A stretch of DNA of 64,000 bases from Bacteroidales bacterium (GCA_029210565.1 JARGFQ010000002.1:89246-153245), one strand, 5' to 3'. Numbered from the stretch's first letter, positions 1 to 64,000 are shown. Notes: a model not told the origin generated them from the letters alone. Translations and numbers: made by a program.

Positions 1-1
1 C

Positions 2-2554
2 AAGGCCAAGCACCCTGATGCGATACTCCTCTTCAGGGTGGGTGATTTCTACGAGACCTTTGGTGAGGATGCCATCCGGGCTTCGGAAATACTGGGGATA
101 ACACTCACCAGGCGTGCCAACGGTGCTGCCAGCTCCGTCGAGCTGGCCGGCTTTCCGTATCATGCCCTTGACACCTACCTGCCGCGGCTTGTAAGGGCAG
201 GGCAGAGGGTGGCTATCTGTGAGCAGCTGGAGGATCCGAAGCTCACGAAGAAGATCGTCAAGAGGGGCATCACCGAACTTATTACGCCGGGGGTCTCTTT
301 CAGCGACAACGTGCTTGATCACAAGGAGAACAACTTCCTGGCTGCACTGCATTTCGACAGGCAGGCAGTGGGAGTGGCACTGCTCGATGTATCTACGGGC
401 GAATTTTATGTCACCGAGGGCGACACGTCACATGTAGATCAGATACTGAACAACTTCCAGCCCCGTGAGGTGCTCTTTGAGAAGCGCAGGACCGACATGT
501 TCCGTGAGAAGTTCGGCAGCCGCTTTTATACCTACAAGCTTGACGACTGGATCTTCACTCCCGGTACTGCCACCGAGAGACTGCTTAAGCAGTTTGGCAC
601 CACCTCGCTGAAGGGCTTCGGTATCCAGGGTCTTGCCAACGGCATCATCGCTGCCGGAGCGATACTCTATTATCTCGACATGACCCGGCATGAGAACCTG
701 GGTCACATAAACCATATCTCGCGCATCGAGGAGGAGAAGTATGTGTGGCTCGACCGGTTCACGGTACGAAACCTCGAGCTGTTCCACTCGCCGTACGAAG
801 GGGCAAAGACGCTGCTTGACATTGTCGACCGCACCCTCTCGCCCATGGGCGGGCGCATGATGAAGCGATGGATATCGCTTCCCCTCAAGGACATAGACGT
901 GCTGAATGCCAGGCTTGATATAGTTGAGTTTCTCATGGCCAACAGCGGCGTAACCGAGACCGTTGATGAACTTATCAGGGAGGTAGGCGACCTCGAACGG
1001 TTGCTGAGCAAGGCCGCCGTGGGGAAGGTTACACCGCGCGAGATGGCGCAGATACGGCGGGCGCTGACAGCCATCGGCGAGCTCAGGAGGGTATGCACAG
1101 ACACCGGATGCCAGCCGCTGGTGTCGCTGGCGGCTGGACTGGATCACTGCCCCGAGCTCTCTGACAATATCGGGCGAACGCTGACCCCTGACCCTCCGGC
1201 TGCCGTGAACAAAGGCAATGTCATCGCCGAAGGGGTGTGGAAGGAGCTCGATGAGCTACGCGAAATATATTACGGAGGAAAGAATTATCTCCATGAGCTG
1301 CAGCAGAGGGAGAGCCAGCGCACGGGCATTAGCTCGCTCAAGATCAGCTACAACAATGTCTTCGGCTATTATATCGAGGTGCGCAACACCCATAAGGACA
1401 AGGTGCCATCCGACTGGATCCGCAAGCAGACGCTGGTGAGTGCCGAGAGGTATATCACCGAGGAGCTGAAGGAGTATGAGAGCAAGATCCTCGGAGCCGG
1501 AGAGAAGATACTTGAACTCGAGACATCGCTGTTCAATGAGCTGATATCCTCGCTCACCCCGTACATAGCATTGATGCAGGCCGATGCGGCTGCTGTTGGC
1601 AGGCTCGACTGCCTCCGCTCCTTTGCCGCTGTCTCCGTGGAGAACGGATACAACAGGCCCCTGCTTGATGACAGTCTTGTCCTCGACATAAAAGAGGGAC
1701 GTCATCCCGTGATAGAGAAACAGCTGCCTCCTGATGAGCCCTATGTTCCCAACGACCTGTGGCTTGACAACAACGACCAGCAGGTAATAATACTCACCGG
1801 GCCCAACATGTCGGGTAAATCGGCCCTGCTGAGGCAGACGGCACTTATAGTGATCATGGCGCAGGCAGGGTGTTTCGTCCCGGCACGGGAGGCGCGCATA
1901 GGGATCATAGACAAGATATTCACCAGGGTGGGCGCCTCCGACAACCTGTCACTGGGCGAGTCGACCTTCATGGTTGAGATGAATGAGGCGGCAAGCATAC
2001 TGAACAACATCTCTGACCGCAGCCTGATACTCCTCGACGAGATCGGCAGGGGGACAAGCACCTATGACGGCATCTCCATAGCCTGGGCCATGGTCGAGTA
2101 TATCCATGAGAGCCGCCGCAGGGCCAAGACCCTCTTCGCCACGCACTACCATGAGCTTAATGAGATGGAGAACACCTTTGCCAGGGTCCGGAACTACAAT
2201 GTATCAATCAGGGAGCTCGACAACAGGGTTATCTTCCTCAGGAAGCTGAAGAGGGGAGGAAGCGAGCACAGCTTCGGGATCCATGTGGCGAGGATGGCCG
2301 GAATGCCCAGGAGCGTCGTGGGACGTGCTGACGAGATACTCAGCATGCTCGAGGAGGGCAGGGGAGGGAAGAGTCTCGGCAAGCCTGTGGAGGAGATAGC
2401 GGCGCACCGCGAGGGATACCAGCTGAGCATCTACCAGCTTGATGACCCGGTGCTGAAGCAGATACGTGACGAGCTGATGGGACTTGACCTTGACAATCTC
2501 ACCCCTATGGATGCTCTGAACAAGCTCTATAATATCCGGAAGTTATTGAGGTAA
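2..2554 (+). CDS. mutS: DNA mismatch repair protein MutS (5' end lies outside the window)
   Basis: Frame is open from base 2 ([18 protein letters not shown], mismatch-binding motif). Walker [34 protein letters not shown]. Confidence 0.98.
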
Positions 2555-2677
2555 ATTTCAGGGATCAGATTTTTGCGGCCTCCGCACATCTTTATTAACT
2601 GACTGTTCGCGAATAGTCAACAGCAAGGAGGTCTAAACATCACTTCAGATTCAATTTTGTTGTGAAAAGAATTTTAT

Positions 2678-2685
2678 TATTTTTG
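2678..2685 (+). promoter_or_regulatory. Bacteroidota -7 promoter element for tRNA-Gly
   Basis: TATTTTTG matches TAnnTTTG just upstream of the tRNA. Equivalent elements precede tRNA-Phe (5911-5918) and tRNA-Leu (24045-24052). Confidence 0.65.
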
Positions 2686-2696
2686 CAGTCACAATT

Positions 2697-2770
<74 letters not shown>

Positions 2771-2779
2771 AAGAATCGA

Positions 2780-2802
2780 GGAAGCATCAGGCTTCCTTTT
2801 TT
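2780..2802 (+). terminator. Rho-independent terminator after tRNA-Gly
   Basis: GGAAGC-ATCAG-GCTTCC followed by T6. Identical copy at 3158-3180. Confidence 0.75.
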
Positions 2803-2805
2803 AAT

Positions 2806-3087
2806 ATGGGCTACTGGGTGTATATAATCTATTCCCCATCGACGGACAGTTACTATAAGGGTCAGACTGATGATCTGGTAGACCGATTATCAAGGCATAA
2901 TAATGGCTGGGAGAAGACAACGAAGTCAGGGGTTCCCTGGCTGCTGGTATGGGAGTGCCAGAAGCCGGACAGGTCATCTGCTGTCAGGTTGGAAAGGAAA
3001 TTGAAGAATCTGTCGAAAGAGAGGACCAGGCAATTTATTCTGAAGTATACTTCTGGGGTCGCGAGCCCTGACGATACTGACCTGTAA
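2806..3087 (+). CDS. Small GIY-YIG nuclease family protein (93 aa)
   Basis: YWVYIIYS...YYKGQT...RLSRHNNG...TK...PW...A.RLERKLK pattern. ATG at 2806; the ORF-track start overlaps the tRNA. Confidence 0.88.
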   Translation: MGYWVYIIYSPSTDSYYKGQTDDLVDRLSRHNNGWEKTTKSGVPWLLVWECQKPDRSSAVRLERKLKNLSKERTRQFILKYTSGVASPDDTDL

Positions 3088-3180
3088 TGGTCAGTATGTC
3101 AGGGTGCTGACCGCTTGCGCGTCAGCATTCGAGTCTCGTTTCCCGCTCAAGAATCGAGGAAGCATCAGGCTTCCTTTTTT
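3055..3180 (+). repeat. Duplicated tRNA-Gly 3' half plus terminator, interrupted by a 62-bp double hairpin
   Basis: 3055-3065 equals 2739-2749 and 3128-3180 equals 2750-2802 (exact). The insert is 3066-3127. Confidence 0.95.
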
Positions 3181-3800
3181 TATTTCACCGGTCCCCAGTC
3201 GACCAGTATACCGTCTCTGAAGTAGAGGTACTTCTTTGAGTAGATCCACTCTTCCTCGACACTCTGATCAACGTACATGCGGTTTATCTGAACCGGCTTG
3301 CCCCAGCTGTCGCGTGCCATGTCGGATGTGATACCTTTCCATACCTTATGCTGGTAGAGCCTCTTGCCGATGTCGGCACCGTACTTGTCCACGAGGGCCT
3401 CCCACCTGTTTGCCGGAGCATAGTACTGCTCCTCTTCGGGCAGCGGCGGCTCCTGCTGGTATTGAGGTTGTGGCTGCTGAACAGGCTGCTGGTCTGCCGG
3501 CCGGTCGGCTGGCGGCATCATTTGTACTGTCACGGGTGCGGCTTCAGGGAGGGGCTCTCCCAGCCTGTCGGACCTGACAAAGCCGTCCAACCCGTCAAAA
3601 AGTATTCTTGTGTAGAGAGAGTCAGCGGTAACCACTTCCACTGTGCTGTCGTCGGGGATCAGCGTTAATACTGAGGTAAGGTCATCCTTGTCGCCGAAGA
3701 GCCTGACGGCCCCTTTGGTGGTTGCCTTCGGCAGATCCTGTGCCATTATTGCAATGCCAGCAAAGAGGGCAAGCATTGAAACTGCTATTCTTTTCATCAT
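3180..3800 (-). CDS. Secreted hypothetical protein with SH3-like N-terminal domain, Pro/Gln linker and small C-terminal domain
   Basis: Signal peptide. SH3b-like end (YTRILFDGLDGFVRSDRL), P/Q-rich linker, C-terminal ARDSWGKP...EEWIY...YLYFRDG motif. Confidence 0.7.
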   Translation of the reverse strand: MMKRIAVSMLALFAGIAIMAQDLPKATTKGAVRLFGDKDDLTSVLTLIPDDSTVEVVTADSLYTRILFDGLDGFVRSDRLGEPLPEAAPVTVQMMPPADRPADQQPVQQPQPQYQQEPPLPEEEQYYAPANRWEALVDKYGADIGKRLYQHKVWKGITSDMARDSWGKPVQINRMYVDQSVEEEWIYSKKYLYFRDGILVDWGPVK

Positions 3801-3957
3801 ATAATAATTTATTTCATTTGTATGATAGCCTGTCCCGGTTTATCGGGAGAACCTCCATGTATCAGATTATTATGTAATTGTGTTTGTGTGTGCTAACACA
3901 TGGAGGTTTCATGATCGTATTATCTGTTACTCTTTTGCGATCAAAAACCGTACCACC

Positions 3958-4590
3958 TTATTTCCTGCGGATGATCATAAGCCCGTCTCTAAGGGGCAGG
4001 ATCAGTTTTTCAACGCGGTCGTCGCTGCGAATCTTCTCGTTGAACATCACGATCCCATTTCCCTGAGGGTCTTTCACTGCCTCTTCCGTGTCAATCTTAC
4101 CACCCCAGAGAACATTGTCGGCGATGATGATACCGCCCTTGCGTACCCTGTCAAGAACGAGGTCGTAGTATTCGCAGTACTCGCGCTTGTCGCCGTCAAT
4201 GAACACCAGGTCGAAGATGCAGTCCAGGGTTGGAATGATATCCTGTGCCCTGCCGGTATGCTGTGTCACCCTGTCAGCCACACCTGCAAGGGCAATATAG
4301 CGGGAACTCATTTCGTGAAGCTCGTCGTTTGACTCTATGGTATGCAGCTCTCCTCCGGGCTTCAGTCCACGTGCCAGGCAGATGGCCGAGTATCCTGTAT
4401 AGGTGCCTATCTCAAGAACATATGAGGGTTGTATCATATGTGAGATCATCTCGAGGAGCTTCCCCTGGAGGTGTCCCGAGGCCATGTTCGGGTTAACAAC
4501 GTACAGATGTGTCTGGCGGAATAGCGCTGCGAGCACCTCATCCTCCGGTGTGCTGTGCTCCCTGATGTAGCGTTCAGCCTTTTTCTCCAT
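3958..4590 (-). CDS. O-methyltransferase (Methyltransf_3 / caffeoyl-CoA OMT-like)
   Basis: VLEIGTYTGYSA, FDLVFIDGDK, ADNVLWGG, LPLRDGL. Start placed at MEKKAERY. Confidence 0.92.
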   Translation of the reverse strand: MEKKAERYIREHSTPEDEVLAALFRQTHLYVVNPNMASGHLQGKLLEMISHMIQPSYVLEIGTYTGYSAICLARGLKPGGELHTIESNDELHEMSSRYIALAGVADRVTQHTGRAQDIIPTLDCIFDLVFIDGDKREYCEYYDLVLDRVRKGGIIIADNVLWGGKIDTEEAVKDPQGNGIVMFNEKIRSDDRVEKLILPLRDGLMIIRRK

Positions 4591-5812
4591 TCTGCCTGTA
4601 TATAAGGGTTGACAGTGAAGCCTCCTCAAATACTGTGCTGGCGATGTCTGTCAGTTCGATGGCGGTTACCGCGTCTATCTTGCGAAAAATCTCCTCCATA
4701 GAATCGATTCGACCAAAGATCAGCAGGCTCTTTCCGAGGCTGAGCATCAGGCTCTCGTGGTTCTCGTAGGCCCTTGCCAGGTAGCCTCTGATCTGGTTTT
4801 TGGCCTTGGTGAGTTGCAGGGAGCCCAGGGGCTGGCGGCGCAGCCTCTCCAGTTCGGTGCGGGTCAGGGAGATGCTCTTTTCAAGGTTGCGGCTGTCAGT
4901 ACCGAAGTATATGGTTATCAGGCCGGTGTCTGTATACGGGTTGTACATCGACTCCACATTGTAGGCATACCCGCGTTTCTCACGGAGCGAGAGGTTCAGT
5001 CGTGAGTTCATCCCCTGTCCGCCCAGGATGTTATTCAGCATGAAGAGTCCCATCCGGCTGGAGTGGTGAAGGTCGTAGCCGATATTTCCGATGATGCAGT
5101 GGTTCTGGAAGGTCTCCATTTTCTTTTCAAAAGTAACCGGTCTGTACCTGTACTCTGACCTTTGCCGGCGGGTGCCATCCCTGGCAACGATCCTGCCGAA
5201 ATGCTTTTCAAACAGCGCAGTGATATTTTTCGGGCTGATGGCTCCCACAGAGCAGAATACCATCTCTGAGGTGGAATAGTTTCTTGCAATGAATTTGCGT
5301 ATCGACTCGCCCGTCACGGCCTTCACTGTCTCCGGCCGTCCAAGGATATTCCTTCCTATGGGCTGGTCAGGGAAGACAAGCTCCTCGAACTCGTCAAAGA
5401 TATATTCTGCTGGGTTATCGAGATATGAGTTGATCTCCTCCATGACCACCTCCTTTTCCTTCTCTATCTCTGCAGGGGGGAAGGTGGATGAGAAGAGGAG
5501 GTCTGCCAGCAATTCCGTTGCGCGAGGGTAGTGTTCCTTGAGGAAGGATGCATGGATGGCGGTCTCCTCCTTGGTGGTATAGGCATTCAGTTCGCCGCCG
5601 ACGTCCTCGAGGCGGCTGAGGATATGAAACGACTTGCGGTGTGTTGTGCCCTTGAAGAGCATATGTTCGATGAAGTGGGCGGTGCCGTGTTCTTCGGGAA
5701 GCTCATCGCGTGAGCCGGCGTTGATGATTACGCCGCAGTGTGCCACCTCGCTGGCAGTCATGCAGTGCACCAGCCTTATGCCGTTGGGTAGTGTGTGAAA
5801 TGTAAGGTCCAT
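4574..5812 (-). CDS. M16 family zinc peptidase (single unit)
   Basis: HFIEH inverted zinc motif, LNAYTTKEET, LREKRGYAY. Start at MDLTFHTLPNG because the longer ORF overlaps the tRNA. Confidence 0.92.
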   Translation of the reverse strand: MDLTFHTLPNGIRLVHCMTASEVAHCGVIINAGSRDELPEEHGTAHFIEHMLFKGTTHRKSFHILSRLEDVGGELNAYTTKEETAIHASFLKEHYPRATELLADLLFSSTFPPAEIEKEKEVVMEEINSYLDNPAEYIFDEFEELVFPDQPIGRNILGRPETVKAVTGESIRKFIARNYSTSEMVFCSVGAISPKNITALFEKHFGRIVARDGTRRQRSEYRYRPVTFEKKMETFQNHCIIGNIGYDLHHSSRMGLFMLNNILGGQGMNSRLNLSLREKRGYAYNVESMYNPYTDTGLITIYFGTDSRNLEKSISLTRTELERLRRQPLGSLQLTKAKNQIRGYLARAYENHESLMLSLGKSLLIFGRIDSMEEIFRKIDAVTAIELTDIASTVFEEASLSTLIYRQNGEKG

Positions 5813-5929
5813 GCCTGTTTCTAAGCTCGGGTAAAGATAGCATGAAATGAGTTGTCCGGCACAATTATGCAAAGTGGCTGGGGGGTCTTGCATGAAAATA
5901 TAATATGCAGTATATTTGCAATCCGAAAT

Positions 5930-6002
<73 letters not shown>

Positions 6003-6016
6003 CATCCCCAAAACGC

Positions 6017-6051
6017 AAATCCCGCATGATCAATGATCTGCGGGATTTTGT
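6017..6051. terminator. Hairpin/terminator after tRNA-Phe
   Basis: AAATCCCGCA...TGCGGGATTT inverted repeat between the tRNA and the convergent relE-like gene. Confidence 0.65.
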
Positions 6052-6088
6052 AATTGTGGAGGTGACGGAATTGGTAACGATTATGCAG

Positions 6089-6343
6089 TTATTTATAGAT
6101 TTCTTTTCTGTGACCGACAGAAACGATGATAACGATAATTTTGTCATTGTCAATTTCGTAGATGATACGATAATCGCCAACACGAATTCGGTAAGCATCT
6201 TCGCCTTTTAGTTTTTTGTATCCGTATGGTCTGGGGTTATCGGCCAGAGAGGGGATAGCCGTTTTAATAACAGGGATAACCTTTTTATCCAGCTTCATTA
6301 TCTGCTTCTGGGCATACCGCTCAATAAGAACTGTATACTTCAT
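6089..6343 (-). CDS. Type II toxin, RelE/ParE family
   Basis: 84 aa, basic. LADNPRPYGYKKLKG, YRIRVGDYRIIYEI, VGHRKEIY. Confidence 0.92.
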   Translation of the reverse strand: MKYTVLIERYAQKQIMKLDKKVIPVIKTAIPSLADNPRPYGYKKLKGEDAYRIRVGDYRIIYEIDNDKIIVIIVSVGHRKEIYK

Positions 6344-6537
6344 TTTACAGCTTCTTCAATCTCCCTGAATGCCTGTTCAAAGGGTATCGCATTGCCTTTA
6401 TGGGCCTTGGCTTTGCGGTATTCCTTTATCTCTTCCAGTTCTTCGGAATCAGCCACAAGCTTCTTATAGGTTTTAATTGGAACCTGCACTGCTATTTTCC
6501 GGCCCTTTTTATCGATTATATAGTTTTCCTGAATCAT
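6340..6537 (-). CDS. Putative cognate antitoxin
   Basis: 65 aa, overlaps the toxin start by 4 nt. YIIDKKGRKIAVQVPI N-terminus and acidic helix. Confidence 0.78.
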   Translation of the reverse strand: MIQENYIIDKKGRKIAVQVPIKTYKKLVADSEELEEIKEYRKAKAHKGNAIPFEQAFREIEEAVK

Positions 6538-6656
6538 AACCTAATCTATTGATCTGTTTTCCAAACATTCCATTTTACAAAGATAAACTACTCGAAAGAA
6601 TTTTCAAAAACCAGCCTTATTCGCCTTGTCAGTGCCTGGCTAAGAATTTCTTGGGG

Positions 6657-6696
6657 CTGGTGGTCCCGCATCCTGAAGACGCAAATTCTGCAAGAT
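6657..6696 (+). repeat. Degenerate copy of the tRNA-Phe 3' end and flank (att-like scar)
   Basis: 32/40 identity to 5991-6030. Confidence 0.75.
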
Positions 6697-6777
6697 TAAA
6701 TAGGCCGGTTGCATTGACCACATTGCACCGGAATTTAATTGGCCATCTTCTGCTGGTTATATTTATCAGTGGTCATT

Positions 6778-9135
6778 TCAATGGTTGTTTTGCGAGAGCA
6801 TCATCATCTCCGTACCTGCGAGAAGGAATGCTCCGACACCGTATACTTCAGTCATATCAGATGTAACAATCTTCGGATCCTGGCCGACAGGTTGCACCCA
6901 GCCGAGTTTGCCATCTGCATGAACAGCGCTTACAAGCGCCTGCCATGCGTTGATGACCACAGGATTGTAGATTTCTTTATCAAGCAGGCCCGAATTTACC
7001 CCATAAGCCAGGGCATAGCAAAAGAATGAGGAAGAGCTGGTCTCCGGATTTGGAAAACTCTGATGGTCTAGCATGCTGGCGTGCCAGAAACCCTCTCTGT
7101 CCTGGCACGAAGCCACCTTTTCTGCCATTTCAGCAAATAGTCTCTCATAGAATGGCCGGTAAACGCTTTTTGCAGGCAGTTCCTTCAACAGGGAAACAAT
7201 GCCACCCATCACCCAGCCGTTTCCCCGGCCCCAGAATACTTTTCTGCCGTTTGATTCCAGCACCTTTTCCGGGAAATAGCGATGATCACGATAGAAGAGA
7301 TGCTCCTCCATGTCAAACAGGAGCATATAGGTGGCTTTAAACTCACTGTCCATGAACTCCAGATACTTATCATCCCCGGTAATGGCCGACAGTTTTGCAT
7401 AGACCGGTGGCGCCATGAAGAGGGCATCGCACCATGACCATCTTTCAGTGGTTAGCGGGTCGCTGTAATCAAGCAGTAAACCGGCCGCGGAAGGATGCGA
7501 GATCACATAATCAAGCCTGGCCTGCGTGGGTGCCAAAATAAGGTAACTGTTCTTATCTGATTTCTTGTGCCTATACATATCGAGATACATCTGGCAGACG
7601 GCTATGTCATCAGCATGATACATGTTCTTAAAGGGCTGCCATGAATGACTTCTCCCGATCCTGTAGCGCCAGTCCAAATATTTCCCGTCAGGGCTGATCT
7701 TTGCAAACTCCATCATCCCGGCATAAAGAGCACCGTTGGTCCAGTCGAGTTGATGGTGCGGCACAGATGCAAAATTGTCAATCTGCCAGTCGGCCACGGC
7801 ACTCATCACTTTCATAATATTCCCCGGATTCAGATCCGCTGAGAACTTCCCTGCTGCCTCATTTCCTCTGATGGCAGTGCTGTAATTTGTATAGTGCTCA
7901 TAATGATTTATATGCATCCACATGACTCGAGGAGAGAGTGAGGCAGGAGAATTTCTTACCACGAAAGGACGCACATTGTCCTTCAGTGATTTTGATGTAA
8001 CGGCACTTCCTGAAAAACTATCGCCTCCGTCTTTGGTAACCCATTCCTCAATTTCATACCGGTCATTCACCGGCCTTGACATGTAGACCCTGCAGGGATC
8101 ATTATGGTCCAGCACAATGCCTCCGGAGTAATGGGGTTCAGGATCTCTCTCCTGCTTCTGCCTGCTGAACCTGGGGAAGGCGCTTCCCGCCTTGCAGATT
8201 CTGCTGTTTTTCCATTCTGTCCCCGTCCAGGTGCCCCAGTTGTAGTAATGCTGAGTTTCTTCGGGAAGGGTAGTATAGGCAATTACAGGTCTTCCATCAC
8301 CGGTAAGGGCGATATCCCAGATCCATGCCCTCTGCTTTGCAGCTTCACCGTCATATGCCCTCAGTACCATTTCCTGCTCAATCGGCAGGTTATCCATGTC
8401 ACCCATTTTATTGCCGGCAGCGTCGAAGAAGTTGCCACTTTCGTATTTCAGATAATAGATGGAGTTGTAGTTTTCATCCCTCGGGTGTCCGTCGGTAAAG
8501 GCAAAATGAATAACTGAATTACCGTCAGAGACGATCTTGGTATAGGGTCGGTTATGGATATTGTTGATTTTTTTCGACACAATAGTCTTTGGTTCGGACC
8601 ATGTTTTGCCATAATCATCAGAGGTGATAAAGGAAGGTTTCCAGTCATATCCTCCCCTGAAAAAGAGATAGATCCGGTTATTTTCATTTCTCAGCAAAAC
8701 AGGGTTGGTATAACAGGCCATTTTCCCCAGATCGAGTGAATCAACATTTGAAAACCTGTCTATCTCTTCGGGTTTTTCGGAGGTAGTGTAATAAACCTTA
8801 CCTCCGTGCCTGGTAAAAAACACCATCAACCGTCCGTCAGGCAAAACCAGTAATGATGGATTTACATGGTCATCTGCCTGGAGGTTGGGGTAAATCAATG
8901 TCTTTCCTTCATCACCTGTCCGGTGGTCTTTACAGGCAACCATAATATCTCCCCCGGAAGTGACAAATCCGGTATATGTACGTTCATGGATCCCCTTATA
9001 GTAAACGGCTCTCGGATCAGAGAACCAGCACCATGCTCCGTCTTCAGCAACTGTTACAAAATCTTCTGCCCTCTGAGCTGCTGTGGAAATCATGATTAAA
9101 AGACACGGGCTTATCAGTAGCAATCTCTTGTACAT
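6778..9135 (-). CDS. BNR-4 repeat beta-propeller fused to a GH105/GH88 unsaturated glycuronyl hydrolase
   Basis: Signal peptide. N-half GAWCWFSDPRA, DDHVNPSL, SDDYGKTW (BNR), FTDGHP. C-half DWTNGA, HADD, WSWCDALFMAPP, FWGRGNGW. Confidence 0.85.
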   Translation of the reverse strand: MYKRLLLISPCLLIMISTAAQRAEDFVTVAEDGAWCWFSDPRAVYYKGIHERTYTGFVTSGGDIMVACKDHRTGDEGKTLIYPNLQADDHVNPSLLVLPDGRLMVFFTRHGGKVYYTTSEKPEEIDRFSNVDSLDLGKMACYTNPVLLRNENNRIYLFFRGGYDWKPSFITSDDYGKTWSEPKTIVSKKINNIHNRPYTKIVSDGNSVIHFAFTDGHPRDENYNSIYYLKYESGNFFDAAGNKMGDMDNLPIEQEMVLRAYDGEAAKQRAWIWDIALTGDGRPVIAYTTLPEETQHYYNWGTWTGTEWKNSRICKAGSAFPRFSRQKQERDPEPHYSGGIVLDHNDPCRVYMSRPVNDRYEIEEWVTKDGGDSFSGSAVTSKSLKDNVRPFVVRNSPASLSPRVMWMHINHYEHYTNYSTAIRGNEAAGKFSADLNPGNIMKVMSAVADWQIDNFASVPHHQLDWTNGALYAGMMEFAKISPDGKYLDWRYRIGRSHSWQPFKNMYHADDIAVCQMYLDMYRHKKSDKNSYLILAPTQARLDYVISHPSAAGLLLDYSDPLTTERWSWCDALFMAPPVYAKLSAITGDDKYLEFMDSEFKATYMLLFDMEEHLFYRDHRYFPEKVLESNGRKVFWGRGNGWVMGGIVSLLKELPAKSVYRPFYERLFAEMAEKVASCQDREGFWHASMLDHQSFPNPETSSSSFFCYALAYGVNSGLLDKEIYNPVVINAWQALVSAVHADGKLGWVQPVGQDPKIVTSDMTEVYGVGAFLLAGTEMMMLSQNNH

Positions 9136-9363
9136 CTGGCGTATGTATTCAGGATTAATATCAAATCATTGTAAAGGAAATAGCATGTATGTGCAAAAAC
9201 AAACCCGAATGATAATAATTTCTTCTGTACTGTTTTTTTTGGGTTAAATGGAGGCAAAGTAGGATCTATTTATGGCAGGCGTTCATTATAGGAATGCCGG
9301 ATAGGGGTTCTCCCCATCTGTTTCTTTCCACAACCGCTGTCTGATGGTTGTTTTCAACGACCT

Positions 9364-9390
9364 CATGATCAATGATCTGCGTGATTTTGT
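9364..9390 (+). repeat. Direct repeat of the tRNA-Phe downstream flank
   Basis: 26/27 identity to 6025-6051. Confidence 0.8.
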
Positions 9391-9482
9391 CATATTAAAA
9401 TAGGTTAATTATCACAATCCGGCCCCCTGGCTCATCTATTAGGTTACCTTTGGCCTCAATTATAACAAGAGGGGAAATGGAG

Positions 9483-10568
9483 ATGAATGAATTAAGAATT
9501 GGGAATCTGACAGTTGCTGTTCCGATTATACAGGGAGGCATGGGGGTAGGAATTTCACTTTCAGGGCTTGCATCAGCGGTTGCGAATGAAGGCGGAGTAG
9601 GTGTTATTTCGAGTGCAGGATTGGGTCTTTTATATAAGAACTTTTCCGGGAACCTGTTCGAGGCCAGTATTTACGGACTTAAAGAGGAGATACGCAAAGC
9701 GAGGGAAAAGACGAAAGGGATCATCGGCGTTAACGTAATGGTGGCCATGACAAATTTCGTGGATATGATCAAGACCTCCATCGCTGAAAAGGTCGATATC
9801 ATTATTGCGGGAGCCGGGTTGCCGCTTGATCTGCCATCCTTTTTAAAGAAAGACAGCATTACCAGGCTCATACCTATTGTCTCATCAGCCAGAGCGACCA
9901 GGATAATTTGTGAAAAGTGGAAGGCAAACTATGATTATCTGCCCGATGCTGTTATCGTTGAAGGGCCAAAGGCCGGCGGGCACCTGGGTTTTAAGGAGGG
10001 ACAGATAGGGGATAATAATTATTCCCTGGAAAAGCTGGTGCCGGAAATAGTTGATGAGCTGAAAACATTTGAGGAAAAATACAATAAACCGATACCGCTC
10101 ATTGCAGCAGGGGGTATTTATACGGGAGAGGATATCAGTAATATAATGAAACTGGGAGCTTCCGGGGTACAGATGGGAACCAGGTTCGTTACCACCGATG
10201 AATGTGATGCCTCGCAAGGATTTAAACAGGCATACATTGATGCCGCCGAAAAGGATATTGAGATCATAAAGAGTCCTGTTGGCATGCCGGGAAGAGCTAT
10301 ACTTTCGGCTTTTATCCAGAAAGTAAAAGAGGGGAAGAAGCAACCCCTGCATTGCCCGTTTAAATGTATCAGGACCTGTGACATTTCAAAAAGTCCTTAT
10401 TGCATTATAATTGCACTGGTTAATGCTCTTAAGGGCAACTTTGAGAATGGATTTGCCTTTGCCGGCAGCAACGCATTCAGGGCAACCAAGATATCATCAG
10501 TGAAAGAGGTCTTCCAGGCTTTGATAAATGAATACAGGGAGAGTAAGCCGGCTTTGGGAGAAGTCTGA
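9483..10568 (+). CDS. Nitronate monooxygenase / FabK-like flavin oxidoreductase
   Basis: PIIQGGMGVGIS, EGPKAGGHLG, AAGGI, GVQMGTRF, SPVGMPGRA, C-terminal Cys cluster. Confidence 0.9.
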   Translation: MNELRIGNLTVAVPIIQGGMGVGISLSGLASAVANEGGVGVISSAGLGLLYKNFSGNLFEASIYGLKEEIRKAREKTKGIIGVNVMVAMTNFVDMIKTSIAEKVDIIIAGAGLPLDLPSFLKKDSITRLIPIVSSARATRIICEKWKANYDYLPDAVIVEGPKAGGHLGFKEGQIGDNNYSLEKLVPEIVDELKTFEEKYNKPIPLIAAGGIYTGEDISNIMKLGASGVQMGTRFVTTDECDASQGFKQAYIDAAEKDIEIIKSPVGMPGRAILSAFIQKVKEGKKQPLHCPFKCIRTCDISKSPYCIIIALVNALKGNFENGFAFAGSNAFRATKISSVKEVFQALINEYRESKPALGEV

Positions 10569-10724
10569 TAAAGGGCCTGTGATGGAAGGCCGCTGGGTCT
10601 GACAGAACAACCTGACCTTTGATTATTGTTTCGTAATGGCCAAAGTGGCTGCCTGCATAATTTTTGCCCCGTCTGTACGTTGATTGTTTGAGGCAATGTT
10701 TTTAATAATCCAAACAGGGGGGAA

Positions 10725-11330
10725 ATGATTCACGCAAAACTTAAAAGTGCACTGCTGTTTTCTCTGTTCTGCGTTGCGACAACTATTGCAGCAGGTCAGG
10801 GGCAGATGCCGGAGGAGCTCACAACCGGCACAATCCGGGAGCAGATAAATTACATAGAGAACAAAACAAGAATTTACGAAGACTTCCGGGCTATCAGGGA
10901 AGATATGTTCCGGAAGATCAACCGCAATATACTGGATACCCTTTCAGCTGAAAAGGGGAAGGTCACGGAATTGAACAACATTAAGGCAGCCCTGAACGAT
11001 AAAAACGATTCACTGAATGTTTTACTTCAGTCGACAAGAAATGATCTTGCGCAGGTTACAGCCACGAAGGAAAAAATAAGTGTCCTCGGACTGGAGATAA
11101 AAAAGAAAACCTACAACGCTATAATGTGGACATTGCTCGGAGGGTTGCTGTTCGTCATGGCGATTGGATTTCTTATCTTCAAGAGAAACCTGGTGGTGCT
11201 CCTCAGAACCGAGAAGGATCTGAAAGAGCTCAAGGAGGAGTTCGAAGCCTACCGGCAGTCATCCAGGATTGCCCGCGAGAAGGTTGAGATGGACCTTTTC
11301 CGTGCAAACCAGAAGCTGAAGGGGAAATAG
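10725..11330 (+). CDS. Hypothetical membrane-anchored coiled-coil protein
   Basis: Signal peptide, long coiled coil, one TM helix (IMWTLLGGLLFVMAIGFLIF), cytoplasmic coiled coil. Confidence 0.75.
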   Translation: MIHAKLKSALLFSLFCVATTIAAGQGQMPEELTTGTIREQINYIENKTRIYEDFRAIREDMFRKINRNILDTLSAEKGKVTELNNIKAALNDKNDSLNVLLQSTRNDLAQVTATKEKISVLGLEIKKKTYNAIMWTLLGGLLFVMAIGFLIFKRNLVVLLRTEKDLKELKEEFEAYRQSSRIAREKVEMDLFRANQKLKGK

Positions 11331-11376
11331 ATTCGAAGTTACCTGTTCTGAGGTATCAGTTCATAAGTGTGCGTAT

Positions 11377-11727
11377 CTAGTTGAATTCACTTCTTAATAT
11401 CCCTTCGATAATCTGCTTTAATAAGGGCAGATCTTTTTTTATCGTATCCCAGATGACTCTGTCCTCAATGGCATGATATTCATGGAGAATGAAATTTCTG
11501 AAAGCCCTGACCTTATACCATGGGAAATCATATTTATCAAGGATGTCTTCATTGACACGGACTATTACTTCGCCTATTACAGCAAATTGAAACAGGGTAG
11601 CGTCAATCGTTTTCCGGTCCTCAAGAAAGGATGATCTGCTATATTCCCTGATGAAGTTTTCAATTGTTGTAATTGAATCCAGAATATGACTAAGTCTGTC
11701 TCTGTTTGATATTGTTTGATTTTTCAT
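11377..11727 (-). CDS. HEPN (DUF86/HepT-like) ribonuclease toxin
   Basis: RNFILHEY matches Rx4HxY. IGE, FPWYKV, IWDTIKKDLP. Confidence 0.9.
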   Translation of the reverse strand: MKNQTISNRDRLSHILDSITTIENFIREYSRSSFLEDRKTIDATLFQFAVIGEVIVRVNEDILDKYDFPWYKVRAFRNFILHEYHAIEDRVIWDTIKKDLPLLKQIIEGILRSEFN

Positions 11728-11743
11728 TCTATCATTTAATCTT

Positions 11744-11822
11744 TATTTCATTGGTCGAATGGAACTTGCATGAAATATTATAATCTTATTCTATTGTAAG
11801 CTCTTGCTCATTCAAGTTTCAT
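11744..11822. repeat. Dispersed palindromic repeat, copy 1
   Basis: TATTTCATTGGTCGAATGGAACTTGCAT is identical to 15921-15948. Distal arm ATTCAAGTTTCAT. Confidence 0.85.
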
Positions 11823-12420
11823 AGATCAGAATTAGTTCGGGAGTAATACGTTTCAGTATTTCACGGTTTACGGCACCCTCCATTACAACATCCACCTTCG
11901 TGGGGATCAGCTTCTCCAGCTGATGTTTTATCTCCGCCAGATCAAACAGGGTGAAAGACTTCTTGTCGGGAACGCGTACAAGTATGTCAATGTCGCTATC
12001 AATGTCATGATCATCACGGGCATAGGAACCGAAGAGCCATGCTTTCCTGACAGTTTTCTGATTTCTGAAGTACTCCTTTATTTTTTTTATTATTTCTGCT
12101 TTGGTAACTTGTCTGCCGGACAGATATCCGATTCTCTTCTCGGCAAGGGCAATCGCTTCAATCGCCTGTACCTCACCACTTACCTCATGTATTATCTTAT
12201 CAGAAAGCCAGAGGACAAGAAGTGTCCCTGGTTCAACCCCATAATACTCTTCCAACTTTATGACATTCGCTCTGGTTGCGATGCGTTTGCCATTCTCTAT
12301 TTTACTCAGTATTGCCTGATCAATATCAAGGAACGAAGCTACTTTTCTTAAAGGATCGCCCTTCTGCTGTCGCAACTCGCGTATCTTATCTGCAAAGCTC
12401 AGCATAGTTGAATAATTCAT
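11812..12420 (-). CDS. XRE-family HTH fused to a minimal nucleotidyltransferase (MntA-like antitoxin)
   Basis: HTH (LRKVASFLDIDQAILSKIENGKR) plus FGSYARDDHDIDSDID (GSx10DxD). Adjacent to the HEPN gene. Start could be 12405. Confidence 0.88.
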   Translation of the reverse strand: MNYSTMLSFADKIRELRQQKGDPLRKVASFLDIDQAILSKIENGKRIATRANVIKLEEYYGVEPGTLLVLWLSDKIIHEVSGEVQAIEAIALAEKRIGYLSGRQVTKAEIIKKIKEYFRNQKTVRKAWLFGSYARDDHDIDSDIDILVRVPDKKSFTLFDLAEIKHQLEKLIPTKVDVVMEGAVNREILKRITPELILIYET

Positions 12421-12421
12421 A

Positions 12422-12438
12422 TTGACAAATATAGTCAA
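12422..12438 (-). promoter_or_regulatory. Palindromic operator overlapping the -7 promoter of the HTH-MNT gene
   Basis: TTGAC-N7-GTCAA inverted repeat. Minus-strand TATATTTG at 12426-12433. Confidence 0.65.
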
Positions 12439-12490
12439 AATTATTCATTCAACAAAATATTCTATATAATTCAGAAGAACCTAACTGAAC

Positions 12491-12635
12491 AGGATTCCCG
12501 GCCTGCCGGGGCAACATCTGAGGGCACTGAAGGAAAGTTGCCCTGTGAAAAGTCAGGCAGGTCCTGACCAACCGGGGCGGCTTTCCAGGCCTCCAATAAG
12601 TACGCGCCTGCGGCTCACAGACGGCAGGCACCTGA
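12491..12635. ncRNA. Candidate structured non-coding element (family not recognised)
   Basis: GC-rich intergenic tract with several complementary segments: GGGCAAC/GTTGCCC, GTCAGG/CCTGAC, GGCCTG/CAGGCC, GCCTGC/GCAGGC. Confidence 0.35.
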
Positions 12636-12640
12636 CGGCC

Positions 12641-13258
12641 TTACAGGGAGGGTGCGGTGACGGAAGAGTGACTTAGTGATGCGGCAATGTCATGATAATT
12701 AATGCCGTAACCCTCTTTCTTCAGTGAGGTGACGAAATCGCTGTGCGGCCGGTGCTGACGGTAGTCGGGCTCACGGGAGGGATGCCTGAGGTACCTTTCG
12801 AAGATCGAAGGGTCGCCGGCGATATTCAGAACGCCGTGATATACCAGCCGGTTTTCACGCCGGTGCATCGATGAGCCGAGGATCTTTTTGTCGCCGATGG
12901 TTATGTCGGAAATACCCCTGGTGCCGTAGTTCCTCACACCGAGATCAGAGAGGAGGTAAAGGATCATTCCGTTGACCTCCATAAAGAAATCCTTTGAGCG
13001 GGCTATCCCCGGAAACTCCCTTGCCACGGTTATCACTGCCATCTGCGGCGTCAGTATTACCGCCTCGCCCCCGGTGGGACGCTTTGTCACCGGTATGCCA
13101 TCGGAGAGGACATTCTCAAGTATCAGGGACCGCTCCGGCGTGTTACTCTGTCCCAGCACTATGACCGTCTCCGCAGGTTGCCATACCATCATGCCGTCGC
13201 CCGTGCCGCCGAAGAGGGCGGCATCGGGGAGGTCATATGGACGTACTGTTACAGGCAT
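12641..13258 (-). CDS. Lipoate-protein ligase A/B family protein
   Basis: VIVLGQSN, KRPTGGEAV, SDITIGDKKILGSS, YHGVL. Last gene of the dehydrogenase operon. Confidence 0.85.
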   Translation of the reverse strand: MPVTVRPYDLPDAALFGGTGDGMMVWQPAETVIVLGQSNTPERSLILENVLSDGIPVTKRPTGGEAVILTPQMAVITVAREFPGIARSKDFFMEVNGMILYLLSDLGVRNYGTRGISDITIGDKKILGSSMHRRENRLVYHGVLNIAGDPSIFERYLRHPSREPDYRQHRPHSDFVTSLKKEGYGINYHDIAASLSHSSVTAPSL

Positions 13259-13270
13259 GCCTCAATAAAA

Positions 13271-14602
13271 TCAGGCTTTGTGAACAGGTTTACCCACGGC
13301 ATCGGATCCGGCCTCGAGGAACACCTCAGAGATCGTCGGGTGGGCGTGCATGGTGTGAGCCACATCCCACACCGTGCTCTCAACGGCCATATACGCCGCA
13401 GCCTCGCTGATAAGGTCCGTGGCATTGTGGGAGATGATCTGCACCCCCAGCACCTCGCCGTACTTCGGCTCCGAGATAATACGCAAAATACCCTCGGGCT
13501 GGGCCTCGGTCAGAGCCTTTCCATTGGCCGACAGCGGGAACTCATTGACCTTGAAGTCAATCTCCTCTGCTGCCAGTTGCTGCTCTGTTTTACCTATCTG
13601 TGCTATCTCCGGGTCAGTATAGAGGGTCAGCGGAACGCGCTCAGTATTCATCGTCTCAGTGATACCCAGAATATGGTTCACGGCTGCCAGCGCCTGTGCC
13701 GAAGCGGCATGGGCATAGATGCTCTTTCCGTTGACATCGCCGACGGCATAGACACCCTGAACGCTGGTCATGAAGTTCTCATCGGTGACATAAAAGCTTT
13801 CTGATTCCCCGGCCTTAAGTGCTCCGGTGGGCTTGATACCCTTGCGGGGCATGCAGTTGACAATCCCTTCATACTCGTCGAGGTTGATTGAATCATACCC
13901 TCCGGTACCTTCAAGAGTCTTTATCTTCAGTGAGTCGAGCCTGCGGCTGATGTATGCATTCAGGTAATCATCAAGTGCAGGAAAGACCCTGTTGGCGGTC
14001 TTGAGAAGAGTGACATCCTTTCCTATTAGTGCAAGCATCTGTGACACCTCTGCAGAGACAGGGCCTTCACCGACAACCAGAAGTTTCTGTGGTATCTCCT
14101 TCATTGAGAACATGTTCTCGAGATTGATAATCCGGCTTTCATCCCCCACCTTGAACTTCAGTGGCCTCGGATATGAACCGGTGGCAATGATGATGTTCTT
14201 TGTTGTCAGTTTACGCTTATCAACTACCACCGTGTCCGCAGCTTCGACAGAGGCAGTACCTGTTATTGTCTCTACGTTGTTCTTCTTGAGAAGGTACTCG
14301 ACCCCTTTGGTAAGTCTCCTCACTATACGTTCTGAGCGCTTGACTCCCTTCTCCCAGCTGAATGTCAGTTTCTTCGGGTCGAGGCCTTCAACACCGAAGT
14401 CGCCTGCCATGCCAAGTCTTGAGAAGTACTTTGCACTTTCGAGCATAGCCTTGGAGGGTATGCAACCCCAGTTAAGGCACATGCCACCGACGTGCTTCTT
14501 CTCAATGACGGCAGTTTTCAGTCCTGCCTGTCCGGCCCTTATCGCGGCCACATAACCTGCCGGCCCGGCACCTATGATTATAAGATCGTAGTCCATCTTC
14601 AC
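13271..14602 (-). CDS. lpdA: Dihydrolipoyl dehydrogenase (E3)
   Basis: GAGPAGYVAA FAD motif, GGMCLNWGCIPSK redox disulfide, HAHPTISE. Confidence 0.92.
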   Translation of the reverse strand: MKMDYDLIIIGAGPAGYVAAIRAGQAGLKTAVIEKKHVGGMCLNWGCIPSKAMLESAKYFSRLGMAGDFGVEGLDPKKLTFSWEKGVKRSERIVRRLTKGVEYLLKKNNVETITGTASVEAADTVVVDKRKLTTKNIIIATGSYPRPLKFKVGDESRIINLENMFSMKEIPQKLLVVGEGPVSAEVSQMLALIGKDVTLLKTANRVFPALDDYLNAYISRRLDSLKIKTLEGTGGYDSINLDEYEGIVNCMPRKGIKPTGALKAGESESFYVTDENFMTSVQGVYAVGDVNGKSIYAHAASAQALAAVNHILGITETMNTERVPLTLYTDPEIAQIGKTEQQLAAEEIDFKVNEFPLSANGKALTEAQPEGILRIISEPKYGEVLGVQIISHNATDLISEAAAYMAVESTVWDVAHTMHAHPTISEVFLEAGSDAVGKPVHKA

Positions 14603-14608
14603 TCTATT

Positions 14609-15904
14609 TTATTGTCTCATTATCAGTGACAGCGGGTCTGCGACGCCTGCCGCCACATCATTCAGGAACTCCGTTGCCTCTGCTCCGTCGACCATGCGGT
14701 GGTCAACCGAAAGCGACAGCGGCATCACATTACCCACCCTTATCTCGCCGTCGGCCACCACAGGCTGCTGGTTGATGCGGCCTATGCCGAGTATCCCCAC
14801 CTGCGGGTAGTTGATAACGGGAACGCCGAACCATCCTCCCAGGGCTCCGTAGTTGGTGATGGTAAAGGTGCCGTCCTTCATATCGTCAAGCGTCAGCTTC
14901 CTGTCGCGCGCTTTAACGGCTATCTCAGCCACAGCTTTGCTCAGCTCCTTGACAGTCAGCTTATCAGCATTTCGAATCACCGGCACAACCAGTCCGTCCT
15001 CAGTACTTACGGCTATACCTATGTTATAGTAGTTCTTGTAGATGATATTCCCTTTTTCGAAATCCATCTCCGAGTTCAGCTCCGGGTGTCGTTTCAATGC
15101 TGCCACAACGGCTTTGATTATGAAAGGCAGGTATGTAAGACTGATATCTTCCTTCTTATACTCCTCCCTGTACCTGGACCTTGCTTCCACCAGTGCCGAC
15201 ACCTCAGGCTCCTCGAAGAGGGTCATGTGTGCCGTGCTCTGTTTGGAGCGCAGCATGTTTTTGGCGATCGACTTACGGATCTGGCTCATCGGCCTGATCT
15301 CGACAAGCTCACGCACACCGTCCGGAGTGGCGGGTGCGGTCCTGGCTGCTGCCGGAGCTGCCGATGAATGATAGTTCTGTATGTCGCTCTTCATCACGCG
15401 GCCTGCAGGGCCTGTTCCTGTCACCAGGTTTATGTCGATGTTAATATCGCGTGCCATGGCGCGTGCCACCGGCGTCGCCAACACCTTGCGCCCGGCAGTT
15501 GCGGCCGTGGCGGCTGCAGGTTTCGGCTCGGTGCCCTCATCGCTTGCGGGAAGATAGGCGTTGTTGGAGGCCACCTCAAGGGTGCCCACCACGCCTGCGC
15601 CTTTTTCCTCGACCATCTCCGCTTCGGGAACAGGAGCCTCCGTGCCGGATGCGGCGGCGGCCTCACCGGCGATCTCTATCTCGACGAGCGTCTCTCCCAC
15701 ATGGATCGTCTCGCCTACCTTGCCGTATCGTGCTGCGATGACGCCCTCACGCGGTGCGGGTATGTCCGTAACAACCTTGTCGGTCTCCATCTTCACCAGC
15801 GGCTGTCCTACCTTGACGGCATTACCCTTATCAACATACCACTCGATGATGATCCCTTCGGTCAGTCCTTCACCTATATCGGGAAATTTGAAAATATATC
15901 TCAT
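14609..15904 (-). CDS. pdhC: Dihydrolipoamide acyltransferase (E2)
   Basis: Lipoyl domain (METDKV), E3-binding domain (ATPVARAMA...GTGPAGRV), catalytic DHRMVDG. Confidence 0.9.
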   Translation of the reverse strand: MRYIFKFPDIGEGLTEGIIIEWYVDKGNAVKVGQPLVKMETDKVVTDIPAPREGVIAARYGKVGETIHVGETLVEIEIAGEAAAASGTEAPVPEAEMVEEKGAGVVGTLEVASNNAYLPASDEGTEPKPAAATAATAGRKVLATPVARAMARDINIDINLVTGTGPAGRVMKSDIQNYHSSAAPAAARTAPATPDGVRELVEIRPMSQIRKSIAKNMLRSKQSTAHMTLFEEPEVSALVEARSRYREEYKKEDISLTYLPFIIKAVVAALKRHPELNSEMDFEKGNIIYKNYYNIGIAVSTEDGLVVPVIRNADKLTVKELSKAVAEIAVKARDRKLTLDDMKDGTFTITNYGALGGWFGVPVINYPQVGILGIGRINQQPVVADGEIRVGNVMPLSLSVDHRMVDGAEATEFLNDVAAGVADPLSLIMRQ

Positions 15905-15920
15905 TCGTTTATTTATTTAC

Positions 15921-15998
15921 TATTTCATTGGTCGAATGGAACTTGCATAAGTTTTTTGCTCAAATCCTGTTCTGAGTTCTTTCTTATGCAAGTTTCAT
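15921..15998. repeat. Dispersed palindromic repeat, copy 2
   Basis: Same 28-bp left part as 11744-11771. ATGGAACTTGCATAAG...CTTATGCAAGTTTCAT inverted arms. Confidence 0.85.
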
Positions 15999-16002
15999 CA
16001 GT

Positions 16003-16980
16003 TCAGTATTTTATTGTTCTTTCAATCGCGTAGAAGATCTTATCAGGGGTGATCATATAGTGATGTTCACCGCGGGGGTAAGGCACTATCACGTCGAAGG
16101 CCGCCACCCTTTTCGGGGGAGCTTCAAGGTGGAGGAAGGCCTCTTCGTTTGCCAGCGCCATGATCTCGGATCCCACTCCGAAGCTGCGCGGCTCCTCGCC
16201 AACGAAGACTATACGTCCGGTCTTCTTTACGGAAGCGGTTATCGTCTCCTTGTCAAGGGGATATATTGTTCTCAGGTCTATCAGCTCCACCGAGTATCCT
16301 GCCTCCTTCGCCATCACCATTGCCTTCTGCACCTCGCGTATCATGGCGCCGTAGGCAACCACGGTAACGTCGGTGCCCTGGGAGAGGACCTTGGCTTTGC
16401 CGATAGGCACTGAGAATTTTTCTTCACTCACCTCCTGCTTGATGGCGCGGTAGATGCGCTTGGGCTCGAGGAAGAGCACGGGATCATCACTCTCTATGGC
16501 CGAGATGAGGAGCCCTTTTGCATCATGGGGTGTCGATGGCACCACCACCTTCAGTCCGGGTATATGTGCAAAAATTGCCTCCATACTCTCGGAGTGGTGC
16601 TCGAGAGCGTTGATACCTCCTCCGTAGGGCAGGCGTATCACTATCGGCATTTTATAGCGGCCCCGCGAGCGGTTGTGCATGCGTGTTATGTGTGAGATTA
16701 TCTGGTTGAAGGCCGGGTAGATGAACCCGCAGAACTGCATCTCTATCACCGGGCGGAGTCCTGCTGCTGCCATACCCACTGCCGTGCCGGCTATACCCGA
16801 CTCGGCCAGGGGCGAGTCAAAGACCCTCTCCACACCGTGTTTCTTCTGTAATCCTTCCGTTACCCTGAAGACGCCGCCCTCAAAGCCGACATCCTCACCG
16901 TAGACAACAACGTTATTATCCTCTGTCAGTTTGATGTCGAGAGCATCATTGACGGCATTGACTATATTCATTGCTTTCAT
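16003..16980 (-). CDS. pdhB: 2-oxoacid (pyruvate) dehydrogenase E1 beta subunit
   Basis: GEDVGFEGGVFR, FDSPLAESG, EHHSES, FLEPKRIY, IDLRTIYPLD. Confidence 0.92.
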   Translation of the reverse strand: MKAMNIVNAVNDALDIKLTEDNNVVVYGEDVGFEGGVFRVTEGLQKKHGVERVFDSPLAESGIAGTAVGMAAAGLRPVIEMQFCGFIYPAFNQIISHITRMHNRSRGRYKMPIVIRLPYGGGINALEHHSESMEAIFAHIPGLKVVVPSTPHDAKGLLISAIESDDPVLFLEPKRIYRAIKQEVSEEKFSVPIGKAKVLSQGTDVTVVAYGAMIREVQKAMVMAKEAGYSVELIDLRTIYPLDKETITASVKKTGRIVFVGEEPRSFGVGSEIMALANEEAFLHLEAPPKRVAAFDVIVPYPRGEHHYMITPDKIFYAIERTIKY

Positions 16981-18065
16981 TTGCGTGCGTTTTTCCATTG
17001 TAAGAATTTTTCATGCTCAATCTGCTGGTCGCGGAGATCCTGCGGCATCTCGGCATAAGTATATTTTAGTGCATCTTCAAGCGGATACTGAACTGTCTCT
17101 TCCGTCTCCATGAACTGGCGGTCGATCTCCTTCTTGTACTCCTCTGTCACTCTCTCCTCCTCGGCATCTGACCACAGCTTCTTCTTCTCCAGGTAGAGCT
17201 TCATGCGGCGCAGCGGGTCCTTCTTGTCCCACTCTTTCTCCTCGTTGGTGGTACGGTATTTTGTCGGGTCATCCGATGTGGTATGGGCTCCCTTGCGGTA
17301 GGTGACAGCCTCTATCAGCACAGCCTGCTGCTCCTTCCTGGCGTACTCATGAGCATACCTGAAAGCTGCCAGCATGGCGAAGATATCATTGCCGTCGACC
17401 TTCAGCCCTTTGATACCGTAAGCCACCGACTTGACAGCGATGTTGGTGCTGGCGGTCTGCATCTTCACGGGAACGGAGATAGCGTACTGGTTATTCTGAA
17501 CGACGAAGATTACGGGCACCTTCCAAACCCCGGCGAAGTTGAGCGCCTCATGGAAGTCGCCCTCGGAGGTCCCTCCGTCACCGACGAATGCCATGGCCAC
17601 CTCATCCTTCTTCTGATATTTAATGGCATATCCGATACCTGCTCCGTGAATTAGCTGGGAAGCAATAGGCACCGAGAAGGGAAGGACATGATTTGCCTCT
17701 CCGAACCTGAGTCCGTCTTCGAATCCCATGTTGAACATGAATATCTCCTTCATGGTAACGCCCTTGGCCAGCCATGCGCCCAGCTCGCGGAAGGCCGGCA
17801 CCAGCCAGTCTTCATGTCTGAGTACGGCGCCGGCTGCCACACCAATGGCCTCCTGCCCGTAGTTGGGGGGGTAGGTATAGACACGGCCCTGACGCTGGTA
17901 CGAGACGATCATGAAGTCGAGCGTTCTGACAAAGAGCATCTCCTTATACAGTTTTACCATCTCTTCATCAGAGAGGTCGGGCATCAGCTCCTTGCTGATC
18001 ACCTTTCCGTTGTTGTCAATTACCTGCAGCATCTTGTCTTCTGCAGGGTCAAACTGGTCGAACAT
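16977..18065 (-). CDS. pdhA: 2-oxoacid (pyruvate) dehydrogenase E1 alpha subunit
   Basis: TPP motif GDGGTSEGDF...QNNQYAIS, YRKGAHTTSDDPTKYR. Confidence 0.92.
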   Translation of the reverse strand: MFDQFDPAEDKMLQVIDNNGKVISKELMPDLSDEEMVKLYKEMLFVRTLDFMIVSYQRQGRVYTYPPNYGQEAIGVAAGAVLRHEDWLVPAFRELGAWLAKGVTMKEIFMFNMGFEDGLRFGEANHVLPFSVPIASQLIHGAGIGYAIKYQKKDEVAMAFVGDGGTSEGDFHEALNFAGVWKVPVIFVVQNNQYAISVPVKMQTASTNIAVKSVAYGIKGLKVDGNDIFAMLAAFRYAHEYARKEQQAVLIEAVTYRKGAHTTSDDPTKYRTTNEEKEWDKKDPLRRMKLYLEKKKLWSDAEEERVTEEYKKEIDRQFMETEETVQYPLEDALKYTYAEMPQDLRDQQIEHEKFLQWKNARK

Positions 18066-18389
18066 ATTTTTGTTTTGTTTAACGTTTCTGCAATAAAAGA
18101 CAAACAAAGCTGCAATTTGTTCAGCAGGATATGTGGCATACCGCCGGTGATTTTTCCCCGGAGGTGAAGCCGCGGAAAGCTATTACGGTCCGTGACCGTC
18201 CTTGATGCTTTTCCGGCCCGTGACCATCCGGGGATCGCGTTTCCGGAGGGGGCAGATGTCGGGAGTGGCCTTGAATAACCGGCACTTGCATTTGATCAGG
18301 TAATTAATGTGAAGAAATGTTAACAGCCACGCGCGTACTCTATTTATGCTTAAATTAGCTGTTTATTATGCAATCAGTTAACCCAATCC

Positions 18390-21200
18390 GTGAAAACTAT
18401 GAAGAATCTTTCCAGAGCATTAATGATCCTGGCTCTTATTTCCATGACCTCCTGCCAGAATAAAACAGGAGATGCGTTGAACCTTCCGTTTGAAAAGTAC
18501 CAGCTTGAAAACGGACTCAGTGTCATCCTGCATCAGGATAGGTCAGATCCCATCGTGTCAGTGGCGATTTACTACCATGTCGGTTCCAACCGTGAGGTTC
18601 CGGGCCGCACAGGCTTTGCTCATCTCTTTGAGCATATGATGTTCCAGCAAAGTGAGAATGTCCCTGAAGATCAGTATTTCAGGCTGATACAGAGTGCCGG
18701 CGGAACACTGAACGGATCCACCAATCAGGACCGCACCAACTATTACGAGACGGTACCGAAAAACGCCCTCGAGTTGGTCCTATGGCTGGAGTCAGACCGC
18801 ATGGGGTATCTTGCAAACACCATCACACAGCAGGCTTTTGCCATTCAGCAGAATGTCGTTCAGAATGAAAAACGCCAGAACTACGACAACAGGCCATATG
18901 GTCATTCATCAACCGTCATGGCCAGGGCCCTGTTCCCGGAAGGCCATCCCTACAGCTGGACCACCATCGGGGAGATGAAAGACCTGTTCAACGCCACGGT
19001 GGAGGATGTGAAGGAGTTCCACGGCCGCTTCTACATACCAAATAATGCAACCCTTTCCATTGCCGGCGACTTCGAAACTGAAGAGGTGAAAGCACTGGTT
19101 CGGAAATACTTTGGTGAAATACCCGCAGGGGCTGAAGTGGAGAAGCTGAAGCCGATGCCCGTGACACTGGCAGAGACGAAGAAACTCTATCATGAAGACA
19201 ACTTCGCCAACACTGCACAGTACACCATGGCATTCCCCTCTGCCGAGATGTATAATCCTGATGCCTACGCCCTGACCATCCTGAGTGACATCCTTGCCGG
19301 TGGCAAGAAGTCGCCCATGTACAATGTGCTCGTTAAAGAGAAAAAGCTCACCTCCAATGTGGGTGCCTACAACAGGGCACAGCTGCTTGCCGGTACCTTC
19401 CAGATCTTTGTCAATGCCAACCCGGGCGTATCTCTGACAGAAGTAGAGAATGCTATCTTTGAAGCTTTTGAACGTTTTGAGTCCGAGGGTTTCACCGAGA
19501 AGGATCTTGAGAAGGTTAAAGCCGGCCAGGAGACCCGTTTCTATAACATGATAAGCAGTGTTGACGGTAAATCGAAGCAGCTTGCAGAATATAACATGTA
19601 CGCCGGTGACCCGGGATTTTACAAAAAGGATATGGAGGCAATGAAGGCCGTCACCATGGACGATGTGCAGCGGGTATATGAAAAATATATCAAAAGCAGG
19701 AATTATGTAGCCACCAGTTTCGTGCCCAGGAGCAAGGTTGAGCTTGCAGCCGAGGGATCAGTTGATGCCGGCATAGAAGAGGAGAACATACTTACTGCCA
19801 TCGAGGTAAAGATAGAGGAAGGTGCTGCTGAAGAGATTCAGAAGACACCGACCTCTTTTGACCGCTCCGTACAACCTCCCTTGGGTCCTGATGTGTCGGT
19901 TACCGTACCGACCGTCTGGAGGTCTTCGCTGGCAAACGGCATGCAGCTGTTCGGCATTGAGCATTCCGAGGTGCCTCTTGTTCAGTACAATATTGTAATC
20001 GAGGGAGGCCACATGCTTGATGGTATCAGTGCACCTGGTGTGGCCAACATGCTGGCGATGATGCTCAATGAGGGAACGAAGAACAAAACCCCCGTGGAGC
20101 TGGAGGAGGAGATCGACCTTCTGGGCGCGATGATAAGAGTATCAGCGAATGATGAATCTATAACTGTAAGTGTCAACACCCTTACACGCAATTTTGAGAA
20201 GACTCTCGCCATTGTTGAGGAGATGCTTCTGGAACCCCGGTGGGATTCGCTTGCCTTTGAGATTTCCCGTACACGGGTTCTGAACAATCTGCGGCGCAGC
20301 TCCATTGATCCCACATACCTTGGCTCGAGGGCTCTCGCCCGGCTTACTCTCGGTGAAGGCAATATCTTTGCCACCGATGTTTCTGGCACGGTTGAGAGTG
20401 TTCAGTCGATGACCATGGAGGATCTCAAGGCATTCTATGAGAAGAACATTTCACCCTCGGTAGCAAGGTTCCTGGTTGTGGGTTCGGTTGACCAGGCAGG
20501 CGTGGAGAAGGCTCTTGCCAGGCTCGGGACCAACTGGAGTGCCAAAGAGGTGCAGATACCCGAGATCACCTACGCACAGGCACCTGACAAGGCAGGGGTA
20601 TATTTCGTGGATGTGCCCGGCGCAAAGCAGTCCAATATCTACATAGGAGCTCCCGCTATCCCCCGCAGTCACCCCGACTACTACCCGGCCTATGTTGCCA
20701 ACTACAAGCTTGGCGGCTCATTCAACGGATATGTAAACCTTGTTCTCAGGGAGGAGAAAGGCTACACCTACGGTGCCAGAACAAGTTTCAATGCACAGAA
20801 GCATTACGGAACCTTTGTTGCCAGTTCGGCCGTACGTTCAACAGCCACCCTTGAGTCGGCAGAGATCTTCCGTGACCTGATGAAGCAGTACAGGGAGGGT
20901 GTATCGCAGGGCGACATTGACTTCACGAAGGATGCCCTGCTCAAGGGCAATGCCCTGAGGTTCGAGACCCACAGGGCGCTGCTGGGAATGCTCGGAACCA
21001 TGAGTGAACACGGACTGCCGGACGACTATATTGCCCGTGAAGAGGATTATGTCAGGAAAGTTACTGTTGATGATGTAAATGCCACGGTGCAGAAATATAT
21101 TGACCCGATGAAGATGTATTATGTTGTTGCCGGCGATGCCGCAACTCAGCTAAAAGAGCTTAAGAAACTTGGCTTCGGAGAACCGGTGTTAATCAAATAA
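18390..21200 (+). CDS. M16 zinc protease lipoprotein (PqqL-like, four-domain)
   Basis: Lipobox (MTSC), HLFEH, NGSTNQDRTNY, LREEKGYTYG. Start could be the ATG at 18399. Confidence 0.93.
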   Translation: MKTMKNLSRALMILALISMTSCQNKTGDALNLPFEKYQLENGLSVILHQDRSDPIVSVAIYYHVGSNREVPGRTGFAHLFEHMMFQQSENVPEDQYFRLIQSAGGTLNGSTNQDRTNYYETVPKNALELVLWLESDRMGYLANTITQQAFAIQQNVVQNEKRQNYDNRPYGHSSTVMARALFPEGHPYSWTTIGEMKDLFNATVEDVKEFHGRFYIPNNATLSIAGDFETEEVKALVRKYFGEIPAGAEVEKLKPMPVTLAETKKLYHEDNFANTAQYTMAFPSAEMYNPDAYALTILSDILAGGKKSPMYNVLVKEKKLTSNVGAYNRAQLLAGTFQIFVNANPGVSLTEVENAIFEAFERFESEGFTEKDLEKVKAGQETRFYNMISSVDGKSKQLAEYNMYAGDPGFYKKDMEAMKAVTMDDVQRVYEKYIKSRNYVATSFVPRSKVELAAEGSVDAGIEEENILTAIEVKIEEGAAEEIQKTPTSFDRSVQPPLGPDVSVTVPTVWRSSLANGMQLFGIEHSEVPLVQYNIVIEGGHMLDGISAPGVANMLAMMLNEGTKNKTPVELEEEIDLLGAMIRVSANDESITVSVNTLTRNFEKTLAIVEEMLLEPRWDSLAFEISRTRVLNNLRRSSIDPTYLGSRALARLTLGEGNIFATDVSGTVESVQSMTMEDLKAFYEKNISPSVARFLVVGSVDQAGVEKALARLGTNWSAKEVQIPEITYAQAPDKAGVYFVDVPGAKQSNIYIGAPAIPRSHPDYYPAYVANYKLGGSFNGYVNLVLREEKGYTYGARTSFNAQKHYGTFVASSAVRSTATLESAEIFRDLMKQYREGVSQGDIDFTKDALLKGNALRFETHRALLGMLGTMSEHGLPDDYIAREEDYVRKVTVDDVNATVQKYIDPMKMYYVVAGDAATQLKELKKLGFGEPVLIK

Positions 21201-21210
21201 ATTTCAAGAT

Positions 21211-24012
21211 ATGAAGAGAATTTCAGCATTACTGATTTTGGCTGTATTGATCCTGGCTTCAGGATGCAGCGGAAACAAGAAAAGTACACTTTCCATCCCG
21301 TATGAGAGCTACAAGCTTGGCAACGGGCTGACGGTGATACTCAATGAGGACAAGTCCGACCCCATCACCTCGCTGGTGATACTGTATCATGTGGGTTCAG
21401 GCAGGGAGGTTCCCGGCAAAACCGGGTTCGCTCATCTCTTTGAGCACATGATGTTCCAGCGTTCCGAGAACGTTGGTGAGGATCAGTTCTTCAAATATAT
21501 TCAGGGTGCCGGAGGGATGCTCAACGGTGGAACCAGCTTTGACCAGACAATTTATTTCGAGGTGGTGCCGAAGAATTCGATTGAAATGGCTATGTGGCTC
21601 GAATCGGACCGCATGGGTTTCCTTCGCAATACTGTTACCCCGCAGTCGTTTGCCCTGCAGCAGAATGTGGTGCAAAATGAAAAGCGGCAGGGAGTCGATA
21701 ACCGTCCGTATGGATTCACTGACTACGTGTTGCTTAAGAATCTTTACCCCGAGGGCCATCCGTACAGCTGGGATGTCATCGGGGAGATGGAAGATCTCGC
21801 CAATGCCACGATCGAGGATGTGAAAGAGTTCCACAAGAAGTTCTACATACCCAACAATGCCACCCTTGTCGTCTCAGGTGATTATGAGACTGATGAAATC
21901 AAGGCACTGATTGAAAAGTATTTCGGGGAGATCCCCGCTGGCGAGGAGCTTAAGGATCCGGAGCCGATGAATGTCACGCTGGCAGAGACGAGGAAACTCC
22001 ATCATGAGGATGCCTTTGCACGTGCCCCACAGTACACTATGGTCTTTCCGGTTGCGGAGCAGTTCACAAAGGATTCCTACTCACTGGATGTGCTGGCGCA
22101 GCTGCTGGGGGATGGGAAGAAGTCGCCCCTCTACAAGGTGCTTGTTAAAGAGAGGAAGCTCACCTCGAATGTAAGGGCTTACAACCAGTCGCTGGAGATT
22201 GCAGGCCAGCTTGAGATAAGCATCACCGCTAACCCCTCCACCAGTCTTGATGATGTTGAAAAGGCTGTTTTCGAGGCGTTTGAGAGGTTTGAGACCGAGA
22301 AATTCACGGAGAGGGATCTGGAGAGGATCAAGGCCGGCCTGGAGACCAATTTCTACTCCATGCTGAGCAGTGTCATGTACAAGTCATTCATGCTCGCGAT
22401 GTACAGTGAGTATGCAGGTTCTCCTGACTTCCTGACCGAGGAGCTGGAGATGATGCAGAACGTTACCATGGATGATGTATGGGATGTCTATGGGCGTTAC
22501 ATTGAGGGTAAAAACTATGTCGCGACCAGCTTCGTGCCAAAAGGTCAGCTTGACCTTGTTGCTGAGGGTTCTGTCGATGCCGGGGTGGTTGAGGAGGATG
22601 TCACGCAGGCTACCAAGATGGAGGTTGCTGCCGGCGGTGAGGAGATCATTGAGAAGACCCCGGGCAGCTTCGACCGTTCGGTGGCACCGGCGCCCGGACC
22701 CGATCCTCTGCTGACTCTTCCGGAGGTATGGCAGGCAGAGGCTCTCAACGGGATGAAGATATACGGTATTGAACAGCATGAGCTGCCACTGGTGACTTAT
22801 TCGATTGTCATACAGGGCGGTCATATGCTTGATGATATGAGCAAGCCAGGCGTGGCAAGGTTTACCGCCCAGATGCTTAATGAGGGCACTGCTACCAAAA
22901 CCCCGGAGGAGCTTGAGGAGGAGATAAAGTTGCTGGGTGCAAGTATCAATGTAAGGGGAGGACAGGAAAACATCACGGTGTATGTCAGCGCACTGGCACG
23001 CAACTTTGAAAAGACACTGGCCCTGGTTGAGGAGATGCTTCTGGAGCCGCGCTGGGATGAAGAGCAGTTTTCGATCAACAAGACCCGCACTGTCAACGCA
23101 CTCAAGCGCAATATGGCTGAGCCCAACTACCTGGCCAGCATGACCTTCAACAGGCTGACCCTTGGAGAAGAGAACATCATGTCCGTTGACAACAGCGGAA
23201 CAGTTGAGAGTGTGGAGGCAATCACCATGGATGATCTGAAGGCTTTCTACGAAAAGAATCTATCCCCCTCTGTGGCGAACTTTCATATAGTGGGTGATGT
23301 TGACCAGGAGAGGGTTGAGCAGGCTTTGCAGAGTCTCAATCAGCGCTGGGAGGCCAGGGAGGTCGTCATGCCGGAGCTCTCTTTCCCGCCTGCTCCCGGG
23401 AGATCTGCCATTTATTTCGTTGATGTACCCGGGGCAAAACAGTCGGTGATAAGCATTGGCAACCTTGCCCTGACCCGTGACCATCCCGATTTCTACAAGG
23501 CTGATGTGGCCAACTATATGCTCGGTGGTACCGCCAGTGCCCGTCTATTTATGGTCCTCAGAGAGGAGAAGGGGTTCACCTACGGAGCCTACTCCAACTT
23601 CAACGGCATGAAGAGCTACGGCACCTTCAGGGCATACGCCTCGGTACGTACTGATGCCACACTGGAGTCGGTGGAGCTCTTCAGGGATATCATGAAGGAG
23701 TACCGTGCCGGCGTCCCTCAGGAGACTGTTGATTTCACGAAAGGCTCGCTGCTCAAGGCTAATGCTTTGCGCTTCGAGACCAACGACAGCAAGCTGGGTA
23801 TGCTCAGTACGATGACTACTTACGGTCTGCCGGCTGATTATGTCAGGCAGGAGGAGAGTTACCTCATGGGGTTGACGAAGGAGCAGATGGACGAGACCGT
23901 TCAGAAGTACATTGATCCGATGAGAATGAATTATGTGGTGGTAGGTGATGCTGCGACACAGCTGAAGGAGTTGAAGAAGGTAGGGTTCGGAGAGCCGATT
24001 GAGGTAAAATAA
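21211..24012 (+). CDS. M16 zinc protease lipoprotein, tandem paralogue
   Basis: Lipobox (ASGC), [15 protein letters not shown]. Colinear with the upstream gene. Confidence 0.93.
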
Positions 24013-24063
24013 AAACAATTGCACCATCCGGAGCAGAAAAGTGATATTTTTGCAAAGTCAAAT

Positions 24064-24147
24064 GCCCGGATGGTGGAATGGTAGACACGAAGGACTTAAA
24101 ATCCTTTGGCCATAGCGGCTGTGGGGGTTCAAGTCCCCCTCCGGGTA
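24064..24147 (+). tRNA. tRNA-Leu (TAA)
   Basis: GCCCGGA/TCCGGGT acceptor stem, anticodon loop CTTAAAA, long variable arm, T-loop TTCAAGT. Confidence 0.96.
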
Positions 24148-24149
24148 CC

Positions 24150-24500
24150 CAGAGGCACAAGAGGTCAAAATCGACCTCTTGTTTCTTTTTATGACATTCT
24201 GAAAACCTCACTAATTCTTAGGATGAGATGTATGGGTTCCGTAAGGATGGGTTCTGTTACTTTCCCATTAACCGCAATAAGCTTTTCAGCAAAAATGGTA
24301 TTAAGTATTCTCTTCTAGGTAGCACCGTCTGACTTCCTGTAATATTCCAGAAGGTTCTCCAACATTGGGACTTCCTTCTGAATATTACTCCTGGACGATG
24401 ATACTGCTTGTTGCAGTTCAGTGAGATTGTCTCTGACTGAGACAATCTCTTTATCTACCCTCCCCTTCATATCCTGATAATCCCGGTGTGTAATTCCCAA
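24150..24500 (-). pseudogene. C-terminal remnant of a tRNA-targeting recombinase-family gene
   Basis: Reads ...LLEYYRKSDGAT*KRILNTIFAEKLI..., then frameshifts to KKKQEVDFDLLCLWVPGGGLEP running into the tRNA. Resembles, from memory, the tails of Bacteroidota large serine recombinases. No N-terminal part present. Confidence 0.6.
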
Positions 24501-24631
24501 TGTCAGGAATAAAAAAAATAGCGTCGGAGCCCGTTATTATTAAAAATATAATTTATGTTTGCCTATGGTCTGAAAAATTCTTTACCTTAAGGGAATCAAA
24601 AATGTTTTTGTTTTAATCTTGACAATAGAAA

Positions 24632-25525
24632 ATGTTTAACGTAGCTTCCAGGTCAGATTGTGCATTTGATATTAATAAGAAATTATTCCTTACATATTTA
24701 GTCAAAAACGGTGGTCCTGAACTTCGTGATTATGAAGAATTTGTTTTCATTGTCAATACTTTGGATCCAAAACATCTGCATGAGTTCAGGGAAGTAATAA
24801 ACCCAATACTCAACGTCAATACTTTGATTGGCCGGAGTTACACAAAACCATTTGGGTATCCGGGAGATTTTTATTTAATCGATCATATTTATTCTAACCA
24901 TGTTAATGTAGATAAAAAATATCGTAACTGGGATATTTTTTATCAGAATCAGGCCGGAACAATGGCTGTGAGAAACCGTAAAGATTATTTCATTAATCAA
25001 TGCCTAAATCTTGCTCTTAAAAAACATGGTGAAAAAAGGGTACTGATACTCGGTTCAGGACCGGCAACAGACGTAAATGAATTTCTAAACATATATACCG
25101 GAAACGATATCAGGTTTGACCTTGTGGATTTTGACCAGAATGCTATTGATTATTCGTCAAATAAGAATAAAAAATTTGAAAAATTGATTTCCTATTACAA
25201 GGTCAATGTTTTAAGGTTTGAGCCTTATATGAGGTATGACCTTATCTGGAGTGCCGGATTATTTGATTATTTCAGGGATAAGCACTTTGTTTTCCTGGTA
25301 AAAAAATACCTCAATTACCTGGCAGAAGGAGGTGAACTTGTAATTGGCAATTTCAGCACTGAAAATCCATCACAAATCCTTATGGAGGTGGTATCTGAAT
25401 GGTACCTTAACTACAGAAGCAGAGAGGATCTGTTAAAGATTGCGGGAGATGCAGGCCTCCTGAACGGGAAAGTTTTTGTTGATGCCGAAGCCCTTGGTGT
25501 AAATCTTTTCCTTAATATTCAGTGA
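24632..25525 (+). CDS. Class I SAM-dependent methyltransferase, PhcB-like
   Basis: KPFGYPGDF N-terminal signature, AVRNR, motif I VLILGSGPA, acidic FDLVDFD, YDLIWSAGLFDY, GGELVIGNF, EWYLNYRS. Confidence 0.75.
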   Translation: MFNVASRSDCAFDINKKLFLTYLVKNGGPELRDYEEFVFIVNTLDPKHLHEFREVINPILNVNTLIGRSYTKPFGYPGDFYLIDHIYSNHVNVDKKYRNWDIFYQNQAGTMAVRNRKDYFINQCLNLALKKHGEKRVLILGSGPATDVNEFLNIYTGNDIRFDLVDFDQNAIDYSSNKNKKFEKLISYYKVNVLRFEPYMRYDLIWSAGLFDYFRDKHFVFLVKKYLNYLAEGGELVIGNFSTENPSQILMEVVSEWYLNYRSREDLLKIAGDAGLLNGKVFVDAEALGVNLFLNIQ

Positions 25526-25863
25526 AACTGAAAATAAATTTTTGTTGCAGTGACAAAATTACTGCTATCTAAGACATGCAAGGCACTTGATTCCAGCAAG
25601 TAACGAATCTCAGGCGCTAATTACCTTCCTGTTTGTCGACCTTCCTTCAAATACTCTGTGAGCAAAACATCTTTAGGTTGAGTTAAGGTATATTTGCCTT
25701 GATCCATGTATAAAGCTTTTGTCCAAACAGAAATCCAACTCAATTCAATCGTTACTATAGAAAAAAATATTGAAAATGCTGTTATCCCATAATTTTTTAA
25801 AAGCAATTGATAAAATCTAATCCCCACTTCTGACGTTTATTAATAAATCGATAGTCAGAAAGG

Positions 25864-27828
25864 ATGAATATTTTTAAAAATACGCTTATTAATTCTCTGG
25901 GATTGAGTCGGGAAAGCTCGGAGTCAATGACTTTTAACAAGCTAACCCTTTCATTTACAGGATATTTGTCGAATTATGAATCTGAATTTCTTAATGACTA
26001 CTACGTCAAGGCTTTGAACCCATTCAGGTTTGCACTGATCCTGGCGATGATCTTTTATGGTGCGTTTGCACTTCTTGATGCCGCCACGGTACCGGAACTG
26101 AAAAAAATATTCTGGCTTATAAGGTTCGCTGTTGTATTACCGGGTTTGTTATCAGTATTTGCTTTTACGTATTTCAAAACGTTCAGGAAATATATGCAAT
26201 TGTCGATATCAAGCGTCATGTTCATTACCGGATTCGGGATTATAGTAATGATAATTCTTGGTGCCAGGGTATCTAACTATTCATATTATGCCGGCCTTAT
26301 ACTGATCTTCATTTTTGGATATACATTTGCTAAAGCGCGGTTTATTTATGCATCGTTAGCGGGCTGGCTGATTGTTATTGCTTACGAGATCTCAGCTATA
26401 TGGATCTCAGACACACCTATCACAATTTTGATCAATAACAATTTCTTCTTTATCAGTTCAAATATTATCGGAATGCTCATAGGGTATTCCCTGGAACTAT
26501 CCTCTCGCAGGGATTTTTATATGAGAAAACTCCTTGAACTGGAACAGGACAAAGTCATAACAGCCAACAGCACCCTGGAAAAAAGAGTAATTGAAAGGAC
26601 ACGACAACTGACAGATACCAATTTAAAACTGAAGAAAGAGATTGAGGTTCGCAAAAGATCCGAAAAGCAGAGAAGCGAACTGGAAACTCAGCTTTTTCAA
26701 CTCAAAAAAATTGAGACCATCGGAACGCTGGCAGGGGGTATAGCGCATGACTTTAATAATATTCTGACACCGATTTTGGGTTACACAGATATGGCCCTGG
26801 AGGAAATTCATGAGGATAGCACACTGCGGTTCGATTTGGAACAGATAAATAATGCAGCTGTAAGAGGAAAAGACCTGGTCCAGCAAATCCTGACATTCAG
26901 CCGGGAAGTAAACGTGGAGAAGAAGCCTGTTAAAATTAACCAGATAGTGGTCGAAGTAATAAACCTTATCAAGGCATCCCTCCCTCACGCAATTGAGATA
27001 AGAAAAAGTATTGATTCGGGAGTAGGGATAATTCTTGCAGATCCGGTTCATATACACCAGATTATCATGAATTTATGTACAAATGCCATCCATGCGATGA
27101 AAAACAGGGGAGGCATCCTTGACATAAAGGTCGATAGTGTACTTGTAGATCAGAAAACGACGAAGAAAATTAACAATCTTAAGATTGGGATTTATGTAAG
27201 AATCAGACTATCAGATACTGGTCATGGGATGGACAGACGAACAAAGGAAAGGATTTTTGAACCATTCTTTACCAGAAAAGAAGTGGGTTCAGGAACAGGG
27301 CTAGGTCTTTCTGTTGTGCATGGTATAGTCAGCAATTATAATGGGGCAATAACTGTAGACAGCACTCCGGGGAAAGGTACATTATTCACTGTTTATCTTC
27401 CATACAACATTTCAGATCCCGTAAATGAAATCAAATCTTTGGATCAGCTTCCAAGGGGAGTCGAACACATCCTGTTTGTCGACGATGAACAGGACATAAC
27501 TTTTATGGGCAAAAAGATGCTGGAAAATCTCGGGTATAAAGTCACCACCAGGACCAACACAAGTGAAGCATTTGAGGAATTTAAAAGAAACCCCGGGAAA
27601 TATTCATTACTTGTAACAGATCAGACAATGCCCAAAATGCTGGGAACCGAACTTGCCGAAAAAATGAGGAAAATAAATCCCGATCTGAAAGTCATTATAA
27701 TAACCGGATACATCGGCAAATTATCCGATGCGACAAAGTCAAAAACCGGTTCTTATGAAATGCTCCTGAAACCTATCAAATTGAGCGAGTTCAGCAAGGT
27801 TATCAGAAAAGTCCTGGATGAAAACTAA
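25864..27828 (+). CDS. Hybrid sensor histidine kinase (about 6 TM sensor, HisKA, HATPase, REC)
   Basis: Multi-TM N-terminus with YYAGL, H-box AGGIAHDFNN, N-box NLCTNA, DTGHGM, GTGLGLS, receiver LFVDDE...TDQTMP...KP. Confidence 0.93.
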   Translation: MNIFKNTLINSLGLSRESSESMTFNKLTLSFTGYLSNYESEFLNDYYVKALNPFRFALILAMIFYGAFALLDAATVPELKKIFWLIRFAVVLPGLLSVFAFTYFKTFRKYMQLSISSVMFITGFGIIVMIILGARVSNYSYYAGLILIFIFGYTFAKARFIYASLAGWLIVIAYEISAIWISDTPITILINNNFFFISSNIIGMLIGYSLELSSRRDFYMRKLLELEQDKVITANSTLEKRVIERTRQLTDTNLKLKKEIEVRKRSEKQRSELETQLFQLKKIETIGTLAGGIAHDFNNILTPILGYTDMALEEIHEDSTLRFDLEQINNAAVRGKDLVQQILTFSREVNVEKKPVKINQIVVEVINLIKASLPHAIEIRKSIDSGVGIILADPVHIHQIIMNLCTNAIHAMKNRGGILDIKVDSVLVDQKTTKKINNLKIGIYVRIRLSDTGHGMDRRTKERIFEPFFTRKEVGSGTGLGLSVVHGIVSNYNGAITVDSTPGKGTLFTVYLPYNISDPVNEIKSLDQLPRGVEHILFVDDEQDITFMGKKMLENLGYKVTTRTNTSEAFEEFKRNPGKYSLLVTDQTMPKMLGTELAEKMRKINPDLKVIIITGYIGKLSDATKSKTGSYEMLLKPIKLSEFSKVIRKVLDEN

Positions 27829-27839
27829 TCACTTTAGCT

Positions 27840-28214
27840 ATGGCGAAAATTTTGATAATAGACGATGATCCTTCGATATTGACAATGCTTAAAAGGATGC
27901 TTGAAAAAGCCGGATACGAAGTTGATATTGCCAGCAACGGCAGTGAAGGTTTGGAAAAAATTGAATGCTGTCCCCCGGATCTTTTGGTAACTGATATTGT
28001 AATGCCTGAAAAAGAAGGTCTTGAACTGATTTTCTACCTGAGAAAAAATAATCCAGGATTAAAGATCGTAGCAATCTCAGGTGGTGGAAGATTTAACTAT
28101 GAGGGATATCTCACCGGTGCAAAACACCTGGGGGCTCATCTGGTCTTTCAGAAGCCGTTAGTACACAAAGAATTTGTACAGGCTATATCTGACCTTATTA
28201 ATACTAAAATGTAG
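27840..28214 (+). CDS. Single-domain response regulator (REC only)
   Basis: ILIIDDD, TDIVMPEKEG, AISGGG, QKP. No output domain. Confidence 0.93.
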   Translation: MAKILIIDDDPSILTMLKRMLEKAGYEVDIASNGSEGLEKIECCPPDLLVTDIVMPEKEGLELIFYLRKNNPGLKIVAISGGGRFNYEGYLTGAKHLGAHLVFQKPLVHKEFVQAISDLINTKM

Positions 28215-28503
28215 CGGCTTTTTTCACCTTTCATCACCGGCGGAATCCCGATCCCATCATCTTTCACATAAAAGGTAATTTTTTCATCATCCGGGGAATA
28301 CCCGAATTCAATATTCCCCGCTTCAGTGAACTTGAAGGTATTAGTTTAGAATGGTTAATTTTTACTGGCGAGAAGTGGCCTGAATCATCGGCATTTGCAG
28401 ATAGTCGATTGAACCACCTGAAAAAACAGATTAAATTTATATTTTGTAACTTACATTTTGTAACTAACAAGATGTTATATATATTTGCAGAAAGCTTAAC
28501 AGA

Positions 28504-29643
28504 ATGAATCCAAAAAAATTGCAAAATCCGTTTCCTGTATCAACCTATCAGGGTCCGGATTATTTCTGTGACCGTGAGCAGGAAACATTAAAACTGGTCA
28601 GCAATATCACTTCCGGTATGTCATCAGTCCTGGTTTCAGTGAGGAGAATCGGTAAAACAGGTCTTCTTCAGCATGTCCTTACGCGACTTCCTGACGGATT
28701 CAAAGGGATTTACATAGATATTCTGGAAACGGAAAACATGCGCCACTTTTTAAATCACCTTGGCACAGCATTGCTTCTTGCTGAGTCTGAAGAAACGGGA
28801 ACTGGCAGAAAGATCTGGGATTTTATTAAATCACTGAGGCCGGTAATAACCTTTGAAACACTTACCGGAGCTCCCCAGGCTTCATTTGACTTTAAGACAA
28901 AACAAACCGAACAGAGTATAGATTCCATCCTTTCTTTTCTTGATAGTCAATCTTTCAGGACAGTAATTGCAATTGATGAATTTCAGCAGATAGCAAACTA
29001 TCCTGAAAAAAATGCTGATGCATGGTTAAGAACCAGAATGCAGCAGCTGAAGAATACGGTTTTCATTTTCTCAGGGAGCCAGCAGCATATCATGTCAGAG
29101 CTTTTTGCTTCTCCTAAACGTCCATTCTTCAGAAGCACGACAATAATGAAGCTTGAAAAGCTCGAATTCAATGTCTACAGGGATTTTATCATCGGTCAGT
29201 TTAAACGCTACGGCAAAGATATCAGTAAGGAAGTTGCAGAGGAGATACTGCAATGGGGAGACAGGCATACTTATTATGTTCAGCTTGTCTGTAACCGGGT
29301 TTTTGCGGCTGCTTCGAAGAAAGTGACTTCAGACCTTTGGAAACAACAGGCTTATGAGTTGCTGAAAGAACAGGAAATTGTATTTTTCGGATACCGCAGT
29401 TTGCTAACCTCGAACCAGTGGCAGCTCCTGAAGGCTATCGCCCAGGAGGGGAAAGTTTTTAAACCAACATCACAGGACTTTCTCGGGCGATATGGATTAT
29501 TGAATTCAGCGTCTGTTCTGCGATCACTCCAGTCATTAATGAAGTATAAACTGGTATTCAGGGATTTCGATTCCGGGGGCACGTTATTCTATAGCATCTA
29601 CGATGTATTATTCCAAAAATGGTGTCTCATGAATAAACAATAA
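28504..29643 (+). CDS. AAA+ (archaeal-ATPase-like) ATP-binding protein with C-terminal wHTH
   Basis: NPF...YFCDREQE, Walker A RRIGKT, Walker B IAIDEFQ, FSGSQ. Preceded by two ATTTTGTAACT copies (28441-28465) and TATATTTG. Confidence 0.85.
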   Translation: MNPKKLQNPFPVSTYQGPDYFCDREQETLKLVSNITSGMSSVLVSVRRIGKTGLLQHVLTRLPDGFKGIYIDILETENMRHFLNHLGTALLLAESEETGTGRKIWDFIKSLRPVITFETLTGAPQASFDFKTKQTEQSIDSILSFLDSQSFRTVIAIDEFQQIANYPEKNADAWLRTRMQQLKNTVFIFSGSQQHIMSELFASPKRPFFRSTTIMKLEKLEFNVYRDFIIGQFKRYGKDISKEVAEEILQWGDRHTYYVQLVCNRVFAAASKKVTSDLWKQQAYELLKEQEIVFFGYRSLLTSNQWQLLKAIAQEGKVFKPTSQDFLGRYGLLNSASVLRSLQSLMKYKLVFRDFDSGGTLFYSIYDVLFQKWCLMNKQ

Positions 29644-29716
29644 GGAATACATTTAATACCCTGATCTTCTCCTGAACATTATCATTGCACATGTATCTGC
29701 CTTTAAAGACCACACC

Positions 29717-30688
29717 ATGAGATATACTCTTTCAGCCATTTTACTTATTTGGGGCTTATTTTCAGGATGCACCCATCAGTTACGTTATTCAGGCAATCCG
29801 GTCTTCCCCGGTTGGTATGCTGATCCGGAAGGAATCATTTACAATGAAATGTACTGGATATTTCCCACATATTCAGCACCCTACGAGGAGCAGGTATTTA
29901 TGGATGCATTCTCGTCAAAGGATCTGACAAACTGGGAGAAGCACCCGCGAATCATAGATACCGGTGCTGTCAGCTGGGCTGATAAAGCCATGTGGGCTCC
30001 TTCGGTCATAAAGAGAGACGGTAATTACTTTTTATTCTTCGGTGCAAATGACATACAGTCCGATGAAGAGACCGGGGGTATCGGAATTGCTGTTGCCGAA
30101 AAGCCGGAAGGTCCCTACAGGGATTACCTCGGTAAACCTTTGATAGATAAGTTTCACAATGGAGCCCAGCCCATCGATCAGTTCGTTTTCGAAGATGCTG
30201 ATGGCAGGCTTTATCTGATTTACGGAGGCTGGCGGCACTGTAACATTGTAAAGCTCAAAGATGACCTGACGGGGGTCGAACCATCGGAAGACGGAACGTT
30301 GTTCCGTGAAATAACACCGGATGGCTATGTTGAGGGTCCCTTTATGTTCATACGCAATGATAAATACTATTTCATGTGGTCGGAGGGAGGATGGACAGGT
30401 CCGGATTACAGTGTTGCATATGCCATCAGCGAATCACTTTTCGGACCTTTCGAAAGGATTGGAAAGATACTCCAGCAGGATCCTTCAATAGCAACCGGAG
30501 CAGGGCATCACTCGGTTATACGGATACCTGGCACGGATAATTATTATATTGTTTACCATCGGAGGCCAATGGGTCAGAAGGACCGTAATGCCAGAGAAGT
30601 ATGTATTGAAAAAATGGAATTTGATGAGAATGGACTCATAAAAGCAGTTACCATAACAAAGGAGGGAGTACCGGCCCGGCCAGAGTAA
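29717..30688 (+). CDS. Glycoside hydrolase family 43 lipoprotein
   Basis: YADP, MWAPS, PIDQ, YVEGPF, AGHHS. Lipobox FSGC. Confidence 0.92.
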   Translation: MRYTLSAILLIWGLFSGCTHQLRYSGNPVFPGWYADPEGIIYNEMYWIFPTYSAPYEEQVFMDAFSSKDLTNWEKHPRIIDTGAVSWADKAMWAPSVIKRDGNYFLFFGANDIQSDEETGGIGIAVAEKPEGPYRDYLGKPLIDKFHNGAQPIDQFVFEDADGRLYLIYGGWRHCNIVKLKDDLTGVEPSEDGTLFREITPDGYVEGPFMFIRNDKYYFMWSEGGWTGPDYSVAYAISESLFGPFERIGKILQQDPSIATGAGHHSVIRIPGTDNYYIVYHRRPMGQKDRNAREVCIEKMEFDENGLIKAVTITKEGVPARPE

Positions 30689-30941
30689 GAAATGTTATTC
30701 AGGCACCTGACGGGTCAATATAAGTTTCAGTTGAGAATCCGGGAAGAATCATACAGATTCTGCCGGAGTAAATCATAAGATACTCCTTCACCTGGTTGCA
30801 AATTTTGTCCGTTCGGGGTACTTTAAGAGCCTCTTAATATTCAGATATTGAGGGGCCTCTTCTTCCCCGGTACAAAAATTGAATACTATATAGGTCCGCA
30901 TCTGCTCCTCCATGTGTAACAGCAGACACCTCTTCCCCTGA

Positions 30942-31799
30942 TTAGTCCATATTAATAAACTGATAACTGAGTGTTCCTTCCCGGTTTGTAACCCTCAGAT
31001 AAGAAGCATATTCAAAATCGTCAATCAGGGCATCAAGTGTTATATACTGTGTTGCATCAAAGTTCTCCACTGAACGACGGTGATCATGGCCCATTATTAC
31101 CATATCGACGTTATTATCAGCGAAGAGGTCGAGCAATGCATATAATTCCTCAATAAGGGGAACGGTACTCGTCACACGGTGGGTACGAAAAAAGTTAACA
31201 TGAGTAAAGACTATGCAGTTCCTGTAGTTGCCCCGGGTGTTCCTGATAGTTTCCTTAAGCCAGTTCATCTGTTTTGACCCCAAAGTCGCGGTACCGGTAT
31301 CAATGCAAATGAAAAGGTCCTTTCCGGACAGGGAGATGACTGTAAAAGTATAAGTTGAGGTACCAAAATAATTCATATAAGATTGCCATCCATCAAAAAA
31401 CAGATCATGATTTCCGACTGTCGGAAAATATGGTTTGGTATCAAGCCGGGCCAGGTGTGTATACACTGTATCATAGTCATATGACTGGCCTGAGGTCATG
31501 TCGCCCACCAGGATAGAGAATGAAATTTCCGGAGCAGTTGTCTTCTCTATAAAAAAGTCAAGATAGTCAGCATGACCGCAATGAGAATCGCCGGCCACCA
31601 GAAAAGTATAACTGTCTGAATTCACAATTATATCTCTTGCAGGATGAGACTCGTTCCATTTCACCGATTGTTCAAACCTCTCGTTGGAAGATGCCTCGGA
31701 GTAGAAGAATCCGCTATAATCCACCTCATCTGAGCATGACTGGAGAATAATTACGGCAGCCCAAAAAATTATATGTCCGATCCTTTTAAGATATCCCAT
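30942..31799 (-). CDS. Calcineurin-like metallophosphoesterase lipoprotein
   Basis: GDSH, GDMT, GNHD, FTH, GHDH motifs. Lipobox LQSC. Confidence 0.88.
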   Translation of the reverse strand: MGYLKRIGHIIFWAAVIILQSCSDEVDYSGFFYSEASSNERFEQSVKWNESHPARDIIVNSDSYTFLVAGDSHCGHADYLDFFIEKTTAPEISFSILVGDMTSGQSYDYDTVYTHLARLDTKPYFPTVGNHDLFFDGWQSYMNYFGTSTYTFTVISLSGKDLFICIDTGTATLGSKQMNWLKETIRNTRGNYRNCIVFTHVNFFRTHRVTSTVPLIEELYALLDLFADNNVDMVIMGHDHRRSVENFDATQYITLDALIDDFEYASYLRVTNREGTLSYQFINMD

Positions 31800-32536
31800 T
31801 TTATTCCAAATCGAAGTAAATAGCCGAAGTAATCTACTTTTATGACTAACAGGCCTGCGGTCTTGTATCCTATATCAATGAATGACGACAGGTTCTCATC
31901 AAACCGGTATTTTCCTTTCAGAATGATCATCGGATTGGTCTCCTGTTCGAACATGAAATAATCATTATTGGTTACGGAAACCATTACATTCCATTGTTCC
32001 TCTTCCTTTCTGACGAGGTACTGAAATGTATAAATCAAATTTCCGGGTTCGATTATCCGGTATTTGCCGGAAGTACTCTCGTCTGATCTGATATATGCTT
32101 TACTGAACCTGAATGTTCTGTAGTTATTACCAAAGGTAAAATGGAAATGGGACAATTTGTAATTTAGAGTTATCCCCCAGTTTGTTTCTCTTAATTCGTT
32201 TGAGAATGGCACCCACAGATAGAATCCGGAGACTGCAAAAGCCTGTTTGTGAATTGAAAATTTACGTGTATAACCAACGGAATAACCTCCAAAATTATTC
32301 TCCCGCTGACCTCCGGCCGAGAACAGGATACCGGCAACAAAACTATCATCTCCCAGGTCGTAAGAAGGGAATATGGAAAAATTGAAATAGCCCTCATCAT
32401 AGACATAATTCCGACCGGTTTCAACGAAGCTCATAACTGAAGGTTGGGAGGAGCAGAGAAAATTAACAAACCAGATCAGGGACAATGATACTGCCAATCT
32501 CTTTCCAAAAATGCCTTTAAGTAGTTGTCTAAGCAT
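31769..32536 (-). CDS. Hypothetical outer-membrane beta-barrel-like protein
   Basis: Signal-like N-terminus and alternating aromatic strands. Overlaps the phosphoesterase start. Confidence 0.6.
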   Translation of the reverse strand: MLRQLLKGIFGKRLAVSLSLIWFVNFLCSSQPSVMSFVETGRNYVYDEGYFNFSIFPSYDLGDDSFVAGILFSAGGQRENNFGGYSVGYTRKFSIHKQAFAVSGFYLWVPFSNELRETNWGITLNYKLSHFHFTFGNNYRTFRFSKAYIRSDESTSGKYRIIEPGNLIYTFQYLVRKEEEQWNVMVSVTNNDYFMFEQETNPMIILKGKYRFDENLSSFIDIGYKTAGLLVIKVDYFGYLLRFGIKWDILKGSDI

Positions 32537-33011
32537 ACAGATTGACTTACAGGGCTTACTGAAGTAAAATCAAATATACACTTATTCCTGGTTTTCTATA
32601 AGTTGGTCAGAAAAGTAGAGAGTCTGTCTGATAATAAAATCCATACTCTGACTAAAGTCAATTGTGCATTTTATTTACCGGCAACAGCCTTCCTCGCAGC
32701 TTCCAGGTGGATGTATAGTTCATGATTGCAGATGGGTTTTAATTCCCGGGCCCTTTCAAGGATTTACAGGGCTTCCTGGTATAAGCCCTTTTTTTATAGT
32801 CCCCAGCCTTTTGAGTCCAGGTAGTTGTAATTACCAGGTTCTGTTTCCAGGGCTTTTTCAACAAGGGCCAGCCCTTCCTCTATGTCAATATCTGCGCCAT
32901 GTCTGAATTTTGTGACTAATTATCAGTGATACAGCAAAAACAAGTGCTCTGATGATTAACCGGCAATCTCATTATATTTGCATCTCATTTCATTATTGCA
33001 CCCTGAAAGTT

Positions 33012-34388
33012 ATGGATAAAAAAGAGCTGGAATCGATCCTTGAGAGCCAGAGGAAATTCTTTGCTTCAGGCAAGACACTTGATATTGATTATAGACTCGC
33101 TAATCTTAAGAAACTGAAGTCGCTGATCCTGCAATATGAAGATGAACTGAAAACAGCTCTTCAAAAGGACTTTCACAAGCCGGGATTTGAGGTTTTTGGC
33201 TCGGAGTCCAGGTTTTCAGTTGCTGAGATTAACCTTATTATTCGTAACCTGAAAAGATGGTCTGGCAAACGTAGAGTCAGAACTTCCATTGCAAATTTCC
33301 CGGCCCGAAGCTATGTCGTGCCGCAGCCATACGGACAGGTGCTCATTCTCTCTCCCTGGAACTATCCTTTCCAGTTGTCTATGGTTCCGCTCACAGGGGC
33401 ACTGGCTGCCGGAAACTGCATTGTTCTGAAAGTATCACAGAAGGTACCCGGCACCATTGAAGTCATATCAAAGATAGTCAGCCATTTCCCGAAAGAACTG
33501 ATTTTACTTGTTACCGGAGAACACTCCCGGAGCGATTATCTCCTGAACTTTCCGTTTGATCATATTTTCTTTACGGGAAGCACGGCTGTCGGAAGGAAAG
33601 TAATGACGAAGGCCGCTGCGAATCTCACTCCCGTAACGCTCGAACTTGGTGGCAAAAATCCATGTGTTGTTGCCGCCGATGCAAAGCTCAGTTACGCAGC
33701 AAAAAGGATAGCCTCCGGCAAATTCATAAATGCCGGCCAGACATGCGTGTCTCCCGATTATCTGCTTGTTGATGATAAGGTAAAGGAGCGTTTTCTTGAA
33801 CTTCTTGTCAGTGAAATAAAATTGTTCTACGGTGAGGATCCGTATGTAAGCCAGGACTTCAGTCGCATGATCAATGCCGAGAAAACGGAGAGAATGGGCT
33901 CGTTCCTTAAAAACGGCAATATCATAACCGGCGGCATTGCAGATCCGGAAACCTGCTATGTGGCTCCGACAATAATTACCGGGGTCAAACCGGAAGATCC
34001 CGTAATGCAGGAGGAGATATTCGGGCCGGTTCTGCCGGTGATCACCTTCGACGATTTCGCTGAAGTATATTCTGTCATCAACTGCAACCCGAAGCCACTG
34101 GCGGCGTATATCTTCACCACAAGCAAAAAGCTCACCCGGGAGTTCCTTTCCGGAACACAGAGCGGCACTGCAGCCGTCAACGATACGGTAATGCAGATCG
34201 CATCACCACACCTGCCTTTCGGGGGGTTCGGCCCCAGCGGAATGGGCAGGTATCACGGAAGAAAGTCTTTTGAGACATTCTCAAACATGAGATCGGTGAT
34301 GGAAAAATCGAACCTCATAGACATTCCCGTACGTTATCCGCCTTATACGGCGTTCAAAGAGAAATTGCTAAGACTTTTAATGAGATAG
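33012..34388 (+). CDS. Aldehyde dehydrogenase (ALDH3/YwdH-like)
   Basis: SPWNYP, FTGSTAVG, LELGGKNP, NAGQTCVSPD, EEIFGP, PFGGFGPSGMGRYHG. Confidence 0.95.
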   Translation: MDKKELESILESQRKFFASGKTLDIDYRLANLKKLKSLILQYEDELKTALQKDFHKPGFEVFGSESRFSVAEINLIIRNLKRWSGKRRVRTSIANFPARSYVVPQPYGQVLILSPWNYPFQLSMVPLTGALAAGNCIVLKVSQKVPGTIEVISKIVSHFPKELILLVTGEHSRSDYLLNFPFDHIFFTGSTAVGRKVMTKAAANLTPVTLELGGKNPCVVAADAKLSYAAKRIASGKFINAGQTCVSPDYLLVDDKVKERFLELLVSEIKLFYGEDPYVSQDFSRMINAEKTERMGSFLKNGNIITGGIADPETCYVAPTIITGVKPEDPVMQEEIFGPVLPVITFDDFAEVYSVINCNPKPLAAYIFTTSKKLTREFLSGTQSGTAAVNDTVMQIASPHLPFGGFGPSGMGRYHGRKSFETFSNMRSVMEKSNLIDIPVRYPPYTAFKEKLLRLLMR

Positions 34389-34411
34389 AATCAAAAGAAG
34401 GATAACAGGTC

Positions 34412-35146
34412 TTACCCCAATCCTGGCAGTAGTAATTGAGTTTGGAGCGAAGCCGGCATTGCGCTGTCTATTATGTAAAAGAAGACCGCGATGAAGTGTG
34501 AGATGCTTCCGGCAAGAACCATCAGATGCCACACCAGATGGGCATACCTGAATCGGGCTACGCGGAAGAAATAGATGCCCGCCGAGTAACAGAGTCCGCC
34601 AATCAGTATCCACATCCAGCCCATGAATGGTAACTTCCTGATAAGCGGTACCAATGCTATCAGCACCAGCCATCCCATTGATGCATAAAGAATTATATTA
34701 AAGAGTCCGACGCCGGTGTTATACTTCACCGGCTTAAGCAGCTTCAGGACTATGCCAATGACTGCCAGTCCCCACTCGATACCGAAAATGACCCATCCGA
34801 ATGGTCCGTGGAGGGTTATAAGAGCCATGGGGGTATAGGTTCCGGCGATAAGCATGAAGATGGCTATCTGGTCTACTGTGAAGAAGAACTCCTTGGTACG
34901 GCCTGCCGGAAGCCAGTGCGTGAACATTGATGATAGATACAGTATAACGAGAGTTGCCCCAAAGATGGCAGTCGATACTATATGCCATGCTGTTCCGACC
35001 CTGGCCGAGTATACCACCATAAGCACCAGAGCTGCCACACCGAGCATTGCCCCGGCAAGATGTGACAGGGCATTGGCCAGCTCCTCTCCCCGGGTAAATT
35101 TCTCCTGTTTCTTGTGTGTTGCCTCGGTTTCTTTCACTGCCTCCAA
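34412..35146 (-). CDS. Hemolysin III / PAQR family membrane protein
   Basis: EELANALSH, DQIAIFMLIAGTYTP, HLVWHLMVL. About 7 TM helices. Confidence 0.92.
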   Translation of the reverse strand: MEAVKETEATHKKQEKFTRGEELANALSHLAGAMLGVAALVLMVVYSARVGTAWHIVSTAIFGATLVILYLSSMFTHWLPAGRTKEFFFTVDQIAIFMLIAGTYTPMALITLHGPFGWVIFGIEWGLAVIGIVLKLLKPVKYNTGVGLFNIILYASMGWLVLIALVPLIRKLPFMGWMWILIGGLCYSAGIYFFRVARFRYAHLVWHLMVLAGSISHFIAVFFYIIDSAMPASLQTQLLLPGLG

Positions 35147-35175
35147 GATAAACAGTTATTGAATGCTGGTTGAAG

Positions 35176-35679
35176 TCACCGGTATGATATATCGATAATT
35201 TCAAAGACAATATCTGACCTGTCTCGTTTCAAGAAAATCCTTTCGCCGACTTTTTTGTTTATCAGTGCCCTTGCCACAGGTGATATGAACGAGACCTTGC
35301 CTCTGGCAATATCAGCCTCGTCAACCCCTACAATCTGAAAAGTCTGTATTTTGCCTGATGTCGCATTTTTCAGGGTTACCGTGGCCCCGAAAGTCACTTC
35401 ATTCTTCTGTTGCTCTTCCGGTTCGACGATCCGGGCTTCGGCTATCCTGTTATTGAGTAACTGCAGTTTTGCTTTGATGAAGTTAATGGCCAGTCGCTTT
35501 TCATTCTCATTGGCGATGTTCAGGTTCTCCCTCTCCTGTATCAACGCCTCCTTTTCAGCCAACAACTCCTCCATCCCGTTGCGGGTGACAAAGTTTGGCA
35601 CACCCTCTGGCAGATATGCCCTCTGCGGCACCATTGGCACCTCTTCCTGATCACCTTCCCTGACGAATCCTCTGCTCAT
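35176..35679 (-). CDS. GreA/GreB family elongation factor
   Basis: MSRGFVREGD N-terminus, VTFGATV, IVGVDEAD, SFISPVARAL. Confidence 0.9.
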   Translation of the reverse strand: MSRGFVREGDQEEVPMVPQRAYLPEGVPNFVTRNGMEELLAEKEALIQERENLNIANENEKRLAINFIKAKLQLLNNRIAEARIVEPEEQQKNEVTFGATVTLKNATSGKIQTFQIVGVDEADIARGKVSFISPVARALINKKVGERIFLKRDRSDIVFEIIDISYR

Positions 35680-35942
35680 AACTAATGTATCCAGACTGCT
35701 AAATTATTTATTAAAGAACATATTCCATAACTTCCAGGAGGTTTTCGGTTGAACCTTTCCAGGTGTTTCAACGGCAGTGAGCCGAGAAAAATATTATTTT
35801 TCCAGTTCGGGTTCCGGGGGGCCGGTTCTCCCTTCAAGAGGACCTGCTGATCGATGAGCCTGTCCCCATCGAGTTTGGCCTTCATGATTGCAGGTACAGA
35901 GGATACTGCTATATTTATTCCGTCAATAACTGGCGGGGAATT

Positions 35943-37382
35943 ATGAAGATCTTCTTTAAACCGTTAATTACAAGGCTGCTGATCGTCTCTGCATTACTCT
36001 GTGCAACTGTGCCTGCTCTCTCTCAGAAGGCTGACACCGTTCTTCCCAAACCCGGCTATGAGACCGCCGTGCTGCTGAGCGAGTATATCAGCCATGCTTC
36101 GGTCTCCGGCACGGAGAAATATGCCGGTGAGTTCCTGGCAGGAGTGTGCCGGGAGCGGGGATTGCACCTGAGAATCTTCACCGACACTGTTGATTCATAC
36201 AATTTTGCCGCATCACTCTATCCGCTTGATTCCGGCAAACCAAACATCATCTTTCTGAATCACATTGATGTTGTAACTCCGGGAGAAGAGTCCGGATGGA
36301 AATACCCGGCATTTTCAGGGACCATAGTTGAGGATACTGTATGGGGAAGGGGAGCGATAGACATGAAGCAGGCTGTGATCATGCAGTTGATGGCACTCTC
36401 CACAATGGTTGACCGAGCTGCCGCGGAGGATCTCCCCATGAATGTAACCCTTCTCTGTGTATCGGGGGAGGAGACCTACGGACTGAACGGCTCAAAGATT
36501 ATCAGTGAAAGATACCTGCCGGAGCTTAATCCTGCTGTCCTGATCGGAGAGGGAGGGATAGGTTCAAGGGAGGTGCTGACAGGTGATCCTCAAAGGCCTG
36601 TTTTCGCCATCTCTCTGAGTGAGAAGCGAGCCCTCTGGCTCAGACTGCATCTGGCATATGAGAGCTCCGGGCACGGATCGGTGCCGCCGCCGGATTATGC
36701 GTCAAAGCTCATGATAAGCTCCCTGAACAGCCTGACAGAGATCAGGCCGCAAATCAGGTTCGATGATTTGTCAAAGCTGATGTTCCGAAATCTCGGTAAG
36801 CTCGAAGGCGGGCTGACAGGTTTCCTGATCAGCCATCCTGTACTGTTCAAGCCGCTGGTGGCAGGAGGCTTAAGGAAGAATCCGCTTATGGCCTCCACCG
36901 TAACCAATACTGTTACGATAACCCATCTGGCAACAACTGAGTGTGGCATCAACCAGATACCGCAGGAGATCACGGCATTTCTAGACTGCCGCCTGTTGCC
37001 CGGGACTTCTACGACTCATTTCCTCAGTTACCTCTGGCAAAAGCTTGACAACAGTCATATAGAGCTGAGTGTCATAGAGGAGACGCAGGGATCAGATTCC
37101 ACCGTTCCTGACAGGTATTACAGCCTTCTTGCCGAATCCATTGAAGATGTGTACCCGGATGCGGGAGTCGTCCCGGTTCTCTTCCCGGCCACCAGCGACA
37201 ACAACTACTTCCGCAATGCCGGAGTCCCGGTGTACGGGGTCATACCCGTGCTTATCAGCCAACAGTTGCTGGAGACGATACATAATTACAATGAGCGGAT
37301 TCCGGTGGAGGCACTTCACTACGGAACAGAAGTATACAGGCTTTTCCTTGAAAAGAGTATGCCGGATACGGATCAACCTTAG
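35943..37382 (+). CDS. M20 family metallopeptidase (secreted)
   Basis: HIDVV, WGRGAIDMK, GEE, GEGG, GHGS, IHNYNE. Confidence 0.9.
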   Translation: MKIFFKPLITRLLIVSALLCATVPALSQKADTVLPKPGYETAVLLSEYISHASVSGTEKYAGEFLAGVCRERGLHLRIFTDTVDSYNFAASLYPLDSGKPNIIFLNHIDVVTPGEESGWKYPAFSGTIVEDTVWGRGAIDMKQAVIMQLMALSTMVDRAAAEDLPMNVTLLCVSGEETYGLNGSKIISERYLPELNPAVLIGEGGIGSREVLTGDPQRPVFAISLSEKRALWLRLHLAYESSGHGSVPPPDYASKLMISSLNSLTEIRPQIRFDDLSKLMFRNLGKLEGGLTGFLISHPVLFKPLVAGGLRKNPLMASTVTNTVTITHLATTECGINQIPQEITAFLDCRLLPGTSTTHFLSYLWQKLDNSHIELSVIEETQGSDSTVPDRYYSLLAESIEDVYPDAGVVPVLFPATSDNNYFRNAGVPVYGVIPVLISQQLLETIHNYNERIPVEALHYGTEVYRLFLEKSMPDTDQP

Positions 37383-37543
37383 ATTGCAGGGCGGGTCTAT
37401 TGTGGAGGTGGATCTGTTGTTCGCCGGGATGGTTCATTACTGGGGCTCAGCCATATATCGCCGGGCTATTCAAATCAGGAGGGTCACCATTCGCTCGCTA
37501 AGTTTCTCACATGCAGAGCATCAGCTTTAGCTCCCACGGCTGG

Positions 37544-38365
37544 TCAGAGCCGGAGAATATTTTTCAGGTTTCCGCCAAGGATCATCTCCTTCTCCCATTG
37601 ACTTATTTTCAGGTTGTTGACCCTTTCAATGATATGTCTTGTATTGTTCTTGCCGTAGGGAGTATCAGAGCCCATGACAACCCTTCCCGCTCCGAACTCC
37701 TTTAGCACCAGATAAATTCTTTCATCAGAGATCAAAGGCGGGCATGAAATATCGAAGAAGACGTTTTCAGCTGTTCTCTCCTTCATGCTTATGAAGATCT
37801 CGAGCCCGATAAGATGCCCCACAATCAAAGGTGTCTTCACAGATCCGGAGAAAGCTATCAGATCTTCTACATCTCGTTTTGAATGTGGGTGAATGAATAC
37901 CGGCAACCCTTCTTCTTCTGCCAGCTCTGCCAGTTCCGCGAAAGCGGGCGAATTTATCCGGAAGGGATGGCAGCTCTGGTGCAGTTTGATCCCTTTTATC
38001 TGCCACGACCTGATCTTTGACCGGATGTCATCGGCAATGTGCTTCTGCCTCAGGTCCGCCCAGTAGAATTGTATAACGCGTCCGTTTGAGGCCCTGGCGA
38101 TCTCATGTACCTCCCGGTTTCCATATTCGATATGCTGTTGTCTGCTTCTGCTACGGGTGGCCTGCCTCAGGAACCTGTTGACAATCCAGCTGAGCTCCTT
38201 GCCAGGAACCTTCACAGGAGGATCAGGCAGTGGCATAGGTCTGTTCCTCGGTGCATCGGCCGGGCAAAGAACCACCATGTCCGTACCGGTCGCATCCAGG
38301 GTCTCCAGGATAGCCGGAAGATTCCTGTATTCCCCTCCGAGATGCGCGTGTCCGTCGATGATCAT
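37544..38365 (-). CDS. Amidohydrolase_2 family protein
   Basis: IIDGHAH, GIKLH, PVFIH, GH, MGSDTP, ILGGN. Confidence 0.88.
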   Translation of the reverse strand: MIIDGHAHLGGEYRNLPAILETLDATGTDMVVLCPADAPRNRPMPLPDPPVKVPGKELSWIVNRFLRQATRSRSRQQHIEYGNREVHEIARASNGRVIQFYWADLRQKHIADDIRSKIRSWQIKGIKLHQSCHPFRINSPAFAELAELAEEEGLPVFIHPHSKRDVEDLIAFSGSVKTPLIVGHLIGLEIFISMKERTAENVFFDISCPPLISDERIYLVLKEFGAGRVVMGSDTPYGKNNTRHIIERVNNLKISQWEKEMILGGNLKNILRL

Positions 38366-38468
38366 AAAATTTTCTTTAGCCGGGCAGATGAGTGATCTGT
38401 TCAGTTTCGAAGATATCTCAATTCGGGGAATAAGAGCAGCAGATATCGTAAATTATTCTCTGAATATT

Positions 38469-38600
38469 TGATCAGAGGAACTGCGCCGGCAGGTCAGTAT
38501 CCTTTCGCAACACTGATTGATCAGAAGAATCGCCGCGGCAGGTCAGTAACCTTCCGGAACACCTGACTGATCAGCGGGTCACCGGGACAAGGTCACGAAT
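38469..38600 (+). repeat. Degenerate tandem repeat, about 50-bp period, about 2.5 units
   Basis: TGATCAG at 38469, 38518 and 38568. Units 1 and 2 share CGGCAGGTCAGTA.CCTT.CG.AACAC. Confidence 0.6.
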
Positions 38601-38804
38601 CAGCCGGAATCACTTGCCTTATTGCTTGGTTGCTGCCATTCAGTCTTATTATGCAATCTGCTATGGGTATAAAATCGTATTTTCAACATGCAACGCCTCT
38701 CTCACGATTGCCGGATGAATACTTTGGTTATTTTCGCAGCGTGAGTTCTGACGGCAGTCACCCTGTCGGCAGGATTACCGAAGAAACCAAAAGTGCTGTC
38801 GATC

Positions 38805-39842
38805 ATGAAAAATTTCATTTATTCCAAACCACTAAGTTCCGGTAATCTGAGACTGAACCGGAGTCTCGTGATAATGATGTTATCGGCGATCTTGTTTCCG
38901 GCAGCCTTGCCGGGACAGACAAAAGATGACTTCAAGCCATCAGGCAAGGCGGAGGTAAGGATCTTCACAGGATTCAATACCACATTCTCTGACGGTGAGA
39001 TGCACAGTAAGTTTGATGTGACCCGTGCCTACCTCGGCTACAGTTACAACTTCACAAGAACTCTATCGGGTCGTGTTGTCTATGATGTTGCAGATCCTTC
39101 GGCTGGTAACCTGAAGTTCACGGGCATGCTTAAGTTTGCATACCTGAGATACAAAACTGAAAAATGGACCGTCACCGGTGGTATGATACCTCTTCCCCAG
39201 TATGCACATGCCGATAAAACATGGGGCTACCGGTATATCTACAAACCTTCGCATGACGTATATGGGTTCGGTACGGCTGCCGACCTTGGATTGAGTGTGG
39301 TCCACAGAATAGCACCGTGGATAACGGCTGACGTCACCCTAATAAACGGTGAAGGATACAAGCTGACGGAAGCTGACTCCACCTTCAAGGCTGCTGCCGG
39401 CATCACGCTTCTTCCCGTGAGGAATGTTTCCCTGCGCGGTTATGTGGACAATATGAGCAAGGATGGCATCAATCAGCAGACGGCTGAGGTCTTCGTCTCC
39501 TGGGAGGAGAGGGGATACCTCCTCTCCGCCGCTTTCCATTACCGGAAAAGCCACAAACTGATTGACGGGCATGATTACCGGGCGCTTACTTTAAACAGCA
39601 GGTTGCCGGTCTCGGAACGAGTCGCGATTCTTGGAAGGTACGATTATGTTGCATCCGTGAAGATTGGCAGCGCGGAAGAGCCCTGGAACCTGGCCAAAGA
39701 CGGACAGTTTTTCCTCGGTGGAATTGAGTTTGCCATCTCTCCGGGGGTCAGGCTCTCCCCAAACTTCCAGGGATGGAAGCCTGCCGACAACAACTTGCCG
39801 TTTATTTCCACAATCTCTTTGTCACTCGATCTGAAGATCTGA
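38805..39842 (+). CDS. Putative outer-membrane porin
   Basis: Signal peptide, FDVTRAYLGY, LKFAYL, ADLG, NGEGYK, GRYD, C-terminal amphipathic strand. Confidence 0.7.
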   Translation: MKNFIYSKPLSSGNLRLNRSLVIMMLSAILFPAALPGQTKDDFKPSGKAEVRIFTGFNTTFSDGEMHSKFDVTRAYLGYSYNFTRTLSGRVVYDVADPSAGNLKFTGMLKFAYLRYKTEKWTVTGGMIPLPQYAHADKTWGYRYIYKPSHDVYGFGTAADLGLSVVHRIAPWITADVTLINGEGYKLTEADSTFKAAAGITLLPVRNVSLRGYVDNMSKDGINQQTAEVFVSWEERGYLLSAAFHYRKSHKLIDGHDYRALTLNSRLPVSERVAILGRYDYVASVKIGSAEEPWNLAKDGQFFLGGIEFAISPGVRLSPNFQGWKPADNNLPFISTISLSLDLKI

Positions 39843-39934
39843 TCAGTCAGAGATAACAGCAGCCATTACACGGTTACTCGCAGTGACCTGCCGTAACAAA
39901 GCAGCAGTGCAGGTACAGCAATCCTCCCCATTCT

Positions 39935-41236
39935 CTACTTCGGACTGAGTATCTGGAACAGCAGCCATGAGACTCCCAGGGTAAAAATGATATTGAAGGT
40001 CTGCGCTATCAGGAAACTATAGAAGGGCTTCTTACTGCCTATATGTTTGAAGTCGTAGAATCGGGTCTCCAGACCGATGCTGATAAATGCGAGGTTAAAC
40101 CAGAAGGTGCTGAACGACTTGATAACCTTGCTGGAGGCGTGAGCCGTCTCAGGGTTCAGAATGAATGAAAATACAAGTGATGCCAGGATAAAACCGAGGA
40201 CGAACTTCGGAAAGCGGTCCCAGATGATCCTTACCGGCACACGGTCTCCTTTCTCTCCGTTGTCCTTTTTCCTGTAGGCCCAGAATATTGATATGGCAAA
40301 TGCTGCCAGTCCCAGCAGCACATTCTGCGAAAATTTAACAATGGTGGCATATTTGAGTCCCGTCTCCCCGGTAATGGTTCCGGCAGCTACAACGGCTCCG
40401 GTGGTATCGATGGTGCCTCCCAGCCATGCTCCGGTAACAATATCCGACAGTCCCATCCATCTGGCAATGATGGGCAGGAATATCATCATCGGAATTGCTA
40501 TTATCAGCACCAGTGAGATGATGAATGAGAGTTTCTTCTTGTCGCCGTTAATGGCTCCTGCCGTTGCAATGGCAGCCGATACGCCGCAGATTGAGACAGC
40601 GCTGGCAAGCATGGTTGAGAACTCAGCGTCGACTTTCATCTTGCGTGACAGCCAGTATGCAAAATACCATACCACTGTAACTACAATCACCGCCTGTATC
40701 AGTCCGAATGACCCGGCGGTGAGTATATCCTTGAATAGGATGGTCGCCCCCAGCAGCACCAGCCCGATCTTGACGTATAGCTCCGTCTGCACTCCCGCCC
40801 TCAGCCATGCTGGCAGCCGGAAGAGATTCCCGATCACCAGGCCGAGGAGCAATGAGAAGAGCACGGTCTCAAGTCCGAGGTTCTTGAACCCTGCGAAAGA
40901 TGAGATAAACTGCGCCAGGATGGCCAGCAGATAAAGTGAGAGGAATCCGGTAAGATATTTCTTCAGTGAGTCGCCGCTCATGACCATGCCAAGAACCGAT
41001 ATTATGCCGAAAATCAGCAGAGTATAAAGTGCCGGCAGCCAGAGAGAGGAGGAGCTGAATATCCCCGAAAGATCCTGGCCGCTGTTCCACCCGACTTTAC
41101 CGCCGAACGCAGGCGTTCGGGTTGCATATCCGGTAATGACAACAAAAAGTATGAGGATAAATCCTGTTACGACTGATGCCCAGTCCTGCCCGATAACATA
41201 CTTTTTTCGTGCTGCGGTATCGCTGTTCCCTGTCAT
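39935..41236 (-). CDS. Putative sulfate exporter family (YeiH) membrane protein
   Basis: KIGLVLLGA, SICGVSAAIA, GGTIDTTGAV, FPKFVLGF. Confidence 0.9.
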   Translation of the reverse strand: MTGNSDTAARKKYVIGQDWASVVTGFILILFVVITGYATRTPAFGGKVGWNSGQDLSGIFSSSSLWLPALYTLLIFGIISVLGMVMSGDSLKKYLTGFLSLYLLAILAQFISSFAGFKNLGLETVLFSLLLGLVIGNLFRLPAWLRAGVQTELYVKIGLVLLGATILFKDILTAGSFGLIQAVIVVTVVWYFAYWLSRKMKVDAEFSTMLASAVSICGVSAAIATAGAINGDKKKLSFIISLVLIIAIPMMIFLPIIARWMGLSDIVTGAWLGGTIDTTGAVVAAGTITGETGLKYATIVKFSQNVLLGLAAFAISIFWAYRKKDNGEKGDRVPVRIIWDRFPKFVLGFILASLVFSFILNPETAHASSKVIKSFSTFWFNLAFISIGLETRFYDFKHIGSKKPFYSFLIAQTFNIIFTLGVSWLLFQILSPK

Positions 41237-41534
41237 GATCTGTTTTTTTCGTTTTACACTGTTATCCCGTATGAATAATGCTCATCCGACGGCTGAAATA
41301 TTCAGTCAAATAGCCCGGTATTCAACCGTTTTCAGATGATCAGGCAAATATGGAGATCATTGCGGGATTTCATGTAGGTATAAAGTCGTATTCTGCCTTT
41401 GATTTGATACAAAAGCAAAATCTAACAGTATAATAAATATATCCGGGTCAGAATAGACGCAGGGGCCTCAGAAAGTAAGCTGATGTGCTGTTTTACCTTC
41501 AGGCATCGACATGCATGAGAGAATATTTATCGGG

Positions 41535-42044
41535 CTAAATTTCCCCCGGCCTCTTGAAATATTTCGACTCAGCCCTTGCCACAATGTCACCTGAGAAACG
41601 CTTGGTGCCTCCCTTGGTCGGTGTAATTATGACATCAGCATAGCTGCCGGCACTCCTTTTCAGGGAGATCTGGATCTTGGCTGTAATATAAAACCCTCTC
41701 ACCTGCATCAGCATCTTGATATTACCCTTCTTGTCCGTACTCTGATCATAACTGATGACATTCAGCTTATTGGTGTAGCCGTTGCCTGCAATCATTTGCC
41801 CCTGAAGGAAAATGAACTCACTTTCGTAGGAGAGGAAGTTTGAATTATCCGTATTGGTCACAAAGTTTCCGCCCCCCGAGTCATAATTGTCGACGATGAT
41901 GACGAAGTCTTTTGCCTCGATTGCGGCCAGTGCTTTTTCAAACGCAGCTGCGGATGCTGCTTCTCTTTCAGCTTTTTTATCTTGTCCGGATGCGGCCAGC
42001 ACTGTTGCGCTGACAAGACAGAATACCAGGAAAAATCTTTTCAT
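41535..42044 (-). CDS. DUF4251-like secreted protein
   Basis: Signal peptide, KDFVI, NFLSY, DKKGNI, RFSGDI pattern. Confidence 0.65.
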   Translation of the reverse strand: MKRFFLVFCLVSATVLAASGQDKKAEREAASAAAFEKALAAIEAKDFVIIVDNYDSGGGNFVTNTDNSNFLSYESEFIFLQGQMIAGNGYTNKLNVISYDQSTDKKGNIKMLMQVRGFYITAKIQISLKRSAGSYADVIITPTKGGTKRFSGDIVARAESKYFKRPGEI

Positions 42045-42234
42045 ATTGAGTCAAAATTATCTTAGTTTCATTTACAAATTTAATTTTTCTCAGATACAAA
42101 TAGCGTGCCTTGTGCACGATTGCAGCAAACTAACCTTACCGTCAATCTTAGAGGCATGACCCTGAAAACATTCTGCCGGAAGCTGCTGTGGTGGCGATTC
42201 TTTTTATACTTTTGCAGCCCAAACAGATAAGACA

Positions 42235-44052
42235 ACGGAAGCAATAAGAAATATTGCCGTGATAGCACATGTTGACCACGGCAAGACTACACTCGTAGAT
42301 CGCATATTATACCAGGTTAAGCTTTTCCGCGACAACCAGGACATGGGTGAGCTGATACTCGACAGCAACGCCCTCGAACGTGAAAGAGGCATAACCATTC
42401 TGTCGAAGAATGTCTCGGTACGTTACAAAAATGTCAAGATCAATATCATTGACACTCCCGGCCACTCCGATTTCGGGGGTGAGGTGGAGCGGGTCCTTAA
42501 CATGGCCGAAGGGGTGCTGCTGATTGTTGACGCCTTCGAGGGACCCATGCCGCAGACCCGGTTCGTCCTGCAGAAGGCGCTGGAGCTCGGGCTCAAGCCT
42601 ATCGTGGTTATCAACAAGGTCGACAAGCCCAACTGCAATCCCGAAGAGGTTCAGGAGAGCGTCTTCGACCTGATGTACAGCCTCAGTGCCACTGAAGACC
42701 AGCTTGATTTTCCGACCGTTTACGGATCGTCAAAGCAGGGCTGGATGGGCCCTGACTGGATACATCAGACAACTGATGTCAGTTACCTGCTGGATACAAT
42801 TATTGAACATATCCCGCCGGCTCCGATGAAGGAAGGCACTCTTCAAATGAGGATCTCGTCGCTCGACTATTCCTCGTATCAGGGTCGTATTGCAGTGGGC
42901 AAGGTAAAAAGAGGGACACTCGTGCCGGGAAGCCAGGTCTCGCTGATCAAGCGTGACGGCACCGTGATGAGGAACACGGTCAGGGAGGTATATCTCTTTG
43001 AGGGACTGGGGAAGGAGAAGACCAAGAAGCCTGTGCGTTCGGGAGAGATATGCGCCGTATTGGGGATGGAGGATTTTGATATCGGTGACACGATAGCCGA
43101 CGCAGAAGCACCGGAGGGCCTTCCCTATGTTCAGGTGGATGAGCCCACCATGAGCATGCTGTTTACGTCAAACAACTCACCTTTCTTCGGACGTGAGGGT
43201 TCCCTGGTGACCTCACGCCAGCTCCGTGAGAGGCTCTTCAGGGAGACCGAAAAGAACCTTGCCATGAGGGTTGAGGAGACAGGTTCCGCTGATGCCTTCA
43301 CCGTTTACGGAAGGGGTATACTGCATCTTTCGATCCTTATTGAGACAATGCGTCGTGAGGGTTTTGAGCTCCAGGTGGGGCAGCCGAAGATACTGATCAG
43401 GGAGACTGATGGTGTCAGGCAAGAGCCTATAGAAGCGCTTACCGTGCAGGTGCCGGATGAGTTTGCCGGAAAGGTGATAGACCAGGTCACCCAGAGAAAG
43501 GGTGAGATAGTGAAGCTTGAGGTAAGAAATGACCGTGCCCATATCGATTTCAGGATCCCCTCCAGGGGTATCGTGGGCCTGAGGAACCAGGTGTTGACCG
43601 TCACCGAAGGGGAGGCAGTCATGGCACACCGCTTTGATTCGTGGGAGCCGTGGAAGGGTGATATGGCCATCAGGCGCAACGGCTCGCTGATAGCGATGGA
43701 GACGGGGACGGCTGTAGCATATGCGATAGACAAGCTGCAGGACAGAGGCCGCTTCTTCATCTACCCGGGTGAGGATGTTTACATGGGACAGGTCATCGGT
43801 GAGAACACCAGGCAGGATGACATAGTTGTCAATGTCACCAAAACCAAGAAGCTCACCAACATGAGGGCATCCGGCTCTGACGACAAGGCGGTGCTGACCC
43901 CGCCGATCCGCTTCTCACTGGAGGAGGCCATGGAGTATATTGCAGCCGATGAGTTTATTGAGATTACGCCAAAATCAATGCGGCTGAGGAAGATCATGCT
44001 TGACGAGAATGACCGCAAGAGGGTAAAGTTAAAAGCCCAGGGGGCAGAATGA
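42235..44052 (+). CDS. typA: Translational GTPase TypA/BipA (start probably ACG at 42235)
   Basis: [54 protein letters not shown]. Confidence 0.96.
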
Positions 44053-44259
44053 ATAGTTTTGTAGATGAAAGAAGCCGGATCCCGGTGTTAATCTCCCTGT
44101 GTGAAAAGCATGAGACCCAAATCACAAATTCCCCGTGTTTAACCAACTGGCAGTCGAAGCATTCTGTCATCCTCGTCGTCCCGGCAGTCGCAAAATCCAC
44201 ACATACTCGCCATCGCGGCAGTCTCGGCGTCCCAGCAACCTCAGCAGCCCGCCCGCCTC

Positions 44260-45486
44260 TCAGTTAAGGTCTCCGTTGAACTCCCTGACTGCGTTATAGG
44301 CGGCAACAATGTTCTGCGGGGGGACTTCAGAAAGTATGTTATGAATGGGTGCGAAGACAAAGCCGCCATCTTTTGAGAAGATCTCGCAGCGTCGAAGGAC
44401 ATCCCTCCTGATCTCATCGGGGGTGCCTCTGTTGATGACCGATGTTGTATCCACGCCTCCGCCCCAGAAGACAATGTCTTTCCCGAATTCTCTCTTCAGC
44501 TCCTCCGGGGCCATGCCGTGCGAGTTGGTCTGCACCGGGTTCAGGATGTCAAACCCAACCTCGATGAGGTCAGGGATAAACTGCCTGACACTGCCGCATG
44601 AATGGAGGAAGATCTTCATGCTGCTGTGTTTTTTGACATAGTCGCAGAGTAGTTTGTAGCGCGGTTTGAACACCTCGCGAAAGGTGTCCAGATCCATGAA
44701 CGGCCCGGTCTTCATGCCCAGGTCATCACCGAAACGAATAACGTCAACAATGTCTCCCAGTGCGCTGATCTTCTTTTCAAGTCCTGCAAGGTGCATCTCT
44801 ACCAGCCGGTCTAGCATCTCACAAAGTTTTTCCCGGTCCACCAGCAGGTCGGTCAGGAAATTATCCATCCTCCTGGCAAAAAAACCAAGTTCAAGAAGCT
44901 TTACGCCTCCAGACATCACCAGGGCCTTCCCTGTCTCTGCCCTGAGCCTTATCAGCCTCTCCCTTAGTTCTCCGGCATCCAGGTTCGATGCGTGTGAATG
45001 AACCACCCAGCTGATCTTTTTCAGTGCCTCCTTCAGTCCGTCAAAGTTTTCCGGATAGCCGTCCTGGTAAGGAAAGAAGGTCTGATCGAAGCATGTTGCA
45101 CCGACAGGCATTCTCGACAGCACCCTGCCCTCTTCATCGGTTGTCTGCCATGATCCGTCAGGCAATCTTTCGGGCCGGTACCAGGAGGGGAATTCCACCC
45201 TGGAGCCGTCTGCCAGTTCAACTTCATACCACTCGCCGGTTTCGGCGGTTATCCTGTTTATATCAAGGACATCAACGCCGAAGAGATCTATGACCTCCAT
45301 ATCGACATTTGCCAGTTGCTGAACGACATCGAAAACCCTTGTCGGTTTTTCTATGCCCAGATGTTTTTTCAGGTTGCTGTATGCCATAGCTGCAATACCG
45401 GTCACCGTTGACCCTCCCAGGTCAACAGGCACCCTGTCAGGCTGCCGGTGATTTATTGCCGCTAATATCCTTTCACGTGAAGTCAT
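44260..45486 (-). CDS. Uroporphyrinogen decarboxylase (URO-D/MtaA) family protein
   Basis: MTSRERI...PDRVPVD, GDDLG, HSCG, LNPVQ, FWGGGVD, GGFVFAPIHNI. Confidence 0.88.
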   Translation of the reverse strand: MTSRERILAAINHRQPDRVPVDLGGSTVTGIAAMAYSNLKKHLGIEKPTRVFDVVQQLANVDMEVIDLFGVDVLDINRITAETGEWYEVELADGSRVEFPSWYRPERLPDGSWQTTDEEGRVLSRMPVGATCFDQTFFPYQDGYPENFDGLKEALKKISWVVHSHASNLDAGELRERLIRLRAETGKALVMSGGVKLLELGFFARRMDNFLTDLLVDREKLCEMLDRLVEMHLAGLEKKISALGDIVDVIRFGDDLGMKTGPFMDLDTFREVFKPRYKLLCDYVKKHSSMKIFLHSCGSVRQFIPDLIEVGFDILNPVQTNSHGMAPEELKREFGKDIVFWGGGVDTTSVINRGTPDEIRRDVLRRCEIFSKDGGFVFAPIHNILSEVPPQNIVAAYNAVREFNGDLN

Positions 45487-45692
45487 TCAGGGTATTCAAT
45501 ACTTTCTAAATGGAAAGATATGGAATAACTGCAACTTTATGTTTCAGCAAGGAAGGAAATAAAATGTTTCAATAAATGATACACCTATACTATCAGTGTC
45601 AATTCCCCGATTGTAAAGGATATGTGTGGGAACAATAGCGCTTTCGGTGCAGAGTTAATGCACTAACCCGCGAACTCATCCACAGATGAAAT

Positions 45693-45725
45693 AAAAAACC
45701 GGCAGATCTCTCCGCCGGTTTTTTT
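45693..45725 (-). terminator. Bidirectional Rho-independent terminator
   Basis: AAAAAACCGGC...GCCGGTTTTTTT immediately after the stop at 45745. Confidence 0.85.
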
Positions 45726-45744
45726 CTCAGCCTTATAAAATTGA

Positions 45745-46233
45745 TTACTTGCGACCTGCGCCGGTACCCTTGACGGTGGCCGGACGGTTGGTCCTCATGC
45801 TTTTGGCAGCACCTTTGTTCCTGGTGGCTTTCTTGGCCTGTTTCATCGACTTCTGGGCTTCACCCTTGAGTTTGGCCTGCTCCCTGACCATCTCGCCAAC
45901 ACCCCCTTCGGTCTGTGTCCTGGCCTGCTTTGCAGTCTCGCTGACAGCCTCGCCGTGGTTCTGTGATCTGGTCTGTGTCTGTGTCATGATCGGATCGCCG
46001 CTCTGTGCCTGCTCCGGATCCTGTACCTGTGCCTGGGTCTGAGTCCTGGTCTGCGTCTGGGTCATGATCGGGTCACCGCTCTGAACCTGCTCCTGTACTT
46101 TAGCCTGCTGCCTGGCCTCAATCCTGAGTTGTTTCTTGGTTTTTGTCTGGGTCTGGACAGGTTCTGAGGTCTGTGCCATGACGCCTGTACTTATCAGAAG
46201 TGCTATTGCGCCGAAAAGAATTTCCTTTTTCAT
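45745..46233 (-). CDS. Secreted Gln/Thr-rich low-complexity protein
   Basis: Signal peptide, two copies of QSGDPIMTQTQTR, NHGEAVSETAK, basic tail ending GAGRK. Confidence 0.8.
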   Translation of the reverse strand: MKKEILFGAIALLISTGVMAQTSEPVQTQTKTKKQLRIEARQQAKVQEQVQSGDPIMTQTQTRTQTQAQVQDPEQAQSGDPIMTQTQTRSQNHGEAVSETAKQARTQTEGGVGEMVREQAKLKGEAQKSMKQAKKATRNKGAAKSMRTNRPATVKGTGAGRK

Positions 46234-46269
46234 CTTTGTTCTGTTTTGGTTTATTATCAAATAACAGAT

Positions 46270-46305
46270 CAAAAATAACCCCGTGAAAATGAAGCTATAA
46301 TGAAA
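46270..46305 (-). promoter_or_regulatory. Promoter with OmpR-type direct repeat
   Basis: Minus strand TTTCAT-N5-CTTCAT-N11-TATTTTTG, same layout as 49766-49801. Confidence 0.7.
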
Positions 46306-47620
46306 TTACGGGAAAAAAGAAAAAAAATTGCGTCCCTTTTTCGGGTTCGGACATGACTCTGACCGAAATATCATGAAAATCGGCTATCGATTTGGTGATA
46401 GCCAGTCCTATCCCGGTACTGTCGCCTGTGGGTTCCAGCCTGGTACTGAAGCGTGAGAAGAGTTTTCCGAGCTGTTCCCGGGTCATGCCCCTGCCTGTAT
46501 CGCAGATTGACACTTCAAACCTTCCGGCATTCTCTCTTCCGCCAATGTCAATTTTTCCGCCTGACGGGGTGTTTTTTAAGGCGTTGTTGACCACATTGTA
46601 TAACATGGAGAATAGCAGAGTCCGGTTGGCATTCGGGAATCTGTAGTCGCGGTCACACTTCAGATTAATGGTCACCCCGGCATCTTCTGCTATGGGAGAC
46701 AGCTCCCCGGCGACCTCTTCCACCAACTCCTTCAGGTCAACAATATCCTCCCTGAGGTACTGCCTGCTCTCTATCCGAGCTATCATCAGCAGAGAATTCA
46801 CCAGGGCTTTGAGACGGTGGAGGGTGCGCAGTGATTCATCCAGGCCTGTCTCCAGGGCAGGATCAAGATTTTCCTGCATCAGCATGTTCTCAAGCTTGCT
46901 GCGGAGCACCGAGACGGGGGTCATAAGCTCGTGCGAGATGTTTACCGTGATCTCTTTCTCCTTGCGGAAGAGCTCCTCTATCTTTTTCATCATTTCCCTG
47001 AGGGTGCGGTCGAGCCGGATGAAGTCCTCGGTGGACGTCACCAGCGGCTCCGACTGGTCGAATGACGGAGTGACAGTCTCACTGAGCCTTCCGGTGATCA
47101 CCCTAAGGGGGTGCAGTATCCGGGCTGTGTAGAAGAGGTCGGAAAGGAGGGTCACAGCAATGAATACAACAAGGAAAATCAGGATGACCTTACGGATGTT
47201 TTTTTCAGCATATATTATACTGGTAAGGCTCTTTCCGATCTCAAGCAGGTATGTCTGGCCCTCCACGCGGAAAGAGTAGTGCAGCACACGGTAGTCGATG
47301 GTCTCGTTGTCAATAAGCCTTTTTGTGACCTCAATGAAGTTCCAGTCCTCTGAAAGGTCCGCTTTTTCAAGACTGATGAACTCCTCTTTAAGTATGTTGT
47401 AGCTGCCGAACCCCTCATCGGTTCCCAGGGTGATGAAAGGCTCGATGCCCACCTCGGCGATAAGGTCAAGGATCTCCTCCCGCTTGTCTATAAGCTCATT
47501 GTCGGTCTGACGGGTGTTGATCCGTTCAATTAACAGCGGGAGAAAGCCGGTGAACAGAGCCGAGAAGACCAGTTTGGAGAGCAGGTTGAAGAGTGCAAGC
47601 TTAGTCTGTAGTTTCATCAT
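46295..47620 (-). CDS. Sensor histidine kinase (2 TM, HAMP, HisKA, HATPase)
   Basis: NISHELMTP H-box, NVVNNALK, DTGRGM, GIGLAI. Confidence 0.93.
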   Translation of the reverse strand: MMKLQTKLALFNLLSKLVFSALFTGFLPLLIERINTRQTDNELIDKREEILDLIAEVGIEPFITLGTDEGFGSYNILKEEFISLEKADLSEDWNFIEVTKRLIDNETIDYRVLHYSFRVEGQTYLLEIGKSLTSIIYAEKNIRKVILIFLVVFIAVTLLSDLFYTARILHPLRVITGRLSETVTPSFDQSEPLVTSTEDFIRLDRTLREMMKKIEELFRKEKEITVNISHELMTPVSVLRSKLENMLMQENLDPALETGLDESLRTLHRLKALVNSLLMIARIESRQYLREDIVDLKELVEEVAGELSPIAEDAGVTINLKCDRDYRFPNANRTLLFSMLYNVVNNALKNTPSGGKIDIGGRENAGRFEVSICDTGRGMTREQLGKLFSRFSTRLEPTGDSTGIGLAITKSIADFHDISVRVMSEPEKGTQFFFFFPVISL

Positions 47621-47636
47621 GCTCCCCGGGAAGTTT

Positions 47637-48317
47637 TTAGCTTTCGGTGCTTATCCTGTACCCCACGCCCCGCACTGTCTCAAGCCACGGAGCAGGCGCC
47701 CAGTCAGACAGTTTCTTGCGTAAATTCTTTATATGAACGTCAATGAAATTGCTGTCGTACTGGTCATCGAGGGTGTTACCCCAGATATGCTCGTAAAGCT
47801 GATGACGTGCCAGGACTTTGTCATTGTTTATTGCCAGGTAATGAAGGAGGTCAAATTCCTTTTTTGTGATCTCCACCTCTTTGTCGCGGTACATTAGTTT
47901 TCTGCCCTGGATATCCATTACGAATTCGCCGAGTTTAACATCCGGCGAACCGATCTGGAACTTCCTTCTTGCGACGGCCATGATGCGGGCGTGCAGTTCT
48001 GCCAGTGCAAAGGGCTTCGGCATGTAGTCGTCGGCACCTATATCGAGTCCTTTTACCCTGTCTTCGACAGCACCCCTGGCGGTGATAATGATGAAGGAGA
48101 CATCGATGTTGTTTTTCCTTGCCTCTCTGATCAGGTCGAGCCCGTTGTAGTCGGGCAGCCCGAGGTCAAGAAGAACGAAATCGTAGAGGTTGACAGCTAT
48201 CTTTTCCGAGGCATCCGCACCTGTATAGGCCAGATCGCAGAGAAAGCCCTCCTTCTTCAGGTAGGAAGCTATCTCACCTGCGAGGCTCTTTTCGTCTTCA
48301 ACGATCAGAACATTCAT
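47637..48317 (-). CDS. OmpR-family response regulator
   Basis: LIVEDE, LLDLGLP, GADDYMPKPF, SNFIDVHIKNLRKKL, ETVRGVGY. Confidence 0.95.
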   Translation of the reverse strand: MNVLIVEDEKSLAGEIASYLKKEGFLCDLAYTGADASEKIAVNLYDFVLLDLGLPDYNGLDLIREARKNNIDVSFIIITARGAVEDRVKGLDIGADDYMPKPFALAELHARIMAVARRKFQIGSPDVKLGEFVMDIQGRKLMYRDKEVEITKKEFDLLHYLAINNDKVLARHQLYEHIWGNTLDDQYDSNFIDVHIKNLRKKLSDWAPAPWLETVRGVGYRISTES

Positions 48318-48326
48318 GATCCAAAG

Positions 48327-49223
48327 TTAAAAAATCCTGAAGAAGGCGCTTGCCATAAAGAGAAAACCTTTCATGCCTGTTGTGCCTGTCACTGAATAGA
48401 AGGGGATGACATACCCCGGTTCGATCTCCAGCGTGAGGAAGTCGTAGCTGAAAGCTATGGGCAGACCGAAATCGATCTCCATGGGCCCGAAGGTTTCCGT
48501 GTAGGTGGTTGATGAACCCTGGTTGTTTCTCCAGGGCCTGTAGCCGGGAGAGACGGTGGTGGCAGTGCCTTCGGTGGTCTCAATGCTGATCATCTTGCCG
48601 AACAGGATGTTCACGTAGGGATCAAAAGAGAAGAAGGCCTTGTCGCCGGCAAACGAGGGTGTCTCAAAATATCTCGAGTGCCTGGTCTGAAGATAGACCT
48701 GGCCGCCGTCAGAGAAGAGGCCGCCGAGCGATATCTTAGAATACAGTATCCTCCAGTCGAAGCCAAGGGTGGCGTCGGCGTAGCTAAAGTTACTGAAGAG
48801 AGTGTCCCTTAGTGACTCCGCAATATTGTAACGTGAGAGCCCCAGACTTATGTCAAACCATATATTAAAGGTATGATTGAAGCTGAGGCCGAGGCTGTAG
48901 AATGCAGTGAAGGGAGAGAAGCCGGTTATGGTATAGCCTGTCGCCGACAGGTATAGTTTGTCCTTCAGACCGTATGACAGAGATGCATAGCCGAAGCCGT
49001 GATCCTGCGACATGGTTGTCCCCAGGTATATCATATTGCTGCCGTAGCCGGTTCCGGCATAGAATGAATGAACTGAACTATCCTCCTCCGCGGTGACTTC
49101 GGCGGAGACTGTGTCAGTGGCAGCCAGGGTGCCGGCAACGGTCTGAGCCGGCAGCTGCATGACAACAGCCTGCAGCATTATGCCGCAGGCTGTTGCACCA
49201 ATCAATGAAAACTTTCCTCTCAT
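48327..49223 (-). CDS. Putative outer-membrane beta-barrel protein
   Basis: Signal peptide, aromatic amphipathic strands, C-terminal Phe (AFFRIF). Confidence 0.7.
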   Translation of the reverse strand: MRGKFSLIGATACGIMLQAVVMQLPAQTVAGTLAATDTVSAEVTAEEDSSVHSFYAGTGYGSNMIYLGTTMSQDHGFGYASLSYGLKDKLYLSATGYTITGFSPFTAFYSLGLSFNHTFNIWFDISLGLSRYNIAESLRDTLFSNFSYADATLGFDWRILYSKISLGGLFSDGGQVYLQTRHSRYFETPSFAGDKAFFSFDPYVNILFGKMISIETTEGTATTVSPGYRPWRNNQGSSTTYTETFGPMEIDFGLPIAFSYDFLTLEIEPGYVIPFYSVTGTTGMKGFLFMASAFFRIF

Positions 49224-49243
49224 TTCGTCCGTGAGAAATAATA

Positions 49244-49681
49244 TTACCTTCTTCCAGGTCCTTTTGCTCCTGCGGGTCTGCCGGCACCCTTGGGTATGCG
49301 TGATCCCGACGGGCGCTCGATAGAGGCCGGACGTGCTCCGCGTGCCTTGCTCCAGTCAGGACGAGCACTCTGCACCTTCTTTACCCCTGATGCATTGCCG
49401 CTCTGTGGCTGGCCTTTGGACTGAACGCGGTTTTGAGCCTGCTCCCCGGCCTGTATCTGCACTTTTTCTCCTGCCTGTGTCTGCGCCTGCTCCCCTGCCT
49501 GAGTCCGTGCCTGCTCACCACCCATGGACTGTTCCCCCTGCGGCTCCTGCGTCAGCTGGCTACCCTGCTGCGCAAGTGCCCGGGCCGTGTCAGGCGTCAC
49601 CGGCACCTCCTGTGCATTTATTACTCCTGCGGTGATCATTATCACAGCGGCTGTCAGCAGGAGTGTCTTAATCTTGTTCAT
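49244..49681 (-). CDS. Secreted Gln-rich repeat protein
   Basis: Signal peptide, four 8-aa GEQAxTQA-like repeats, basic tail ending GPGRR. Confidence 0.78.
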   Translation of the reverse strand: MNKIKTLLLTAAVIMITAGVINAQEVPVTPDTARALAQQGSQLTQEPQGEQSMGGEQARTQAGEQAQTQAGEKVQIQAGEQAQNRVQSKGQPQSGNASGVKKVQSARPDWSKARGARPASIERPSGSRIPKGAGRPAGAKGPGRR

Positions 49682-49765
49682 AACTAATCCGGTTTTTAAT
49701 ACCCGAAGATCCTTTCATAATTTTGTAATCAGCCTGAATCTCAAAGTATTTTCATCATTACACGA

Positions 49766-49801
49766 CAAAAATATTCATTCAAAGATGAAGAAAAGATGAA
49801 A
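49766..49801 (-). promoter_or_regulatory. Promoter with OmpR-type direct repeat
   Basis: Minus strand TTTCAT-N5-CTTCAT-N11-TATTTTTG. Confidence 0.7.
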
Positions 49802-49829
49802 GGAAAGAATTTTCTTATAAAAAACGTAG

Positions 49830-49848
49830 AAGTGTATGCATTACATTT
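49830..49848 (+). promoter_or_regulatory. Putative AraR operator upstream of the arabinose operon
   Basis: AAGTGTATGCATTACATTT pseudo-palindrome. Similar sites at 60687 and 60752. Confidence 0.65.
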
Positions 49849-50011
49849 AAAAGATTGCATAAATTGCATGTCCAGGGAGTAGGGAGTAGAGGGGAGAGCG
49901 TAAATAAATGACCCGGTGAATCATTTTAGCGAGCAACCGGATTGCAGGGGTGGCAGTAGTGGGGTGATCCTCCAGATGGCGGAGAGCAGACGGATTGCGG
50001 GGGAGGCGGAT

Positions 50012-50132
50012 CAGTCGGCAGTCGGCAGTTGGCAGTCGGCAGTTGGCAGTCGGCCACCTACGCCAGGGCTACGGTGGCTGGAAGCAGTTGACAGTCGGCA
50101 ATTGGCAGTCGGTAGTAGGCAGTAGACAGTAG
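50012..50132 (+). repeat. Heptamer tandem repeat (GCAGTYG) with an embedded hairpin
   Basis: Runs of CAGTCGG/CAGTTGG split by GCCACC...GGTGGC (50053-50078). Confidence 0.85.
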
Positions 50133-50202
50133 TGGGGTTGCCGGTTTTTGTGATTTCAGAAGCGAATTTAACCTACATAGTTAACCTAACAACGAAAGAA
50201 TC

Positions 50203-51858
50203 ATGCTGACACTCGACTGGATCGTTCTGGGGGCGTTTGTCCTCGCACTGATTGTCTTCATCGTGCTTGCTGTCAGATCAAAGAGCAAGACATCAAGCGA
50301 CTATTTTCTTGCCGGGCGTGATGCCACCTGGATAGCCATCGGAGCCTCGATCTTTGCTTCCAATATCGGTTCCGAGCATCTTGTGGGGCTGGCAGGCGCA
50401 GGTGCCTCATCCGGTATGGCCATGGCACACTGGGAGATGCACGGCTGGCTCATATTGATTTTGGGCTGGCTCTTTGTGCCTTTCTATGCGCGCAGCGGGG
50501 TATTCACCATGCCCGAGTTCCTTGAGAGGCGCTATAACAAAGCGTCACGGTCGGTACTCTCAATAATATCTCTTGTCAGTTATGTTCTGACGAAGGTGGC
50601 AGTCACCGTCTATGCCGGCGGAGTGGTATTCAAGGATGTCTTCGGCATAGAGTCGATGTGGGGCATTGATTTCTTCTGGATCAGTGCCATCGGGCTGGTA
50701 GTCATCACCGGCATCTACACTGCACTGGGGGGTATGAGGGCAGTGTTGTGGACCTCGGTACTGCAGACGCCGATCCTGCTTGCCGGTTCAATAGCAGTCC
50801 TGATTGCCGGCCTGATCAAGGTTGGAGGATGGGATGAGCTGATGCATATATGCCGTGCCGTACCCGTAAACGAATATGGTGACACCATGACCCAGCTTAT
50901 CAGGTCGCCCAAGGATCCTACATTCCCGTGGACCGGTGTGCTGCTCGGCTCTGCCATCATCGGATTCTGGTACTGGTGTACTGACCAGTACATCGTTCAG
51001 CGTGTCCTTTCGGGGCGCGATCAGACACAGGCACGTCGCGGAGCTATCTTCGGCGGTTTCCTGAAGCTGACACCTGTCTTTATCTTCCTCATCCCCGGCA
51101 TGATAGCATATGCCCTTGATCAGCAGGGAGTCATTCATCTTACCAGCTCTGACTCGGCATTTTCGACTCTTATCAAGGAGCTGCTCCCTATTGGTTTCAA
51201 AGGACTGGTTGTCGGGGGGATTCTGGCGGCGCTGATGAGTTCGCTGGCATCCCTCTTCAACTCCTCGGCGGCACTATTTACAATCGACTTCTACCAGAAG
51301 TACAAGCCAAAGGCTCCCGAGGCAGAGCTTGTCAGAGTAGGGCGGATAGCCACAGTAGTGGTGGTGATACTGGGGATACTCTGGATACCTGTCATGAGGA
51401 GTATAGGCAAGGTGCTCTATGCATACCTGCAGGATGTTCAGTCTCTGCTGGCCCCCGGCATCGCCGCGGCATTCCTGCTGGGTATACTATCTAAAAAGGT
51501 TACTCCTGCAGCAGGACTGACGGGATTGCTTACCGGGTTCACCATTGGCATGTTCCGCCTTATCTTCACAGTGTTCAAGGGATTTCTGGATGCTGACGGC
51601 GTCATTTACCAGGTCTTCGTAGGCACCAACTGGCTGCATTATGAGATCGTAAACTTTGCTATTGTAATAGTTACAATGATAATTGTGAGCTACTTCACTC
51701 CAAGAATTGCAGAGCATAAGATAGCGGGTCTGTATCTCGGGTCTGCGTCAGCAGAGGAGAAAGCCCTCACACGGGCCAGCTGGAACAAATGGGATGTCAT
51801 CACCTCTGTTGTCATCATTACGGTGATCATTGTATTCTACGCCTATTTTTGGAATTAA
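50203..51858 (+). CDS. Sodium:solute symporter (putative arabinose permease)
   Basis: DYFLAGR, SNIGSEH, TMPEFLERRY, WYWCTDQYIVQR, LAALMSSL. Confidence 0.92.
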   Translation: MLTLDWIVLGAFVLALIVFIVLAVRSKSKTSSDYFLAGRDATWIAIGASIFASNIGSEHLVGLAGAGASSGMAMAHWEMHGWLILILGWLFVPFYARSGVFTMPEFLERRYNKASRSVLSIISLVSYVLTKVAVTVYAGGVVFKDVFGIESMWGIDFFWISAIGLVVITGIYTALGGMRAVLWTSVLQTPILLAGSIAVLIAGLIKVGGWDELMHICRAVPVNEYGDTMTQLIRSPKDPTFPWTGVLLGSAIIGFWYWCTDQYIVQRVLSGRDQTQARRGAIFGGFLKLTPVFIFLIPGMIAYALDQQGVIHLTSSDSAFSTLIKELLPIGFKGLVVGGILAALMSSLASLFNSSAALFTIDFYQKYKPKAPEAELVRVGRIATVVVVILGILWIPVMRSIGKVLYAYLQDVQSLLAPGIAAAFLLGILSKKVTPAAGLTGLLTGFTIGMFRLIFTVFKGFLDADGVIYQVFVGTNWLHYEIVNFAIVIVTMIIVSYFTPRIAEHKIAGLYLGSASAEEKALTRASWNKWDVITSVVIITVIIVFYAYFWN

Positions 51859-51889
51859 GAAATAAAGACTAAATCATATACCATAAGAA

Positions 51890-53374
51890 ATGAAAAGCAA
51901 AAAAGTTGAACTGTGGTTCATCACAGGCAGCCAGCATCTATATGGTGAGGAGACACTGAAGCAGGTCGAATCCGATTCAGGAACCATTGCCAGGGCCCTT
52001 GACAGGTCAGACGACATACCGGTTAATGTCGTTTTCAAGCCGGTGCTGACAACTGCCGACGCCATTACCTCAATCTGTCTGGAAGCCAACAACTCGCCTG
52101 ACTGTGCCGGGCTTATTGCATGGATGCATACTTTTTCGCCTGCAAAGATGTGGATATCAGGGCTAAAAAGACTCCACAAGCCTCTGCTGCATTTCCATAC
52201 GCAGTTTAACCGCGACATACCCTGGTCTGAGATCGATATGGACTTCATGAACCTGAACCAGTCGGCGCACGGCGACCGTGAGTTCGGATACATCTGTTCA
52301 CGCCTGAGGCTTGAGCGCAAGGTTGTTGTGGGTCACTGGCAGGATAAGGAGGTGCTCAGGGCCATTGGAGTATGGTCGCGTGCTGCCATGGCGGCTCTCG
52401 ATGCACGCTCGCTTAAAGTGGCGCGGTTTGGCGATAACATGAGGGATGTGGCTGTCACTGAGGGAAATAAGGTTTCTGCGCAGCTTCAGCTTGAATACCA
52501 GGTACACGGCTTTGGTGTGGGTGACCTTGCTGATGCAGTCAGCAAGGTATCGGATAAACAGGTCAACGCATTGGTCAAAGAGTACGGTGATGAGTACAAT
52601 GCACCGGCAAAAGTCCTTTCCGAACCTGCAATCAGGGAGGCAGCCAGGATTGAGGCCGGCATGCGCGCTTTCCTTGAGAAGGGAGGCTTCAAGGCTTTCA
52701 CCACCACCTTTGAGGACCTGCACGGGCTGGTTCAGTTACCCGGACTGGCTGTACAGAGGCTCATGGCTGACGGTTACGGTTTCGGCGCCGAGGGCGACTG
52801 GAAGACGGCAGCCCTGTTGCGTTCAATGAAGGTCATGGCAGCGGGGCTTAAGGGCGGAACCTCTTTCATGGAAGATTATACCTATCATCTCGATCCAAAA
52901 AATATGGCTGTCCTTGGAGCTCACATGCTCGAGGTATGTCCCTCCATTGCCAGGGGCAAACCGACTCTCGAGGTGCACCCTCTCGGAATAGGCGGCAAGG
53001 CAGATCCGGCGCGACTGATCTTCAGAACAGGCACCGGCAATGCCATTGTAGCATCAATGGTCCAGATGGGCGACCGCTTTAGGCTCATCGTCAACTCCAT
53101 GAAGGTGGTCGAGTGCCCTCCTATGCCAAAACTGCCGGTGGCAAGTGTTTTGTGGAAGCCCGATCCTGACCTGAAAACTGCAGCAACAGCATGGATCTAT
53201 GCCGGGGGAGCGCATCATACCGGGTTCAGCCAGGCACTTACTGCAGAGCATATTGCTGACTTCGCCTCAATGACAGGCACGGAGTTCGTGCTTATTGACG
53301 GCAGGTGTGACATTGAGCAGTTTAAAAAAGAACTGAGGTGGAATGACATTTACTATCATCTGAACATGGGATGA
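51890..53374 (+). CDS. araA: L-arabinose isomerase
   Basis: [51 protein letters not shown]. Confidence 0.97.
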
Positions 53375-54078
53375 AGATCCATTTATATTCCAGGCATCCA
53401 AGGCATTATCTTGCTGTAGACTGCATAATCTTCGGATATGATATCACGGAGAAGGAGCTCAAATTGCTTCTGATAAAGAGGAGCTTTGAGCCGGCTCTGG
53501 GTCAGTGGTCGCTTGCAGGAGGCTTTGTGCAGGAGGAAGAGAGCCTTGACGATGCTGCATGCAGGGTGCTCTGCAGCCTGACAGGTCTCTCTGACCTGTA
53601 CATGGAACAGCTCTACACATATGGCGAGACAGATCGTGACCCGGGCGCCAGGGTGATATCAACAGCTTACTTCGCACTCATCGGCATACATGACCTGGAC
53701 CCTGAGATAAGAAGGAAGAACGGAGCCCACTGGAGATCGATATCAAACCTCCCGGAACTGATCTTTGATCATCATAAAATGGTTGACAGGGCTCTCAAGG
53801 AACTGGTGGAGAAAGTAAAGGTGAGACCGATAGGCTTTGAGCTTCTTCCCGAAAAATTTACCCTTGTGCAGCTCCAGAACCTTTATGAAGCCATTTACCT
53901 GAGGCCGATAGATAAACGTAATTTCAGGAAGAAGATCCTGTCTATGGAGCTCCTTGAGAAACAGGAAGAGAAGGAGAAAGAGACATCAAAGAAGGGGGCC
54001 TGGTATTACAGGTTCAACGAAGCCAAATACAAGGAGCTGGCCAGAAACGGCTTCTTTTTCAACCTTGCCGTTAGCTGA
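53371..54078 (+). CDS. araR: NrtR-family (NUDIX plus wHTH) regulator AraR
   Basis: [36 protein letters not shown]. Lies inside the ara operon. Confidence 0.85.
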
Positions 54079-54122
54079 GTGAGTGGCTTTAACGGCGGGC
54101 ATAACACTCAAACAACAGCATC

Positions 54123-54812
54123 ATGCTCGAAAAACTTAAGGAGGATGTGTACAGGGCTAACCTTGAACTGGTAAAGCACGGACTGGTGATAATGACTTTC
54201 GGAAATGTCAGCGGGTTTGACAGGGATTCGGGATTGGTGGTCATCAAGCCATCGGGTGTAGCCTACAGTGAGATGACAGTCAATGACATGGTGGTCACTG
54301 ATATCGACGGGAATGTTGTGGAGGGAACCTTAAACCCTTCAACAGATACGCCCACCCACCTTGCCCTTTACAGGTCGTTCCCGGAGCTGGGAGGTGTTGT
54401 TCACACCCACTCGACCCACGCCACAGCATGGGCCCAGGCCGGCAGGGCGATACCCTGCCTGGGCACAACCCACGCCGACTATTTTTACGGTCCGGTGCCG
54501 GTGACCAGGAGGCTTACAGCCGGGGAAACGGAGACAGACTATGAGTATAATACGGGTCTGGTGATAGCGGAAGCAGTTGCAGGCAGGGATCCCTTGTCCA
54601 TGCCTGCCGTGCTTGTCAATTCACACGGTCCTTTCACATGGGGTGTCACACCGGCCATCGCCGTCCATAATGCCGTTATTCTGGAAGAGGTGGCCCGGAT
54701 GGCGCTCCTCTCTGTAAGCCTGGCCCCGCCGCAGGAGATCGACAGTCACCTACTGGACAAGCATTATCTGCGGAAGCACGGAAAGAATGCCTATTACGGT
54801 CAGAAAAAATAA
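54123..54812 (+). CDS. araD: L-ribulose-5-phosphate 4-epimerase
   Basis: [40 protein letters not shown]. Confidence 0.96.
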
Positions 54813-54831
54813 TTTATTAAAGACAAATCAT

Positions 54832-56499
54832 ATGCATAAATATTCAATAGGTGTAGATTTCGGGACGCTATCGGGCAGAGCCGTTCTGGTTGATACGACT
54901 ACCGGAGAAGAGGTAGCTGTTGCCGTTCATGACTATTCTCACGGGGTGATGGATGAGAAGCTCCCTGACGGCACTCCTCTGGGTGTCGACTGGGCCCTTC
55001 AGCACCCGCAGGATTATCTTGATGTGTTCCGCGTTACCGTTCCGGCTGTGATGAAGATGGCCTCGGTGGTTCCGGAACAGATAGCGGGCCTGGGGATCGA
55101 CTTTACGGCCTGTACCATGCTGCCGGTGACGGCCGGCGGCACTCCGCTCTGTTTCATGGATGAATTTAAAAGCAGGCCCAATGCCTGGGTGAAACTCTGG
55201 AAGCACCATGCCGCCCAGGATGAGGCCAACAGGCTCAATGCAATAGCCGCAGAGAGAGGTGAGAAGTTCCTCAGCCGCTACGGAGGCAAGATATCATCCG
55301 AATGGCTGATACCAAAGATATGGCAGACGGTTAATGAGGATCCAGGGATATACGATGCCGCCGCACGTTTCATAGAAGCTGCCGACTGGGTTGTATGGCA
55401 GCTGACCGGCGGGGAGACACGTAATACCTGTACCGCCGGGTATAAGGCGATATGGCACAAACATTACGGCTATCCTTCCGGTGACTTTTTCAAAGCCCTG
55501 CACCCCGGGATGGAGAATCTCGTTGATGAAAAGCTGTCGCGTAATCTCCTGCCTGTCGGAACAAAGGCAGGCGTAATCTCTCCTGCCGCGTCAAAGCTTA
55601 CGGGGCTGAAAGAAGGAATAGCCGTGGCTGTCGCCAACGTTGACGCTCATGTTTCTATCCCTGCAGTGGGCATTACATCCTCCGGGAAAATGCTGGCAAT
55701 AATAGGCACCTCAACATGTCATATGCTTTTAGGCGATACAGAGAAGGAGGTGCCGGGCATGTGCGGCGTGGTTGAAGACGGCATCATTGAAGGATTCTTT
55801 GGTTATGAGGCGGGTCAGAGCTGTGTGGGAGATCACTTCCAGTGGTTCGTCGAAAATTGCACTCCTGCAGAATACAGGGCTGAGGCAGACAAGAGGGGCA
55901 TTGATCTTCATGCTTTGCTTACGGAAAAGGCTGCATTGCTGAAGCCGGGAGAGAGCGGGCTGGTAGCCCTCGACTGGTGGAACGGTAACAGGTCGGTGCT
56001 GGTTGATGTTGACCTCACCGGCATGATAGTGGGGATGTCGCTGACAACAAGGCCCGAGGAGATCTATCGTGCACTCATTGAAGCCACGGCCTATGGCACA
56101 AGGATGATCATCGATACCTTCGAAGAGAATGGCGTGCCGGTAGAGGAGTTCTATGCTGCCGGAGGCATTGCCGAAAAGAACCCGTTTGTGATGCAGATCT
56201 ATGCCGATGTCATCAACAGGGAGATAAAGATCTCCGGATCAACGCAGGCGCCTGCACTGGGCTCGGCAATGTTCGGCGCCGTGGCTGCGGGAAGGGCAGC
56301 CGGCGGTTTTGACACCATACAGGAGGCTGCCGCCGTCATGGCAAAGGTCAAGGATTACTCCTACAGGCCGGTGGCTGAAAATGCGCGGACCTATGACAGG
56401 CTGTTTGCCGAATACCGGGAAATACATGATTATTTTGGCCGTGGGGCCAATGATGTCATGAAGCGGCTGAAACAGATCAAAAAGGAGGCCAGAAAATGA
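54832..56499 (+). CDS. araB: Ribulokinase (FGGY family)
   Basis: [43 protein letters not shown]. Confidence 0.93.
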
Positions 56500-58463
56500 A
56501 GACAGGATTTTTGCCCTGCGTGATGGCAGTACTTTTACTGGGCTCCTGCGCTGGCAGGGCCGGGGAGGAGAAACCGGAGCAATGGCTTAATACTCCTGCC
56601 TTCATTGATGTGATGATCAGCGACGGATTCTGGTCGCCCATGATCGAACGCAACAGGGTGAAGACCATACCTTATGTCTTCAGGCAGTGTGAGCTTACGG
56701 GACGCATAGACAACTTCGCCGTTGCCGGGGGACTGAAGAAGGGGAAACACACGGGTGCGAGGTACAACGACTCTGACGTGTTCAAGATCATTGAGGGAGC
56801 CTGTTACTCGCTGATGGAGACCCCTGACCCTGAGCTTCGCGGGTATGTCGACAGCCTGATCACGCTGATCGCCGCTGCACAGGAGGATGACGGCTATCTT
56901 TATACCACCCGTACCATTGACCCTGTCAACATGGCTCCCGGGGCAGGGAGTGAGAGATGGATCGACGAGCGCGTGAGCCATGAGTTATATAACGTTGGAC
57001 ACATGTATGAGGCGGCTGTGGCCCATCACCAGGCGACAGGATCCCGAACCTTCCTCGACGTTGCACTGAAGAATGCCGAACTGATCTACCGGGAGTTCGG
57101 ATGGGGCAGGAGGGAGATTGCCCCCGGCCACCAGGAGATTGAGATCGGGCTGATAAAACTGCACAGGCTGACAGGCGACAGGCGGTGGCTTGAGCTGGCC
57201 CAGTTCTTTATTGACGTGCGTGGCAGGCCCGGCGAATATATACGTCATCCCGACACGAGCAGGTTCAGGGTCTACAACGACTCTGTCTACCTGCAGATGC
57301 ACATGCCGGTGATGGAGCAGACCGAAGCCGTTGGCCATGCTGTCAGGGGAGGATACATGTGTGCTGCAATGGCTGACCTCTCGGAAGCCACGGGATACAA
57401 CCGCTATCTCGAGGCGTCGCAAAGGATATGGGAAGATGTCACGCAGAAAAAGATATACATCACCGGCGGCATAGGCTCAAAAGAGTACGGTGAAGCTTTC
57501 GGTGAGCCCTATGAGCTTCCGAACATGGAGGCTTATACCGAGACCTGCGCATCGGTTGCCAATGTGTTCTGGAACCACCGGCTCTACAGGGCTACGGGTG
57601 ATGCAAAGTACCTTGACGTGCTTGAGCGTACTCTTTATAACGGGCTGATATCAGGCATAAGCAACGACGGCTGTCATTTTTTCTATACCAACCCTCTTGA
57701 GTCGGACGGCAGCTTTGAGCGTGCCGGGTGGTTCGACTGCTCATGCTGCCCAGTAAACGTCGCCCGCTTCATGCCGGCACTGAAGCAATATGTCTGGTCG
57801 ATATCGGACGACGGCATAAACGTGAACCTCTTTATCAGCTCGGAAGCCAGGGTGGCTGCCGGTGCCGGGGAGATAACCCTGAGGCAGGAGACGGAATACC
57901 CATGGAAGGGCGATGTAAGAATAGAGGTTGATCCTGACAGCGACGGAAACAGGTTCAGCCTGCGCGTGCGCATACCGGCATGGACCGGCGATGAGCCTTT
58001 TGAAGGCGGGCTGTACAGGTATCTGACACCGGAGGAAGGCAAGGTGCAGATAACGGTGAACGGCAAGAAAACTGCTGTCAGGCCTGACGACGGTTTTGCG
58101 GTCATTGAGAGAAGATGGAACAGAGGAGATGTTGTGGAGGTTGTTTTGCCCATGGTGCCCCGGTTCATCACGGCACGGGAAGAGGTGAAGACCGACAGCG
58201 GAAGGGTGGCACTGGGATACGGTCCGCTGGTATACTGCCTGGAGGAGGCAGACAACGGCCCGGTCAGGGAACTGACCGTGAAGCCTGATGCGGATATTGA
58301 ATTCACATATGTGCCTGAGCTGCCAGGTGGAGTCGGTACCCTCACCTTTACGGCAATAACACCTGAGGGAATGGAGCAGAAGGTAAAGGCCGTTCCCTAC
58401 TATTCGTGGAACAACAGGGGCAGTGGCGAGATGACTGTCTGGATGAAAACGAAAAAACAGTAA
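56496..58463 (+). CDS. GH127 beta-L-arabinofuranosidase (lipoprotein)
   Basis: [44 protein letters not shown]. Confidence 0.92.
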
Positions 58464-58466
58464 ACG

Positions 58467-60434
58467 ATGCAAAAAACAGGAAGAATTTTCATTGCGGCGG
58501 CTATAGTGCTGATGGTCGCGTCATCATGCAGCCGCAAGATGGCAGATGATAACTACCCTATCCGGCCAGTGCCCTTCACCTCGGTGAAGATGACAGATAA
58601 CTTCTGGGCACCGCGTATCCGGAAAAATCATGAGGTAACCATAACCATTGCCTTCGGGTACTGCGAGTCAACCGGCAGGGTGAAGAACTTCGAGATAGCC
58701 GGCGGTCTTGATACCGGGGCGTTTCAGACAATATACCCGTTTGACGACTCCGATGTCACGAAGATCATAGAGGGCGCAGCCTATTCATTGCAGACATTTC
58801 CCGATCCTGAACTGGAGGCGAATGTGGACTCGCTGATATGGAAGATCGGCCTCGCCCAGGAGGATGACGGATATCTCTATACAAACCGCACCATTGCGGA
58901 GATGGGCTTTGGTAAGATCCACGAATGGGCAGAGGGAGAGAGATGGGGCAGGACCAACATTCTCAGCCATGAGCTTTATAACCTGGGGCACATGTACGAG
59001 GCAGCCGTGGCATACTATCAGGCAACAGGCAAGAGGGAACTGCTTGACATCTCCCTTAAGTCGGCTGATCTGGCAGACAAGGATTTCGGCTTGGATGCCT
59101 TTGTGAGCTATCCGGGTCACCAGGTGATTGAGATGGGCCTGGTCAAACTGTACAGGGTGACAGGCGAAAGGAGATATCTTGACCTTGCCAAATTTTTTCT
59201 CGATGCACGCGGTACCAGTGAAGACGGTGATGAATATGCTCAGAGCCACATGAAGGTGGTGGACCAGACTGAGGCTGTGGGCCATTCTGTGCGAGCAACA
59301 TATATGTACTCAGGCATGGCTGACGTGGCTTCCATCCTCAAGGATGAGGAGTATGTCAATGCCATTACCAGGATATGGGAGGACCTGGTCCACCGCAAGA
59401 TGTACATCACCGGTGGCATCGGTGCGAGCGGCGGCAACGAGGGCTTTGCCGAACCGTACCATCTCCCGAACATGACGGCATACTGTGAGACATGCGCATC
59501 GATAGGCAGTATCTTCTTCAACCACAGGATGTTCTCGATGCACGGTGAGGGCAGGTACTTTGACATCCTGGAAAAGACACTTTACAACGGGGCTCTCTCC
59601 GGGGTCAGCCTCTCAGGCGACAGGTTCTTCTATCCCAATCCCCTCGAGTCCGACGGCCGGCATGAGAGGTCACCGTGGTTTGGCTGTGCATGCTGCCCGT
59701 CAAACATATGCCGGTTCATCCCGGCCATACCGGGTTATATCTATTCTGTTACCGACGATGACCTCTACGTTAACCTCTTTGCCTCAAACGAGGCTGGGAT
59801 AAGCATTGGCAAAAACATTGTGACCGTCACCCAACAGACCGACTACCCCTGGGACGGAAAGGTGACCATGACGGTAAGCCCGGAGAAGGAGGGGAAGTTC
59901 GCGTTGCATATCCGCATTCCGGGCTGGGCCCGCAATGAGGCTATACCCGGGGGACTGTACCGGTTTGGTGACAGTGTGGCTGAAGAGTACTCGCTGCTGG
60001 TTAACGGGGAGGCTCCGGAGAGCGACATGATTGACGGCTATGTCACAGTTACACGGAAATGGGAAAAAGGCGACAGGGTGGAACTCTATCTCCCCATGCC
60101 TGTCAGAACTGTTGTTGCAGATGAGAGGGTCAGGGAAGACGAGGGTAAGTATGCCGTGCAGAGGGGACCGCTGATGTTCTGTGCCGAGTGGCCTGACAAC
60201 GCCGGAGGTCATGTGCTGGGACTGGTGGTGGATGAGAAGCCTGAGTTTACAACTGAATTCAGGGCTGATCTGCTTAACGGCACGCAGGTGATTTCCACAA
60301 AGGCCAGACAGGCGACAGGAGACCTTGACGGAACGGCTTCACCGGGCGATTATAATGAACTGATGCTGATTCCTTATCACCTGTGGAACAATCGTGGCCC
60401 CGGTGAAATGAAGATATGGCTTCCCTACAGATAG
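58467..60434 (+). CDS. GH127 beta-L-arabinofuranosidase, tandem paralogue (lipoprotein)
   Basis: DSDVTK, HELYNLGH, GHSVR, YCETCAS, CACCP, WNNRG. Confidence 0.92.
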   Translation: MQKTGRIFIAAAIVLMVASSCSRKMADDNYPIRPVPFTSVKMTDNFWAPRIRKNHEVTITIAFGYCESTGRVKNFEIAGGLDTGAFQTIYPFDDSDVTKIIEGAAYSLQTFPDPELEANVDSLIWKIGLAQEDDGYLYTNRTIAEMGFGKIHEWAEGERWGRTNILSHELYNLGHMYEAAVAYYQATGKRELLDISLKSADLADKDFGLDAFVSYPGHQVIEMGLVKLYRVTGERRYLDLAKFFLDARGTSEDGDEYAQSHMKVVDQTEAVGHSVRATYMYSGMADVASILKDEEYVNAITRIWEDLVHRKMYITGGIGASGGNEGFAEPYHLPNMTAYCETCASIGSIFFNHRMFSMHGEGRYFDILEKTLYNGALSGVSLSGDRFFYPNPLESDGRHERSPWFGCACCPSNICRFIPAIPGYIYSVTDDDLYVNLFASNEAGISIGKNIVTVTQQTDYPWDGKVTMTVSPEKEGKFALHIRIPGWARNEAIPGGLYRFGDSVAEEYSLLVNGEAPESDMIDGYVTVTRKWEKGDRVELYLPMPVRTVVADERVREDEGKYAVQRGPLMFCAEWPDNAGGHVLGLVVDEKPEFTTEFRADLLNGTQVISTKARQATGDLDGTASPGDYNELMLIPYHLWNNRGPGEMKIWLPYR

Positions 60435-60686
60435 ATGAGCGCCATGCCGACACCCGCAACCGCTATCGCTCATACGTCCACTGTGACGGGAAGCATGCAT
60501 AACAGGGCCCTCACAGCCATCAATGACCAGGCTGAAACCGCAAACTCAACAAGGAGTTTTCATCGGGAACAGATGAAGCAGTTATTGAATGATAACTAAT
60601 TATAGCGTTATTTAAATCGTTTGCAAAAAACTTATGCAAAATAATGCCCATGTAAAAAATTATGCATAAATTGCATAAGAAAGAAC

Positions 60687-60770
60687 AAGTGTATATTTTA
60701 CATTAATTAAAATTTATATTTAATTTTGTAAGGTATTTTTCCTGTTTAAAGAAGTGTAAAATTTACACGT
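60687..60770 (+). promoter_or_regulatory. Two putative AraR operators upstream of the PUL
   Basis: AAGTGTATATTTTACATTA (60687-60705) and AAGTGTAAAATTTACACGT (60752-60770). Confidence 0.65.
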
Positions 60771-60873
60771 ATGTGGTGGTGGAGTTAGGAGTATTGTCTT
60801 ATCAGTAAGATGCGTATAATGCAAAAATATCACAGAAATAACACCCTGATTATTCTAACCAACCTCATTCAAA

Positions 60874-61368
60874 ATGAAACCAGACTTTATCACAAATGTG
60901 CGTTTGCATGCCTGGATGTGTCTGTTTGCCCTTTTTCCCCTTGCGGTAGCGGGCCAGCAGCTGACCATCGCGGGCACTGTTGTTGATGAATATGGCGAGA
61001 CTCTTTCCGGTGTGACCCTTGTCACAGAGGGGACCACCGGGGGGGTATCGACTGACATCAACGGAAAGTACACTATTAATGCTCCGCCCGGAGATGTGCC
61101 GGTGTTCTCATCCGCAGGGATGAACTCCCGGGCCATCACTGTGGGGACGCAGACGGTAATCAACGTCACCCTGACCGGAACAACTGCGGAGATAAAATCC
61201 GTATCAGTCGTCGGTTACGGTGTAAAGAAAAAGGAGACGGTCGTCGGAGCTGTCTCGCAGATCCCGGGAGAGAGGCTGATGGATATTAAGACGGGCGGCG
61301 CCCCGATGGGCAGTAACTCACCTCTGATCTTTACTGACAGGTACCATAAAGTCATTTTCAGGGCTTGA
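60874..61368 (+). pseudogene. Truncated SusC/RagA gene (N-terminal carboxypeptidase-like domain only)
   Basis: GTVVDEYGETLSGV...STDINGKY...VVGYGVKKKETVVGAVS, then stops at 164 aa with no plug or barrel. Confidence 0.8.
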
Positions 61369-61428
61369 GGTTCGAAGGCAACCATGGTACAGGAGTCATA
61401 TTATACAAAAGAACTAAACTGATGATCT

Positions 61429-63114
61429 ATGAAAACAATTAAACTGATGAAATGCGTATTGTACGCTACAGTTTTGGCAGCATTTGTCCTGGTTGGGTGC
61501 GAGGATTTGGATATTTATTCAATAAATGCACCCTCAGACCTGCAGAGAAGGATCGACTCAATTGCAGCTGCGAAGCCAAATACCGGTGACACTACTTACC
61601 TTATTATCGTTTCAGCGATAGTCGGACCTGAAGATAACAGTGCCGGTTGGTGGGCTCACTTCTCTGATTACTTTACCATTCCTGCAAACAAGTTATTGCA
61701 TCTGGAGTTTATTAACTACGGCACCGGAGTCAACAACTGGAACAACTGGAATCTTGCCCTTGCCAATGCAGAGCGTGATGCCGAAGGCTATGCGGAATAC
61801 TTTCTGCTGCGCTCTGATGCTTATGGCTGGGGTAATGCTGATTACGACGGGAACATGATCTCCCACAACTATCCCGACACTGACGGAGATGACGATATCT
61901 GGAACGACTTCCGAGCTACCATGCAAGGTGCCCGTGTTTCTCTCGATATTGACCATTCTGCCACCGGCAATGTATTTGTAACAGCCACTGCCGTTGGAAC
62001 AAATGGCACAACACTGGTCATGACATATCAGCAACCTGTTTCTGCCACGGATGATATCGTGGCTTTCCTGGTGTGCGATGGCAGCCATTTCGAGATGAAG
62101 AAGGCATACATTATCCCTTCTAAAGTCACTGCTATAGAGGACGTTGATCCGGTTTCAATCGATATTACAGGAGCTCCTTCATTTGTTGAATTTGGCAACG
62201 AAAACTACTGGGGTGATGCAATAGCCACTGTCACATTCGCTGACGGATCTTCAGCGGAGGTTGATTCTGCAGATTTATCATTCAATGTTATTCCTGATAT
62301 GACTACACTCGGAAAGAAGACAGTTGTTGTGGCATACAGCAAAACCAAGCAGGGGGCATTCTGTCAGGCGGTGTCAACAATCTACACCCTGGAAGTGACC
62401 AACCCTGTCATGAGCCTGGAAGTCACTACAATGCCAACTATTACCACATACTATTACTTCAGCAGCGACTCTATCATATTCAATACAAAAGGTATTGTCG
62501 TTACAGGTACATATTCAGACGGTACACTGGCTGTCATTCCAAACTCGGCTCTTAAATTTGGCAAGATTCCGGCAGCTTCAGGTTCTCAGAATGCTGTCAT
62601 CTCGTTTGTTGGTGCAACAAAAACAGTAACCACAACCTGCCCGTTTACTCTTATACAGGGGGTTAGTCAGGTAGGAGCTACTGACTTTTCGACAGCATGG
62701 TGGACGGCATTCTCTGATGACTATACAGTAGCAACAGGTTCAAGCAGGACGATTACCATGTACTGTTACTCCAGCCAGGTTAATAACTGGAACAGCCCCT
62801 GTACAATTCTTCGCAAAGCTGACAATACTGAATATGCTGTAGTTCGCATGGACAGTTTCGGATGGGGCGACGGTTATGGCACAGCCATCCTCACATCTGA
62901 CTGGAACTGGGATATATTCGCATCAAATATCAGTGGCTCCAGGGTAGTCATCACAGTTACAAACAATGGTGACGATACGGCTGATATACTATACAATGTT
63001 ACTTACGCCAACGGCGAAACGCATTTCCAAAAGTATGCAGGTATAACGGTTGACAGTTCTGATTTGAATTGCGCACTCGTAACAGAGGGGTCTTATCTCG
63101 TGATTGTTGAATAA
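61429..63114 (+). CDS. Surface lipoprotein with two Ig-like domains between two homologous Trp-rich domains
   Basis: Lipobox LVGC. N- and C-terminal domains share WWxxFSD, NNWN, RxDxxGWG. Central ATVTFADGS and TGTYSDGT Ig-like repeats. Confidence 0.8.
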   Translation: MKTIKLMKCVLYATVLAAFVLVGCEDLDIYSINAPSDLQRRIDSIAAAKPNTGDTTYLIIVSAIVGPEDNSAGWWAHFSDYFTIPANKLLHLEFINYGTGVNNWNNWNLALANAERDAEGYAEYFLLRSDAYGWGNADYDGNMISHNYPDTDGDDDIWNDFRATMQGARVSLDIDHSATGNVFVTATAVGTNGTTLVMTYQQPVSATDDIVAFLVCDGSHFEMKKAYIIPSKVTAIEDVDPVSIDITGAPSFVEFGNENYWGDAIATVTFADGSSAEVDSADLSFNVIPDMTTLGKKTVVVAYSKTKQGAFCQAVSTIYTLEVTNPVMSLEVTTMPTITTYYYFSSDSIIFNTKGIVVTGTYSDGTLAVIPNSALKFGKIPAASGSQNAVISFVGATKTVTTTCPFTLIQGVSQVGATDFSTAWWTAFSDDYTVATGSSRTITMYCYSSQVNNWNSPCTILRKADNTEYAVVRMDSFGWGDGYGTAILTSDWNWDIFASNISGSRVVITVTNNGDDTADILYNVTYANGETHFQKYAGITVDSSDLNCALVTEGSYLVIVE

Positions 63115-63139
63115 TAACCAGGATAAAAACATACAGACT

Positions 63140-64000
63140 ATGAAATACTTATATTTAGTCATGTTGGGATTGCTGGCGATCGCAACGACAACATATGCAG
63201 AAGGCTACGGCAATGCCGACCGGATGTCAATGATTCAGACAGACAGGATAACAGTTAAAGGTACGGTTGTTGACGAAAACGGAGAACCGCTTCCGGGTGC
63301 AACCATACAGGTGAAAGGTACAACCATTGGTACCTCTGCCGACATTAACGGGAATTTCTCTCTTTCTGTTCCTTCAGATGCTACGCTGGTAATATCTTTT
63401 ATAGGACACCAGACTATTGAAATATCCGTTGGAGGAAGAACCGAACTGGGCAGCATCACCCTGGTTTCGGGATTGGAAGAACTCGAACAGATTGTTGTAA
63501 TAGGTTACGGTACACAACGCAAGGTTGACCTCACCGGTTCAGTTGCCATTGTCGACACTGAAGAGATGAAGAAAGTATCACACTCAAACATCTCAACAAT
63601 GCTAGAAGGGAAAATAGCCGGTATTCAGATTACAACCGACGGACAGCCGGGCGCTGACCCTACAGTACGTATCCGAGGTATCGGTTCGTTCGGCAGCACC
63701 GCACCTCTTTACGTTGTTGATGGTGTGCCCATGGGAACAACAATACGCGACTTCTCTCCAAACGATATCGAATCACTTCAGGTACTCAAGGATGCTTCTG
63801 CTGCCGCAATCTACGGTTCGCGTGCTGCCAACGGCGTGGTTATCATCACCACGAAGCAGGGGAAGCATAACGAAGCCATGAAAGTGGACTACAGCGGCTA
63901 CGTTGGTTTAGACCAGGTGGAGAAGGGGGTATATGATGTCATGGATGCTTATCAATATGCTCAATACGTCACCATGGCATACACTAACAGTGGCATGGAT
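63140..64000 (+). CDS. SusC/RagA TonB-dependent receptor (runs off the 3' end)
   Basis: GTVVDENGEPLPGA, VVIGYGTQRK.DLTGSV, IRGIGS, PLYVVDG, LKDASAAAIYGSRAANGVVIITTK. Confidence 0.96.
   Translation, partial: MKYLYLVMLGLLAIATTTYAEGYGNADRMSMIQTDRITVKGTVVDENGEPLPGATIQVKGTTIGTSADINGNFSLSVPSDATLVISFIGHQTIEISVGGRTELGSITLVSGLEELEQIVVIGYGTQRKVDLTGSVAIVDTEEMKKVSHSNISTMLEGKIAGIQITTDGQPGADPTVRIRGIGSFGSTAPLYVVDGVPMGTTIRDFSPNDIESLQVLKDASAAAIYGSRAANGVVIITTKQGKHNEAMKVDYSGYVGLDQVEKGVYDVMDAYQYAQYVTMAYTNSGMD

Follow-up and report, generated by a model that had tools for sequence, protein, structure and literature searches.

Does an island in a Bacteroidales genome carry a signal synthase and its membrane receptor of the type known from the Ralstonia phc system? 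The question was raised by the window, a 64,000-nt stretch of DNA from a Bacteroidales bacterium (GCA_029210565.1, JARGFQ010000002.1:89246-153245), in which an earlier note had described three co-directional genes at the start of a tRNA-Leu island. We found the three ORFs on the plus strand, with the tRNA-Leu gene just before them, and the features of the cassette are as follows.

24483-28246, plus strand: conserved three-gene cassette module, delimited by nucleotide similarity to the congeners G416 and G405
24632-25525, plus strand: PhcB-family SAM-dependent methyltransferase in a core-only form (ORF of 297 aa)
25526-25863, plus strand: intergenic spacer between the methyltransferase and kinase genes (338 nt)
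25864-27828, plus strand: hybrid histidine kinase (ORF of 654 aa)
25864-26568, plus strand: putative PhcS-type 6-TM intramembrane sensor domain, kinase residues 1-235 (profile alignment and model)
26725-27405, plus strand: kinase core, with HisKA at 26725-26904 (H-box His295) and HATPase_c at 27040-27405 (Pfam)
27469-27804, plus strand: fused receiver domain of the hybrid kinase (Response_reg 536-647 in Pfam, E 5.5e-17)
27840-28214, plus strand: single-domain response regulator of 124 aa without an output domain (Pfam Response_reg 4-116, E 1.4e-22, nothing else)

The Pfam search identified HisKA (residues 288-347), HATPase_c (393-514) and Response_reg (536-647) in the kinase, which thus contains a HisKA and HATPase_c transmitter with His295 as the H-box histidine. 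Response_reg was the sole Pfam match of the third protein, as expected for the proposed receiver-only protein, and neither an Hpt domain nor a DNA-binding output was found within the cassette, the latter absence having also been claimed before. The length of the intergenic spacer that separates the methyltransferase gene from the kinase gene varies, from about 30 to 340 nt across the relatives' loci L001-L071, and it is 76 nt in an RNA-library contig of one relative. A promoter and terminator scan, which used the sigma-70 consensus only, gave counts equal to those of shuffled sequences and is uninformative, also for the spacer.

Homology was tested against the phcBSRQ loci of Ralstonia pickettii, Cupriavidus and Paraburkholderia, genera whose homologues are named in the available part of PMC6989110. 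The R. pickettii locus (L153) contains four co-directional genes for proteins of 463, 453, 377 and 333 aa, which have the domain plans of PhcB, PhcS, PhcR (REC, HisKA and HATPase) and PhcQ (REC). The H-box histidine of its PhcS is residue 241 when counted from the TTG start and residue 231 when counted from Met11, and the published position is H230 (PMC11960443, accessible text). These reference loci are real phcBSRQ loci.

The motifs that had been named in the methyltransferase are all present, namely KPFGYPGDF (72-80), AVRNR (112-116), SAGLFDY (207-213), GNF (239-241) and WYLNYR (257-262). When we compared a profile of 78 Bacteroidales methyltransferases with one of 80 PhcB orthologues using hhalign, the match reached 99.8% with an E-value of 1.1e-29 over 240 columns, and residues 53-295 of the window protein were aligned with residues 200-459 of PhcB. 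All the named motifs fell into register, with KPFGYPGDF facing KPLGYAGDY, AVRNR facing AHRNR, SAGLFDY facing CAGLFDY and WYLNYR facing WYLIYR, and pairwise BLASTP gave E-values of 2e-29 and 1e-25. The proposed homology to PhcB was therefore borne out by the profile check. The window enzyme, which is encoded by a single-copy gene in its genome, is 297 aa long compared with 463-468 aa for PhcB and is missing the N-terminal region of about 190 aa. Since its identity to PhcB is about 26% and it belongs to a large family (4912 clusters at E<=1e-3), its substrate may differ from that of PhcB. The KEGG phcB label already appears in the JGI automatic names of many homologues.

The predicted model of the methyltransferase (pLDDT 88.8) shows a Rossmann-type methyltransferase fold and strand order, and all of 29 sequences compared share Gly141, Gly143, Asp163, Asp166 and the SAGLFDY block, which indicates the fold of a class-I SAM-dependent methyltransferase whose SAM-binding motifs are intact. 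Class-I SAM-methyltransferase models were matched in Pfam, all below threshold; the NCBIfam search returned NodS only (E 0.0012), and the PDB sequence search with the methyltransferase profile gave one weak generic match. In the fold search, the top neighbours were generic small-molecule O-methyltransferases, which do not reveal the substrate, and the best global match was an uncharacterised Bordetella protein (3ocj). These searches bear on a different role for the enzyme, namely that of a protein methyltransferase tuning the kinase or the receiver in a CheR-type adaptation. The best Pfam score belongs to Methyltransf_PK, a protein N-terminal methyltransferase family (26 bits, below the cut-off of 27), and NTMT1 chains are among the fold matches. 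However, small-molecule enzymes lead the fold ranking, no CheR-titled entry occurs among the 50 ranks listed, and the model predicts a family-specific N-terminal helical lid (residues 14-130) of the kind that is typical of small-molecule methyltransferases. In addition, PhcB, the closest characterised homologue, makes a small molecule according to the available part of PMC8578825. Based on these observations, we consider a protein substrate very improbable.

The sensor part of the kinase had been described as entirely intramembrane, with about six transmembrane helices, a YYAGL motif and no periplasmic domain. The motif is located at residues 141-145, and the predicted model of residues 1-235 (pLDDT 82.8) agrees with this description, since six long helices are joined by loops of just 1-5 residues, leaving no room for a periplasmic domain. 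No Pfam family was assigned to these 235 residues, the sole match at E<=10 being AC_N (E 2.5), which is unusable alone. When the sensor profile was aligned with the N-terminus of PhcS, hhalign gave 88.2%, an E-value of 3e-6 and a score of 46.0 over 183 columns, and the alignment was collinear (29-218 with 11-196). The reversed profiles scored 13.2 and 13.3, 30 column shuffles reached at most 18.7 and 30 block shuffles at most 29.0, so that 62 of 62 controls remained below the real score. With the Paraburkholderia kinase, the pairwise alignment runs from residue 27 through the transmembrane region. These results bring moderate, not overwhelming, support to the earlier claim that the window sensor is homologous to the PhcS sensor.

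When the sensor model was compared with known structures by VIA-align, the closest match was ImcA (PDB 8wcn; Z 17.6, 212 aa, 2.8 Å), followed by the adenylyl cyclases AC5 (8sl3; Z 14.6) and AC9 (6r3q; Z 13.8). The rmsd was 2.8-3.0 Å over 194-212 residues across these three matches, and the next row had a Z of 11.5. Foldseek gave TM-scores of 0.64-0.66 against the 6-TM domains, and the top two sequence matches of the sensor profile in the PDB were ImcA (E 4.7e-4) and AC5 (E 4.8e-3). The predicted six-helix bundle is superposable over the whole domain on this superfamily, and on the model the sensor has the fold of the 6-TM receptor-like domain found in ImcA and the membrane adenylyl cyclases.

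We then examined whether the two families occur together, as the earlier note had proposed. Among 80 Bacteroidales loci, the sensor kinase lies directly downstream of the methyltransferase in 71; in 7 the sensor lies about 3-3.8 kb upstream of it and is joined to a different kinase core, while the remaining 2 are too short to be assessed. Thus, the methyltransferase and the sensor are adjacent or near each other in 78 of the 78 assessable loci, and the coupling survives gene-order rearrangement. The only genes recurring across the 80 loci are those of the methyltransferase, the sensor kinase and the receiver; the single-domain receiver gene cluster is present in 65 of them, and in the 5 of the 71 loci with a downstream kinase that lack a receiver match, the contig ends first. 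Within the genus, 4 of 25 genomes have both families and 21 have neither; of the 24 genomes other than that of the window, 3 carry the methyltransferase, and the sensor occurs in exactly these 3. The linkage is therefore conserved. In L074-type loci, a REC-HisKA_2-HATPase protein with the PhcR plan and a REC-LytTR regulator are encoded between the sensor kinase and the methyltransferase, and these domain plans indicate that such loci are the full pathway in distant relatives.

The divergence of the methyltransferase was correlated with that of the sensor (r 0.885), and the partial correlation given the kinase core was 0.73 (partial Mantel, permutation p 0.001), whereas the partial r with the kinase core was 0.06. 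The partial r with the fused receiver was 0.61, and since this domain also correlates, the co-variation is supportive but confounded, and rate differences may explain part of it.

The order of the genes bears on a reversed causality, in which an external lipophilic compound, for instance free fatty acids, is detected by the kinase and then esterified, and thereby detoxified or inactivated, by the methyltransferase as the response enzyme. Two-component systems often adjoin the genes they control, the variable spacer is compatible with separate regulation, and an unrelated transmembrane kinase is another partner of the methyltransferase family. On the contrary, the cassette has no DNA-binding regulator to drive the methyltransferase gene, 71 of 78 loci have this gene upstream of the kinase gene, which is also the position of phcB, and its product is homologous to a signal synthase; the detoxification circuit thus seems rather improbable.

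When 401 genomes were sampled across the phylum, the methyltransferase was present in 13, the sensor in 10 and both in just 2 (G000 and G304), and orphan methyltransferases and orphan sensors outnumber pairs. One family, f25, holds 10 of the 13 methyltransferase genomes, and in all 5 fetched loci from this family the methyltransferase adjoins a hybrid kinase with a 5-6-TM N-terminus. This N-terminus was considered as a further PhcS-type sensor and rejected, the scores of 17.7 and 14.7 against the two sensor profiles revealing no detectable relationship. Eight sensor solos are fused to PAS-kinase, SpoIIE or TIR outputs, with no methyltransferase within the fetched flanks. In Rhizobium, the methyltransferases adjoin GGDEF-EAL proteins whose N-terminus aligns with the Bacteroidales sensor profile (score 37.2, controls <=25.1). 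The PhcS sensor profile scored 21.8 against the same N-terminus, within the block-shuffle range of the Bacteroidales profile (maximum 25.1), and the Rhizobium proteins are linked by the Bacteroidales profile only.

The sensor domain thus occurs without the methyltransferase, fused to varied outputs, and can work without a dedicated synthase. This leads to a further alternative, in which the pair is functionally linked but does not serve communication: the methyltransferase would modify an intracellular pool of a membrane or envelope lipid, and the 6-TM kinase would monitor this pool or the general state of the bilayer in a homeostatic or stress circuit. Such monitoring would suit a sensor that is predicted to be wholly intramembrane and that occurs without the methyltransferase in 8 of the 10 sensor-positive genomes of the phylum sample. 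It would also agree with the related 6-TM domain of ImcA, which has no known ligand and is reported to act via protein contacts (PMC10904736). However, it is established that the homologous pair of Ralstonia works with a diffusible signal (PMC8578825, PMC11960443), and an accessory island unit that is gained and lost strictly together better fits an optional signalling module. We therefore regard lipid monitoring as unlikely.

The genomic context had been described as an island, and the following features define it.

24063-24151, plus strand: tRNA-Leu(taa), the left anchor of the variable island (ARAGORN)
24140-24232, plus strand: att-like repeat of 93 nt, comprising the last 12 nt of the tRNA and 81 nt with a terminator-like hairpin (repeats in the congener G416)
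24233-33373, no strand assigned: low-GC variable island at the tRNA-Leu hotspot (GC drop and congener synteny)

The GC content is 0.34-0.44 over about 24.2-33.2 kb and 0.49-0.55 in the flanks. An M16 peptidase gene adjoins the tRNA-Leu gene in the cassette-free congeners G417, G409 and G402 too, and after these two genes synteny returns at window position 33374 (G402) or 35176 (G417), beyond the island, both observations confirming the island context. In G417, a different segment of 12.6 kb occupies the same tRNA-Leu site. The att-like segment, whose hairpin lies at 24157-24182, is present as a single copy in its own genome, while G416 has three of them at locus L191 (95, 88 and 86% identical), flanking both the cassette and the module after it. 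Nucleotide similarity of the window to G416 and G405 is 89-95%; it begins at 24483/24484, ends at 28246 and is interrupted by a gap within the spacer (25526-25863). The downstream island genes (ATPase_2, GH43 and metallophosphoesterase) are found in 0 of the 80 related loci. Taken together, the methyltransferase and the 6-TM sensor are homologues of their Ralstonia counterparts, genetically coupled and located in a variable island. Based on these observations, we suggest, with a probability of roughly 60%, that the three genes form a phc-type signalling unit which is self-contained and horizontally mobile, and the cassette is a well-supported candidate for a synthase-receptor unit of this type.

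RNA libraries gave a weak hint that the cassette is expressed in relatives. Logan contigs from 4 runs of 3 studies, with 88-99% likeness, cover parts of all three genes; one of 1237 nt spans the end of the methyltransferase and the start of the kinase, another spans the kinase-receiver junction, and one joins window position 24182 to 24483. DNA carry-over may account for these contigs, and a contig across two genes does not equal a single transcript.

For a phc-type unit, we infer the chemistry of the product, its sensing by the kinase and the diffusibility of the signal as follows. The methyltransferase would use SAM to form the methyl ester of a cellular lipophilic acid. The likeliest substrate would be a 3-hydroxy fatty acid, given the analogy with PhcB and the abundance of such acids in Bacteroidota lipids. 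The ester would partition into membranes and could leave the cell, and the loop-less six-helix sensor would bind it inside the bilayer, altering the kinase or phosphatase activity at His295. Phosphate would then pass to the fused receiver, the adjacent single-domain receiver or both, and the latter would act in trans through protein-protein contacts or the single stand-alone Hpt of the genome, on targets outside the cassette.

To our knowledge, studies of phc-type signalling have treated it as particular to Ralstonia and the close relatives of that genus, and we know of no dedicated autoinducer synthase-receptor pair established for Bacteroidota. Our literature searches found no description of a phc-type system in Bacteroidota, in line with the earlier statement that none was known to be described in Bacteroidales. 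Bacteroidales may thus carry a chemical signalling system that is new for the group. If the novelty holds, a coupled, island-borne pair in at least 78 species-level Bacteroidales genomes would open the signalling question to experiment, and the unit, which is compact with just an enzyme, a membrane sensor and a receiver, would be a clean experimental handle.

In comparison with known systems, ImcA, AC5 and AC9 share the predicted fold across the whole 6-TM domain, although their outputs are GGDEF and cyclase domains and that of the window protein is a kinase. The PhcS sensor is thereby tied by fold and sequence to ImcA and the adenylyl cyclase anchors, and the ligands of the latter are debated (PMC12414865). 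A broader proposal, which is doubtful at present, is that the PhcS-type sensor is a branch of a large 6-TM superfamily without a Pfam model that includes the ImcA and class III adenylyl cyclase anchors. PhcB-family methyltransferases would serve it as dedicated synthases of its ligands in three or more lineages, Bacteroidales and Burkholderiales (kinase outputs) and Rhizobiaceae (c-di-GMP outputs), and lipid methyl esters would be an old cross-phylum signalling chemistry. If this were true, the bacterial synthase-receptor pairs would provide a defined class of ligands for studying the 6-TM anchors of adenylyl cyclases, which are orphan receptors.

The alpha-hydroxyketone systems CqsA/CqsS of Vibrio and LqsA/LqsS of Legionella resemble the cassette in architecture, in that a dedicated lipophilic-signal synthase is encoded beside a 6-TM receptor kinase without a periplasmic domain. 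A '6TM design' is stated in PMC4821796. CqsS, too, is a hybrid kinase, and it needs a separate Hpt protein. The synthase of these systems is not a methyltransferase but a PLP-dependent acyl-CoA transferase.

Finally, the cassette differs from Ralstonia phc in several respects. First, the window methyltransferase is without the N-terminal region of PhcB. Second, the window kinase is a hybrid, whereas PhcS (L153) has no fused receiver. Third, the window has no PhcR-type REC-kinase protein, although one exists in L074-type relatives, and its receiver has no PhcQ-like C-terminal extension, so that the operon does not contain PhcR and PhcQ and the likeness of the relay to PhcQ is limited to being a receiver without a DNA-binding domain. 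Fourth, the cassette is an accessory island set of uncultured anaerobe-type Bacteroidales, whereas phc is a core virulence regulator. Judged from these differences in sequence, the cassette is evidently not a copy of phcBSRQ. It nevertheless shares with the Ralstonia system downstream relay proteins that have a receiver and no DNA-binding domain (PMC8578825, in the part available), a synthase gene directly upstream of the sensor gene, and a homologous methyltransferase core together with a homologous polytopic transmembrane sensor on a histidine kinase.

The three plus-strand genes that the earlier note had described after tRNA-Leu were recovered as open reading frames (ORFs) with exactly the same ends, and every motif quoted from them was found in the translations. 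We suggest that they include a functionally coupled pair homologous to PhcB and PhcS, a reading to which we assign a probability of about 0.9.

24063-24151, tRNA-Leu(taa), ahead of the cassette
24632-25525, + strand, methyltransferase, ORF of 297 aa
25864-27828, + strand, hybrid kinase, ORF of 654 aa
27840-28214, + strand, receiver-only protein, ORF of 124 aa

When the translations were searched against Pfam, the methyltransferase matched class-I SAM methyltransferase models only, each slightly below its cut-off. The kinase contains HisKA (288-347), HATPase_c (393-514) and Response_reg (536-647), and the 124-aa protein contains Response_reg and no other domain. Read by eye, the acidic pocket, phospho-acceptor Asp, Ser/Thr and Lys positions are apparently retained in both receivers.

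Reference phc loci were obtained by tblastn against plasmids, which led to a Paraburkholderia graminis locus with genes for a methyltransferase (468 aa), a kinase (445 aa) and two response regulators. This methyltransferase then served as bait and yielded 80 loci from Paraburkholderia, Cupriavidus, Janthinobacterium and Ralstonia pickettii. According to the available parts of one paper, PhcB and PhcQ homologues are known in Ralstonia, Cupriavidus and Paraburkholderia, and C. taiwanensis has phcB and phcS orthologues (PMC6989110). The R. pickettii locus carries four genes in the same direction (463, 453, 377 and 333 aa), and their domain plans are those given in the available text for PhcB, PhcS, PhcR (receiver plus kinase) and PhcQ (receiver) (PMC8578825). 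The H-box histidine of its kinase lies at position 241 from the listed TTG start and 231 from Met11, and the excerpted report on PhcS places it at His230 (PMC11960443).

The homology to PhcB that the earlier note had drawn from motifs was borne out by both comparisons. BLASTP of the window methyltransferase against the PhcB references gave E values of 2e-29 (27% identity) and 1e-25 (26%), and hhalign of a 78-sequence Bacteroidales profile against an 80-sequence PhcB profile gave 99.8% and E 1.1e-29 over 240 columns, pairing every motif named in that note. The alignment spans window residues 53-295 and PhcB residues 200-459, whereas the N-terminal ~190 residues of PhcB have no counterpart in the window protein. 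A word-indexed search returned 1220 relatives, many of which bear the JGI label 'extracellular factor (EF) 3-hydroxypalmitic acid methyl ester biosynthesis protein'; since this is an automatic, KEGG-style name, annotation pipelines had already made the sequence link to PhcB. An exhaustive profile search yielded 4912 clusters at E<=1e-3, 570 of them at E<=1e-30; the family is thus large, and homology to PhcB does not by itself identify the substrate. We propose only tentatively that the product is a 3-hydroxy fatty acid methyl ester.

A 499-aa family member (L172:5499-6995, + strand) has a cyclic-nucleotide-binding domain at its N-terminus in place of the N-terminal region of PhcB, which suggests that different regulatory modules sit atop one common catalytic core. 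In Enterobacter ludwigii plasmids, a segment annotated within a type I polyketide synthase matches the methyltransferase (27% identity, E 2e-15), and therefore the family occurs as an embedded polyketide synthase domain too.

Residues 1-235 of the kinase matched no Pfam family, even at E<=10. The AlphaFold model of this region (25 relatives, pLDDT 82.8) consists of six long helices connected by loops of 1-5 residues, the sixth continuing into the kinase, so the sensor is intramembrane, as first proposed. In pairwise comparison with the Paraburkholderia kinase, the alignment runs from residue 27 across the membrane region (E 1e-28) and places YYAGL of the window kinase on FYAGL. With R. pickettii PhcS the kinase core alone was alignable, and the membrane regions were therefore compared on their own, with one profile built from 70 Bacteroidales sequences (positions 1-235 of the window kinase) and the other from 71 PhcS orthologues (positions 1-205). 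The hhalign score was 46.0 (88.2%, E 3e-6), and the 183 aligned columns are collinear (29-218 against 11-196). No control for hydrophobic composition came as high: reversed alignments gave 13.2 and 13.3, the best of 30 column shuffles 18.7, and the best of 30 in which 22-column blocks were shuffled so that helices stayed whole 29.0. These profile comparisons support, at moderate strength, the proposed homology of the Bacteroidales sensor to that of PhcS.

The fold of the sensor has relatives elsewhere. In a Foldseek search, ImcA, a diguanylate cyclase from P. aeruginosa, ranked first through its 6-TM domain (8wcn, TM-score 0.64-0.66), and membrane adenylyl cyclases came next. An independent all-against-representatives alignment gave ImcA at Z 17.6 (212 residues, 2.8 A), AC5 at 14.6 and AC9 at 13.8, and the next row scored 11.5 with many fewer residues aligned. 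When the sensor sequence profile was searched against 177,635 PDB sequences, ImcA again came first, over the whole domain (E 4.7e-4), and AC5 second (E 4.8e-3). In the available portions of the respective papers, the 6TM domain of ImcA (L47-E231) is required for partner interaction (PMC10904736), and an adenylyl cyclase anchor is reported to be replaceable by the 6-TM quorum receptor CqsS, of 'identical 6TM design' (PMC4821796).

We then consider whether the two genes travel together, a co-occurrence that the earlier note had proposed to check. The 80 best genome-contig loci come from records titled as MAGs of Bacteroidales, Rikenellaceae or Bacteroidota. In 71 of them the methyltransferase gene is immediately followed by that of the sensor kinase, and in seven (L072, L074-L076, L078-L080) the kinase gene is found ~3-3.8 kb upstream of it; contig ends cut the other two (L014, L077), so the pair is linked in all 78 loci that could be assessed. 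Where the order is rearranged, the sensor is 35-42% identical to that of the window, while the kinase core is 24-25% identical where it matches (three of the seven), which indicates that the constant partner of the enzyme is the sensor domain. One of them, L074, has the order sensor hybrid kinase, REC-HisKA_2-HATPase (the PhcR plan), REC-LytTR and methyltransferase, and thus possesses a DNA-binding output that the window version lacks. Clustering of flanking ORFs across the 80 loci gave only three recurrent genes, namely the methyltransferase (80), kinase (78) and receiver (65); the next cluster was an antisense ORF within the kinase gene (24 loci), and the remainder reached at most 17 loci. 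Within the genus, three of 24 other genomes (G405, G416, G423) have the methyltransferase, each with the sensor adjacent, and 21 have neither; 12 of the 24 are at least 90% complete, two of these with the pair. Over 64 full-length loci, divergence of the methyltransferase follows that of the sensor (r 0.885), also after correction for the kinase core (partial r 0.73, p 0.001, 999 permutations), the partial correlation with the kinase core being 0.06. Since the fused receiver also correlates (0.61), this covariation is confounded by rate effects.

Each component also occurs apart from the other. When 401 genomes were sampled evenly across the phylum (methyltransferase E<=1e-20, sensor E<=1e-10), the methyltransferase was found in 13 and the sensor in 10, and both only in the window's own genome and G304. 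Ten of the 13 belong to one family, f25, whose enzymes form a sister group (313-325 bits to the profile). In all five f25 loci fetched (L167-L171), a hybrid kinase of 714-737 aa with two receivers adjoins the methyltransferase; its loop-less N-terminus has 5-6 TM and no similarity to the PhcS-type sensor (scores 17.7 and 14.7), and the enzyme therefore has a membrane partner of a second type. Conversely, the methyltransferase is absent from the fetched flanks of eight sensor-bearing loci, in six of which the sensor is fused to other modules.

L175, PAS-kinase-receiver
L176:6944-8353, + strand, SpoIIE phosphatase
L178:6908-8491, + strand, SpoIIE phosphatase
L180, PAS-GAF-kinase
L181, PAS-kinase
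L182:6953-8092, + strand, TIR domain

Thus the enzyme can take another membrane kinase and the sensor can be 'solo'. Solo receptors are common among other signalling systems, and the pattern is accordingly compatible with a synthase and its receptor; it leaves room, too, for the sensor reading something besides a dedicated product. On balance we think that the kinase probably senses the product of the enzyme. Plasmids of Rhizobium (L163, L164) and Roseateles (L082) encode a family member of 345-348 aa beside a divergently oriented gene for a GGDEF/EAL protein of 665-667 aa. When the N-terminal membrane region of these proteins was compared with the Bacteroidales sensor profile, 178 columns aligned collinearly (score 37.2, 60%, E 8.6e-5; control maxima 16.6 and 25.1); the PhcS profile gave no convincing alignment (21.8). 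This is suggestive of an enzyme-sensor pairing with c-di-GMP output too.

The island at tRNA-Leu postulated from the sequence is evident from composition and from congeners. GC is 0.49-0.55 up to 24 kb, 0.34-0.44 at ~24.2-33.2 kb and 0.48-0.50 past that. G417, the nearest congener without the cassette (90% nucleotide identity in the M16 gene), retains M16, tRNA-Leu and the window sequence through 24232, then carries 12.6 kb of unrelated DNA and returns at 35176; G402 is back in step at 33374. Cassette-bearing congeners share the module 24483-28246, and the island genes that follow it in the window are absent from all 80 related loci. Based on these observations, the cassette is one cargo module at a tRNA-Leu integration hotspot whose cargo differs by congener. 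A 93-nt segment (24140-24232), comprising the tRNA 3' end and a terminator-like hairpin, has a single copy in the window's genome and three in G416, where the copies flank both the cassette and the module after it, a pattern resembling serial site-specific integration. No integrase was seen among the examined ORFs of the island.

The gene at 28504-29643 (+ strand) encodes ATPase_2 (PF01637) with a weak Rio2_N-like winged-helix C-terminus, and is not part of the cassette because it is absent from all 80 loci. Ahead of the tRNA, the M16 peptidase gene has a tandem paralogue (20185-21204 and 22937-23997, ~65% nucleotide identity), a pair found in congeners too. The ~300 nt at 24183-24482, with short minus-strand ORFs of 61-62 aa, are skipped in a relative's RNA-library contig, which joins 24182 to 24483 via 19 other letters; they may be a leftover of earlier cargo.

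A single Hpt match was found in the genome, a stand-alone protein of 146 aa whose gene is directly followed by one for a 116-aa STAS-domain protein; the pair, at L166:1342-2139 on contig C33, hints at a phosphorelay tied to partner-switching. The Hpt protein and six LytTR proteins, all encoded outside the cassette, are candidates for its connection in trans. RNA-library contigs (four runs, three studies; 88-99% likeness) cover each of the three genes in part and span both junctions between them, which is weak evidence as DNA carry-over is possible.

In the literature on PhcB or 3-hydroxypalmitic acid methyl ester with Bacteroid*, we came across no phc-type system described for Bacteroidota, in agreement with the first impression for Bacteroidales and apart from the automatic JGI names. 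Titles and abstracts on PhcB in Bacteroidetes gave nothing relevant; in the available text, a rumen-genome study lists the ester merely among signals sought by protein name, and another paper merely cites quenching work. Compared with known phc systems, the cassette differs in its core-only methyltransferase, its bare receiver and its carriage on a mobile island in uncultured Bacteroidales, and its kinase resembles CqsS in hybrid kinase architecture.
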